A stretch of 50,088 bases of DNA, from NCBI GenBank assembly GCA_031414775.1, contig JANOQI010000045.1, positions 1 to 50,088 on the forward strand. Direction: 5' to 3'. A program made the position numbers and the translations under genes. Numbering within the stretch: the stretch's first letter is position 1; every line of letters begins with the position of its first letter. The notes beneath the pieces were generated by a model. That model made no database searches. It saw only the letters and a list, made by a program, of their open reading frames with translations, and was not told where the DNA came from. The DNA comes from Synechococcales cyanobacterium VAR_4_metabat_354 (GTDB taxonomy: Bacteria; Cyanobacteriota; Cyanobacteriia; Cyanobacteriales; Chamaesiphonaceae). This document shows, piece after piece, positions 1 to 50,088 of the stretch.

Positions 1-112
1 AAGTCCTCGCACACCGCGCTGCTTACCTCAATGGATTGCTCTCTCTAAAAATTTGACATACTCCCCAGGCACTGTCACTGGAGATAAATTTCCCGAATTC
101 ACTGGCTTTTAA

Positions 113-832
113 TTTTCTCTAGAAAAAGATGACATGCTCCCAGTGAAGATTCCAGCTTTGGGCGAAAAGCGTGAGCGGGAATTACGGGATTTGATTAAGA
201 AAGGGAAGAAGCCTGTAGTCTTGTTTGTCGATGAGGCTCACGATTTACACGCCTCGACTCTGACGGGATTGAAACGGCTGATTGAGGTAATCGATGATGG
301 GGGTGGAACGCTGACTGTTTTACTGGCAGGACATCCTAAGTTAAAGAACAATCTGCGTCGTCCGACGATGGAGGAGATCGGTTATCGGTCCGTTGTGTTT
401 ACGTTAGAGGGGATGGTTGGTAGTCAACGGGAATATATTACTTGGTTGATTCAGTCATGTGTGATGGATGGGACTAATTTGTCCGATGTATTGACGGTTG
501 AGGCGATTGAAGTACTGAGTGAAAGATTACGAACTCCGCTCCAAATTCAACAACATTTGATGTTGGCAATGGAAGCTGCTTATCAGGTGGGTGAAAAGCC
601 TGTGACTGAGGCAATTGCTGAGTCGGTGATGTCGAAGCAGATTGATGAGCTGGAGCCAAAGCTGACCAGAAATGGTTACGATGTGCGGGGCTTGGCAGAA
701 CAGTTTCATGCGAAGCCAGCGGAGATTAAGTTGCTGTTTCGGGGTCAACTCGACACGGACGAAGAAGTTAACCGACCAGATGTTGATGGCTGGGTTGCCT
801 ATTTGATTCAGGGCTTTGGTTTCAGCCGTTGA
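113..832 (+). pseudogene. ExeA-like AAA+ ATPase (transposition-helper type), 5'-truncated and frameshifted near the 3' end
   Basis: Walker B VLFVDEAH and LAGHPKL motifs present. No Walker A: in-frame TAA at 110-112. A family-like C-terminus RTKKLTDQMLMAGLPI* lies in another frame (stop 804-806). Confidence 0.7.
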
Positions 833-857
833 ATTTATAGTTGCAAATAATGTGGTC

Positions 858-1311
858 TCAAAATCGCGATGATTGCAGTCCTGAGTGATTACTATTGCAG
901 GTCGCTACACATACTGGTGGGTGCAAATTTGCCATTGCCAGTAACCGACGAATATTTTTTACGCCTGATCGATTGAGATTAATAGCATCGATCGTTGCTC
1001 TACCTGTTGGAGTGATGCCAACTATTTCCAGTCCATCTTTGCTCCAGACAAAATGCTCCGTCCAAACTTCCTGCCTGGGAGGATACAAAGGTACGCTTTC
1101 AGAACTAATCGGATTGATCGCCTCCTGCTTGGTGTATTTGTATCCATTGCATCCACCACAGGATAGAGCCAAGTTGTCTAGAGAGGTTTCTCCACTTTTA
1201 GATACAGGAATGATGTGTTCGCAGCATAGGACATTGGCAGTATTCACAACGCCGTCGTGCCCGATTAGTAATTTCTTCCTGTTCGCTAGCCGTGATGTAG
1301 CGTCTAGACAT
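858..1311 (-). pseudogene. HNH endonuclease, frameshifted
   Basis: ATG at 1311 gives MSRRYITASEQEEITNRARRRCEYCQCPM, then the frame shifts at about 1225 into CEHIIP...NLALSCGGCN...TPTGRATI...HPP, the typical cyanobacterial HNH pattern. Confidence 0.75.
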
Positions 1312-1663
1312 AAATAGCAAGTGTTTCTATGTTGAGCTGTTTCATTAGCTCTGGCAGTGAAATCTGACGAAGTTGGGCAAGTATCAATAGATTTTGTAGT
1401 CGATCGGCATCGAATTGTTCAATTATCTCGGTACAAGTGAGCAGTTCTTGGTGTTCTTCTGCTGTTAGCGTTTCAGCTTGAAGCTTCGACCGAAGTTCAT
1501 CGTATCGTTCTTGAATTGAAGTAGGTACTCTCTGACTAATCTTTTGGAGAAGACCGCTTTCTGTGTTGGGAGCATGGTCAAGTCTATTCCACAAAACTTC
1601 TTGCTCTACCGGCGAGAGAGTGCGAATTGTTTCAATAAGAGACTCTATCAGCTGTGTGTTCAT
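1304..1663 (-). CDS. Hypothetical helical protein of the type usually paired upstream of cyanobacterial HNH genes (putative antitoxin-like partner)
   Basis: 119 aa with RYDEL...TLTAEEHQELL...LAQLRQISL; its stop overlaps the HNH start. Confidence 0.6.
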   Translation of the reverse strand: MNTQLIESLIETIRTLSPVEQEVLWNRLDHAPNTESGLLQKISQRVPTSIQERYDELRSKLQAETLTAEEHQELLTCTEIIEQFDADRLQNLLILAQLRQISLPELMKQLNIETLAIYV

Positions 1664-2020
1664 AAGAGTATCGCTCCAATTTACTGAAATCCGAAAAAGA
1701 CTGTTCTAATCCCTTTAGGGCTGTGAGGATGTGCGGCTATAAATATCCCCTATTTTACCCGAATAGACATGTTAAGCGTCACCCAGCCACATATAATCAA
1801 AACAGCCCTAACTAGTGAAGGCTGGAGCTGAGTCGATCGAAAGACTGCTTGCAACAGCATGATCGAATTCAACAATAACTAACCAGAGGATACCATCTTA
1901 GGCAACAGACTCGAACAGTTTTTAAATTCCACCATTTTCCCTAAAACTCTCATATTGGGATAAGGCTGCGATAAAATTTATCGTAAATCTCTATAATGCA
2001 GTCAGAGAGCTAATAAAAAT

Positions 2021-2066
2021 AGGACTAAAAATCCTCGTGTCACCAGTTCAAGTCTGGTTCTCGGCA
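2021..2066 (+). mobile_element. att-like site: copy of the 3' half of tRNA-Phe
   Basis: 45/46 nt identical to the reverse complement of 41615-41660; the mismatch at 2027 changes anticodon GAA to AAA. Similarity continues into a degenerate terminator to about 2106. Confidence 0.85.
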
Positions 2067-2251
2067 TCATTTAAAACCCCGCATAGGGCGAAGTTTTCGT
2101 GTTTTTACTTTTATTTATCAAGGGAAGCGCAAATATATTTCGGCGAATAGGTCAGACGATCAGCGAAACAACCACCCCGTTTTGGTCTTGCTATTGATGA
2201 TGCACTTGGTATACTAAGTAATATAAATTTAGCTACTTTAGTGACATCAGC

Positions 2252-2434
2252 ATGACTCATCAACGTAACACTAGCGGTTTGCGCCCCCTTCAAGCCGCAG
2301 ACTGCGACAAAAAACCCGTGATCGTAACAGCCAAAATCGACCCCGATGATAAAGATTGGCTTAAATCGTTGCCAGAAGGTACTAGTTACCACATTAGGCA
2401 AGCAGTCAGAGAGTATAAGTCAAATTTTAAATAG
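2252..2434 (+). CDS. Small ribbon-helix-helix-like DNA-binding protein
   Basis: 60 aa, IVTAKIDPDDKDWLKSL...SYHIRQAVREY beta-helix-helix pattern. Confidence 0.5.
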   Translation: MTHQRNTSGLRPLQAADCDKKPVIVTAKIDPDDKDWLKSLPEGTSYHIRQAVREYKSNFK

Positions 2435-2443
2435 GATAGATAA

Positions 2444-2824
2444 ATGTCAGAAGAGAGATTAGAAAGAATTGAAAGCCAGCTGGGTCAAGTTTTACAAGCC
2501 ATTGCAGGAGTGGCCGATCGGGCGGCTGGCATAGAAGACCGAATGACTACTTTAGAAAGTAGAATGACTAGTCTAGAAGACCGAATGACTAGTCTAGAAG
2601 ACCGAATGACTGGACTAGAAAATCGCACCGAGGTAGTAGAAGGTACATTACTAGCCACCATGCGTGGTGGTTTCAACTTTATTCGGGGACATGTCAATGA
2701 TCTTGATGTTGACTTAGCTAGAAATGAGCGCAAAAGCGAAGACAGCGCCCGTCAAATTCGGCGTTTGAACAGGCGGCTGATGCATTTAGAGGGTCGGACA
2801 GATGAAGACCCAGACAATATTTAA
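2444..2824 (+). CDS. Coiled-coil protein with heptad repeats
   Basis: 126 aa with (L/I)EDRMT(S/T/G) heptads; AGGA RBS-like sequence upstream. Confidence 0.65.
   Translation: MSEERLERIESQLGQVLQAIAGVADRAAGIEDRMTTLESRMTSLEDRMTSLEDRMTGLENRTEVVEGTLLATMRGGFNFIRGHVNDLDVDLARNERKSEDSARQIRRLNRRLMHLEGRTDEDPDNI
2531..2635 (+). repeat. 21-bp tandem repeat, about 5 units, encoding heptads
   Basis: Consensus ctagaagaccgaatgactagt at 2531, 2552, 2573, 2594 and (degenerate) 2615. Confidence 0.9.
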
Positions 2825-2907
2825 CGACGTGAAGCCAACATGCCAGGTACGAGCCTGTTCGGGTACCGTCTGCCTACGCAGAGACGAGTTCAGGCTAACG
2901 TTAAACA

Positions 2908-3127
2908 CTAGTCACTCTCACTTTCTAGCCACTGCTCGATCGCCAGCCGGATCGCCTCGGTTTTAGTAATACCTACTGCCTGGACTTTAGCCGAAATTTT
3001 TTCTTGCATCACTGGTGTCAGCCGACAGCCCAGCATCAAAGTGCGGTAGGGTTCAGCATATTGATTTTTACCTTCAGGATGCCGAGCAACTCCCAGCGGA
3101 TATCCCGGTGGTCGTTTTTGGCTTCAA
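2908..3127 (-). pseudogene. Second small RHH-like gene, apparently with a 1-nt frameshift near its start
   Basis: Not in the ORF track. Reads KRPPGYPLGVARHPEGKNQYAEPYRTLMLGCRLTPVMQEKISAKVQAVGITKTEAIRLAIEQWLESESD*. The TTG at 3127 is out of frame by one A in an A5 run. Confidence 0.4.
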
Positions 3128-3385
3128 TATTTTAATTCCAACTTCTATCGACACGAAGTTTTCGCCATGTACCATAATCGATGATCATTCGATCAAGCTT
3201 GTATCTTCATCCCTCTTTAGATAGATCTTATAGGGGCTGTTCACCATCCGATAGACAGAAACTTATGTGTTGTTTTAGCTTAATAAACACCCCAATTGCC
3301 TGATAGACAAACCAATACAAATTCATGGAGAATTGAAGCGGTCAGGCTTTTGTAAAGCCATTATCCCTACATCAGGAAAAAAATT

Positions 3386-4864
3386 ATGTCTGAACCTAAT
3401 GGTGTAATGATGCAATATTTTCACTGGTACACTCCAGAGGATGGTAGTTTGTGGAACCAAGTAGCTGAGCAAGCCGAGGAGTTAGCAAAAGTTGGCGTTA
3501 CATCCCTGTGGCTACCACCTGCCTATAAAGGAACAGGGGGTGGAATGGATGTGGGCTATGGTGTTTATGACTTGTTTGACCTGGGTGAATTTGACCAGAA
3601 AGGCTCAATTCGTACCAAATATGGCACTAAAGACGAATATATCAATGCCATCCAATCAGCCCAAGCCGCTGGGATCCGTATCTACGCCGATGTCGTTTTT
3701 AACCATAAAATGGGTGCAGACGAAGCAGAAGAGGTGGAAGCGACCCCTTTTAATATGGAAGACCGCACTGCCACTGTTGGTGACTATCAAAATATTAAAG
3801 CCTGGACTCACTTTACCTTTCCAGGACGAGCGGGCAAATACTCCACGATGGAATGGCACTGGTGGCATTTTGATGCGATCGATCACAATGCTTTTAACGA
3901 GAACGAATCTGCCGTTTATTTACTCAAAGGCAAATCTTTTGATAATAATGTTGACTTAGAGAAGGGCAATTTTGATTACCTAATGGGTTGCGATCTCGAT
4001 ATGGAGAATCCCGAAGTGGTGGGAGAGCTTAAGTACTGGGGAGAGTGGATTAATGACACGACTAATGTTGATGGCTATCGGTTTGATGCTGTTAAACACG
4101 TATCAGCAGAATTTTTTCAAGAATGGTTGGAGCATGTTCGCAACTATGCCCAGCGGGATCTATTTGCCGTAGGTGAATATTGGTCTTACGAAGTAGATGC
4201 CCTGAATCATTTTATTGCTGCCACTGATGGCAAAGTTAACTTATTCGATGCACCGCTACACTACAACTTTCATATTGCCAGCCAAGCCGGGGAGACTTAT
4301 GACCTGCGGCAAATTTTTGACAACACTTTGGTGCAGCAACAGCCGACCCTGGCTGTCACTCTTGTAGAGAATCATGATTCTCAGCCGCTTCAGTCGTTAG
4401 AATCAATTGTGGAGCCTTGGTTTAAACCCCTGGCCTACGCACTCATCTTGCTGCGAGAAGCTGGATACCCTTGTATTTTTCATGGTGACTATTATGGCGC
4501 ACACTACAAAGATACTAAAGATGGTAATGAGTATGAAATCTGGATGGATTGTCATCAGTGGTTAATAGACAAGTTTCTCTATGCCCGTCAGACTTACGCA
4601 TATGGGGAACAGCATGACTATTTCGATCATCCTAGTACAATCGGCTGGACAAGATTGGGTGATGAAGAGCATCCTGGCGGCATAGCTGTAGTATTGAGCA
4701 ACGGCGATGGCAGCGGCAAGTGGATGGAGATTGGACATCCTAATAGCACTTATATAGATATTACTGAACACGTCAAGGAACCAGTTGTCTCTAACAATGA
4801 TGGCTGGGCAGAATTCCGTTGCAACGGCGGCTCGGTCTCAGTGTGGGTAAAGCAATCGGTCTAG
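3386..4864 (+). CDS. amyA: Cytoplasmic alpha-amylase (GH13, AmyA type)
   Basis: NGVMMQYFHWY, GYGVYDLFDLGEF, DGYRFDAVKH, VGEYW and VENHDSQP catalytic regions; no signal peptide. Confidence 0.95.
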   Translation: MSEPNGVMMQYFHWYTPEDGSLWNQVAEQAEELAKVGVTSLWLPPAYKGTGGGMDVGYGVYDLFDLGEFDQKGSIRTKYGTKDEYINAIQSAQAAGIRIYADVVFNHKMGADEAEEVEATPFNMEDRTATVGDYQNIKAWTHFTFPGRAGKYSTMEWHWWHFDAIDHNAFNENESAVYLLKGKSFDNNVDLEKGNFDYLMGCDLDMENPEVVGELKYWGEWINDTTNVDGYRFDAVKHVSAEFFQEWLEHVRNYAQRDLFAVGEYWSYEVDALNHFIAATDGKVNLFDAPLHYNFHIASQAGETYDLRQIFDNTLVQQQPTLAVTLVENHDSQPLQSLESIVEPWFKPLAYALILLREAGYPCIFHGDYYGAHYKDTKDGNEYEIWMDCHQWLIDKFLYARQTYAYGEQHDYFDHPSTIGWTRLGDEEHPGGIAVVLSNGDGSGKWMEIGHPNSTYIDITEHVKEPVVSNNDGWAEFRCNGGSVSVWVKQSV

Positions 4865-4876
4865 AGAATAAACAAT

Positions 4877-5482
4877 ATGACCACGAAATTCCAAAAAAAA
4901 GCAGCTATTGAAGCTCAATCTGCTAACCGAGATTTAATGTTGAAATCGATCGAACTATTACCAGAACAAGTACTGAAAAATGTTGAGACGATCACCCAGC
5001 ACCAACATCGCCGCCAGCGAAGTACTACAGCTGATCGACGCATTCTAGAGAAAATTGCGGCTGTTTTTGGTCGCCCCCAATTCCTCTATTTTCAAATAGT
5101 TTTTTTCACTGTTTGGATCGGATGTAGTAGCTTGGCTAATCAGAAGATTTTGCCAAAGAATTTTCCGCTGTTTGATTTGCATCTGCATGGGCTGGAGATC
5201 TCTTCTCTCCTCATTTCTACTGGAGTACTGATTTATCAAACTCGTCAAGAAAAGTCAAGTGAAGAACGATCGCATTTAATGCTGCAACTTAACTTGTTGA
5301 CTGAGCAGAAAATCGCCAAATTAATTTCATTAGTAGAAGAGCTACGCATTGATTTACCCAATGTCAAAGATCGTGACGATTTAGAGGCTGAAGTTATGAA
5401 ACAAGCTACTGACCCTCAGGCTGTTTTGGGAGTTATCCAACAAAACTTAGACCACTCACCCCACTCACCTCTCAGAGATTAA
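4877..5482 (+). CDS. DUF1003 family membrane protein
   Basis: Two hydrophobic segments followed by LQLNLLTEQKIAKLISLVEELR. Confidence 0.8.
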   Translation: MTTKFQKKAAIEAQSANRDLMLKSIELLPEQVLKNVETITQHQHRRQRSTTADRRILEKIAAVFGRPQFLYFQIVFFTVWIGCSSLANQKILPKNFPLFDLHLHGLEISSLLISTGVLIYQTRQEKSSEERSHLMLQLNLLTEQKIAKLISLVEELRIDLPNVKDRDDLEAEVMKQATDPQAVLGVIQQNLDHSPHSPLRD

Positions 5483-5487
5483 ACCCG

Positions 5488-6474
5488 ATGAAACACAAAA
5501 CTTGTCTAATCTTTAATCCTATTGCTGGGCAGGGTAATCCAGACCAAGACCTAGCCTTAATTGAGTCGATACTCAGGCCGCAAATGGCCTTGGATGTCGT
5601 AATAACTACTGCTGAAACTGATATTGGACAACTGGCTAAAGATGCCATTGCCCGAGGTGCAGACTCGGTGATTGCCTCTGGGGGCGATGGTACTTTGTCG
5701 GCGGTGGCAGCGGCTTTGATGAGTACTAATATTCCGCTGGGCGTGATTTCGCGCGGTACGGCTAATGCTTTTGCCAATGCCTTGAATCTACCGACCGTGA
5801 TCGCGGATGCTTGTACGGCGATATTGGCCGGTGGCACCCAAGTCGTAGACATGGCTTGTTGCAATGGTTTACCAATGGTGCTATTGGCCGGAATCGGGTT
5901 TGAAGCTGAGGCGGTAGAATTAGCTGATCGCGATTCCAAAAATCGACTAGGAATGCTGGCTTATATTTTGGCTGGGATGGAGCAACTGCGACATTTAGAA
6001 CAGTTTGAAGTAGAAATTGAGACCAAAGATCGAGTTATTACAGTTTCGGCAGCAGCGATTACTATCGCGAATGCGGCTCCGGCCAGTTCCATTTTGGCGC
6101 AAGGTTCAGCTGGGGTAGTTTTCGATGATGGACTGCTTGATCTCACGATCTTGGCTCCGGCGACTCCGTTAAGCGCAATCGCCACTTCCTATGACTTATT
6201 AAGTTCGACGCTCCGTGGTACCGCCTCTCAACGAGAAGATGTCGGTTTTTTGCGTGCCCAGCGCTTTAAAGTGACCACTACGCCTCCTCAGAAAGTAGTT
6301 CTAGATGGGGAAATGATTGGTACTACACCCATTGAGATCGAGTGTGTTCCAGGTGGATTAACAGTGTTTGCCCCGCAGTCCAAGGAACTACAGCCGTTAG
6401 AAAAATTGGAGGGATTGCCCAATTTGAAAATTGACTTGAAGTCTAGTTCACTGGTCGAAAGCTTAGTTGAGTAA
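5488..6474 (+). CDS. Diacylglycerol/lipid kinase family protein (YegS/Rv2252/BmrU)
   Basis: IFNPIAG, ASGGDGT, GTANAFA, DDGLLD and VVLDGE motifs. Confidence 0.9.
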   Translation: MKHKTCLIFNPIAGQGNPDQDLALIESILRPQMALDVVITTAETDIGQLAKDAIARGADSVIASGGDGTLSAVAAALMSTNIPLGVISRGTANAFANALNLPTVIADACTAILAGGTQVVDMACCNGLPMVLLAGIGFEAEAVELADRDSKNRLGMLAYILAGMEQLRHLEQFEVEIETKDRVITVSAAAITIANAAPASSILAQGSAGVVFDDGLLDLTILAPATPLSAIATSYDLLSSTLRGTASQREDVGFLRAQRFKVTTTPPQKVVLDGEMIGTTPIEIECVPGGLTVFAPQSKELQPLEKLEGLPNLKIDLKSSSLVESLVE

Positions 6475-6476
6475 CT

Positions 6477-7199
6477 CTAAGAAATGATTCCCGACCGCAG
6501 TGCTCTTACAGCGGCCTCGGTGCGGTCACTGGCACAGAGCTTAGCCAAAATATTGCGCACATGGGTTTTGACCGTGCCGACGGTAATAAACAAACGATCG
6601 GCAATAGCGATATTAGTGCAACCAGCAACCATTAGTTCTAGCACTTCCCGTTCGCGATCGGTCACTGGATCGGAGGCCAATACCTGCTCATACTCAGGTT
6701 CTACTGACCGAATCTCGATCGTCTGTTTCTGAGTAGTAGGCTGCCTAATGCTCTGTCGCATTTGTCGCAACACAATACTAGCGATCGCTGGATCAATCCA
6801 GGCATTTCCACTATGAGTCATCTGAATGGCTTCCACCAAATGCTCAACCCCAATGTCTTTCATGCAGTAAGAGTCGGCTCCAGCGGCAAAAGATGCTAAT
6901 ACAGTTTCTTCACTGCCCTGCATAGTAAGAATTAGCACTTTGGTCGTTAGACCCTGTTGCTCTGCCTGGAACTGCCGAAACTGCTGAGTCAATTCGATCC
7001 CATCTATACCTGGTAAGCCAATATCTATCAAAGCTACATCTATGGGGGTTGTTTGCAATAATGCTAATCCTTGGAGACCGTTAGTCGCTTCTCCGACCAC
7101 TTCAATCCCTGCCTGGCTCTGTAAAACAGTACGCAAACCAATCCGCACAACATCATGATCCTCAACCAAAGCTACCCTAATATCGCTCATCCTCAACAA
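6477..7199 (-). CDS. NarL/LuxR-family response regulator
   Basis: REC domain (VEDH, DIGLPGIDG) plus LuxR HTH (TDREREVL...TVKTHVRNILAKL). Confidence 0.95.
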   Translation of the reverse strand: MLRMSDIRVALVEDHDVVRIGLRTVLQSQAGIEVVGEATNGLQGLALLQTTPIDVALIDIGLPGIDGIELTQQFRQFQAEQQGLTTKVLILTMQGSEETVLASFAAGADSYCMKDIGVEHLVEAIQMTHSGNAWIDPAIASIVLRQMRQSIRQPTTQKQTIEIRSVEPEYEQVLASDPVTDREREVLELMVAGCTNIAIADRLFITVGTVKTHVRNILAKLCASDRTEAAVRALRSGIIS

Positions 7200-7320
7200 C
7201 CTTTTAAAGGGGCAAATTATAGTCTACTCTAGATATTGCAGTGGAGAAAGGAACCACGGCTCATGTTACGTGGTCATAAATGAGAACTTGAATTATTAAA
7301 TTGTTTTTGTAGCGTATTTA

Positions 7321-9165
7321 ATGAACTCCTGTTGGCGAAAAATCAAAACTTATTGGAAGCGACTACCGATCGAAAGTCGGGGTTCGATCGCCATTGCTAT
7401 TCCCTTAGTTTGCTTGATGGGAGTATTTGTGGCCGATGCCCTACTCCGCCAAAAAATTATTGAAGCGCAGGCATATATTAATCATACCAATCAAGTTTTA
7501 GTAAAAAGCCAGAGTACCTTGATTAGTTTAATTAACGCTGAAACTGGGGTGAGAGGTTACTACATTGGCAAACAAAAAGTTTTTCTTGAGCCTTACAACC
7601 TAGCATTGACCACCCTGGAACCCACTCTGGCTAGCCTTGAACAGCTCGTTCGAGAAAATCCGCTTCAGTTACAGCGAGCCAAGCACCTCACCCAGATCGC
7701 TCAAAACCGAATGATGTTACTGAAAAGTAGCGTGCAACGAGTAGAAACCAACACCATCAGCAATCCTGAAGCTATTAATGAACGATTACTGGCTGGTAAA
7801 AAATCGATGGATCAATTTCGGGATGTTGTCGATCGATTGGAAAAAGAAGAACATCACACCCTCACAACTCGGACTCGATCTCTACAAGATCAGCAAAATA
7901 TTAATACTGCTGCTATGTGGTATGGGATGGCAATTAGCATTTTGGGTACTGCCCTGGCCGTCAGGTTACTCAGACAGCTAGCCACAGAACTACGAGAAAG
8001 AGAAATCCGTCTCCGGGAGAGCCGTAATCTGATCCAGGCCATTGTTGCTAACGTCGTTGATGGAGTTGTAGTGGTTAACACCCAGGGGGGAATTGAAGCC
8101 TTCAATAAGGCTGCGGTGCAAATGTTTGGCTATACTCCGATGGAAGTAATGGGCTGGCATTGGCAAAAACTATTAATTCCAGAAGCTGATGCTACTCAAA
8201 AGCTGCTATTCTACCACCCGGACATGAGCGGAGAGACAAATTCCCCCGGCCAAATCTGGCAGGCCATGGGTCAACGCAAAAATGGTGAATATTTCCCGAT
8301 CGAAATCTCGATGAACAACATTGCTCTAGATGATGACCGGATTGCGATCATTCGCGACATTACTGAACGCCAACAAACAGCTGCCAAACTTCAAGCTAAA
8401 GCCTTGCAATTAACTACTTTGAACGACTCCCTCCTGGCCAGTAACCAGTCTTTACTCCAAAGCAATCGCGAGTTAGACCAATTTGCTTACATCACTTCTC
8501 ACGACCTCAAAGCACCGCTGCGGGCGATTGCTAGCCTCTCGGAATGGATTGAGGAAGATCTCGGTGACAGCATTTCGACTGAAATCCGCTCGCAAATGGA
8601 ACTACTACGTGGCCGGGTCTATCGGATGCAAGCGCTATTAAACAGCTTGCTGGAATATTCTCGGTCTGGACGCAGGCAAACTTCAATGGCCAGTGTTGAT
8701 GTGGGACAGCTGCTCACCGAAATTATTCAGGCTTTAGCACCTCCAGGCACTTTTACTATTAATGTCGTGCCTACTATGCCAATTATGCATACCCGCAGAC
8801 AGCCGCTCCAACAGGTTTTCACTCATCTTATTGACAATGCTATTCGGCATCACCCTACAGAAATGGGTATAGTTAAAGTGTCGGTGATCGATCGAGGCAG
8901 CTATTATGAGTTTTCGATCACTGATGATGGCGATGGCATCGATCTACAGTTCCAAGAAAGAATTTATACTATTTTCCAGACCCTCAAAGCTCGTGATCTC
9001 CAAGAAAATGTCGGAGCTGGACTCGCGATCGTAAAAAAAATTGTTACTGCTGAAGGGGGTACTATTCAGTTAGAATCAGCAGCTGGCAGTGGTGCTATCT
9101 TCCGGTTTACCTGGCTCAAACAGCCGACTACTAAAGAAGACACCACTATCAGTTCCGAACAATGA
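7321..9165 (+). CDS. CHASE3-PAS sensor histidine kinase (Cph1-like kinase core)
   Basis: TM, CHASE3 (LINAETGVRGY), TM, PAS, SHDLKAPLRAI H-box and HATPase boxes. Confidence 0.9.
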   Translation: MNSCWRKIKTYWKRLPIESRGSIAIAIPLVCLMGVFVADALLRQKIIEAQAYINHTNQVLVKSQSTLISLINAETGVRGYYIGKQKVFLEPYNLALTTLEPTLASLEQLVRENPLQLQRAKHLTQIAQNRMMLLKSSVQRVETNTISNPEAINERLLAGKKSMDQFRDVVDRLEKEEHHTLTTRTRSLQDQQNINTAAMWYGMAISILGTALAVRLLRQLATELREREIRLRESRNLIQAIVANVVDGVVVVNTQGGIEAFNKAAVQMFGYTPMEVMGWHWQKLLIPEADATQKLLFYHPDMSGETNSPGQIWQAMGQRKNGEYFPIEISMNNIALDDDRIAIIRDITERQQTAAKLQAKALQLTTLNDSLLASNQSLLQSNRELDQFAYITSHDLKAPLRAIASLSEWIEEDLGDSISTEIRSQMELLRGRVYRMQALLNSLLEYSRSGRRQTSMASVDVGQLLTEIIQALAPPGTFTINVVPTMPIMHTRRQPLQQVFTHLIDNAIRHHPTEMGIVKVSVIDRGSYYEFSITDDGDGIDLQFQERIYTIFQTLKARDLQENVGAGLAIVKKIVTAEGGTIQLESAAGSGAIFRFTWLKQPTTKEDTTISSEQ

Positions 9166-9596
9166 TGGAAAACACCATGCTAAATATTTTACTAGTCGAA
9201 GATGACGAAGTAGATGTCATGACCGTTAAACGAGCTTTCCAGAAGGGTAACATCACTAACCCTCTATATGTTGCTGGCAACGGCTTAGAGGCTTTGGCGA
9301 TGCTGCGGGGTGAGCCAGGACAGCCATCTTTGCTGCCAATGGAGCGGCGCATTATTTTACTAGACTTGAATATGCCCAAAATGAATGGGTTGGAGTTTTT
9401 GCAGGAAATGCGGGCGGATTCTACTATTAGGCATATTCCGGTAGTGGTATTAACTACTTCTAATGAGGAACGCGATCGACTTCAGGCTTATCAATTGAAT
9501 GTTGCTGGCTACATTCTGAAACCTGTCACTTTTAGCATTTTTGTAGAACTCATGGTCACATTAAATAAATATTGGACATTGTGTGAGATGACCTAA
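9162..9596 (+). CDS. Single-domain response regulator (Rcp1-like)
   Basis: ILLVEDD, LLDLNMPKMNG, VVLTTS, YILKP and C-terminal YW; overlaps the kinase stop. Confidence 0.9.
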   Translation: MMENTMLNILLVEDDEVDVMTVKRAFQKGNITNPLYVAGNGLEALAMLRGEPGQPSLLPMERRIILLDLNMPKMNGLEFLQEMRADSTIRHIPVVVLTTSNEERDRLQAYQLNVAGYILKPVTFSIFVELMVTLNKYWTLCEMT

Positions 9597-9624
9597 CCTA
9601 TCACAATGCGCGGGGATAAGTAGT

Positions 9625-10830
9625 ATGAAAGAATCATTACGGATATTAATTGTCGATGATGATGAGGTCGATCGGATGGCGGTGCGCCGCGCTCTCATTC
9701 AGTCAGGGATGTCTGTCACGATCAGCGAAGCCACCACCTGTGCCGAAGCAATTGCCTCACTGGAATCTCATACATTTGACTGTACCTTTCTAGACTATGG
9801 ACTACCCGACCAAAATGGCCTAGTCCTGATTCAAGCCGCCCGCTGTCTCGATGTTCAACATCCCCTGATTGTGTTGACCGGACAAGGCGATGAAAAAATT
9901 GCCGTCGATTTAATGAAAGCCGGTGCTACCGATTATCTGGCCAAATCTCAGATTTCTGATGCCGTCCTGGCTCAGATTCTGCGGAACGCCATTCGGATCG
10001 ATCGAGCGGAGCGAGAAGTACTAGCAACCAGCAAACAACTCCAGCAAAATAATGAGTTACTTTTGCAACAAAACCATAACCTAGAAGAACAGCGGATTCA
10101 GATTGAAACTCAAAACCTGCAACGAGAGGATTTCATTGCTCATCTCACCCACGATTTACGTACCCCTTTAGTAGCGGCAAACCTGATGTTTAAGCTATTT
10201 CAGCAAGAGGAATTTTGCCCGCTCTCCGCTGGAATGCATGAAGCCGTAGCCGCCATGAATCGCAGCAACGAAAACCTGCTTGATCTGGTTAATACACTCT
10301 TAGAAGTTCATTGTTATGAATCTGGCACCAAAACCCTGACCCTGACGACTTGCCACATGTGGGAAATTATTCAGGATGTAGTGCAAGAACTCCAACCCTT
10401 AGCTCAATACAAGTCGATTATGCTGACGGCTCTCAGTGATGCTCCAGCTCCCGAATCATTAAAAGTGCTGGGCGACTGCCAAGAAATTCGGCGGATGATT
10501 GCTAACCTAGTAGGTAACGCCCTCAAATTCACTGATACTGGCAGTATTAAACTCTGTTTAGGCTTTTGCCCGGCCAGTTTAGACGAAACCTCGGGAGTGA
10601 ATGGGTGGGTATCGATCGACATTCAAGATACTGGGCTGGGCATGTCTGCTGATGAACAAGCAGTTGCTTTTCAACGCTTTCGTACTGGTCAACACAAGCA
10701 ATCCGGTAGTGGCCTGGGATTGCACCTCGTGCAACGCATCGTCACAACCCACTCTGGCACTATCAGTGTTACTTCCGTGCTAGGTCAAGGCAGTCTATTC
10801 CAAGTGCGCCTCCCAGCTCATCAGTGTTAA
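9625..10830 (+). CDS. Hybrid REC-histidine kinase
   Basis: N-terminal REC (LDYGLPD), THDLRTPL H-box, NLVGNALKFT, DTGLG and GSGLGL. Confidence 0.9.
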   Translation: MKESLRILIVDDDEVDRMAVRRALIQSGMSVTISEATTCAEAIASLESHTFDCTFLDYGLPDQNGLVLIQAARCLDVQHPLIVLTGQGDEKIAVDLMKAGATDYLAKSQISDAVLAQILRNAIRIDRAEREVLATSKQLQQNNELLLQQNHNLEEQRIQIETQNLQREDFIAHLTHDLRTPLVAANLMFKLFQQEEFCPLSAGMHEAVAAMNRSNENLLDLVNTLLEVHCYESGTKTLTLTTCHMWEIIQDVVQELQPLAQYKSIMLTALSDAPAPESLKVLGDCQEIRRMIANLVGNALKFTDTGSIKLCLGFCPASLDETSGVNGWVSIDIQDTGLGMSADEQAVAFQRFRTGQHKQSGSGLGLHLVQRIVTTHSGTISVTSVLGQGSLFQVRLPAHQC

Positions 10831-10852
10831 TAGCTAGCTACTAAGCTCATGA

Positions 10853-13276
10853 TCACTGTTGTTGATGTTGTTCCAGTAAATGCTGGGCTCTTGGCCTAAA
10901 TACCCAATAGAACAGCGACTCAATATAGCGTAAGATGTCTTCGCGATTTTCCTTAGAAGTATAATTCCAGAAGCCGTAAATTCGAGCCAGTGACAGTAAT
11001 CGAGTTGTATGAATTTTCCAGGTATAGGTGCTATAAACTCGCTCTATTCCTCGCTGGGAGATATCAAACCAGTAATTGGGATACTGCTCACATTTGCTCA
11101 CAAAATCCAAAATTTTTTGGGCAGTCTCTTCTAAATGAGTTGGATTGATATAAAAGCCATTGACCTGATCTTGAATAATTTCCAATGGGCCACCAAATTG
11201 AGTAGCAAAGGTTGGTAATCCTGAAACCATGGCTTCTAAAATTGTCAAGCCAAAGGCTTCAAACAGAGCGGGCTGCACAAAGATGCCCTGGTGATCGGCA
11301 ATCGTGCGATATATTTCACCAGAATCTCCCTTGGAAAGGCGCACGCCTAACCAGCGAATTTTGCCATGAAGATTATATTCATCAATAATCTGGTACAGCT
11401 TCTCAATTTCGCTAATTTCTTCGTGGTCTATGGACTCCTCCCCTCTTAATTTGCCAGCCACCAAAATCAAGTTACAGCTTTCTTGTAATTCTTTGCTATT
11501 ACCAAAACAGGTCGCTAAGCCCGTCAGGTTTTTAATCCGATCCAGTCTGGCCATCGAAAAAATTGGGCGCTTACTAGGATCATCCAGTTTGCCAAAAACT
11601 TGCGTAGGATCATCTAGGGTGAAAAGCAAATCCTCAATGTAGTCATGAGTGCTGGTAATTCTTTCCGCCGTTTTAGTATAAGGAAAGAAAACGGCTTCGT
11701 TTACACCAGGTGGGACAACATTGAATTTGGGGCTAAATAATTCAATCCCGGTGACAACATGAAAAAGTTCGGGCATGGAGAAGCTTTGGTAAGATTCATA
11801 CTGACCAACACTTTCAGCTGTGCCGACAATTTCTTGATAGGTGCTACTGACAATGAAATTCGCCGCATTCATCGCAATCAAATCGGCTGTAAACTGAAGC
11901 GAAAAATGATATTTGTCTTCTAGGTCTTGCCAGTAAAGATTACTGAATAGATACTTGGTTTTTTCTAAGGCATGAGCAATATTACACTGTGTTACTTTGA
12001 GCCGTCGCGAGAGTAAGAAGGCCACTAAGTTGCCGTCTGAATAATTGCCCACAATTAAGTCTGGCTTACCTTGAAATTCTGCCAGCAGTTCACGCTCGGC
12101 ATCTAGAGCATAGGTTTCTAGGTAAGGCCAAATTTCAAACCGGGAAATCCAATTTTGAGTCAGATTAGGGTTAAATTCTCGAAAGGGAACCCGCAAAATC
12201 CAAGCATTGGCGGTACTGTAAATTTTTTCTAGCCGTTGATTACAAAGTGTGTCCTCACAGTTGGGAATCAGGCGGGTGAGTACTAATATTTTAGGTTCAA
12301 TGTTCAAGACATCCAAACCAGCTAGGGCAATATCCTCTTGTAGTTGTTTCTCCAAATTTTTAGCTTGGTCTAAAACATAGACTACCTGTCCCCCGGTATC
12401 GGGTCGGCCTAGAACTCCTTCTTGCCCGAACCAACCATGCGGGGAAACCAAAACGATCCGAAAGATCATAGGTAAGCGCGACAAAAAGGCTTCTAAGGAT
12501 TGATGATCGGGAGAGTCAATCAGCTGATCGAGAATTCCTAATGTTTCTCGAACTCGGTAAGCAGTATTTCCCCATCCTGGCTCAAAGCCAAGCGTTTGCA
12601 AATCAAATCGAAACTTTTCATACGGCTCACCGGGTTGTAAATCACTCACTAGCCGCAAGGCTCGCTTGACTTGGTTCGAGAGTTGTTGCTGCGATTTAAT
12701 TCGCTCATTGATCAATAATTGCATCCCGTTACAGTGGTGTAAGCTCAGAAATTGGAACAATACTGCCAGCCATTGGTGAGGATCTTGAAACAGTTTGCTG
12801 GAGAGATAACGGTTAAGGAATTCGACACCTTTGCCGATATTTTTGGGATCTCGAATCAGCGGAGAATAATCATAGAAAGGTAGAAAGTCAATTTCAGGAA
12901 TGTCTCCATCTAATGGATGGCTGCAACCCACATGTCGATCGCGCAGATCTAACAATTCCTGCACAGTCATCGGCTCTACGGTCAAATCCTCGAAGATCTG
13001 ATACGCCTCTTGGCGGGCAATTTGCGATCGAACAATCAGGCAAGTGTTTCCATTCTCCAAGATCAGCTCTTGAACATGGGAAATCAACCGCCCTAAGTCT
13101 GAAAAATGATAGAACGATGTCGGTTTCTGCTGCGTTTCACAGTAAATCTTGAAAGCGCTAAGAATGTCATTGCGGAGCAAGTACCGTTGCTCCGAGGAGA
13201 GACGGAGGGCACTTAAAAACTGGCGTAAATCGGAGCGCTCTTCACTTTCTAAAACTGCTTGAATCAATTCCGACAT
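10853..13276 (-). CDS. susA: Sucrose synthase
   Basis: 807 aa; IGKGVEFLNRYLSS, LGRPDTGGQVVYVLDQ, HALEKTKY, QPALFEAFGLT. Confidence 0.95.
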   Translation of the reverse strand: MSELIQAVLESEERSDLRQFLSALRLSSEQRYLLRNDILSAFKIYCETQQKPTSFYHFSDLGRLISHVQELILENGNTCLIVRSQIARQEAYQIFEDLTVEPMTVQELLDLRDRHVGCSHPLDGDIPEIDFLPFYDYSPLIRDPKNIGKGVEFLNRYLSSKLFQDPHQWLAVLFQFLSLHHCNGMQLLINERIKSQQQLSNQVKRALRLVSDLQPGEPYEKFRFDLQTLGFEPGWGNTAYRVRETLGILDQLIDSPDHQSLEAFLSRLPMIFRIVLVSPHGWFGQEGVLGRPDTGGQVVYVLDQAKNLEKQLQEDIALAGLDVLNIEPKILVLTRLIPNCEDTLCNQRLEKIYSTANAWILRVPFREFNPNLTQNWISRFEIWPYLETYALDAERELLAEFQGKPDLIVGNYSDGNLVAFLLSRRLKVTQCNIAHALEKTKYLFSNLYWQDLEDKYHFSLQFTADLIAMNAANFIVSSTYQEIVGTAESVGQYESYQSFSMPELFHVVTGIELFSPKFNVVPPGVNEAVFFPYTKTAERITSTHDYIEDLLFTLDDPTQVFGKLDDPSKRPIFSMARLDRIKNLTGLATCFGNSKELQESCNLILVAGKLRGEESIDHEEISEIEKLYQIIDEYNLHGKIRWLGVRLSKGDSGEIYRTIADHQGIFVQPALFEAFGLTILEAMVSGLPTFATQFGGPLEIIQDQVNGFYINPTHLEETAQKILDFVSKCEQYPNYWFDISQRGIERVYSTYTWKIHTTRLLSLARIYGFWNYTSKENREDILRYIESLFYWVFRPRAQHLLEQHQQQ

Positions 13277-13322
13277 GTTCGCTCTCGCATTTGCGCCTGA
13301 TGGGCTGTGGGTTAGCTGATAG

Positions 13323-13787
13323 TTAGGCCATTAGTGGTTTACTGCTGATTCCATCAGTGGTGCGTCCGCTCATCTCGCTCGGATAGACCCGGTAGATCGC
13401 AACTACTTCCGCTCGGCCCCACGAATCGATCCAGGTGCGGTTAAGAGCTGGAGAAAGTGTGGGATTAAGATCCTTGATGAATTTCCGTACCCGATCGATA
13501 TCGGACTGCTCTGTTAAACGTTGGGCTTGACCCATGACAATTACACTGCGCCAATGCAATGGATCGTTAACTATTTCTTCGACCTGAAGGCAAATTTCTG
13601 GATTGGCATCCATATCATGAGTCTTCATGCCTTCGGTGGTAAACAGATAGATTTCTTGATCTTCGAGATAATAGTGCATGGGCATCACGTAGGGCTTTCC
13701 TTCATGGATGCAGCCCAGATGGCCGTACCCTACTTTAGACAGTAGTTCATATATTTCTTTTGAACTCATTTCATCGATATCTAGCAT
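13323..13787 (-). CDS. Pyridoxamine 5'-phosphate oxidase-like flavin-binding protein (NimA-like)
   Basis: GHLG...PYVMPMHY...GMK...NPEICLQV...WRSVIVMG. Confidence 0.85.
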   Translation of the reverse strand: MLDIDEMSSKEIYELLSKVGYGHLGCIHEGKPYVMPMHYYLEDQEIYLFTTEGMKTHDMDANPEICLQVEEIVNDPLHWRSVIVMGQAQRLTEQSDIDRVRKFIKDLNPTLSPALNRTWIDSWGRAEVVAIYRVYPSEMSGRTTDGISSKPLMA

Positions 13788-13853
13788 GGCTTTTTTCCGA
13801 TAATTTGATTGGTAGTAGAAGATATTTCGGTCTATTTGTAGTTATGGTTTTGT

Positions 13854-14201
13854 CTATGTTTCATGATCGATCGTCAATTGATCTGGCTTACAACGCTTGA
13901 TTTGGGCTTGGATTCCTTGGGCCAATTCATTCTCTAGATCTTCTATATAATCTCTGATCGCTCCCTCAGCTTCTGTGACATGAGCAAACGGACCAAAGTA
14001 GTAAGTGCATTTGGGGTGAGCGGTAAAAATTTCGATCCACCAAGCTTGGCCATGAAAGTCGAGGGTGTTAGTCCAAATTTCTAATATCTTTGCTAGCATT
14101 TTGTTATTTAGAATCAGGTTGGCAATGAAAGATGATAGAAAAAGGCTTTTTTTCTGGGGAGTTTGATCATTAGTAGGCGCAGGCAGATTGCTGAATTTCA
14201 T
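13854..14201 (-). CDS. DUF1816 family protein (true start probably ATG at 14099)
   Basis: WWIEIFTAHPKCTYYFGPF...YIEDLENE...CKPDQLT. Confidence 0.85.
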   Translation of the reverse strand: MKFSNLPAPTNDQTPQKKSLFLSSFIANLILNNKMLAKILEIWTNTLDFHGQAWWIEIFTAHPKCTYYFGPFAHVTEAEGAIRDYIEDLENELAQGIQAQIKRCKPDQLTIDHET

Positions 14202-14214
14202 TGAATTAGTTCCT

Positions 14215-16185
14215 TTATCGTGAGTTTTCGTATAAATGTTGTGTTGTCAAACCTTGATCCAAAGCTGGAATATGATCGGATATACTATCAGTGGCCATCT
14301 CTCCGCTTTGTAGCCAAGTGGATAACAGCGGTGGTATTTTCACCTGACTGAGATAAGAATGCAGTTTTTGGCCTTCTAGAACTTCCCGTTCTAGCAAGAC
14401 CTGTGACACCTCCCGGAGCAATGGTTGATTATGAGCGAGGATGACCCGAGCAATTTGATGAGCATTATCAATTAGGTGTTTGACCTCTCGATCGATCGCC
14501 GACTCCACCTGAGGACTGAGTGGACGGCGCGGATTTCCCCACCCACCCAGAAACTGGCTAGCAGAGCGGTCGAAGGCCATTGGACCTAGTTGTTTGCTCA
14601 TGCCATAGATGGTGACATAGCGATCGGCTAAATCTGTAGCTTTTTGAATATCATCTGCCGCTCCCGTAGAAACCTTGCCCATAATGAGTTCTTCTGCCGA
14701 TCTACCCCCCAATAGCATGGCAATTTGGCCGCGTAGCTCGTCTTCTATCATCAAAAAGCGATCTTCTTGGGGCAATTGGAGGGTATAGCCCAAAGCCGCC
14801 ACGCCCCGAGGGACGATCGAAATTTTTTCAATTGTCCCTGATCCGGGCATCAGGGAACCTACAATCGCATGACCGGCTTCATGGTAGGCGACCGTTTCTT
14901 TTTCCATGTCATTTAAGACCCGCGATTTTTTCTCTAGCCCGGTCAGAATCCGTTCGATCGCCTCTTCAAAGTCGGACATGGTGACGCTTTCTCGATCATG
15001 GCGAGCTGCTAAGAGGGCGGCTTCATTGACCAAATTAGCCAGATCGGCACCAGCAAAACCGGGGGTGCGAGCAGCTAATTTCAGCAAATTTACATCATCA
15101 GACATTTTGACATTGCGGACATGGACAACGAGGATAGCCTCCCGACCGCTTTTATCTGGTCGATCGACTACAATCTGGCGATCAAACCGACCCGGCCGTA
15201 ACAAAGCTGGATCTAATACTTCGGGGCGGTTAGTCGCCGAGAGCAAGATCACGCCGGTATTAGCGGCAAATCCATCCATCTCTGATAACAGTTGATTCAG
15301 GGTTTGTTCGCGTTCATCATTACCACCAATCGGTGAATTCGCACTCGATCGAGATTTACCCAACGCATCCAACTCATCAATAAATACAATGCAGGGAGCC
15401 TGCTGCTTGGCTTGCTCAAATAGTCCCCGCACTCTGGCTGCACCTACCCCCACAAACATTTCAATAAACTCTGAGCCAGAAATACTAAAAAATGGCACGC
15501 CAGCTTCTCCGGCAATAGCTTTAGCTAATAGTGTCTTGCCCGTCCCCGGCGGCCCGACCAACAACACGCCCTTAGGAATTTTGGCTCCCAGCTTTACATA
15601 CTTATCAGCATGTTGCAGAAAGTCTACAATTTCTTGTAGCTCGGCTTTCGCTTCATCCACCCCAGCTACGTCATTAAAAGTGACACCAGTTTTCCCCGCA
15701 TCATAAACTCTGGCGTGGCTATTGCCAGCTCCCAGCAGACTCGTCTGATTTTGATTGCCAAATCGTGACCAGATTAAGAAGAAAATTACCGGAGGCAGCA
15801 CCCAGCTTAAAATTGTCCATAGACCGCTAAGGGGGCTGGGTGCAGGTACAACATACTCGACCTGATGTGCCCGCAGAATTTTGCTGAGATCTGGATCATC
15901 AGCTAGTCGTCTAGTGACAAAGATATTTTTGGGGATATTTTTAGGATCAAGATTCTGGGACTGGTTAGCCGGAGTTGATTTCAATTCATATCGAATTTCC
16001 TGACTATCGATGGCCGCCTTGGCTACCTGACCAGACTCTACTTGCTGAATAAATTCGCTATAAGACCTCCTGATATGGTTTTCACTGGGCCAGGCCAGCA
16101 GTAATAACACCCAAGCGAGGAAAATTAAACCAGTGGGAATCGGGTTTTTCGATCCGTCAGATTTACGATTGTTGTCGATCGGCAT
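14215..16185 (-). CDS. ftsH: ATP-dependent zinc metalloprotease FtsH (FtsH4-like)
   Basis: [17 protein letters not shown] and HEAGH motifs; two TMs. Start moved to ATG 16185 (MPIDNN) because the TTG at 16221 overlaps the predicted -10 box. Confidence 0.93.
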
Positions 16186-16220
16186 GGTAGCCACCTGGAA
16201 TGCAGCGGGTGATAACTGCA

Positions 16221-16253
16221 ACTATAGAACTCAAATCCAAGGAACTTGTGAGG
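16221..16253 (-). promoter_or_regulatory. 17-bp direct-repeat box + 10 bp + -10 (TATAGT) upstream of ftsH
   Basis: Minus strand reads cctcacaagttccttgg-atttgagttc-TATAGT. Confidence 0.65.
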
Positions 16254-16286
16254 AAATGGATTTATGATCACCCTGGATTCTCTGAT

Positions 16287-16319
16287 CCTCACAACTTCCT
16301 CACGTTGATAGCATAAGCT
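16287..16319 (+). promoter_or_regulatory. 17-bp direct-repeat box + 10 bp + -10 (TAAGCT)
   Basis: cctcacaacttcctcac-gttgatagca-TAAGCT. Confidence 0.65.
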
Positions 16320-16378
16320 CAAGCTATCGGAATTAGTCAATGATTTCTGATTTCGGCCTGGTAAATCAGGAGGATGAT

Positions 16379-16786
16379 ATGAATGAATTAATGCTATTCG
16401 TTATTCTGGCGTTATGGTTGATCTTGGTTGGTCTCTTTCTGACTGACAAATATTTGCTCAAAAAGCAAGCCGCACCCAAGCTAGGGGAGTATGCAATAGT
16501 GTTGCATCGAGTCTTTGACGCTGTAGCTGTGGTTTTGATGGTTGGTGGGGCTTATTTATTACTGTTACATGGCAAAGCTTGGGTAATAGTAGCATTCAGT
16601 ATTGGTTTGCTTTGGCCAGGACTACCGATCGCCGTAAATTATGTCATCGGCCATCAGATATTTGATGGTTACTGGGATGAAGTTGCCACCGAAAACAACT
16701 TTATTTTGGATGGCAAGATTTGGTTGTCTGTGATTATTGCTTTGGCCATCACCCTACTAGTGATGTCTTGGGCTTATTACAGCTAG
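16379..16786 (+). CDS. Hypothetical multi-pass membrane protein
   Basis: About 4 hydrophobic segments; AGGAGG RBS before ATG 16379 (ORF track starts at 16340). Confidence 0.65.
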   Translation: MNELMLFVILALWLILVGLFLTDKYLLKKQAAPKLGEYAIVLHRVFDAVAVVLMVGGAYLLLLHGKAWVIVAFSIGLLWPGLPIAVNYVIGHQIFDGYWDEVATENNFILDGKIWLSVIIALAITLLVMSWAYYS

Positions 16787-16829
16787 TTGTTGACGGGCAA
16801 ATATTTAGCTAACAAAGGGAATCACATAT

Positions 16830-17177
16830 ATGACTAGCAAGATTGACATCAACAAATCTATCCCGCGCGAGCGATGGGGTGAATTTTTCGACCAATTCTC
16901 CGATGGGAATCGGGGACGGCATATTTCCATCGAAATCATCAATTCAGAACTTGGTGATGAAGAACTGATTCAGAATGCCCCTTTGATGGCCATGGTTTAT
17001 GACCCAGTTGGTAAGGGCGATGACTTGGTAATTGAAACTGGTAAAAATGAAGTGAATTATGCTCATACTGTTGATTCACCAACAGAGGTTTTGACGGGGC
17101 AGGACTCCAATGGTCTGATGCTAGCCGTTTCGATCGCTGACGCTGCCGGGACAAAAACATTGATTAAACTAAGTTAA
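16830..17177 (+). CDS. DUF5335 family protein
   Basis: IPRERWGEFFDQFS...G...SIEI...PL...YD...HTVDSP pattern. Confidence 0.75.
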   Translation: MTSKIDINKSIPRERWGEFFDQFSDGNRGRHISIEIINSELGDEELIQNAPLMAMVYDPVGKGDDLVIETGKNEVNYAHTVDSPTEVLTGQDSNGLMLAVSIADAAGTKTLIKLS

Positions 17178-17184
17178 TCATACT

Positions 17185-17205
17185 GGCGGGGTATCCCCGC
17201 CTTTT
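17185..17205 (+). terminator. Intrinsic terminator
   Basis: GGCGGGG-tat-CCCCGCC-TTTT, 8 bp after the stop codon. Confidence 0.8.
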
Positions 17206-17258
17206 CTATTGTGCATAGCTAGAAGGTGTAGCAGTTTTATGACAAATAACTGTTTTGA

Positions 17259-20200
17259 CTAATGCAGATTCACCAATGTATTTAGCACTTCGATCATGGT
17301 AAAGGGCTTGGTCAGAAAAGCGCTCAGCCCGAACTGCTCGACGATCTGCTCATTAGCTACCGAACCACTCATTGCTACAATTTTCACGGTGGGCTTAATG
17401 CGCTGCAAAGCCAGAATTACGGATGGAGTATCCAGGTTAGGCATCATCATATCTAACATGACGACCGAAATTTCATCTAGATGCTGAGCGTATAATACAA
17501 TAGCCTCCACCCCATCACGGGCTAATATGACTCGATAATTGTAAGTCTCTAATGAAGATTTAGTAATCTCCCGGACAGAGTCTTCATCGTCCACGACTAA
17601 AATTAGTTGCCCATTGCCCTCCCAGAGTTGTGGTCTGTCGATGGGCTGGTCTTCCTCACTATTGGTGATAGCAGGCAAATATATGGTGAAGCAAGTGCCT
17701 CGATCGATCTCACTATCAACATTGATAAAACCACCGTGGGCTTTGATAATGCCAGATACTGTCGATAATCCTAGTCCAGTGCCGGTCTTTTTGGTCGTGA
17801 AGAATGGATCGAAAATCTTATTGATCGATCCACTATCAATCCCCATCCCAGTATCAGCAACCATAATTGCTACATAAGATCCGGCGCGGGTATTGCTTGG
17901 CATTTTGGCAGCAGTTTCATCAATCACTATATTTCCAGCCGTTGCAGTAATTCTGCCCCCATTGGGCATCGCATCCCGAGCATTAACAAACAAATTCATT
18001 AACACCTGATGAATTTGAGTTGCATCGACATTCACCATCCACAGATCCTCAGCAGCTATATCTAAGACGATCTCGATCGCTTTGGGGAAAGTTTGGCGGG
18101 CAACATTAATGATTTCCGCCAGAATATGCCGCACTTGCAGCACCGCGCGCTGACCATCTAGCCCTCGGGCAAAGGTAAGAATTTGTTTCACCAAACTACT
18201 ACCGCGCTTCGAGCTTTCGACCAGCATCGTCAATAGTCTTTGATTCCGCTCATCCAGATTGGGCAGGGTACGGGGTAAAAGCTGAGCCACACCCTGGATC
18301 GGAGTAAGCACATTATTCAAATCGTGGGCAATGCCACTGGCCAGGGTGCCCAGACTTTCTAAGCGTTGGGCACGCAGAAACTGCTGTTCCAATTGTTTTT
18401 TCTCGGTGATGTCCATCGCAACCGCATAAATCACCTGTTCTTCTGCGTGTGACTGTGCTTTCCATGACAACCAACGGTAGGAGCCGTCTTTGTGTCGATA
18501 GCGGTTTTCACAGGCAATGGTTCCTTGCCCAAAGAACAAACTCGTGGCATCGGAGACAGATCGGTCGATGTCGTCGGGATGAAGAAACTCAGTCCATTGA
18601 TGGGATGTCATTTCATCGCTTGTCCAGCCCAGCGTTGACTCACAATTTGGGCTAACCCAATGGAAATATCCATTACTGCCCAAAATCAGTTGTAAATCTG
18701 AAGCAACAGCCAAAAACTGCTCTCGTTCCCGTTCTAGTTGCTTGCGTTCGGTGATATCGGTCAGCGTACCGATATACCCAGTGACTACTCCTTTATCGTA
18801 GATCCCGATCGCCTTGACAAAGACCCAGTTTACACGTCCTTGGGGGGTCACAAACCGATGTTCTGATTTGAATTCCTGCCCGGCTTGCACTGCACGATAC
18901 CACTGGGTAGACACCCACTCTCGATCGTCAGGGTGAAGGGAGCTGATCCAGCTTTGACCCAAAGCCTCAGCCTTGGTTATTCCCAGCAATTGTAGGCATC
19001 GCTGATTGATAAATAGACAGTTTCCGGCAACATCGGTTTGGTAAATGCCGACAGGAGCAGATCTTACCAGGGCGCGATAACGGGCTTTACTTGCTTGTAG
19101 TGCTGCCTCCATCTGTTTTCGATCGGTAATATTAAAGCGAATCGATAGATACTGAAAAGGTTGACCGCTATCATCCAAAAGTGGCACGATGGTCGTAGCT
19201 ACCCAGTAATAGCTACCGTCTTTAGCCCGATTTTTGATTTCACCACTCCAGACTTCCCCGCTAGTAATTACTGTCCACAGATTTCGAAAGAATTCAGGAG
19301 GATGATAGCCAGAGTTGATCACGAAATGGGTCTTGCCCATTAGTTCTGCGGCGGAGTACTGGGAAATCTGGCAAAACTTATCGTTAACATAAACAATCTT
19401 GCCCTGTTGATCGGTGATGGCGACAATAGCTGATCGATCGAGGGCATATTTTTGGAATTCTAACGAGGTTAATGTTTCTTGCAAGACAGCTTCCGCATTC
19501 TTGCGATCAGTAATATCTCTGGTGAAAAAACGGGCATGGATAAATTTTCCATCTTTGAACAGAGCATTCGCATCAATCAGGACATGACAGATCGAGCCAT
19601 CTTTGCGCCGCATCTGAGCTTCATGCTCTTGAATCAACTCATTATTTAATAGGCGCTGGAACATGCTGCGCATGGCTTCCCGATCGAGATAGAAATCGAT
19701 CAGCGGCTGCCCGATATATTCCTTGCGATCGTATCCCAGCATTTTGAGTTCGGCTTGATTTGCCCATACAATAATTCCTGCTGGTTGACCCAGCTTGTCG
19801 GCACGAAACTCCACCCAATTCATCCCAATGATGGCATTCTCAATAAAGTCCGAAATCCCTTGCTGACTAATTTCTAGAGCAATATTACAGGATTGCTGCT
19901 GTTCGTTGAGCAGTGTTATTTCAGTCGATCGATCGACCACGCGCTGCTCCAAGCCTTGCGCCGCTTGGCGTAACTCATCTTCCACCTGCTGTCGTCTGGC
20001 TACTTCGGCTCTCAACTCCTGATTAGTTTGCTCTAACTCTGTCGATCGATCAATCAGTTGCATCTGTAAGCTATCGACTACCCGCAACATTTCCAGTGGA
20101 TCAAACGATCTTAGCAGATTCGACTGAGTAACAATTCCCTGCAACTCGCCCTGCGCACCAGTTACTACCAATCGCCGAATACGCCTGCTTTCCATCACCT

Positions 20201-21038
20201 GCTGCGCCGACCACAGCGAATCTGCGGGCTGTAAACAAAACAAAGGACTACTCATTACCGATTCAGCCGACAGTTGAGTTAAATCAAGTTCCAAAACCTG
20301 AAACTGGAGGACATCCTTTTCTGTGATGATTCCCACGGGTCGTAGTGGCTGCTCTCCATCCACAATTACGATCGAACTGATGCCATATTCAACCATTAAC
20401 TGAGAAACTTGTAGTATAGTTGTGTTTGCAGTAGTATGAATGACATCAGCCGTCATGCCTTCGCCCACGGATCTAAACTTCAAAAGATCGGTAGGTTGCA
20501 AAATTTGGCGGATGTGATCGGGCGTGATGATACCAAGCAGCATTCCCTGGGTATCAATAACCGGTAGATGGCGAATTTTATACTGTTGTAAAATGTTTAA
20601 AGCACTGATGATAGTCTGCTCCGCCGATAAGACCAAAGTGTGGAGCTGTTTAGTCATTACGTCTGCCACATTCATCCCCCGTAAATCAGCTTGGGTGGCA
20701 GTCAGTCTCACTAGATCGCGCTCGGTAAAAATGCCGACTAGCTGCTCGTTTTCTACAACCAACACCGAGCTATGCGATGTGGCCATTCGCCGCAGCGGAT
20801 GTAATTGCTCGGATGTTTCTGCTCCACAGGCTTCGCCAACATCGTGCGTGGTACCAAGCGGCCGGGGTAATACCTCCGGCGATGGGGCTGAGTTAGGTAA
20901 CAAACACTCACTATCCATACTCTGACTCATCATCAAGATTGCCTCAACGAGCGGCATATTAGGATGAACAACCAAAGGATTGCGATCGATGATTGACTCT
21001 AAATTCAGTGGTTTTGGGAAGAGATTGTTTGGGTACAT
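17259..21038 (-). CDS. CBS (two pairs)-multi-PAS/PAC hybrid histidine kinase with C-terminal REC
   Basis: VGIFTERD, GIITEKD and IRRLVV CBS motifs; four PAS/PAC units; AHDLNNVL, NLFVNARDAM, GTGLGL; REC with LDMMMP. Confidence 0.9.
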   Translation of the reverse strand: MYPNNLFPKPLNLESIIDRNPLVVHPNMPLVEAILMMSQSMDSECLLPNSAPSPEVLPRPLGTTHDVGEACGAETSEQLHPLRRMATSHSSVLVVENEQLVGIFTERDLVRLTATQADLRGMNVADVMTKQLHTLVLSAEQTIISALNILQQYKIRHLPVIDTQGMLLGIITPDHIRQILQPTDLLKFRSVGEGMTADVIHTTANTTILQVSQLMVEYGISSIVIVDGEQPLRPVGIITEKDVLQFQVLELDLTQLSAESVMSSPLFCLQPADSLWSAQQVMESRRIRRLVVTGAQGELQGIVTQSNLLRSFDPLEMLRVVDSLQMQLIDRSTELEQTNQELRAEVARRQQVEDELRQAAQGLEQRVVDRSTEITLLNEQQQSCNIALEISQQGISDFIENAIIGMNWVEFRADKLGQPAGIIVWANQAELKMLGYDRKEYIGQPLIDFYLDREAMRSMFQRLLNNELIQEHEAQMRRKDGSICHVLIDANALFKDGKFIHARFFTRDITDRKNAEAVLQETLTSLEFQKYALDRSAIVAITDQQGKIVYVNDKFCQISQYSAAELMGKTHFVINSGYHPPEFFRNLWTVITSGEVWSGEIKNRAKDGSYYWVATTIVPLLDDSGQPFQYLSIRFNITDRKQMEAALQASKARYRALVRSAPVGIYQTDVAGNCLFINQRCLQLLGITKAEALGQSWISSLHPDDREWVSTQWYRAVQAGQEFKSEHRFVTPQGRVNWVFVKAIGIYDKGVVTGYIGTLTDITERKQLEREREQFLAVASDLQLILGSNGYFHWVSPNCESTLGWTSDEMTSHQWTEFLHPDDIDRSVSDATSLFFGQGTIACENRYRHKDGSYRWLSWKAQSHAEEQVIYAVAMDITEKKQLEQQFLRAQRLESLGTLASGIAHDLNNVLTPIQGVAQLLPRTLPNLDERNQRLLTMLVESSKRGSSLVKQILTFARGLDGQRAVLQVRHILAEIINVARQTFPKAIEIVLDIAAEDLWMVNVDATQIHQVLMNLFVNARDAMPNGGRITATAGNIVIDETAAKMPSNTRAGSYVAIMVADTGMGIDSGSINKIFDPFFTTKKTGTGLGLSTVSGIIKAHGGFINVDSEIDRGTCFTIYLPAITNSEEDQPIDRPQLWEGNGQLILVVDDEDSVREITKSSLETYNYRVILARDGVEAIVLYAQHLDEISVVMLDMMMPNLDTPSVILALQRIKPTVKIVAMSGSVANEQIVEQFGLSAFLTKPFTMIEVLNTLVNLH

Positions 21039-21234
21039 ACTGGCCGGGTATGAAGTTGCGTTACACCTACCCTATATGCAGAAAGCCTGTACGGCAAGGT
21101 GATTGACTAGTTTTGTTCAAATTTTGTATTATATGCAACAAACAGAATGTATGCCACTCATTCAGTATAGCTTGTTTGTCTATATAGTTATAAGCTGACA
21201 AACTCATTAACTATAATGTGTTAAAAGAAAATCT

Positions 21235-21267
21235 CTTCACAAGTTCCTCAACTTGTTCATTTATTAT
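21235..21267 (+). promoter_or_regulatory. 17-bp direct-repeat box + 10 bp + -10 (TATTAT) upstream of the hsp20 pair
   Basis: cttcacaagttcctcaa-cttgttcatt-TATTAT. Confidence 0.6.
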
Positions 21268-21430
21268 CTAAATATGGTGAGACAAAATAAATGTATAGCA
21301 ATTCTGGATCAGTTGTGAATTTGAACCTGTTCTTTTTTGGGCAGAGGTTTCAGCTAGGAATAGTCGGTGGAATTATTTGGGATTGTTATAGCTATAAAAT
21401 TCAATTGATAATGCACAAGGATGGTATTTC

Positions 21431-21937
21431 ATGTCACTAATTAAATGGCAACCTTCAGAAGAATTGGATGCTTTACGACATCGGATTGACAGGCTTTTTG
21501 ATAGCATCAAACATGAAGAATTAGGGCTGGGGCTGTTTCCAAAAATGAGGGAAACCCGTTGGATACCAGCGATCGAACTGCAAGAAACGGAAACAGAGCT
21601 GGTGCTCAAAGCGCAAGTGCCAGGGATGGAGCTTGAAAAGTTGGATATTCAGGTTAGTGAAAATGCTGTTTTCTTAACTGGTGAATATCAGGATCAAAGA
21701 GAAATGACTGATCAGGGGTTTATGAAGTCAGAGTTTCATTATGGTCAGTTTAGGCGAGTGGTTCCTTTACCATTAGCTATTCAGCGAGACCATGTGCAGG
21801 CAGCGATGGTTGATGGTCTCTTGACTATCACAATGCCCAAAGCACAATCTGTGATTCCAAATGTAGTGAAAGTATCCTTAGCTACATCAGACCAAGCGCC
21901 AAAAACTCCGGCAACTCCGAAACTATCTACTAAATAG
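21431..21937 (+). CDS. Small heat shock protein Hsp20/alpha-crystallin
   Basis: WIPAIELQET, SEFHYGQFRRVVPLP, DGLLTITMPK. Confidence 0.95.
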   Translation: MSLIKWQPSEELDALRHRIDRLFDSIKHEELGLGLFPKMRETRWIPAIELQETETELVLKAQVPGMELEKLDIQVSENAVFLTGEYQDQREMTDQGFMKSEFHYGQFRRVVPLPLAIQRDHVQAAMVDGLLTITMPKAQSVIPNVVKVSLATSDQAPKTPATPKLSTK

Positions 21938-21974
21938 TAAACATATTTACACAATAAACCAAGAGGATAATATT

Positions 21975-22457
21975 ATGTCACTAATTAAATGGCAGCCTCT
22001 AGAAGAATTCAATGTTTTACGCCAGCAGATCAACCGAATGTTTGATGACATAGTGCATGAAGAACCGGGAACAAAGATGTTTCCGAAGATGCAAGAAACT
22101 CCGTGGGTACCTGCGATCGAGCTACAAGAAACAGAAACAAACCTGTTGCTTAAGGCACAGATACCAGGGTTAGAACCTGAAAGATTGGATATTCAGGTCA
22201 GCGAAAATGCTGTTTTCCTAACTGGTGAATATCAAGATCAAAGAGAAATGACTGATCAGGGCATCATGCGATCGGAGTTTCACTATGGCCGGTTTACCCG
22301 TTTGGTGCCCTTGCCCTCAGCAATTCATAAAGAGCAAGTAACCGCAGAAATGGCTGATGGTTTATTAACTTTAACAATGCCTAAAGCGATGGCTAGTTTA
22401 CCCAACATGGTAAAGGTGCCATTAACCAAGCCAGATCAAGCTCCAGTCAATAAATAG
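21975..22457 (+). CDS. Small heat shock protein Hsp20/alpha-crystallin (tandem paralog)
   Basis: WVPAIELQET, SEFHYGRFTRLVPLP, DGLLTLTMPK. Confidence 0.95.
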   Translation: MSLIKWQPLEEFNVLRQQINRMFDDIVHEEPGTKMFPKMQETPWVPAIELQETETNLLLKAQIPGLEPERLDIQVSENAVFLTGEYQDQREMTDQGIMRSEFHYGRFTRLVPLPSAIHKEQVTAEMADGLLTLTMPKAMASLPNMVKVPLTKPDQAPVNK

Positions 22458-22471
22458 TCTGTATTGTAGTG

Positions 22472-22508
22472 ACAATATGCCACTGATATATATTCAGTGG
22501 CATATTGT
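22472..22508. terminator. 15-bp perfect inverted repeat after the hsp20 pair
   Basis: acaatatgccactga-tatatat-tcagtggcatattgt followed by ttt. Confidence 0.75.
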
Positions 22509-22713
22509 TTAGGCCAGAAATTAAATCATACTAGATACAGAACGCCAGCTTATGGTCTTTTATGATGGTGTGACAGATGCCTTACGATTCCGGGCATCAC
22601 TCAAGTCAACATCACTTGGGATTCTCGCTCTACCAGTTCTGATCACAAATGTTGGAGTAACGAGCGAATGGTTACTCGACCCACCAGAAAACTTAAATCA
22701 TCAAATTCTTAAT

Positions 22714-23343
22714 TTAACTGGAGAGTGCCACCAGTAAAATATGCCACCAGTAATTGACCAGCTGCCAAATTATGCCTGCAATGCTGGCAAAGAAAACAGT
22801 CGTTGCTGTAGTCATGCCATAGCCAATCAGAATAAACAAGCCATCGGACTCTAACAGACCGATCGACAAAAATAAAATTGTATAAGCAGGCAAAAGATTT
22901 GTAAAAGGAATTGGTAATGGTAGTGACATCAAGAGGGCATTCCAAGCTAGACAAACACCAATGATCCGGCCACTCCACCAACTATTACTAAATTTAGGAA
23001 ATCGATGTCTGGACATCTGTTCTAAAGGTTGGAGAAAACGATTGATATTCTTGAGTAATTTTTGGGAAGCACCGGGTGACAGTTCTTGACGAGCGATTCG
23101 CTGAGGCAAGTAGGGTTTTTCATAGCCCAAAGCTAATTGGCAGCCAATCAGAACTATACCACTACCTACTAACGCTGAAAATCCGGCCAATGGAATGGGA
23201 CTAGGAATCAACATGGGGATCGTTAGCATCCCTGCAATCATGCCAAATCCATTGCTGCCCACTTGTTTGAGTAAGATATGTAGTGGCAAAGGTTTGTTGG
23301 TATATTTAACCAATAAGTCAGAAAGTGTTTGTGATAGTTTCAT
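22714..23343 (-). CDS. exoD: Exopolysaccharide synthesis protein ExoD family
   Basis: GFG...PMLIP...QLALG...PYLP...LPLPIPFTNLLPA...GLLESDG. Confidence 0.88.
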   Translation of the reverse strand: MKLSQTLSDLLVKYTNKPLPLHILLKQVGSNGFGMIAGMLTIPMLIPSPIPLAGFSALVGSGIVLIGCQLALGYEKPYLPQRIARQELSPGASQKLLKNINRFLQPLEQMSRHRFPKFSNSWWSGRIIGVCLAWNALLMSLPLPIPFTNLLPAYTILFLSIGLLESDGLFILIGYGMTTATTVFFASIAGIIWQLVNYWWHILLVALSS

Positions 23344-23546
23344 CTCAAACAGTATATTCGATTTCCCAGAAGAAGACGCGATGCAAACGAATTACTAATG
23401 GCAAAAGTCTCTGATCTCAACCACTACCATTAAGGTCTATACTAGTCATAGAGATTATCTGGTTGATCAATGCAATGCAGCAAAGTCAGCTCTTCGATTC
23501 TCAATCAATCCGTCTTCAAATAAATTACTGATGAGAGTGAATCTAA

Positions 23547-24041
23547 ATGTTGAAAAAAATCTTGATCGCAATTAGCGATTCATCAGAGGCCGAAAAAATC
23601 TTAGCATCGGGATTAACCATAGCTGATAAACTTGGTGCTCAAATTCTACTTTTGCATGTTCTTAATCCGCTTGTGCAGCATGATTTTGGTATAGTTGGCA
23701 GTTCATTGGTGGGAGGTATTCTCCCTATTGTCAATGATCAAGCGATCGAGCAATATGTAAAAGAGTGGCAAAAATATGAAAAACATGGGATGGAACGTCT
23801 CCAGTCTTATGCTCAACAGGCTAGTGATCGTCAAATCAAAGCTGAGATTCTGCAAAATTTTGGAGACTCTGCACCAATGATTTGTGCAGCTGCCAAAACT
23901 TGGTCAGCAGATTTGATCGTGATGGGTCGTAACCAGCAATCGGCCTTGAGCGAAATCTTTCTAGGTAGCACCAGTAACTATGTTTTACATCATGCGTCCT
24001 GCTCGGTGATGGTTGTTCAGTCGGATGCTAATTCAGATTAA
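23547..24041 (+). CDS. Universal stress protein
   Basis: KKILIAI, LLHV, ADLIVMG, FLGSTSNYVLHHASCSVMVV. Confidence 0.95.
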   Translation: MLKKILIAISDSSEAEKILASGLTIADKLGAQILLLHVLNPLVQHDFGIVGSSLVGGILPIVNDQAIEQYVKEWQKYEKHGMERLQSYAQQASDRQIKAEILQNFGDSAPMICAAAKTWSADLIVMGRNQQSALSEIFLGSTSNYVLHHASCSVMVVQSDANSD

Positions 24042-24285
24042 GGTCTCTCACTATACTTGATATGGGTGTAATGGGAAACACTAATTGTTTCATCTGCGAT
24101 TACCGATAGATGGCGCGATCGATCGTACACCGGAACTTCACTGAACAACATTACTGCCCACGAAAGCCCAAAAACATCACCGATCTAAACTCAGAGAGAT
24201 CGATGATGCAGGGTGATTTATGGGTAAGCTGAATGTACGGTAAATATTCTTCAAGGTATTTATCATACATTATTACTATGGAAAT

Positions 24286-24750
24286 ATGAGCAGTCGAAGC
24301 AGTTGTTATGTCACCATTCTCACTCTATGCGGTCTCACCTTTGGAATTGCTGTGCCTGAAGCCTTTGCGAAACCGGCTGACAACTATCTTGGAGTTGGTA
24401 CCAGAGGCGGATTGTATGATGACACTACCGCAATCATTAATGCCAAATTCAAAATCACTGATTTTGGAGGAGTCAGTCTGTCAGGCAGACCTGCCATCTT
24501 TTTGGGAAACTATACAGAGTTACGGTTTTCCCTTACGGGCGAGAGAGAGATTGCTCCGGGTTGGACACCCTTTTTTGGGGTAGGAGTAGCTACTAATACG
24601 GATAGGAGTGGGGAAACAAACCCCATGTTGGCAAGTGGAATGGACTTTCAAATTAGCGAAAGATTTGTACTTCAGATCGGTGGGAACTTTATTTTTCAAT
24701 CTAACGATACAGACAAGGAATTAACCGCTACTGTAAACTACTTGTTCTAG
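24286..24750 (+). CDS. Secreted outer-membrane beta-barrel-like protein
   Basis: Signal peptide ending in AFA, NYLGVG, alternating beta strands, C-terminal aromatic YLF. Confidence 0.6.
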   Translation: MSSRSSCYVTILTLCGLTFGIAVPEAFAKPADNYLGVGTRGGLYDDTTAIINAKFKITDFGGVSLSGRPAIFLGNYTELRFSLTGEREIAPGWTPFFGVGVATNTDRSGETNPMLASGMDFQISERFVLQIGGNFIFQSNDTDKELTATVNYLF

Positions 24751-24832
24751 CGGCATTGTTGCATGAATTAGGGGTTGCGGTGGTGCAACATGATAAGTTT
24801 GAAGTACTACCGAAAAATCATCAGAGTTATGA

Positions 24833-24991
24833 AATGCAACGTCTGCCCGCGCTTATTACCAACGGGGTGATGTCCGCGAAAAAGCTGGTGATAGAAGTGG
24901 TGCCAGAGCCGATTTCCAAAAAGCGGTAGATATTTACCAGCAGCAGGGGCGAATCTCCGGTTACCAAGAAGCTTTAGAGCGAGTGCGCTGA
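24833..24991 (+). pseudogene. 3' remnant of a tetratricopeptide-repeat gene
   Basis: Not in the ORF track. AYYQRGDVREKAGDRSGARADFQKAVDIYQQQGRISGYQEALERVR* matches the C-terminal TPR/capping helix of cyanobacterial TPR proteins; in-frame stop upstream and no start. Confidence 0.7.
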
Positions 24992-25007
24992 CTGTAGTTA
25001 ATTAGAA

Positions 25008-25057
25008 AAGCTCTCAAAGAAAGCGGTAGACATTCTAACCGCTTTCTTTGGGAGCTT
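25008..25057. terminator. 20-bp inverted repeat (one mismatch) between converging genes
   Basis: aagctctcaaagaaagcggt-agacattcta-accgctttctttgggagctt. Confidence 0.75.
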
Positions 25058-25077
25058 AATAATTTATATCTGGAAAT

Positions 25078-25410
25078 CTAGTGACGACGGCGGTAACCAT
25101 CGCGATCAAATTCATCATCACCATTGCGGTCGTAACGATCGTAGTAGCCATCTCGTCGAGCATCCCGATACCGATAGTCGATGTTACGGCCATGATGACG
25201 TCTCTTTACTCGGTAGTATTCACCAGGATGAACTACCACAGGGGCTGGGTAATATACCCGTGGTGCTGGATAGTAGACTCTGGGTGCATGATGAACCACT
25301 GGTTCATCAGATGAGAAAGTTATCGAAACTCCGGCTTGGGCTGCATTGGCAGCCCCGAAGGTAGAAATACTAGCAGCCGCAATAGCTAATGTCATCAGTG
25401 CTTTTTTCAT
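25078..25410 (-). CDS. Secreted low-complexity Pro/Tyr/Arg/His-rich protein
   Basis: Signal peptide ending in AQA, two APRVYYP units, Arg/Asp/Tyr-rich tail. Confidence 0.7.
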   Translation of the reverse strand: MKKALMTLAIAAASISTFGAANAAQAGVSITFSSDEPVVHHAPRVYYPAPRVYYPAPVVVHPGEYYRVKRRHHGRNIDYRYRDARRDGYYDRYDRNGDDEFDRDGYRRRH

Positions 25411-25818
25411 GATTAATCACCTAAAATAGTGAGGAAGTAAGGTTAACTATCTAGATTCCCAGCAATAAATCTCGTCTATTTTGGGGAATCTGGAGGGGCT
25501 GGTCAGGCAGCATAGCCAAGGCTTTACTGCTAAGAGGTTTGGGGAATTCGGGGGTTTTGTGGTTTTCTTAGCATGAATTCAATTTCAGCTAAAACCTTCA
25601 CTCTGTCCTTGTCTTGCTGAGACAAAAATATAAATATTTTAGCTATTTTAGGCAACTACAGAAGTATACATTCATCGACTAGAACAATTACTGATTGTTC
25701 CTGTTGCTCGCTCCCATTCTGAGCCTAGTAATATCAACCAAATTTCATGATTCAATCGCAACTGATCACAGCTTTTTGTCCACCATTTTTACCCATCCAG
25801 ATATCTTTATCTCTCTAA

Positions 25819-26313
25819 TCAACTAGCTTTAGGCAGAGATTCCCATTCAAATCCATGGATCTTGGGCAAGGAAGCTGGTCGAGAGGTCGCCCGTAGCAAG
25901 CGCGGGATCTGACCGCTATCATAAACCCGGAATTCGATTTCCAGCTTGGCTGTTACAGCGCGCAGCGCCTGATTTAAGACGACGGAGCCATTCGGATCGG
26001 AAACAGAGCGATGGAAGGTGCCGGGTGGGATTTGTAAAATATCGCCGCCAGCTTCTAATCGCACAATATGAAATGGCTTTGGCCAAGAGAAATTAACTAG
26101 ATAAAAGGTGCGGCCACCAGATAAAGCGAGTAAATTGTCCTCTTGGTGGGAGTGCATGTAGAACTGCCAGTGTCCATCATGACTGTCGTTGGGACTGATT
26201 GCTGGACCTTGATGGTAGACCAAATCTCGCGCATTAGAGCTAGCAATCGTAATATCGAAAAATTTTACGCCCGGAGTATCGCGAAATTTTTGATAAGGAA
26301 TAAATTTAAACAT
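25819..26313 (-). CDS. Cupin-fold putative metalloprotein
   Basis: FYMHSHQEDNL and LQIPPGTFHRS cupin motifs 1 and 2. Confidence 0.75.
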   Translation of the reverse strand: MFKFIPYQKFRDTPGVKFFDITIASSNARDLVYHQGPAISPNDSHDGHWQFYMHSHQEDNLLALSGGRTFYLVNFSWPKPFHIVRLEAGGDILQIPPGTFHRSVSDPNGSVVLNQALRAVTAKLEIEFRVYDSGQIPRLLRATSRPASLPKIHGFEWESLPKAS

Positions 26314-26444
26314 GGTCTGTTCTCACCACACACAAGAGGAAGTCGGTAGTTAAATCTTTGGCATATTACCCTTATTTTAATTTATCTAGAGATTTTGATG
26401 GAGTACAAAATATACAGAAAATATATTTGTCTTCTATGATTTTT

Positions 26445-26477
26445 ATCCTAACAGCGAGATGTGATGAACTTGTGAAG
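26445..26477 (-). promoter_or_regulatory. 17-bp direct-repeat box + 10 bp + -10 (TAGGAT) upstream of the cupin gene
   Basis: Minus strand reads cttcacaagttcatcac-atctcgctgt-TAGGAT. Confidence 0.65.
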
Positions 26478-26592
26478 TTAAAAGCTGCAGAATTTGTAAA
26501 ATTAAACCTTTAGAATGCTTACTATCTAGTGCCATTCAGTTAATTTCAGTTAAAATTGGATATTACAGTCTGACTTATGGAGTTGAGTTCTT

Positions 26593-26829
26593 ATGTTTGA
26601 GGGAATGAGTGCTAAGACTGCTGCCCTGTTTGGAGTAATTGCCGGTATGGCTCTATCAATCGCTACTGGGTTGCGACCAAATGTTCAATTCGACATGAAG
26701 TTTAATTTCCAACCTAATCAGCACCAAGACGAATCTGTAGATCCTGTAAGTTTGAATCCTGATCCCGCCCAATCTGAAAGTCAGCAGTCGCCGGGCAAGG
26801 AGCCTTGTCCTGCCTGTGGGATGGGCTAG
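26593..26829 (+). CDS. RiPP precursor peptide, chryseobasin (ChrA)-like, C-terminal CPACGMG
   Basis: 78 aa: hydrophobic N-terminal segment, polar Pro/Gln/Ser linker, terminal EPCPACGMG; directly abuts the DUF692 gene. Confidence 0.85.
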   Translation: MFEGMSAKTAALFGVIAGMALSIATGLRPNVQFDMKFNFQPNQHQDESVDPVSLNPDPAQSESQQSPGKEPCPACGMG

Positions 26830-27747
26830 TTGGGTAGTGGGCGAAACCGCGCCTGGGGAGTATCACTATTTAAAAAGACCACCCAATCTTTACCATGGGT
26901 CGGTCTTTCTGTGATGCCTGAGCCAGAATTTTTTCAGGCTACTCGCCAGCTGTTTGAAGCTGGTCAGGTAGATGTGGTGGAATGGAGTTTCGATGTGGGC
27001 TGGGGGCGGAGCTTGCCGGGATGGCTTGATGAACTGCTCAGTTTTTATAGCGATCGAGATCGACTATTAGGGCATGGGGTAAGTTATTCATTACTATCAG
27101 CACAGTGGCAATCACCACAAGCTAAATGGTTAGATCAGTATCAGGCTGAACTGCAAAAATATCGCTATCATCACATTTCCGAGCATTTTGGTTGGATGGG
27201 AGCGGGGAAGTTTTATCATAGTGCGCCGTTATCTTTGCCACTCGCACCGCAGACTTTGGCGATGGGAATCGATCAATTGCAAAAATTAGTACAGATGTCA
27301 ACGGTACCCGTCGGTTTAGAAAATTTAGCCTTTGCCTGGAACCAGCAGGATGCTTGCGAGCAAGGATCTTTTATCAGGCAAATGTTAGCGCCAGTCCAAG
27401 GATTTCTACTACTAGACTTGCATAATCTCTATTGCCAAATGGCTAACTTTAATCAATCAGCGGCTACGATGTTGGCGCTTTATCCGTTAGAGTTAGTGCG
27501 CGAAATACATATTGCGGGTGGTTCCTGGAGTAAATCTGGGCAGCGACACATTCGACGCGATACCCATGACGCAGCGGTGCCAGAGGAAGTTTTTCAGCTC
27601 TTAGCGAGAGTGCTGCCCCGTTGTCATAATCTGAAAGCCGTAATCTTGGAGCGGTTGGGTCATACTTTAGAAACCGAGGCCGCGCGAACGGGATTGCAAC
27701 AGGATTTCGCTCGACTACGCCAAGTTGTGGAACAGAGGTCGCGGTGA
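26830..27747 (+). CDS. DUF692 multinuclear non-heme iron oxidative enzyme (MNIO), ChrH-like
   Basis: GHGVSYS, ISEHFG, GLENLA, LLLDLHNLYC, EIHIAGG, DTHD and ILER metal-ligand motifs. Start codon uncertain (TTG immediately after the precursor stop). Confidence 0.92.
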   Translation: MGSGRNRAWGVSLFKKTTQSLPWVGLSVMPEPEFFQATRQLFEAGQVDVVEWSFDVGWGRSLPGWLDELLSFYSDRDRLLGHGVSYSLLSAQWQSPQAKWLDQYQAELQKYRYHHISEHFGWMGAGKFYHSAPLSLPLAPQTLAMGIDQLQKLVQMSTVPVGLENLAFAWNQQDACEQGSFIRQMLAPVQGFLLLDLHNLYCQMANFNQSAATMLALYPLELVREIHIAGGSWSKSGQRHIRRDTHDAAVPEEVFQLLARVLPRCHNLKAVILERLGHTLETEAARTGLQQDFARLRQVVEQRSR

Positions 27748-27935
27748 CTGAACCAGAAATTGCTAATTTCCAGGCGAATTTATTAGGAGCTTTGTACGAG
27801 TTGGCTGAAGCTCCAGATATTCGATCGCGTTTAGCTGATTGCCCAGGAGCAGAATACTTGCAGACAGCGGATGATGACATGATTGAAGTGGCCGCCGAGT
27901 TGGTAAAGACTTGGGGGAAGATCGATCGTAACTAA
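27744..27935 (+). CDS. Small acidic helical partner of the MNIO
   Basis: 63 aa; GTGA start/stop overlap with DUF692 implies translational coupling. Confidence 0.7.
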   Translation: MTEPEIANFQANLLGALYELAEAPDIRSRLADCPGAEYLQTADDDMIEVAAELVKTWGKIDRN

Positions 27936-28008
27936 CATGCGTTGCTCCATAGTTCCCTTGCTAATCGTAAGTTTCGAGCCTACTTTTCTTCAGGACACTA
28001 CCAAATCA

Positions 28009-28773
28009 TCAGTTCATGGATAGGTTTATCAAGTCTGCTGACATCTCGAAGTTGGCTGTGACATTTTGGATGTCATCCAGTTCTTCTAAGGTTTCTAACA
28101 GTTTCAATAGTTGTTTGCTTTGGTCTGGATCAGTGATTTCGATCGTATTGCCTGGAATCCAGCGCCATTCTGACTCCATCACCGCAAAGCCTTGGGCTTG
28201 GAGCGTCTGACTGAGTTGTTCCAGATTAGTAGTTTCGGTAAAGACCTCGGCTCCTGGCTGCTCTTCATCATCAATAAGTTCATAGACATCTGCCCCACCG
28301 TCTAAAGCAGCGACCAGCAGTAAGTCTTCGTCTATCTGGCCATTAATAATACACACGCCCTTTTGAGTAAACATCCAGCTGACACAGCCTGTTTCACCTA
28401 AATTGCCACCCCGTTTACTGAGAGCCGCACGGAGGTCGGCCGCAGTGCGATTCCGGTTATCAGTCAGGGCTTCCATGATAAGGGCGACACCGCCGGGACC
28501 GTAGCCTTCGTAGCGCAGTTCTTCTAATCGATCGGCTTCCCCTGCCAAATTACCGGCACCTTTAGCGATCGCTCTTTCAATATTATCATTGGGGATGCTG
28601 GCGGCCTTGGCTTTATCGATCGCTGTTCGTAGTTGGAAATTACCCGCCGGATCGGCACCACTCCGGGCTGCTACAATTATTGCTCGCGATAATTGGGCGA
28701 AAGTTTTACCGCGTACTGCATCTGTGCGGGCTTTTTGCCGTTTGATGGTCGCCCACTTACTGTGTCCTGACAT
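28009..28773 (-). CDS. yebC: YebC/PmpR family protein
   Basis: MSGHSKWATIKRQK, YEGYGPGG, TDNRNRT, LEELDDIQNV. Confidence 0.95.
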   Translation of the reverse strand: MSGHSKWATIKRQKARTDAVRGKTFAQLSRAIIVAARSGADPAGNFQLRTAIDKAKAASIPNDNIERAIAKGAGNLAGEADRLEELRYEGYGPGGVALIMEALTDNRNRTAADLRAALSKRGGNLGETGCVSWMFTQKGVCIINGQIDEDLLLVAALDGGADVYELIDDEEQPGAEVFTETTNLEQLSQTLQAQGFAVMESEWRWIPGNTIEITDPDQSKQLLKLLETLEELDDIQNVTANFEMSADLINLSMN

Positions 28774-29098
28774 GTTTAGTGAATTTTATTGTGTTAGCAC
28801 GAAAAAAAGTAAGACAGACATGCTTCCCAGAAAAAATAGAAAAGGAAAGAAAATAGAGATTAAAAATCTTTTGTTGATTTCCAACTTGAACCCCAAGAAC
28901 AGAATATATTAACCTTATCGTAAAAGTTGATCGCTACAAAGGTCAGAGCAAACGCGTCGATTAAAACACTAGTCGAGACGTACTGAGCGAAAATATCTGT
29001 AGAGATAATCTCAGCTTTCTTCCATAAACCATGATGGATTAGCATAACCAAAAGTACTCAGCCCAAACCGAACCCCAATATGATTTGTGTCGATCGTC

Positions 29099-30451
29099 TC
29101 ATCTATCGATCGATCCAAACTTTGCCTTTAATTGCTTCTGCATCATAAATGGGCGTCGCACTGGTGCAATTTCAGCAGTTGTCGGTGTCACCGTCCAATC
29201 GTACTTTTGCAACAACGTCGAGAGAATAATCTTCATCTCCATCTGGGCGAGTTCCATGCCGACACAACTATGTATGCCACCGCCAAAGCCAATTAATGAA
29301 TAAGGCTGTTTCTTATCTTCTTCACGGGGCGGCGCAAATCGGTCAGGATCGAAGGCATCTGGATCTTGGTAAATTTCTGGCAACCGATGAGTCAACATCG
29401 GAAAAATGCACACGTACCAACCAGCAGGAATTAGATAACCACCATATTTAATATCTGCCATCGCCATGCGACTAATCACGAACGCTGGTGGATACATACG
29501 TTCGCCTTCTTTGATTGCATTAGCCATATTGGGAAGTTGACGCAGATGGCCGATCGAAATCGGTTCGCATCCCATTACTTGCTGACATTCATCGCGCAAT
29601 TTTTGTCGCCATTCTGGACGATTACCCAATTCAAACAACAACCAACTCATCAAACTCGATGTCGTATCATGTCCAGCAAACAGGAATCCAATCGCCTGAT
29701 TAATAACTTGTGTTTCGGTAAACTTATTGCCATCTTCATCCACCGTATTCAGTAGTAAACTGAGTACATCTGTAGATTGTTCTAGATCGCCACTTGCAGC
29801 TCTTTCTTTGATAACTTGGCGGATATAATCGACAATTTTGCGGCGGGCAGTTTGCCCCCTACCATGAAGAGTTAGGGGATTATCCCATTTTATAACACCA
29901 TTTAGACTGTCTACGAGAGTCGTAAACCACTCACTCACTTGCTGAATCTCTTCAGTCTTTTCGCTACCTAGAAAAATTTTAACCACGACAGCCAGCGTCA
30001 ATTTGTGCAATTCAGCACTGAGATTAATCGTACCGCGCTCACCCCAATCAGCCATCGCCTCAGTGCAAACTAACTTAATCGTATCAAAATAAGAGGCGAT
30101 CGCTTGTCGATGAAATACGGGTAAAATCAACTTCCGACTAATACGATGTTGTTGCCCATCTTGCATCAATACCATGTCAGGACTGAGGATCGGCGACAAG
30201 AATTTATTGCCCAACCGCGATGAAAATTTATCAGCTTCATCTTTGAACACCAGCCGATTCGCCTCCGGCCCAACTAGACAAGCGATGTTATTAAACAGCC
30301 CTGGCATGGATACTCTAAAGATATTGCCATGCTTTTGATTTTGCTCCCAATAAAATAGCTCCTGCTTGGTGAGTGCGCTAATTGTATTCCTAATCAGTGG
30401 TAATCCAGTGTTACCAGGCATCATATGAGCAGATTTTAGTTTATTTGTCAT
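29099..30451 (-). CDS. Cytochrome P450 (CYP120-like)
   Basis: FAGHDTT I-helix, EGER (ExxR), FDPDRF and FGGGIHSCVG heme motif. Confidence 0.95.
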   Translation of the reverse strand: MTNKLKSAHMMPGNTGLPLIRNTISALTKQELFYWEQNQKHGNIFRVSMPGLFNNIACLVGPEANRLVFKDEADKFSSRLGNKFLSPILSPDMVLMQDGQQHRISRKLILPVFHRQAIASYFDTIKLVCTEAMADWGERGTINLSAELHKLTLAVVVKIFLGSEKTEEIQQVSEWFTTLVDSLNGVIKWDNPLTLHGRGQTARRKIVDYIRQVIKERAASGDLEQSTDVLSLLLNTVDEDGNKFTETQVINQAIGFLFAGHDTTSSLMSWLLFELGNRPEWRQKLRDECQQVMGCEPISIGHLRQLPNMANAIKEGERMYPPAFVISRMAMADIKYGGYLIPAGWYVCIFPMLTHRLPEIYQDPDAFDPDRFAPPREEDKKQPYSLIGFGGGIHSCVGMELAQMEMKIILSTLLQKYDWTVTPTTAEIAPVRRPFMMQKQLKAKFGSIDR

Positions 30452-30500
30452 ATGGCAGCATCGAACCTCTAAGCCTAATTTATTCCAGTTAGCAGAAATG

Positions 30501-31595
30501 TTACATTTTATTGAAAAAGTCGATCGCGATTGCTGATGTTTTTGATAATAAACTTAATGGGTCTGTATCACCAAATGAACCGATCTTTTTACTAAGTCTC
30601 GGATTAATCGTCAGCGGTAAATCCAGGAAGCTAAAATGACTGGCGGATTCTTGGGTAAGTACTTGTAAGTTTACATTACTTGCAAGTTGCTCGATGCGAG
30701 TTCGATCTTTTGCCATCATTGAATTATGTACTGATTGGGACTTCCCACCATCGATCGTATATTTCTCTCGATTAGATAACATTAATAAAAACTCTTTTTC
30801 TGAATAGCTGAAGTCGATCTCATCGATGTAAAAATATCCATCGAAATTGACAGCCTTAGAAATTCGGTGATCTCGTCCGCAAGCTACGAAACTAGCTGAA
30901 CCACCAATGGAATGTCCAGCCGCAAATATTTTTTCGATGTTAACTTTACGATCTAAAAAAGAATTATTGGTAGAGTTCATACTTATGACTCGATCGAGCA
31001 CCATCGAGATCTGATTTGCCTGAGTTACTGCAACCTTACTGACTAATAAATCCGGTTTAGCTAAACCATCGGATATTTCCTTGTCCATGCCGATTTGCGA
31101 TCCATTTACGAGCATCGTGCTGACACTTAAACCAGGATGATCGATACCTACAACAATAAAACCGTGACTAGCAAATTCTAAAGCGTAGAAACTATTCAGA
31201 AAATTAGTGCCTAAACCAGATGAAAATAGGACAACGGAAAAGTTAGGTTGAGACTGACTTAGTGCTGTATCGATCGAGGCTGGAATCCGAATATGTCCGA
31301 GTAGTAAATGACTAAATATCAGCTTGAATAGTAGATTTACAACCAGATTTTTAGAAAAAGTTTTGCCAATTTTGCCTAGATAAGAACTGTCAGTAACTAG
31401 ATTTCGATTTGTTGGATACCAGACCTTGGCAATTATTCCCGACTGACTGGGTGTATCCCAAATTAAGTCAGATTTGCCTACTTGCCATTGTCCTGATGGT
31501 TGGGGAAATGGGTGAGTGGGAATTAGCCAGTAAGGTAAAGCGATAATTCCTATAATTACGATAATAATCAAAAAAATTAGCATAAATAAATTCAC
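30501..31595 (-). CDS. Membrane-anchored alpha/beta hydrolase (PAF-acetylhydrolase-like)
   Basis: N-terminal TM, PSGQWQVG, VWYP, ASHGFIVVGIDHP, GHSIGG nucleophile elbow, NFDG, HFSF. Confidence 0.85.
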   Translation of the reverse strand: MNLFMLIFLIIIVIIGIIALPYWLIPTHPFPQPSGQWQVGKSDLIWDTPSQSGIIAKVWYPTNRNLVTDSSYLGKIGKTFSKNLVVNLLFKLIFSHLLLGHIRIPASIDTALSQSQPNFSVVLFSSGLGTNFLNSFYALEFASHGFIVVGIDHPGLSVSTMLVNGSQIGMDKEISDGLAKPDLLVSKVAVTQANQISMVLDRVISMNSTNNSFLDRKVNIEKIFAAGHSIGGSASFVACGRDHRISKAVNFDGYFYIDEIDFSYSEKEFLLMLSNREKYTIDGGKSQSVHNSMMAKDRTRIEQLASNVNLQVLTQESASHFSFLDLPLTINPRLSKKIGSFGDTDPLSLLSKTSAIAIDFFNKM

Positions 31596-31673
31596 AATTA
31601 TTAAATTAAACTTGGCTCTTCCTTCAAAGATAAAATATTTGAGGATAGTTTTTATCGTATTTTATGGCGATCT

Positions 31674-33035
31674 CTAAATCGGTACAAATTTTGCTTTTAA
31701 CTTTTTCTGCATAGTCACTGGATTCCGTACTGGTGAAATTTCTGCTGTTGTTGGCATCACCGTCCAGTTGTATTTTTGGAGCAGAGTTGTGAGGATGATT
31801 TTCATCTCCATATTGGCAAATTCGACACCTAAACAACTATGTACCCCACCGCCAAAACCAATTAGAGAATATGAGTATTTCTTATCTTCTTCTCGCGGTG
31901 CCGCAAAGCGATCGGGATCAAATAAATCCGGTTCTCGATATATTTCCGGCATTCGATGAGTGAGTTGCGGGAAGATCATTACATACCAACCAGCCGGAAT
32001 ATTGTAGCCAGCATATTCAATATCTTCAGTAGTCACACGCGCCAGCCCAGCGACTGGTGGATAGAGCCGTTCACCTTCTTTGAGAACATTTGACATCTGG
32101 GGTAGTTGGCGTAGATGTTTGATATTTAATGGTTGATTCCCCGTTACTTGCTGGAGTTCATCGCGCAATTTTTGTCGCCAGTCTGGATGATTACCCAATT
32201 CAAACAAAATCCAATTCATCAAGCTGGCAGTCGTTTCATGTCCAGCAAATAAAAAGCCAATGATTTGATTGATAATCTGAGTCTCAGTGAAAAATGGCTG
32301 ACCATCTTCATCGAGAATATTCATCAACAATCCTAGCAGATCGGTCGATCTATCCAAATCGCGACGTTTTATTCTTTCTTGAATCAGTCGGCGGGAATAA
32401 TTAACTATTTCACGACGAGCAGCTTGTCCTTTTCCATATTTAGTAAATGAGACATCCCATTTAATTAGACTACCAAGGCTTTCAATTAACGTATTAAACC
32501 ACTCACAGACCCGATCGATATCTTCAGCTTTCTCGCTACCTAAAAAAGTTCTGACGACAACGGAGAGGGTAAGTTTGCGAATCTCAGTATTCAGGTCAAA
32601 TGTATCTCTTGCCCCCCAATCGGCTACTGTTTCGCTCACAACTAGCTGAATCGTATCGAAATAAGAGGCGATCGCTTGATGATGAAATACTGGCAAAATC
32701 ATCTTGCGACTAGCTCGATGCTCTTCACCATCTTGCAACAGCACTAGATCTGTACTGACGATCGGTTCTAATGCAGCATTCCCCAGCCGCGATGACAACT
32801 TATCAGCCCCATCTTTGAGGACAAAACGGTTAGCATCTGGCCCAACTAAACAAGCAATTTTGCCAAAGAATGGTGGTGATACCCTGAAGATTTTGCCATG
32901 TTTTTGATACTGCTCGAAGAAAAATAGTTCTTGGTTGGAAAATAGTTCAACGATCTGACTGACTCGGGAGCTACTAGGCATCGAACTGACAGGCTTTAAT
33001 CGTTCGCGGAGCGTCTGCTGTGGAGAATTGGTCAT
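31674..33035 (-). CDS. Cytochrome P450 (CYP120-like), paralog of 29099-30451
   Basis: FAGHETT, EGER, FDPDRF, FGGGVHSCLG. Confidence 0.95.
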   Translation of the reverse strand: MTNSPQQTLRERLKPVSSMPSSSRVSQIVELFSNQELFFFEQYQKHGKIFRVSPPFFGKIACLVGPDANRFVLKDGADKLSSRLGNAALEPIVSTDLVLLQDGEEHRASRKMILPVFHHQAIASYFDTIQLVVSETVADWGARDTFDLNTEIRKLTLSVVVRTFLGSEKAEDIDRVCEWFNTLIESLGSLIKWDVSFTKYGKGQAARREIVNYSRRLIQERIKRRDLDRSTDLLGLLMNILDEDGQPFFTETQIINQIIGFLFAGHETTASLMNWILFELGNHPDWRQKLRDELQQVTGNQPLNIKHLRQLPQMSNVLKEGERLYPPVAGLARVTTEDIEYAGYNIPAGWYVMIFPQLTHRMPEIYREPDLFDPDRFAAPREEDKKYSYSLIGFGGGVHSCLGVEFANMEMKIILTTLLQKYNWTVMPTTAEISPVRNPVTMQKKLKAKFVPI

Positions 33036-33068
33036 AACAGCAATTTATTCCAAATTGTGGCATAATTA

Positions 33069-33098
33069 AGTTTATGAGTAAGTCCTCATCTTTGTCAA
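33069..33098 (-). promoter_or_regulatory. Sigma70-type promoter of the P450 operon with a palindromic operator in the spacer
   Basis: Minus strand TTGACA (33098-33093)-N18-TAAACT (33074-33069); palindrome ATGAG-taagtc-CTCAT at 33074-33089. Confidence 0.6.
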
Positions 33099-34009
33099 GC
33101 AATAAAACTCTTCGCCGTCAACCTCAGCAAAAACGCGGACAACAGCGGGTAGAGAAGATTGTAGTGGCCGCTGCGGAAGTATTTGCTGAGGCGGGATTTG
33201 CAGCGGCTACCATTCAACAAATAGCCGATCGAGCCAACACCGCTGTCGGTTCGATCTACCAATTTTTCCCAGATAAATTAGCAATTTTTCACGCTTTAGT
33301 TACTAAGCATCTACAACAGACAGATATCCTTGAAGCTGAATTTTTCAAAGGCGATCTAAATCGTCCGATCTTCCAGTGTATTAGCGAGTATATAGATGCT
33401 TACACCAGCTACTTCGAGCAGCCAATTCCCCGCTGTATCGCCTTGCAAGGCTACTTGCAGCCGATCGAAGGACTATCGGATTTAATGGCAGATTTACCCA
33501 ATCGAGTATCAACCTTAATCGAAAACCACGCTAATCTCTATCGCCAACGCAACCCCAATCTCAGCGTAGCCAAAAGCAAATTGCTGGCAGAAGTGGCTCA
33601 ACATATGTGTACCAGCTTATTTTTTCGGGCGATCCAAAGTGATGAATCACATCGCCAAGAATTATATGCAGAGGTTAAAAATCTTCTGTATGTCTATCTC
33701 AATCCCCACATCGGCGACCATCTACTAGTTTCGCACAATCAAAAGATGATTTGTCCAGATTGCCAGAGCGATCGAGTAGCTAAGAACGGTCGCCAGAATG
33801 GTAAGCAACGTTATATTTGCAGAGGATGTGGTCGGCAATTTGTCGATCGCTATATTGAAAGAGGATATCCTCTAGAAATTAGGCAAAAGTGTCTCGCTCT
33901 CCATCAGCAGGGAGTTAGCTTTCGTGAAATTGAGCGCAGCACTGGTATCAATCACAACACAGTGATTAATTGGGTGAAGAATCTGGAGTTGCGGGCTGAG
34001 GGGAAATAA
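33074..34009 (+). CDS. TetR/AcrR regulator fused to a C-terminal IS1 InsA-like zinc-ribbon/HTH domain
   Basis: TetR HTH (GFAAATIQQIA...GSIYQFFPDK); C-terminal CPDC...KNG...GKQRYICRGCGRQF...SFREIER...HNTVINWVK. The start may be TTG 33092. Confidence 0.88.
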   Translation: MSKSSSLSSNKTLRRQPQQKRGQQRVEKIVVAAAEVFAEAGFAAATIQQIADRANTAVGSIYQFFPDKLAIFHALVTKHLQQTDILEAEFFKGDLNRPIFQCISEYIDAYTSYFEQPIPRCIALQGYLQPIEGLSDLMADLPNRVSTLIENHANLYRQRNPNLSVAKSKLLAEVAQHMCTSLFFRAIQSDESHRQELYAEVKNLLYVYLNPHIGDHLLVSHNQKMICPDCQSDRVAKNGRQNGKQRYICRGCGRQFVDRYIERGYPLEIRQKCLALHQQGVSFREIERSTGINHNTVINWVKNLELRAEGK

Positions 34010-34100
34010 AGATTTACACTAAATCCCCACATAAAAAATTGCCCCTCAACATAAGCCATATTTTAGATAGCGTAATTGCAAACGTTTCCATTCCTGTCTA

Positions 34101-34424
34101 TTAACGCCAGAGCTTGTTTTCCAGCTCGCGCACTTGCCGCTCCAAGCGATCGATCCGACCCCGCAGCTCATCCATCTCCGACTGGCGCGGCACCCCAATA
34201 TCTTGCATGGTGTTGCGCAGCCAGCGCTGCATCTGTTCATCCACCGAGCTAGGATCTAACTTTACTTGCTTCATAATGTCATCGACCATAGTCTTGGCTT
34301 GGTCGGGATTGATCTTGCCATCTTTGACCAATTCTTCACTCATTTCACGCACTTTGTCAGCGACGAGGGAGGTGGTGCCAATGCCCATCATAACAATTTG
34401 TTGCAGCCAGTTATTGTTGTCCAT
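34101..34424 (-). CDS. Phasin-like/granule-associated family protein
   Basis: MMGIGTTSLVADK...ELVKDGKI...PRQSEMDELRGRIDRLE. Confidence 0.8.
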   Translation of the reverse strand: MDNNNWLQQIVMMGIGTTSLVADKVREMSEELVKDGKINPDQAKTMVDDIMKQVKLDPSSVDEQMQRWLRNTMQDIGVPRQSEMDELRGRIDRLERQVRELENKLWR

Positions 34425-34575
34425 AGGAAAAACTTGGATTTCTTCACTCAGTATAAGTATTTACATGCCGTTGCGGAGGAGTTGGATATCCGAACAGCTA
34501 CATTAATAGATGGCTAGAAAAGATGAGTATCGAACAGGTTACAATGTTTTGCCTGTGCAGCGAATTGGAAATCTT

Positions 34576-34977
34576 ATGTCACCTTTGTCACCTTGGGTTA
34601 GTTTAGTCATTGTTTTGGCGCTCATTCTTTTTTTGATCCTGACTATTAACGTTGGCGGAGCTAGAGTTAAATATGGAGTAAAAGCACCAGTCGTAACGGG
34701 AAGCCCTGAATTCGAGCGAGTCTTACGAGTTCAACAAAACACCCTGGAGCAGTTGATTCTATTCTTGCCAGCTCTGTGTATTTTCTCTATTTTTGTCTCA
34801 CCGATCGCTGCCGCCATTTTGGGTACCATCTGGATTGGAGGTCGTATTCTATATGCCTGGGGCTACTATAGAGCTGCTGAAAAGCGTGGTCCAGGGTTTG
34901 CGATCGGCATCCTGTCCACCATAGTTTTATTAATGGGTTCCCTGGTGGGTATTGGTCTGAATTTATGGCGTGGTTGA
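34576..34977 (+). CDS. MAPEG family protein
   Basis: ARVKYGVKAP, FERVLRVQQNTLEQ, GRILYAWGY. ATG 34576 preferred over 34510. Confidence 0.9.
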   Translation: MSPLSPWVSLVIVLALILFLILTINVGGARVKYGVKAPVVTGSPEFERVLRVQQNTLEQLILFLPALCIFSIFVSPIAAAILGTIWIGGRILYAWGYYRAAEKRGPGFAIGILSTIVLLMGSLVGIGLNLWRG

Positions 34978-35110
34978 AGACTACTCAGACAGACTTTTAA
35001 TATTTAAAGTGAAGTTATTGCTCACAATCGATAATTACTGGTGCTTCTACCGTTGCACTTTCGGCTAAAAATACTACAATGATGATTGTAAAGTTATATG
35101 AAATTAGCTA

Positions 35111-35728
35111 ATGGAGTTCCTGTCAGTTGAGTTTATCAAGGAAATCGCTGAAAAGTATGGCTACATAGCCGTCTTCCTTGGTATCTTGCTCGAGAATCTA
35201 GGGATTCCCCTGCCAGGGGAAACAATCACCATCGTTGGTGGTTTTCTGGCAGGTAGTGGTGAATTGAATTACTGGTTAGTATTAGCCAGTGCGGCTTCTG
35301 GTGCTTTTATTGGTGGAATTTGCGGTTACTCAATCGGTAAGTATGGTGGCTGGCCACTAATGCTGAAATTAGGTGGATTTTTTCGAGTGTCAGAATCCAA
35401 GCTAGTTGAAATTAAAGAAAAATTTAGTGAAAATGCGGTCAAGGCCATTTTCGTTGGGCGTTTTCTAGCTCTATTCCGGATTTTTGTTAGCCCGATGGCT
35501 GGGGTTGCGGAAATGCCTTTTGGTAAATTTCTGGCAGTGAATCTGGCTAGCGCTTGTGCCTGGGCTACGGTTATGACCGGTTTGACTTTTGTGGTGGGCA
35601 AGTTTGTATCATTAGAGCAACTGGTGGCTTGGGTGGGTCAGTTTGCTTTACTAGCCTTGGTGATTGTCATTGCTTGGATTGTGGTACCGATTTGGTTGGA
35701 GAGTCGCCAAGCCAAGCTGGAAGAATAG
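35111..35728 (+). CDS. dedA: DedA family membrane protein
   Basis: LENLGIPLPGE, GYSIGKYGG, FVGRF...R, AG...MPFGKF. Confidence 0.9.
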   Translation: MEFLSVEFIKEIAEKYGYIAVFLGILLENLGIPLPGETITIVGGFLAGSGELNYWLVLASAASGAFIGGICGYSIGKYGGWPLMLKLGGFFRVSESKLVEIKEKFSENAVKAIFVGRFLALFRIFVSPMAGVAEMPFGKFLAVNLASACAWATVMTGLTFVVGKFVSLEQLVAWVGQFALLALVIVIAWIVVPIWLESRQAKLEE

Positions 35729-35747
35729 AAATATTTTGAGCTAGCTC

Positions 35748-37322
35748 ATGGTTTATTACTATGAGGGGCGTTGTCCCCGCAGTGGTGAATGGCTGCGTTT
35801 GCCGCGATCGATCGCCAGTGAAGATCGTGCGCGTGAATTAATAGTGGAATTAAAGCAAAAACCACTAGCCGAAGGCAAGATGTACGGCGTGCTGCTGGCG
35901 ATCGATCAAGACGGCCAACGCCAAGTATTAAAAGCTTTCTCTGGTCTGTTAGATAGCCAATCTGAGGTAAATGGCTGGGTGCCACCGATTCCGGGACGGC
36001 AGCAGGTAGCGGCGGCGGAGGTGCTGACTCTAGAGCAATTGACTGTCATTAAGCAAGATATCTGGCAGTTACAGCAGTTGTCAGCCAGACTAGAATACGC
36101 CGAGTTCTTGGCAGAATACATCACCCACAGACAAAAACTCCAGAATGAACTAAAGATCCAGAAACAAGCCCGACAGCTACAACGCCAAGAACTAATGGCT
36201 AGCTTATTTGGTAATGAACTAGATTTGGCTTTGACCCAACTGGATAAGGTGAGTCAACAGGATGGTCTGCGGCAGCGGCGCTTCAAGCAACAATGGGACA
36301 CTGTTCTGAGGCCATTACTAGTTTCGATCAATCAGGCCGATCAACAGATTCAAGATCTGAAAAGACAACGCAAAGCCCTTTCTCAACAGCTGCAATCGCA
36401 AATGCATCAGGCGGCGGCATTAACGAATTTTGCCGGAGAATCAGTATCTTTAGCCCAATTAAGGCCAGCCGGTTTGCCGACAGGTAGCGGTGAATGTTGC
36501 GCGCCTAAACTCTTGCATTATGCCGCCACTCAAAATTTACAGCCGATCGCCATGGCCGAGTTTTGGTGGGGGCCAGCGGTGGGTGATAAACAGTCGGGAG
36601 AATTCTATGGGGCTTGTGTCGATCGATGCCAGCCGCTTATGGGTTTTATGTTGTCTGGGTTATCGGTACAGATCCGGGCTAGTTTTCCTCGGCCAGCGCT
36701 AGAGATTATTTATAGTGATGACTATTTGCTGGTAGTAAATAAACCGAGCGGCTTACTATCGGTGCCAGGGCGTTATGGCCAGGAGAATGCTCTGGATATT
36801 TTGAAAATTGAGCATTCCATGCCACTCTGGGCGGCGCACCGTTTAGATCAAGATACATCCGGGATTTTGGTATTAGCCAAGGATCTAGACACCTATCGAG
36901 CTGTGAGCAAGCAATTTGCTGACAGTAGTTCTGACGATAATCGATTACTGCATAAGGTTTATGAGGCGTTGGTCGTGGGGAAAGTTCAGGAAGCGGCGGG
37001 TTTGATCGATCTACCATTAGCCGCAGATGTGATCAATCGACCAAAACAAAAAGTTGACTGGTCGCAGGGGAAGCCCAGTATTACTCACTATCGTGTCATG
37101 GAAATCGTTGGCAACCAAACTCGCTTAGAGTTTCGGCCGCTGACTGGCCGTACTCATCAATTGCGGGTACATGCGGCACAGGGTTTAGGAACAGCAATTG
37201 TGGGCGATCGACTGTACGGCCAGGATGATGGGGAGCGGTTGTGTCTACATGCCCGAGAACTTTCTTTTATGCATCCGCATTCTTTAGCTAGGCTCCATTT
37301 TCAGGTGCCAACACCTTTCTGA
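35748..37322 (+). CDS. RluA-family pseudouridine synthase with N-terminal coiled-coil extension
   Basis: EGKMYGVLL, CCAPKLL, NKPSGLLSVPG, HRLDQDTSG, TGRTHQLRVH. Confidence 0.9.
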   Translation: MVYYYEGRCPRSGEWLRLPRSIASEDRARELIVELKQKPLAEGKMYGVLLAIDQDGQRQVLKAFSGLLDSQSEVNGWVPPIPGRQQVAAAEVLTLEQLTVIKQDIWQLQQLSARLEYAEFLAEYITHRQKLQNELKIQKQARQLQRQELMASLFGNELDLALTQLDKVSQQDGLRQRRFKQQWDTVLRPLLVSINQADQQIQDLKRQRKALSQQLQSQMHQAAALTNFAGESVSLAQLRPAGLPTGSGECCAPKLLHYAATQNLQPIAMAEFWWGPAVGDKQSGEFYGACVDRCQPLMGFMLSGLSVQIRASFPRPALEIIYSDDYLLVVNKPSGLLSVPGRYGQENALDILKIEHSMPLWAAHRLDQDTSGILVLAKDLDTYRAVSKQFADSSSDDNRLLHKVYEALVVGKVQEAAGLIDLPLAADVINRPKQKVDWSQGKPSITHYRVMEIVGNQTRLEFRPLTGRTHQLRVHAAQGLGTAIVGDRLYGQDDGERLCLHARELSFMHPHSLARLHFQVPTPF

Positions 37323-37422
37323 GATTTTATTTATTAAAAAAATCAATCATGATTGCTGATGTTTTGGATCAAAAATGCTGGAAACCTAGCTGGTGGAAAT
37401 TATCCACCATCTAACTGAGATT

Positions 37423-37992
37423 CTATAAGCCTTCTAGAGGCACGCCCAGAAATCTGGCTAATTCCGCTCCTTGGGTTTCAATTTCTGCCAAAGCAACTGG
37501 TTCGCCCACCCGGGTTAGTGGAATTTCTTGCCGTCCCTTAATCCTTACAAACAATGTTCGGCGAGGATTAATGCCATCTTTGATATCTACCCGTACTGCT
37601 TGGATATCTTTGAGAGGATTTTTTAGTTCTACTTGGCGGTTCTTACCAGGAAAACCGCGCCGAAAAATAGTCGCTTCACCGGTTTCTTGATTAAATTCGT
37701 TGTAGCCACCGCCAATATCAAGGGCGATCGAACCCCATAAATACAGTGCTGTCAGTGTTCCGGCCACTCCATAGAAAGACATGGCAATACCCTGGGGTAA
37801 AAAGGGTAGATCGATCGCATTATCAATAAAGGGTAAGAAATCGCGGTGAAAAAAGCTGGAGAAGCCCTGGAGTAAAAATCCTACGCCGCCGAGAGTAACA
37901 ATACCAGCATAGAAAAAATTGCTAAAGCGGCGCGAACCCAAAATGGGTTGGATCAGAATAGTTTTTTTAATAGCAGTTGTAGATTCAGTCAT
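37423..37992 (-). CDS. ycf4: Photosystem I assembly protein Ycf4
   Basis: GSRRFSN, FLPQGIAMSFYG, GGGYNEF, GFPGKNR, ELARFLGVPLEGL. Confidence 0.97.
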   Translation of the reverse strand: MTESTTAIKKTILIQPILGSRRFSNFFYAGIVTLGGVGFLLQGFSSFFHRDFLPFIDNAIDLPFLPQGIAMSFYGVAGTLTALYLWGSIALDIGGGYNEFNQETGEATIFRRGFPGKNRQVELKNPLKDIQAVRVDIKDGINPRRTLFVRIKGRQEIPLTRVGEPVALAEIETQGAELARFLGVPLEGL

Positions 37993-38088
37993 GATGATAT
38001 GGTTTCATAAAAAAACAGACTCCAATCATTGCCAGGTTCTGCCTGAGCAAACGGATATCTGTCTATTATACAGTGTCAGATTGGCCGC

Positions 38089-38511
38089 TTAGCGTAAGCC
38101 GCGTCGGATAACTTCTGCCAGTTCAATCTTGGATATTCCCGGCTGGCTGGGGAGGGCTTTCCCTAAATCTTTAACCATATAACCAGGTATCTTGATTGTT
38201 GTAAATTGCTGAATCACTTTTTGGGGAATTATCACCAGCCCTTGGCGATTAGTCCGGCCTTGCCACTGCTTACTATTGGTCGGACAGGGCACAGTCACAC
38301 ATCTAATACCATTGTCGCTACTAATCATAACTGATCGATTGGCGATCGGTTTTTCGGTGGATATCGAGACAACTAATAGCTTCAAAGCAGCAGGACGATG
38401 ATTGCTCAAGACTAGATGAAATGGCTCGGGTCTAGCCAAACTCCACGAACCAGTAGTCAAAAACAGCAAACAGCAGCTCATTCCTACTATTAAAAGACGT
38501 TGATTAAACAT
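38089..38511 (-). CDS. Hypothetical secreted protein with a CxxxPCP motif
   Basis: Signal-like N-terminus; DNGIRCVTVPCP. Confidence 0.55.
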   Translation of the reverse strand: MFNQRLLIVGMSCCLLFLTTGSWSLARPEPFHLVLSNHRPAALKLLVVSISTEKPIANRSVMISSDNGIRCVTVPCPTNSKQWQGRTNRQGLVIIPQKVIQQFTTIKIPGYMVKDLGKALPSQPGISKIELAEVIRRGLR

Positions 38512-38605
38512 TTAATACCTGGCGATATCTCTCTCAGATTAATAGACTGCTCCCACCACCGAGAAGTTGCAGCGGTGATGGGCAGAGATCGGCGCAATCG
38601 TCTGG

Positions 38606-40798
38606 CTAGTCTAGCAGTTGGAGCGATCGAGCAGCGATCGCTTCGGCAGTGATGCCATTAAAGGCCATTAATTCACCAGCGGTGGCCGTGGTTTCACCAC
38701 GTTTCCAAGCAAAAGTATCACGGGGGCAGATCGATCGGAGCATTACTGGTTCCAGCATGGCCGGGGCACCGCCGGTAATCCCAATTAAGGCATCGCCACC
38801 CAGCATTGCTTGGAACTTAGCATCAGACAAGAAGCCATCATCTGGTTCACTACAAGTCTGCCAAGCCACATCAGTGGGGCGATACAGACGGCGAGGATTA
38901 ATGATCGAAACAATCTTGCTGCCAATGCCTTGGGCGGCCAATTTCTCGGCGGCAGCGTAAGCCGGAGCCAAAGTCATATCACCAATTACAGCTAACACCA
39001 CTGTTTTTTGGCCAGCGGTGGTTTGCAGCACCACTGCGCCATCGGCCAAGCCCTGCCGCGTCTGGTCAAAAGTAGTACGGATCGGTAGCGGCGACTTGCT
39101 GGCCGTAATCACAATTCCCTTATTTTTAGTAGTCAAAGCCCAGTCATAACAGACCTGGATGCTGTTAGCATCCGGCGGAAAGACCGGGAAAACGTTGCCA
39201 TTGCGCATCATCGAAGCAAAGTAAGCTTCGACTTCAGGGCGTTGGTGTGTCCAGCCATTCCGACCCTGTTCTAGTGCCCCAGCAGTGTAGAGGGTAATGG
39301 TGGAAGGTGTCGAACGGCGTAGTTCCGCCATGCCCTGGGTAACAGTTTGCCAAATTGGTAAACCGTTGATGGCAAAGGACTCATAAGAACACCATAATGT
39401 CCTTGCCCCCATTAGGGCGGTGCCAGCCGCCATCCCGGCACAGGCATCTTCACTCAGTGGCTCATAAACCTGACCTTGGGGCGCTTGAAAATATAGATCG
39501 TCTTGGGTGGGGTGAATGATCTTCAGCGCCTGATTAATATTGGCGATTCCCGAGGCTTCGTTGCCGTCAGCATTGGTCACTACAAAGTTGGGATCTTTTT
39601 GGCCGACATAGCCGACTAATTTACCCATCGCCGTCGTGGAAACTTTGGCATCGCCGCCTACTGGATATTCTTCCAGAGGCAGAGTACCTAAATCGGGGTT
39701 AGCCAGCATCGACTCGGTAACAGCGACTTGCGCCGCTGCGCCACCACCAGCGCGGAGACAGTTAGTGCGGACTAATTCCCAAGCAGCTGGGGTTAAGGCA
39801 CGATCTTGCAGACCCTTAATAATATCGGCGTTATCGATCGTATGGTGAGCATACAGGTTATGGGATTTGGAACCTTTGGCATGGACACCCGCTCCTTTGA
39901 GCTGCTTGATGATCAAAACAGTGAGCTGACCGCCCAAGGCTGACTTGGCCGCTCGATCGACCGCTGCAATGACAGCCTGAGTAAAGGCCAAGCGTTTTTC
40001 CAAAGAGAAAATAGTACTATCAACATATGCTTCGGGCTGATTTTGGTCGTCAAAATCTTTAGCATCAACCAAAATTACTTCCTCAAAACCATTGCCCTGC
40101 CAGTAAGCCAGCATTTCGGTGTTGGTCTTGGTGGAGACCATGCTGTGGTGTTCTTGGCTGTAGCCATTCCAAACCAAGACTGGTAAAAAATTAGTAACTT
40201 TTGGGTAGGCGGTGTGAAAATGCTGCATCCCACTCATAATGTAGGGTTCGCCTAAGCCCCCATCGCCGATGGTAAAGGGAAAAAGCTTGCCGGGATGCAA
40301 TCTAGCAGCAGCCATCCCAAAATGTTGACCTTGACCCAGGGGACCAGCTGGTGCCAAGATGCCCGGAATGAAGCCAGAAAGGTGACCGATTAAGCCATCT
40401 TTTTCCCGGAATCGATCGCCTAAGTCCTGAACGGTCTTAATCTCCATTTTTTCGAGGGAGGTATCCAGAAACATGGCACTATAGAAACCCGGTGCGTGGT
40501 GACCAACTTCGGTGATGACGTTCTTGTGGCCGAGCATCACTAAAGAAGCGTAGGCTTCGGCTTGGCTAGCGAAGCCACCAGGGTGGCCAGATGCTTTGCT
40601 GGCGCAGGTTTGTAAAGTGAGGTAGCGCAGGGCATCGGCGTAGAGCATCGTTTGGAAAACGGCAGCAGGATCGTTGGCTCCGGTAATGGCCGTGTGGCCG
40701 GTGGCAATCGCTGGGGTATGGCCGTAGGTGTCGAACCCGGGTTGGGTGTCGGCGAAATATTTAATGCCTTCGCAAAATGCTGGGGTGGCGGTTGTCAT
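38606..40798 (-). CDS. Phosphoketolase/transketolase-like TPP-dependent enzyme
   Basis: SGHPGG, GPLGQG, GDGG...N TPP motif, EQGRNGWTHQRP. Confidence 0.88.
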   Translation of the reverse strand: MTTATPAFCEGIKYFADTQPGFDTYGHTPAIATGHTAITGANDPAAVFQTMLYADALRYLTLQTCASKASGHPGGFASQAEAYASLVMLGHKNVITEVGHHAPGFYSAMFLDTSLEKMEIKTVQDLGDRFREKDGLIGHLSGFIPGILAPAGPLGQGQHFGMAAARLHPGKLFPFTIGDGGLGEPYIMSGMQHFHTAYPKVTNFLPVLVWNGYSQEHHSMVSTKTNTEMLAYWQGNGFEEVILVDAKDFDDQNQPEAYVDSTIFSLEKRLAFTQAVIAAVDRAAKSALGGQLTVLIIKQLKGAGVHAKGSKSHNLYAHHTIDNADIIKGLQDRALTPAAWELVRTNCLRAGGGAAAQVAVTESMLANPDLGTLPLEEYPVGGDAKVSTTAMGKLVGYVGQKDPNFVVTNADGNEASGIANINQALKIIHPTQDDLYFQAPQGQVYEPLSEDACAGMAAGTALMGARTLWCSYESFAINGLPIWQTVTQGMAELRRSTPSTITLYTAGALEQGRNGWTHQRPEVEAYFASMMRNGNVFPVFPPDANSIQVCYDWALTTKNKGIVITASKSPLPIRTTFDQTRQGLADGAVVLQTTAGQKTVVLAVIGDMTLAPAYAAAEKLAAQGIGSKIVSIINPRRLYRPTDVAWQTCSEPDDGFLSDAKFQAMLGGDALIGITGGAPAMLEPVMLRSICPRDTFAWKRGETTATAGELMAFNGITAEAIAARSLQLLD

Positions 40799-40886
40799 GT
40801 GATCGATGTCCTGTATAGATGGCGCTAACTCTGAGGGTCATTCTACACTGCTGATAGCTCATCTTATTGCTACGGTTTTTTCTGCT

Positions 40887-41070
40887 ATGAGTAGCACTCT
40901 AAATTCTGAGCAAGAAACGATCGTAGCCAATTTAATTGCCACAGGAAGCTTCAGACTGCTGATGAAGTTCTGCAAGTGGCTTTGCAGCTGTTGGAAACAG
41001 AGCGGCAATCTTATCAATTATGGGTAGCTGAGACTCGCGGCAAGGTGAGAGAGGATTGAATCGCTGCGTT
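40887..41070 (+). pseudogene. ParD-like antitoxin remnant, frameshifted
   Basis: MSSTLNSEQETIVANLIATGSF continues in another frame as QTADEVLQVALQLLETERQSYQLWVAETRGKVRE; no toxin gene follows. Confidence 0.6.
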
Positions 41071-41582
41071 TAAAAATTGTCCTGACTATTGATCTATATG
41101 AACCGTCTAAGGAAATTGTCGAGCGCTCAAATTAGATGAGCACTCATTCGAGTAAAATTGATAAGTATTCAACTATTTTCATCCACTAACTTCAACATTG
41201 ATCGGCTCTTGAGCACCAATAACAAGTGAAGGGTCACTGACATTAAATCCCGCCCTGGTCAAAGTGACATTTCTGAGCGAATAAATAAAAGTCCCAAGGA
41301 GTTGATGACTGGAGAAAGTCATCCTCATTGGCTGGAGCTACTAGGTTTTCAGCGCTTCCAAAGAGCTTAACTACAAAAGCCAATTCGTATTCAGATCATC
41401 ATTGCAGTGATAGTCAAATTTGACGTGCAATGTTACCCAAAAATGGCTCTTTCTGAACCATGCCAATATTTGCGCTTACCACCTTTGGGTGTGGACGTTA
41501 TGGACAAACTAGGGATGAATAGCCACGAATAAAATCACCCTTTCCCCCAACTGGGCAGAGTCTCAGCCCTGGATAAAAACAT

Positions 41583-41608
41583 AAAAACCCCGCCTAGTGC
41601 GGGGTTTT
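41583..41608 (-). terminator. Intrinsic (bidirectional) terminator downstream of tRNA-Phe
   Basis: AAAAACCCCGC-ctagt-GCGGGGTTTT. Confidence 0.85.
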
Positions 41609-41614
41609 AAATAA

Positions 41615-41687
<73 letters not shown>

Positions 41688-41844
41688 TGAACCAAACATT
41701 TAATTTAGCGCCTTTACAATAGTAGCAAAGATGGCCAATCTTGACAAGTCTTTTGTTCAATCAATAATCTTGATGCCTCCTAGACAGAGCGATGAGACCT
41801 AACTCTGGTAGAATTTTGATTGTTTCTATCACCGTCGTCTCTAA

Positions 41845-42882
41845 ATGACAACATCGCGCGCGCGCATCGCCCTAGACGCAATGGGTGGGGATTTTGCCCC
41901 TGCCGCTATCGTCGCCGGAGCGATTAAAGCACAATCTGAATTAGATGTAGAAGTGATCTTAGTTGGCGACACTGCACAGATCGAAGCTTGCTTACAACAA
42001 CAAAATTCTCCTCACAAATTTCAGATCGTAGCCGCTGAGGGTACGATCGAGATGGATGAAGAACCCTTGAGCGCCCTCCGCCGTAAACCGAAAGCCTCTA
42101 TTAATTTGGCGATGAAGCTGATTAAAGATGGTCAGGCGGATGCAGTGGTTTCGGCTGGCCATTCGGGAGCAGCAATGGCCGCTGCCTTATTGCGATTGGG
42201 ACGGCTGAAGGGCATTGAACGTCCAGCGATCGCCGCCATCTTTCCCACCATTATTCCGGATCAGTCCGTACTGATCTTGGATGTAGGAGCCAATGTAGAC
42301 TGCAAACCAAAGTATCTAGAACAGTTCGCGGTGATGGGTTCGATCTATAGCCAGTACGTGTTGGGTGTCGAGAAACCACAAATTGGTCTACTGAATATTG
42401 GAGAGGAAGAATCCAAAGGTAACGATTTGGCACTAGCCACCCATGCCAACCTTGTGAAAAATGTCTTTATCAACTTTGCTGGTAATGCCGAAGGCCGCGA
42501 TGTACTGTCTGGTAGTTTTGATGTGATTGTTTGTGATGGCTTTGTCGGCAATATTCTATTGAAGTTTGCTGAAGCGGTCGGAGGTATTGTAGTACAGATG
42601 CTCAAAGAAGAACTACCTAAAGGTGCTAGAGGAAAGGTGGGAGCCACCATCCTCAAGCCTAATCTCAAGCGATTGAAGCAGCGGATTGATGCCGCTGAGC
42701 ATGGAGGCGCATTGTTGTTGGGAGTAGAAGGGGTTTGTATTATTAGTCATGGTAGTTCGGATGCTTTCTCGATTGCTAACGCTATTCGGGCGGCACAGGC
42801 GGCGATCGATAACCAGGTATTAAGCCATCTTCAAAACCGCACTAAAAAAATGGTGTTGCAGTCGGAAGCCAGCAAAATTTAA
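41845..42882 (+). CDS. plsX: Phosphate acyltransferase PlsX
   Basis: IALDAMGGD, VSAGHSGA, LDVGANVD, LLNIGEEESKGN, CDGFVGN, SHGSS. Confidence 0.97.
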   Translation: MTTSRARIALDAMGGDFAPAAIVAGAIKAQSELDVEVILVGDTAQIEACLQQQNSPHKFQIVAAEGTIEMDEEPLSALRRKPKASINLAMKLIKDGQADAVVSAGHSGAAMAAALLRLGRLKGIERPAIAAIFPTIIPDQSVLILDVGANVDCKPKYLEQFAVMGSIYSQYVLGVEKPQIGLLNIGEEESKGNDLALATHANLVKNVFINFAGNAEGRDVLSGSFDVIVCDGFVGNILLKFAEAVGGIVVQMLKEELPKGARGKVGATILKPNLKRLKQRIDAAEHGGALLLGVEGVCIISHGSSDAFSIANAIRAAQAAIDNQVLSHLQNRTKKMVLQSEASKI

Positions 42883-42910
42883 CTATCAACAGCACGAGTA
42901 GATTTAAGTT

Positions 42911-43903
42911 ATGGGTGTGAAATTTATGGGCTGTGGTGCAGCCGCTCCAGTGGCAGTGGCCAGTAATGACTCTCTGAGTCAGTTTGTGGATACTAGCGAT
43001 GAATGGATTGCTAGCCGCACCGGGATTAGGCAACGGCATTTAGCTCAGGAGCAAGATTCGATCGTTAGTCTGGCCACTTTCGCCGCCCAGCAAGCTCTGG
43101 AAATGGCTAAGCTGGAAGCTGTAGATATTGATTTGATTGTGCTGGCTACTTCCAGCCCCGATGATTTATTTGGTAGCGCTTGCCTGATTCAGGCTAATTT
43201 GGGAGCGGTCAATGCCGTGGCCTTCGACTTGGGGGCAGCTTGTTCCGGGTTTGTATTTGGCGTAGTCACAGCCGCCCAGTTTCTAGAGACGGGGGTTTAT
43301 CGTAATGTTTTGGTGATTGGTGCTGATTTACTCTCGCGTTGGTTGAATTGGGAAGATCGCAATACTTGTGTGTTGTTTGGTGATGGTGCCGGGGCGGTAG
43401 TAATGCAGGCCAACCAGCAGCAAGATTTGTTGGGCTTTGAAATGCGCAGCGATGGTAGTCAAAATCATTGTTTGCATCTGCGTTATGAAAAGGTTATGAA
43501 AGAGCTGAGTGCTGATGTGACTGCTCAACAGGGGCAGTTTAGACCTTTGGCCATGAATGGCAAAGAAGTGTATCGGTTTGCGGTGAATAAGGTGCCGGAG
43601 GCGATCGATAAGGTATTGTTTGCCGCTGGTTTGACTGTCGCCGATCTGGACTGGCTAATTTTGCACCAAGCCAATCAACGAATTATGGAAGCTGTGGCCA
43701 CCCGCATTGGTCTGCCTACCGAAAAAATTGTTAGTAATGTGGCGGACTATGGCAACACATCCGCTGCTTCGATTCCGATCGCTCTTAATGCGGCGGTGCG
43801 TTCTGGCCAAATCAAAGTTGGGGATACGATCGCCACTTCGGGTTTTGGGGCTGGTCTCTCTTGGGGTGCAGCGATATTTCGTTGGGGTAAAGAGTTGCCG
43901 TAA
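42911..43903 (+). CDS. fabH: 3-oxoacyl-ACP synthase III
   Basis: DTSDEWIASRTGI, AACSGF, FGDGAGA, HQANQRI, YGNTSAAS. Confidence 0.97.
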   Translation: MGVKFMGCGAAAPVAVASNDSLSQFVDTSDEWIASRTGIRQRHLAQEQDSIVSLATFAAQQALEMAKLEAVDIDLIVLATSSPDDLFGSACLIQANLGAVNAVAFDLGAACSGFVFGVVTAAQFLETGVYRNVLVIGADLLSRWLNWEDRNTCVLFGDGAGAVVMQANQQQDLLGFEMRSDGSQNHCLHLRYEKVMKELSADVTAQQGQFRPLAMNGKEVYRFAVNKVPEAIDKVLFAAGLTVADLDWLILHQANQRIMEAVATRIGLPTEKIVSNVADYGNTSAASIPIALNAAVRSGQIKVGDTIATSGFGAGLSWGAAIFRWGKELP

Positions 43904-43989
43904 ATACCGATCCATCTTAAATCACCAAAATCTTTACAATGAATCTGTAAAGGTTAATACCTTTCACAACTATCTACCGGCAGACCGCT

Positions 43990-46611
43990 ATGCAACCGAC
44001 TAACCCCCAACAATTTACTGAAAAAGCTTGGCAAGTGATTACTCGCACGCTGGATGTGGCCAAAAGTGCCCAGCAGCAGCAGATGGAGAGCGAGCATTTA
44101 CTGAAGTCTTTGCTAGAACAAGAGGGGTTGGCTACTAATATTTTCACCAAGGCCGGAGTGAATTTGGTTAAGCTGCGGGAAGCTGTTGATAACTACATTC
44201 AACGACAGCCCAAAATTGCTGGGGCAAATAGTTCGGTCTATTTGGGTAAAGCCTTGGATGGTTTGCTCGATCGATCAGATACTTTGCGCCAAGAATATAA
44301 AGATGATTTTATCTCGATCGAACACCTGGTTTTGGCTTTTAGCAAGGACGATCGGATCGGCAAACAGATTTTTACTGATTTTAAGCTGGATGAGGCGAAA
44401 TTAAAAACAGTGGTCAACCAAATTCGCGGTAGTCAAAAAGTTACTGACCAAAACCCGGAAGGGAAGTACGAATCCCTGACCAAATATGGTCGTGATCTGA
44501 CGGAAGCAGCCAAGGCTGGCAAGCTCGACCCGGTAATTGGTCGGGATGAAGAAATCCGCCGCACTATTCAAATATTATCCCGCCGGACTAAGAACAACCC
44601 AGTTTTGATTGGGGAACCGGGTGTCGGTAAAACGGCCATTGCTGAGGGCCTAGCCCAGCGGATTGTCAGTGGGGATGTGCCAGAGTCTTTACGCGATCGA
44701 CAGCTCATTTCTCTGGATATGGGGGCTTTAATTGCCGGGGCTAAATATCGGGGCGAGTTTGAAGAACGTCTCAAATCAGTGTTGAAGGAAGTGGCTGATT
44801 CGGCGGGCAACATTGTGTTGTTTATTGACGAAATCCATACGGTAGTAGGCGCAGGAGCTACCCAGGGAGCGATGGATGCTGGTAATTTGCTGAAGCCGAT
44901 GATGGCGCGGGGCGAGCTACGCTGTATTGGAGCAACGACCCTCGATGAGTATCGCAAATATATTGAAAAGGATGCAGCACTAGAACGCCGCTTTCAACAG
45001 GTCTATGTGGATCAGCCTAGCGTGGAAGATGCCATTTCGATTCTGCGCGGCCTGAAGGAACGCTATGAATTGCACCATGGTGTCAAGATTTCAGATGATG
45101 CCCTGGTAGCAGCGGCTTCGCTTTCTAGTCGTTACATCAGCGATCGGTTTTTGCCAGATAAAGCGATCGATCTCGTCGATGAAGCTGCCGCCAAACTAAA
45201 AATGGAAATCACTTCCAAACCCGAAGAATTAGACGAGATCGATCGGAAGATTCTTCAGTTGGAAATGGAACGGCTCTCGGTCAATAAAGACGCTTCCAGC
45301 GGTTCTAAGGATCGGCTCCAGCGGATTGAAGGCGAACTAGAAAATCTGAAAATAGATCAATCTGGCTTAAATAGTCAATGGAAATCTGAAAAAGATATTA
45401 TTACTCAGATCCAAACTGTCAAAGAAGAGATCGATCGAGTCAGCATCGAAGTTCAGCAAGCTGAGCGGGATTACGATCTGAGTCGGGCAGCAGAACTGAA
45501 ATATGGCAAGCTGACCGAACTACACAAGCAGCTAGATGCAGCGGAAGAAACCCTGACTACTTCCCAAACCACAGGCAAATCACTACTGCGCGAAGAAGTT
45601 ACCGAATCGGATATTGCCGAAATTATTTCTAAATGGACCGGGATTCCCCTGTCCAAGCTGGTAGAAAGCGAGCGGGAAAAACTCTTGCATCTTGAAGACG
45701 AACTACACCGCCGGGTGATTGGCCAAGAAGAAGCCGTGACGGCGGTAGCCGAAGCGATTCAGCGATCGCGGGCTGGCTTGGCTGATCCCAATCGTCCGAT
45801 CGCTAGCTTTATTTTCTTAGGTCCTACTGGGGTGGGGAAGACCGAGTTAGCCAAAACCTTGGCTTCCTATTTATTTGATAGCGAAGATGCCATGATTCGG
45901 ATTGACATGTCCGAATATATGGAAAAACATGCCGTTTCGCGACTGATCGGTGCACCGCCCGGCTATGTGGGTTACGAAGAAGGCGGCCAGTTAACCGAAG
46001 TAGTACGCCGCCGTCCCTACTCGATTATTCTGTTTGATGAAATTGAAAAAGCCCACGCTGACGTTTTCAATGTGATGCTCCAAATCTTGGATGATGGCCG
46101 AGTAACTGATTCGCAGGGACGGACGATCGACTTCAAAAATACCGTAATTATCATGACCAGCAACATTGGTTCCCAGTATATTCTGGAGCTAGCTGGTGAT
46201 GATAGTCGTTACGAAGAAATGCAGGGGCAGGTGATGGAATTGTTGGGACAGAGTTTTCGGCCAGAGTTCTTAAACCGGATTGATGACACGATCATTTTTC
46301 ATAGTTTGCAGAAGAGTCAACTACGCGGCATCATTCAGATTCAGGTGCAACGGTTGATCAAGCGGTTGGCAGAACGCAAAGTCGGACTATCATTGTCGGA
46401 TAAAGCCATTGGCTTCATTGCTGATGTTGGCTACGACCCGCTCTATGGTGCGCGTCCGATCAAACGGGCGATTCAGCGGGAGCTAGAGACTACGATCGCC
46501 AAAGGTATTCTACGGGGTGATTTTAAGGAAGGAGATATGATATCGGTCGATGTGGCTGGCGATAAATTGAGTTTTAAAACTAAAGCTATTCCAGTCGCCG
46601 CCCAATCATAA
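43990..46611 (+). CDS. clpB: ATP-dependent chaperone ClpB
   Basis: 873 aa; two AAA modules ([16 protein letters not shown]) and a long middle domain (AAELKYGKL). Confidence 0.97.
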
Positions 46612-46731
46612 ATTTTCTGACTTATATGTTTCTGGGACGCTTTTTAATCTTCGATCCATAATAATGTGCCTAGTTTGCTAGTTGCTAGAATAACCTCATA
46701 CAATTAAGATGTAGTCCAATCGGAGCTAAAT

Positions 46732-46956
46732 ATGCAAGTGTCTTTAGCAGAAGCTGCCGCTAGCCTGAGCGATTTAGTTCAAGCTGCAATCAATGGAGAA
46801 GAGGTGATTTTACTCAATGGAGATCGACCTGCAATTAAATTCACACCAATAGAATCGATAAAACCAGATCGGAAGCCAGGTAGTGCAAAAGGACTAATCT
46901 GGATGTCAGATGATTTTGATGAGCCACTAGAAGAGTTTAAGGAGTATCTGGAGTGA
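46732..46956 (+). CDS. Antitoxin, Phd/YefM-like with DUF2281-type tail
   Basis: LSDLVQAAINGEEV and GSAKGLIWMSDDFDEPLEEFKEY. Confidence 0.85.
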   Translation: MQVSLAEAAASLSDLVQAAINGEEVILLNGDRPAIKFTPIESIKPDRKPGSAKGLIWMSDDFDEPLEEFKEYLE

Positions 46957-47342
46957 GGGTTTGGATTGATACTCATATTTTTATTTGGTATCTTCAAAAC
47001 AGTGAGAAATTGCCCAGTTCTATAGCTATACTTATCAATGATTCTAGAAATAATGTTCTATTGAGTATTGCCAGCGTTTGGGAAATGGCGGTTAAGCAAA
47101 GTACTGGCAAACTTAATATTGGTGTTCCTTATGCAAATTTCATTGAGGAACAGATGAGAATTAATAATATAGAACTATTACCTATCATGTTGGAGCATCT
47201 TGAGACAGTCACGACTCTGCCATTTCATCATCGTGATCCGTTTGACCGCTTGTTGATTTCTCAGGCAATTATCGAAGATATTGTAATTGTCAGTGTTGAC
47301 AGTGTATTTTCTCTCTATCCAGTTCAAAGGATCTGGGAATAG
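46953..47342 (+). CDS. vapC: VapC/PIN-domain toxin
   Basis: IDTHIFIW, SIASVWE, HRDPFDRLLISQA; GTGA overlap with the antitoxin. Confidence 0.9.
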   Translation: MRVWIDTHIFIWYLQNSEKLPSSIAILINDSRNNVLLSIASVWEMAVKQSTGKLNIGVPYANFIEEQMRINNIELLPIMLEHLETVTTLPFHHRDPFDRLLISQAIIEDIVIVSVDSVFSLYPVQRIWE

Positions 47343-47357
47343 ATATTCCGCAACGCC

Positions 47358-47488
47358 GCTATTGGCTTCATCGCTGATGTCGGCTACAGCTCTAAGGTGC
47401 GCGTCCGAATCAAACGGGCGATTCAGCGGGAGCTAGAGACTACGATCGCCAATTCAGGTCGCGGCTCCAGCATAAATTTTCTGACTTA
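47358..47488 (+). repeat. Degenerate direct duplication of the clpB 3' end
   Basis: Matches 46405-46502 (47409-47452 is identical to 46459-46502, 44 bp), then about 46588-46624 including cataaattttctgactta. Confidence 0.9.
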
Positions 47489-47496
47489 AATATTGC

Positions 47497-48189
47497 ATGA
47501 GAATATTACTGGTTGAAGATGAACCGGATTTAGGCAAAGCCATCCAGAAAGTACTGACTCGCGAAGGTTATATAGTGGACTGGGCGGAAGACGGAGATGA
47601 AGGCTGGGAATGCTTAGAATCTAATTTTGTCCGGTACGACATCGCCATTTTAGATTGGATGCTACCTGGCAGGTCAGGTGTTGAACTTTGTCAAAAAGCA
47701 GTGAAACTTCCTGCCCCACCCCGAGTGTTAATGCTCACGGCTAGAGGTGATCTCATTGATCGAGTGACCGGGTTGGATGCTGGTGCGGATGATTACTTGC
47801 CCAAACCCTTTCGGATGCAAGAGCTATTAGCCAGGATTCGATCGATCCAGCGACGCATTAACCCCATCACGGCAGATACTAAACTCCAGGCTGGTCAGTT
47901 GCTGCTGAGCTATCAGTTATTATCGATCTCCTTAACTATTAATCCTGATCTACAACTTCTGCTGACTTGGAAAGAATTTCAGCTGTTAGAATATTTGATG
48001 GGTAATAAAAACCAAACCCTTACTCATCAACAAATCATCGATCGATTGTGGTCAGATGGCCAAATCCTCGGCGATAAAGCATTAATAGCTCAGGTTAAAC
48101 TCTTGCGGAAAAAGTTGACAGAATTAGGCGGTCAAGAAACCATTGAAAGTGTCTATGGCACTGGCTACCGACTAGTTACTCATGATTAA
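47497..48189 (+). CDS. rppA: OmpR-family response regulator (RppA-like)
   Basis: MRILLVEDEPDLG, LDWMLPG, GLDAGADDYL, AQVKLLRKKL, IESVYGTGY. Confidence 0.8.
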   Translation: MRILLVEDEPDLGKAIQKVLTREGYIVDWAEDGDEGWECLESNFVRYDIAILDWMLPGRSGVELCQKAVKLPAPPRVLMLTARGDLIDRVTGLDAGADDYLPKPFRMQELLARIRSIQRRINPITADTKLQAGQLLLSYQLLSISLTINPDLQLLLTWKEFQLLEYLMGNKNQTLTHQQIIDRLWSDGQILGDKALIAQVKLLRKKLTELGGQETIESVYGTGYRLVTHD

Positions 48190-49582
48190 CACCTACTTGT
48201 TTCAGAGCACTCGTCTTAAATTAGCGGGTTGGTACGCAACTGGGATGGGAATTGTATTGAGTGTTGTGGGTAGCTATGTTTACATAACAGCTAACCAAAG
48301 CTATTGGACAGCAGTTCATCAAGAGTTAGCTTCGGTGGCCGGAACGCTGCATGACAGTTTGGAACCAAAACTAAAAATTCCCGGCGTGGTCGATCCGAGT
48401 ATCAAACAAGAGATATTGATGAATATCTGCATGGTGAATGAAAAATGCCCGGTTATATCGCAGTCCAATCACAACGCATCAGCACCGCAGCATCGCCATA
48501 TCTTGGGCATCAGTAAGCAAGGTGCTTACTACCTACGCTTTTATGACCCCACCCAAAAATTAATTGCTACGGCTGGCCAACAGCCCACTGGTGCTGATGT
48601 GATGGCTGTTGATGGATCAGTGTCGATTTCTGGTCATCATCGATCGGATCGTAATTCTCAAATGTCATTCTATGATGCGGCAGGGATGCACTACCATCGC
48701 TTTGCGGTGGCCATTACCATGAGTAATGGTCGTCCTTGGGGATTTTTGCAGGTGGGCAGATCGATGGAAGAATTTGACGATCGAGCCGCTCAATTGCAAC
48801 TGAGGTTGTTAATCATTCTCCCTGCTATCACTTTATTAGTAGCCTTGATCAGCTGGTGGTTGTCGGGTAAGGCCATGCAGCCGATTTATTCTTCCTATGA
48901 AAAAATGCAGCAATTTACCGCCGATGCGGCTCATGAGTTACGCACCCCGTTGGCGGCTATTTTGGCTACTGTAGAAGCTGCTCAAAGTCCTGATTCGATC
49001 GAAGAAGCCACCGAGGCACTCGATACAGTAGAACGTCAAACAGACCGACTAATTCAATTAGCCGAAGACTTGCTGACGCTATCACGGTTAGATGGTGCGA
49101 ATAGTGACAATGCTATCCAGGAAACTTGTCAGCTCCATATTGTAGTTACTGATTTAATAAAAAACCTGAGCACCCTAAAAATATCAGCAGGCATTGATCT
49201 TCAGGCAATAATTCAAACAGCCGATCCCATCCAAGTAAAGGTTAATTATTCCCAAGCTCATCGTTTACTTACCAACTTAGTAATGAATGCTCTTCAGCAC
49301 ACAGCACCAGGTGGCACAGTCACATTGATACTAACCCAAGTGCAAAACTGGGCTGTTATCCAAGTTAAGGATACGGGTGTGGGCATTGCTCCCCAGGATC
49401 AAACCCACATCTTTGACAGATTTCATCGGGTAAATCAGGCTCGTACTCGCCAAAAAGGCGGAGCCGGACTAGGACTAGCAATTGTGCAAGAAATTGTTCG
49501 ATCGCATCATGGTTCGATCGAAGTACACAGCAAACTTGGTGCTGGCAGCAGTTTCACAGTGAAATTGCCCCTTGCTAGATAG
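48182..49582 (+). CDS. rppB: Sensor histidine kinase (RppB-like)
   Basis: LFQSTRLKLAGWY, VAGTLHDSLE, QQFTADAAHELRTPL, DTGVGI, GAGLGL. Confidence 0.8.
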   Translation: MINTYLFQSTRLKLAGWYATGMGIVLSVVGSYVYITANQSYWTAVHQELASVAGTLHDSLEPKLKIPGVVDPSIKQEILMNICMVNEKCPVISQSNHNASAPQHRHILGISKQGAYYLRFYDPTQKLIATAGQQPTGADVMAVDGSVSISGHHRSDRNSQMSFYDAAGMHYHRFAVAITMSNGRPWGFLQVGRSMEEFDDRAAQLQLRLLIILPAITLLVALISWWLSGKAMQPIYSSYEKMQQFTADAAHELRTPLAAILATVEAAQSPDSIEEATEALDTVERQTDRLIQLAEDLLTLSRLDGANSDNAIQETCQLHIVVTDLIKNLSTLKISAGIDLQAIIQTADPIQVKVNYSQAHRLLTNLVMNALQHTAPGGTVTLILTQVQNWAVIQVKDTGVGIAPQDQTHIFDRFHRVNQARTRQKGGAGLGLAIVQEIVRSHHGSIEVHSKLGAGSSFTVKLPLAR

Positions 49583-49916
49583 TTTTATTTACTAATTTTT
49601 TTAGCTGGCGGCTTTCATTGAGGTTTTACTATTAGTACCTACGATAGCAATGGCAACTAATACAGTAAGCACCGCAGAAAATGATCCTCACACCAACTCG
49701 GTCGCCAGTTAAAAAAATCGCTGCTCCTGCATCGCCGCGCATTGCCCAAGATTTTACGCAAGCAATTGGTTCGGTACCGATCGACTAATCTCAAAGTGCA
49801 GAGATAGCCCGTGCGGTTGAGTCAGATCAATCGGGCGATGGTAAGTAGGAACCAGTTGGCTGGCTAGATATCGATAAGAAAGATGTGGAGACGATCGAAC
49901 TGGGCGTGTAATCGCA

Positions 49917-50088
49917 TTAGCTCTCGCTGCGAAGATCGCGGAGCATCGCAACGGAAGTTAGCAAGCCCTGATTGGCTAAAATTGCCAGATGATTCTCGAA
50001 AGTCTGAGGTGGATTCTTCAGGCGAGCTAAAATCATGTCAACAGCTTGCAAGACTTGCTGTGGGTATCGCTCAATGAGATCGCCAACA
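49917..50088 (-). CDS. C-terminal part of a PIN-domain family protein (runs off the window)
   Basis: Open frame VGDLIERYPQQVLQAVDMILARLKNPPQTFENHLAILANQGLLTSVAMLRDLRSES*; RLKNPP is typical of the C-terminus of PIN_3-type proteins. Confidence 0.55.
   Translation of the reverse strand, partial: VGDLIERYPQQVLQAVDMILARLKNPPQTFENHLAILANQGLLTSVAMLRDLRSES

Follow-up and report, generated by a model that had tools for sequence, protein, structure and literature searches.

The locus described here is a self-contained three-gene operon of ~1.4 kb, very compact in its organisation, in which a short precursor peptide is followed by the core of a ChrH/DybH-type MNIO enzyme (H) and then by a 63-aa open reading frame (Hc) which, on sequence comparison, is the separately encoded C-terminal helical domain of that enzyme. 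By analogy with published homologues it is probable that the core and Hc pair converts the CPACGMG end of the precursor to a macrocycle plus a hydantoin, and that the product is then likely to be exported by the Sec route. A split layout of this kind has been in print since 2026 (PMC13056109), and the locus is an ordinary further example of a known family. It opens no new question, since published work already covers the architecture, the type of reaction and the fact that ChrI can be dispensed with.

Gene order, coupling and genomic context

The window referred to below is the whole stretch of DNA that was analysed, 50,088 nucleotides in length. All three genes lie on its forward (+) strand, and the open reading frames were confirmed in the sequence at the coordinates at which an earlier, sequence-only reading had placed them. 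The precursor open reading frame (26593-26829) encodes 78 aa with the C-terminal end ...KEPCPACGMG before the stop. Codons for the CPACGMG core motif (residues 72-78) occupy positions 26806-26826 and represent the predicted site of modification, on the basis of the sequence itself, of homologous loci and of ChrA, DybA and MelA1, for which modification at this position is reported (PMC13056109, PMC13733907). The MNIO open reading frame (26830-27747) encodes 305 aa from a TTG codon, the first base of which is the base after the TAG stop of the precursor. Hc (27744-27935) encodes 63 aa from a GTG start and shares the four bases GTGA with the end of the MNIO open reading frame, stop included. These two junctions, TAG-TTG and GTGA, point to coupled translation of the whole set of three.

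The start of the MNIO requires comment, as the source gene caller placed it at ATG 26914, giving a protein of 277 aa (P0001). A conserved P-W-V-G-L-S strand precedes the Met of this ATG and is present in homologues with ordinary starts. In frame and 5' of the strand, TTG 26830 is the sole ATG, GTG or TTG codon, and the TAG-TTG junction is kept in the closest relative. On these grounds TTG 26830 is the probable start, and the sequence-only reading, which had the enzyme beginning on the very next base after the precursor, was probably right.

Comparison of positions 20000-36000 of the window with a genome of the same genus (G037) showed that only the block from 26516 to 27949 (+) is common to the two at the DNA level, in a different context in G037. 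This conserved cassette aligns with G037 contig C30 at 77.7% over 1452 columns by blastn, and its flanks are without match. The alignment takes in a conserved leader of ~77 nt before the precursor, inside which a consensus scan located a promoter-like site, GTGCCA-16-TAAAAT (26529-26556, +), as a putative promoter; shuffled sequence would be expected to give 3.1 sites and the region gave 3, which is the level of chance, and the scan found no terminator-like site in the same region.

Beyond the three genes, no further gene is conserved with the cassette, and flanking genes differ among the three cyanobacterial loci compared. When the window open reading frames of at least 110 aa were scanned against Pfam, none was found to encode ChrI (DUF1772), an M42 peptidase or an epimerase, which bears out the earlier statement that no ChrI, protease or transporter is adjacent. 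The genome has a single DUF1772 open reading frame, located on a different contig in sigma-factor/NmrA surroundings. Two neighbours, a divergent cupin-like open reading frame (25819-26313) and one encoding a secreted protein of 110 aa (25078-25410), were considered as members of the cluster and rejected, neither being adjacent to the cassette in G037 or in other cyanobacterial loci. Metal-related neighbours are found elsewhere but are anecdotal and unconserved; a Hydrococcus MAG (locus L007) has CusB/AcrB-type efflux genes and G037 an ABC-3 permease.

The cassette is rare, being present in two of 38 other genomes of the family and in one of 400 sampled genomes of the phylum. Such a patchy distribution, taken with the different context in the sole close relative, could be read as the mark of a remnant, recently acquired, decaying or silent, that has no current function. 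This we regard as very improbable. All three frames are intact and the catalytic residues listed in the following section are all invariant; furthermore, length differences between the window and G037 amount to two in-frame indels only (6 nt in the precursor and 3 nt in the N-terminus of the MNIO), and the start/stop junctions and the leader are conserved between them.

The enzyme core and its separately encoded helical domain

A profile search, which the sequence-only reading had called for as a check on its DUF692 assignment, placed the MNIO in PF05114 (MbnB_TglH_ChrH) with 114.1 bits against a gathering cut-off of 25 (E 9e-33), and it is the only PF05114 match in a genome of 3.56 Mb that is 99.96% complete. 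ChrH was the best of the NCBIfam models (NF050165 MNIO_ChrH, E 2e-101), its 339.7 bits lying under the equivalog cut-off of 600 at which that model certifies the same function, with BufB (100.3), HvfB (82.5), ApyH (50.5) and MbnB (18.8) scoring far lower. These matches uphold the original description, in which a CPACGMG precursor and a ChrH-type MNIO form a RiPP locus in a lineage other than Bacteroidota. The protein also matches TglH (PDB 8hci) with E 2.2e-12, and a TIM-barrel fold is predicted for the core from this homology only. Six residues, H82, H119, D196, H227, D244 and H246, are invariant in an alignment of 25 sequences. Mapped by spacing only, they agree to within one residue with the six iron ligands that were mutated in DybH, namely H65/H102 (Fe1), D179/H210 (Fe2) and D228/H230 (Fe3) (PMC13733907, PMC13056109).

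The match to the ChrH profile extends from position 2 to 285 of 363, so the remaining part of the profile (286-363), comprising a linker and the helical domain, is absent from this MelH-like open reading frame. A counterpart of the domain is found in the product of the next gene. Hc is 46% identical to residues 324-382, the last 59, of a fused homologue of 383 aa (P0019; E 2e-13) and aligns with the C-terminus of a second (P0031; E 9e-8), while hhalign of the split Hc family against fused tails gave 96.1% with E 3.3e-9. An AF2 model of this MelHc-like helical bundle has four helices (pLDDT 91.5). Profile searches of Pfam and NCBIfam gave zero matches to Hc, and an HMM trained on the tails of 58 fused forms, predominantly of the Bacteroidota type, matched neither the Hc of the window nor that of G037; the homology of Hc consequently rests on the closer fused homologues and on hhalign. 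When the model was compared with the PDB by Foldseek nothing was found at E <= 0.001, the best result being a fragment of a TetR-like regulator (E 1.1).

The order precursor-H-Hc recurs in relatives of the locus. Of 30 split-like loci, 23 have a homologous Hc open reading frame after the MNIO (22 found by HMM and L006 by tblastn), and in all but one of these 23 its start overlaps the MNIO stop. A frameshift artefact as the origin of the split was rejected, firstly because the ~40-aa linker of the fused forms is absent and Hc is read from a start of its own that overlaps the stop, and secondly because the arrangement recurs in 23 loci of several phyla.

It has been reported that Cyanobacteriota encode the C-terminal helical bundle of ChrH separately, as MelHc (PNAS 2026, PMC13056109). 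According to the same source the bundle of ChrH/DybH-type enzymes is ~7.8 kDa, whether fused or separate; MelHc is pulled down by MelH; the -4 Da modification of MelA1 requires MelH and MelHc together; and ChrI is dispensable, ChrH being able to work without it. In view of the published split and of the dispensability of ChrI, it is true but not anomalous that the window locus has no ChrI partner. The sequence-only reading had taken the locus for an unexplained variant without a partner, a description that is not supported, given that the 63-aa open reading frame is the enzyme's own domain and that the split is described in PMC13056109. A different proposal would be that the 63-aa protein is a new partner, unrelated to the enzyme, which has replaced ChrI in substrate recognition or membrane coupling and so makes the architecture novel. 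We find this scarcely credible. Its tight genetic coupling to the enzyme and its lack of a Pfam or NCBIfam family and of a structural relative in the PDB speak for it; however, Hc is homologous to a domain that lies within the enzyme itself in the fused homologues, the split is already in print (PMC13056109), and Hc is free of hydrophobic segments, unlike ChrI, a DUF1772 protein integral to the membrane.

The precursor, its predicted modification and its export

The precursor is made up of a hydrophobic stretch (residues 9-27), a polar linker rich in Pro, Gln and Ser, and the C-terminal CPACGMG. It belongs to no Pfam family by profile search; its C-terminus resembles NF050125 ChrA_rel_RiPP weakly (E 0.0068), the 17.1 bits falling short of the 40 set as cut-off, and its orthologue in G037 is 61% identical. 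In a six-frame motif scan of the genome it was the sole substantial open reading frame ending in C-P-x-C-G-x-G-stop, and it lies directly upstream of the sole PF05114 match. The recurrence of the motif peptide beside homologous enzymes, a point on which the sequence-only reading had staked its claim, was observed in 78 of 92 homologous loci, each with an open reading frame ending in C-x-x-C-G-x-G-stop just upstream of the MNIO, and half of the 14 loci without one have <350 nt of upstream sequence. CPACGMG is the exact ending in 51 of the 78. With one PF05114 match in the genome, the sole motif-ending open reading frame directly upstream of it and the motif recurring in homologous loci, the locus is more than a chance association.

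The chemistry can be predicted by analogy with the published homologues. H and Hc would form a heterodimer in which both are needed, as in MelH/MelHc. In the cytoplasm, the tri-iron enzyme would use O2 to oxidise the second Cys of the motif (C75) to a thioaldehyde; the backbone would then rearrange to a hydantoin and the macrocycle would be closed by C72, for a net change of -4 Da. A free, unmethylated thiol would most likely be left, as in DybA and MelA1. The thiomethyl group that the sequence-only reading had expected is not the default, for four of the six homologues tested (DybA, ChsA, HymA and, from the split Mel system, MelA1) gave the unmethylated -4 Da product (PMC13056109). An S-methylated product of the chryseobasin type (+10 Da), in place of the -4 Da congener, is unlikely in our view. 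The core motif is identical to that of ChrA, and ChrA and, partly, ArlA are methylated in E. coli, the determinant of which is described as not understood (PMC13056109). MelH/MelHc is nevertheless the sole split system characterised in the account of PMC13056109 and is among those that gave -4 Da, a quick tree placed the window enzyme with split forms, apart from 56 fused Bacteroidota-type rows, and there is no methyltransferase adjacent to the locus.

Following modification, the hydrophobic N-terminus would likely route the peptide through Sec. That this part of the precursor is hydrophobic, as had been proposed, is borne out by residues 9-27, a segment of 19 residues with a mean Kyte-Doolittle value of 1.84. 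Signal peptidase I (SPI) might cleave near SIA/TG or ATG/LR (the slash marking the cut) to send a peptide of ~52-54 aa to the periplasm or beyond. The precursor contains no cysteine apart from C72 and C75 in the motif; lacking a lipobox Cys, it would not be a lipidated DAG-RiPP. The six other loci of the cyanobacterial clade, representing five distinct precursors since those of L005 and L016 are identical, all have a hydrophobic N-terminus and none has a lipobox Cys. It is also possible, although somewhat unlikely, that the segment remains as an uncleaved signal anchor, an alternative raised by the sequence-only reading, giving by the same enzyme chemistry a peptide tethered to the membrane that exposes its modified C-terminus to the periplasm or the thylakoid lumen rather than being secreted in soluble form. 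Nineteen residues would suffice for a transmembrane helix, the n-region carries a single Lys together with one Glu, and the homologue from the Hydrococcus MAG has a still longer hydrophobic run. Cleavage, on the other hand, is suggested by the small residues at -3/-1 after the hydrophobic core (SIA/T, ATG/L), by the ordinary-looking SPI ends of related cyanobacterial precursors (GVSA/SE in L004, ASKA/QS in L005) and by the report that SignalP identifies ChrA and MelA1 as SPI substrates (PMC13056109).

The genomic context gives no strong clue to physiological role, and the function of the products is called unknown in PMC13056109. Metal binding by the product is speculation. A related segment just after the signal sequence was seen in several precursors, reading RPN[VM]QFDMK[FV]NFQP in the window and G037, PDMKINLDL in the Hydrococcus MAG and VQFDKQK in G353. 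It is conceivable, if distinctly improbable, that the short Sec-targeted cyanobacterial peptides constitute a product class of their own, whose free-thiol macrocycle-hydantoin, carried on ~50 aa, is delivered to the periplasm or the lumen of the thylakoid and there acts as buffer or chaperone for copper or another thiophilic metal, with this motif acting as a second recognition or sorting element. Were that so, the element would be one without counterpart in ChrA, DybA or MelA1.

Relationship to known systems

The chr cluster of Chryseobacterium (ChrA/ChrH/ChrI/ChrE/ChrP; PMC10214503) resembles the window locus in the CPACGMG terminus and in the non-lipoprotein, signal-type N-terminus of its precursor, and it supplies the best NCBIfam model for the enzyme. 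It differs in that ChrH is fused and the ChrA product is S-methylated (PMC10214503), whereas the window enzyme is split, and in possessing a DUF1772 membrane protein (ChrI), an M42 peptidase (ChrP) and an epimerase (ChrE), none of which is adjacent in the window. DybA/DybH of Dyadobacter crusticola (PMC13056109, PMC13733907) share with the window locus the CPACGMG end, the lack of a partner gene and a short precursor encoded immediately ahead of the enzyme. As described there, however, DybH is one fused polypeptide rather than a core and Hc, and DybA has a lipobox Cys and is a triacylated lipoprotein (a DAG-RiPP); the Cys that marks this group is missing from the window precursor, with its two motif cysteines.

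A further comparison is with the split H/Hc loci of Planctomycetota and Verrucomicrobiota (Gemmataceae, Planctomycetia, Blastopirellula and Luteolibacter MAGs; L008-L010, L012, L015), which have the same gene order and an overlapping Hc start, and enzymes 50-55% identical to that of the window. Many of their precursors differ from the window's in carrying a lipobox-like Cys or other N-termini and in ending in CPACGRG or CPPCGQG. Planctomycetota are named in the text on the SSN in PMC13056109.

The mel cluster (MelA1/MelH/MelHc) of Candidatus Melainabacteria isolate SJ512 (PMC13056109) likewise encodes the helical domain as a small protein of its own just after the core, MelH being compared with the window enzyme by published description. 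MelA1 and the window precursor both end in CPACGMG and have a secretion-type N-terminus that is not of the lipoprotein kind, and ChrI is absent from both clusters as described. The difference lies in the substrate. MelA1 is a dimeric TPR protein of 34 kDa; the window precursor, a peptide of 78 aa with a disordered-looking polar linker, is outside the 30-40 kDa TPR type of the Mel system. The TPR precursor is probably a feature of the characterised Mel example and not of the split clade as a whole. The window locus is one more intact and compact example of the split H/Hc pair, found with a short peptide rather than a 34-kDa substrate, and offers a convenient minimal system for probing the role of the Hc domain and the importance of substrate size.

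The three-gene cassette and its core enzyme

Three co-directional ORFs lie on the forward strand of the window, at exactly the positions that the sequence-only reading had assigned to them. The first (26593-26829) encodes a precursor of 78 aa with the C-terminus KEPCPACGMG. The second (26830-27747) encodes the MNIO enzyme, H, of 305 aa, its TTG start directly following the TAG stop of the precursor, and the third (27744-27935) a polypeptide of 63 aa, Hc, whose GTG start overlaps the MNIO stop as GTGA. A divergent cupin-like gene is separated from the precursor ORF by an AT-rich gap of 280 bp, and a convergent YebC/TACO1 gene follows Hc. Precursor and enzyme share one reading frame with a single stop codon between them (26827-26832: TAG, then at once TTG), and the TAGTTGG junction is the same in G037, the genome of the same genus with the closest cassette. 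Termination-reinitiation is the simple reading of this junction; occasional read-through at the TAG, giving a precursor-enzyme fusion, could also take place.

The source's own gene call (P0001) starts the MNIO at ATG 26914 and gives a product of 277 aa. In homologues with ordinary starts, a conserved P-W-V-G-L-S strand precedes the Met of this ATG, and the ChrH profile aligns to the enzyme from residue 22. TTG 26830 is the only ATG, GTG or TTG in frame upstream of that strand, and the closest relative keeps the TAG-TTG junction, past which there is an in-frame indel of 3 nt. On these sequence grounds TTG 26830 is taken as the probable start.

The protein matches Pfam PF05114 (MbnB_TglH_ChrH) with an E-value of 9e-33, and ChrH is by far its best curated NCBI MNIO model (339.7 bits, below the equivalog cut-off of 600; E 2e-101), followed by BufB (100.3 bits), HvfB (82.5), ApyH (50.5) and MbnB (18.8). 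The initial recognition of an MNIO RiPP locus with a CPACGMG precursor was correct. The ChrH alignment covers positions 2-285 of 363, so that the C-terminal part of the profile (286-363) has no counterpart in the MNIO ORF. By sequence, the only solved relative of the enzyme is TglH (8hci; E 2.2e-12). Residues H82, H119, D196, H227, D244 and H246 are invariant in an alignment of 25 sequences, as are E164, H198 and E274. The spacing of the first six agrees within one residue with that of DybH H65/H102, D179/H210 and D228/H230, a correspondence of spacing and not of aligned DybH sequence; these are described in the available text of PMC13733907 as iron ligands whose mutation abolished or diverted catalysis.

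The 63-residue ORF and the C-terminus of the enzyme

Hc matched no family in Pfam or NCBIfam, but several lines of evidence tie it to the C-terminus of the enzyme itself. It aligns with 46% identity (E 2e-13) to the final 59 residues, 324-382, of a 383-residue fused enzyme homologue, and a second fused form is matched at its end (E 9e-8); a third comparison aligned just 13 residues (E 0.009). In an alignment of the enzymes, the fused forms run on beyond the MNIO stop of the window, through a linker of about 40 aa, into an Hc-like domain. We collected 92 homologous loci, three from the genome search, nine further from genome contigs and 80 from metagenome contigs (L001-L003 were omitted as duplicates). 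A fused tail of at least 70 aa is present in 58, 30 are split-like and four are cut at a contig end. Among the 30 split-like loci, 22 have a downstream ORF that is matched by an HMM of the fused tails. This HMM does not directly match the Hc of the window, a weak point of the link, and the Hc of G037 was added by tblastn with the window's (78% identity). A profile of 22 distinct split Hc sequences, the window's included, nevertheless matches the fused-tail profile over 70 columns with 96.1% probability (E 3.3e-9). The Hc start overlaps the enzyme stop by 1-19 nt in 22 of 23 loci. AlphaFold2, with an alignment of 21 sequences, models Hc as a four-helix domain (pLDDT 91.5, pTM 0.76), for which a Foldseek search of the PDB gave no significant neighbour (best E 1.1).

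A quick maximum-likelihood tree of 85 rows, from which 3'-cut loci, enzyme ORFs below 270 aa, duplicates and L027 and L029 (interrupted frames) were omitted, places the window in an all-split cyanobacterial clade of seven rows (SH-aLRT 97). Its neighbours in the tree are split forms from MAGs of Planctomycetota and Verrucomicrobiota, and the 56 fused rows lie elsewhere. The tree was made without the fused homologues P0019, P0031 and P0033, which are 57-58% identical to the window enzyme, so we infer nothing from it about how often fission or fusion took place. The split arrangement also occurs beyond cyanobacteria (Planctomycetota and Verrucomicrobiota loci L008, L009, L010, L012, L015, L019, L024 and L080), and the precursors of these loci are often lipobox-like (LSGC, MTGC, FLGC).

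Cassette boundaries, distribution and precursor

The genome (3.56 Mb, 64 contigs, 99.96% complete) holds one PF05114 match and one substantial ORF ending in CPxCGxG-stop. Ycf4, sucrose synthase and FtsH in the window are consistent with a cyanobacterium, as are the names of homologues. Among other genomes of the family the enzyme is found in two of 38 (2/11 in the genus, 0/27 in the sister genus), and among other sampled genomes of the phylum in one of 400 (E <= 1e-40). G037, whose enzyme is 83% identical, aligns to the window over 26516-27949 only (77.7% identity) and has its YebC gene on another contig, while G038, with a YebC 93% identical to the window's, gave no MNIO match. Three other copies of the cassette were compared, those of G037, of G353 (through metagenome locus L016, which overlaps it) and of a Hydrococcus MAG. 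Each has flanking genes unrelated to those of the other two and to those of the window. About 77 nt upstream of the precursor ATG (26516-26592) are conserved with G037 at least as well as the coding region. This leader, which holds a GTGCCA-16-TAAAAT site kept in G037, may be a promoter or 5'UTR element, the promoter scan as a whole being at chance level. The limits of the G037 match, the unrelated flanks and the conserved leader together define a unit of three genes and a short leader, which appears to have been moved or acquired.

Upstream of the cassette lie a tandem pair of HSP20 genes and genes for ExoD and a universal stress protein (21431-24038), with no link to the cassette seen, and a 110-aa ORF (25078-25410, reverse strand) with a signal-peptide-like N-terminus, YYPAPRV repeats and a tail rich in His, Arg, Asp and Tyr, without a Pfam or NCBIfam family. 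By Pfam, two cytochrome P450 genes on the reverse strand (29099-30451 and 31677-33035), a PAF-acetylhydrolase-like hydrolase between them (30504-31595) and a divergent TetR regulator (33074-34006) may constitute a small lipid- or xenobiotic-oxidation cluster; a MAPEG protein is encoded at 34510-34974.

The precursor matches the NCBI ChrA-related model weakly and at its C-terminus (E 0.0068; 17.1 bits, cut-off 40). The G037 orthologue, in which MFEG is kept and the second Met is Ile, supports its start at 26593. Residues 9-27 are hydrophobic (19 aa, mean Kyte-Doolittle 1.84), with small residues at -3/-1 in SIA|TG (after residue 24) and ATG|LR (after residue 26), and the last 52 residues have a high content of Pro, Gln and Ser and a net charge of -4. 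The hydrophobic segment may be a cleaved signal or an uncleaved anchor. Since the precursor has no cysteine outside the motif, a lipoprotein route is excluded. Six other loci of the cyanobacterial clade (L004, L005, L016, L006, L007, L018; L005 and L016 are identical, which leaves five distinct sequences) share the same plan. The G037 precursor (L006/L109, contig C30), the closest orthologue, ends in CTACGMG, with Thr for the Pro of the published CPxCGxG; with the CLACGMG, CMGCGMG, CGPCGMG and CAECGRG ends of other loci, this means that motif position 2 is not invariant. Directly past the hydrophobic segment, the window (26668-26712, residues 26-40) and G037 have RPN(V/M)QFDMK(F/V)NFQP in common, with counterparts PDMKINLDL in the Hydrococcus MAG and VQFDKQK in G353, possibly a clade-specific motif. 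Marine-type loci (L027, L029, L033, L035) carry an EF-hand-like DxNKDGKLSxxEF ahead of a CPGCGLG end, and two of these, L027 and L029, have a broken enzyme frame (stop-to-stop ORF only 116 aa). The L020, L023 and L028 precursors start Arg-rich, followed by W(F/W)QLSLRTL(F/L) and a hydrophobic helix, with no classical signal peptide.

Proposed chemistry and relation to published systems

Translation of the three genes is probably coupled. H and Hc, neither of which has a hydrophobic N-terminus, would form a cytoplasmic heterodimer. By analogy with DybH, ChrH and MelH, from which we infer the chemistry, oxidation of precursor C75 by O2 at a tri-iron site would give a thioaldehyde, rearrangement of the backbone a hydantoin with G76 and M77, and ring closure by C72 the macrocycle; Sec would then carry the modified peptide out.

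ChrI is a DUF1772 membrane protein, and the chr cluster also has ChrE and ChrP (available text of ACS Cent Sci 2023, PMC10214503). Near the cassette there is no DUF1772 gene, M42 peptidase, epimerase, protease or transporter in the window, which bears out the sequence-only reading. The single DUF1772/Anthrone_oxy ORF of the genome (contig C14, 15462-15782, reverse strand; locus L110, 175 aa) has a sigma-factor-like gene (414 aa) on one side and an NmrA-like gene (297 aa) on the other, and nothing ties it to the cassette. The supposed anomaly, a missing ChrI beside a 63-aa ORF without explanation, is the split H/Hc architecture already in print. According to PNAS 2026, PMC13056109 (further literature: Microb Genom 2025, PMC12452194), all ChrH-family enzymes have a C-terminal helical bundle of about 7.8 kDa, which in Cyanobacteriota is a separate polypeptide. 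There, MelHc is pulled down by MelH, and MelA1, a 34-kDa TPR protein, acquires its -4 Da modification only with MelH and MelHc together. ChrA is modified by ChrH without ChrI; the product is unmethylated for DybA, ChsA, HymA and MelA1 and methylated for ChrA and partly for ArlA. ChrA and MelA1 carry signal peptidase I signals, and DybA-type peptides lipoboxes. Set beside these systems, the locus is a new, uncharacterised member of the split H/Hc type with a short, non-lipobox precursor.
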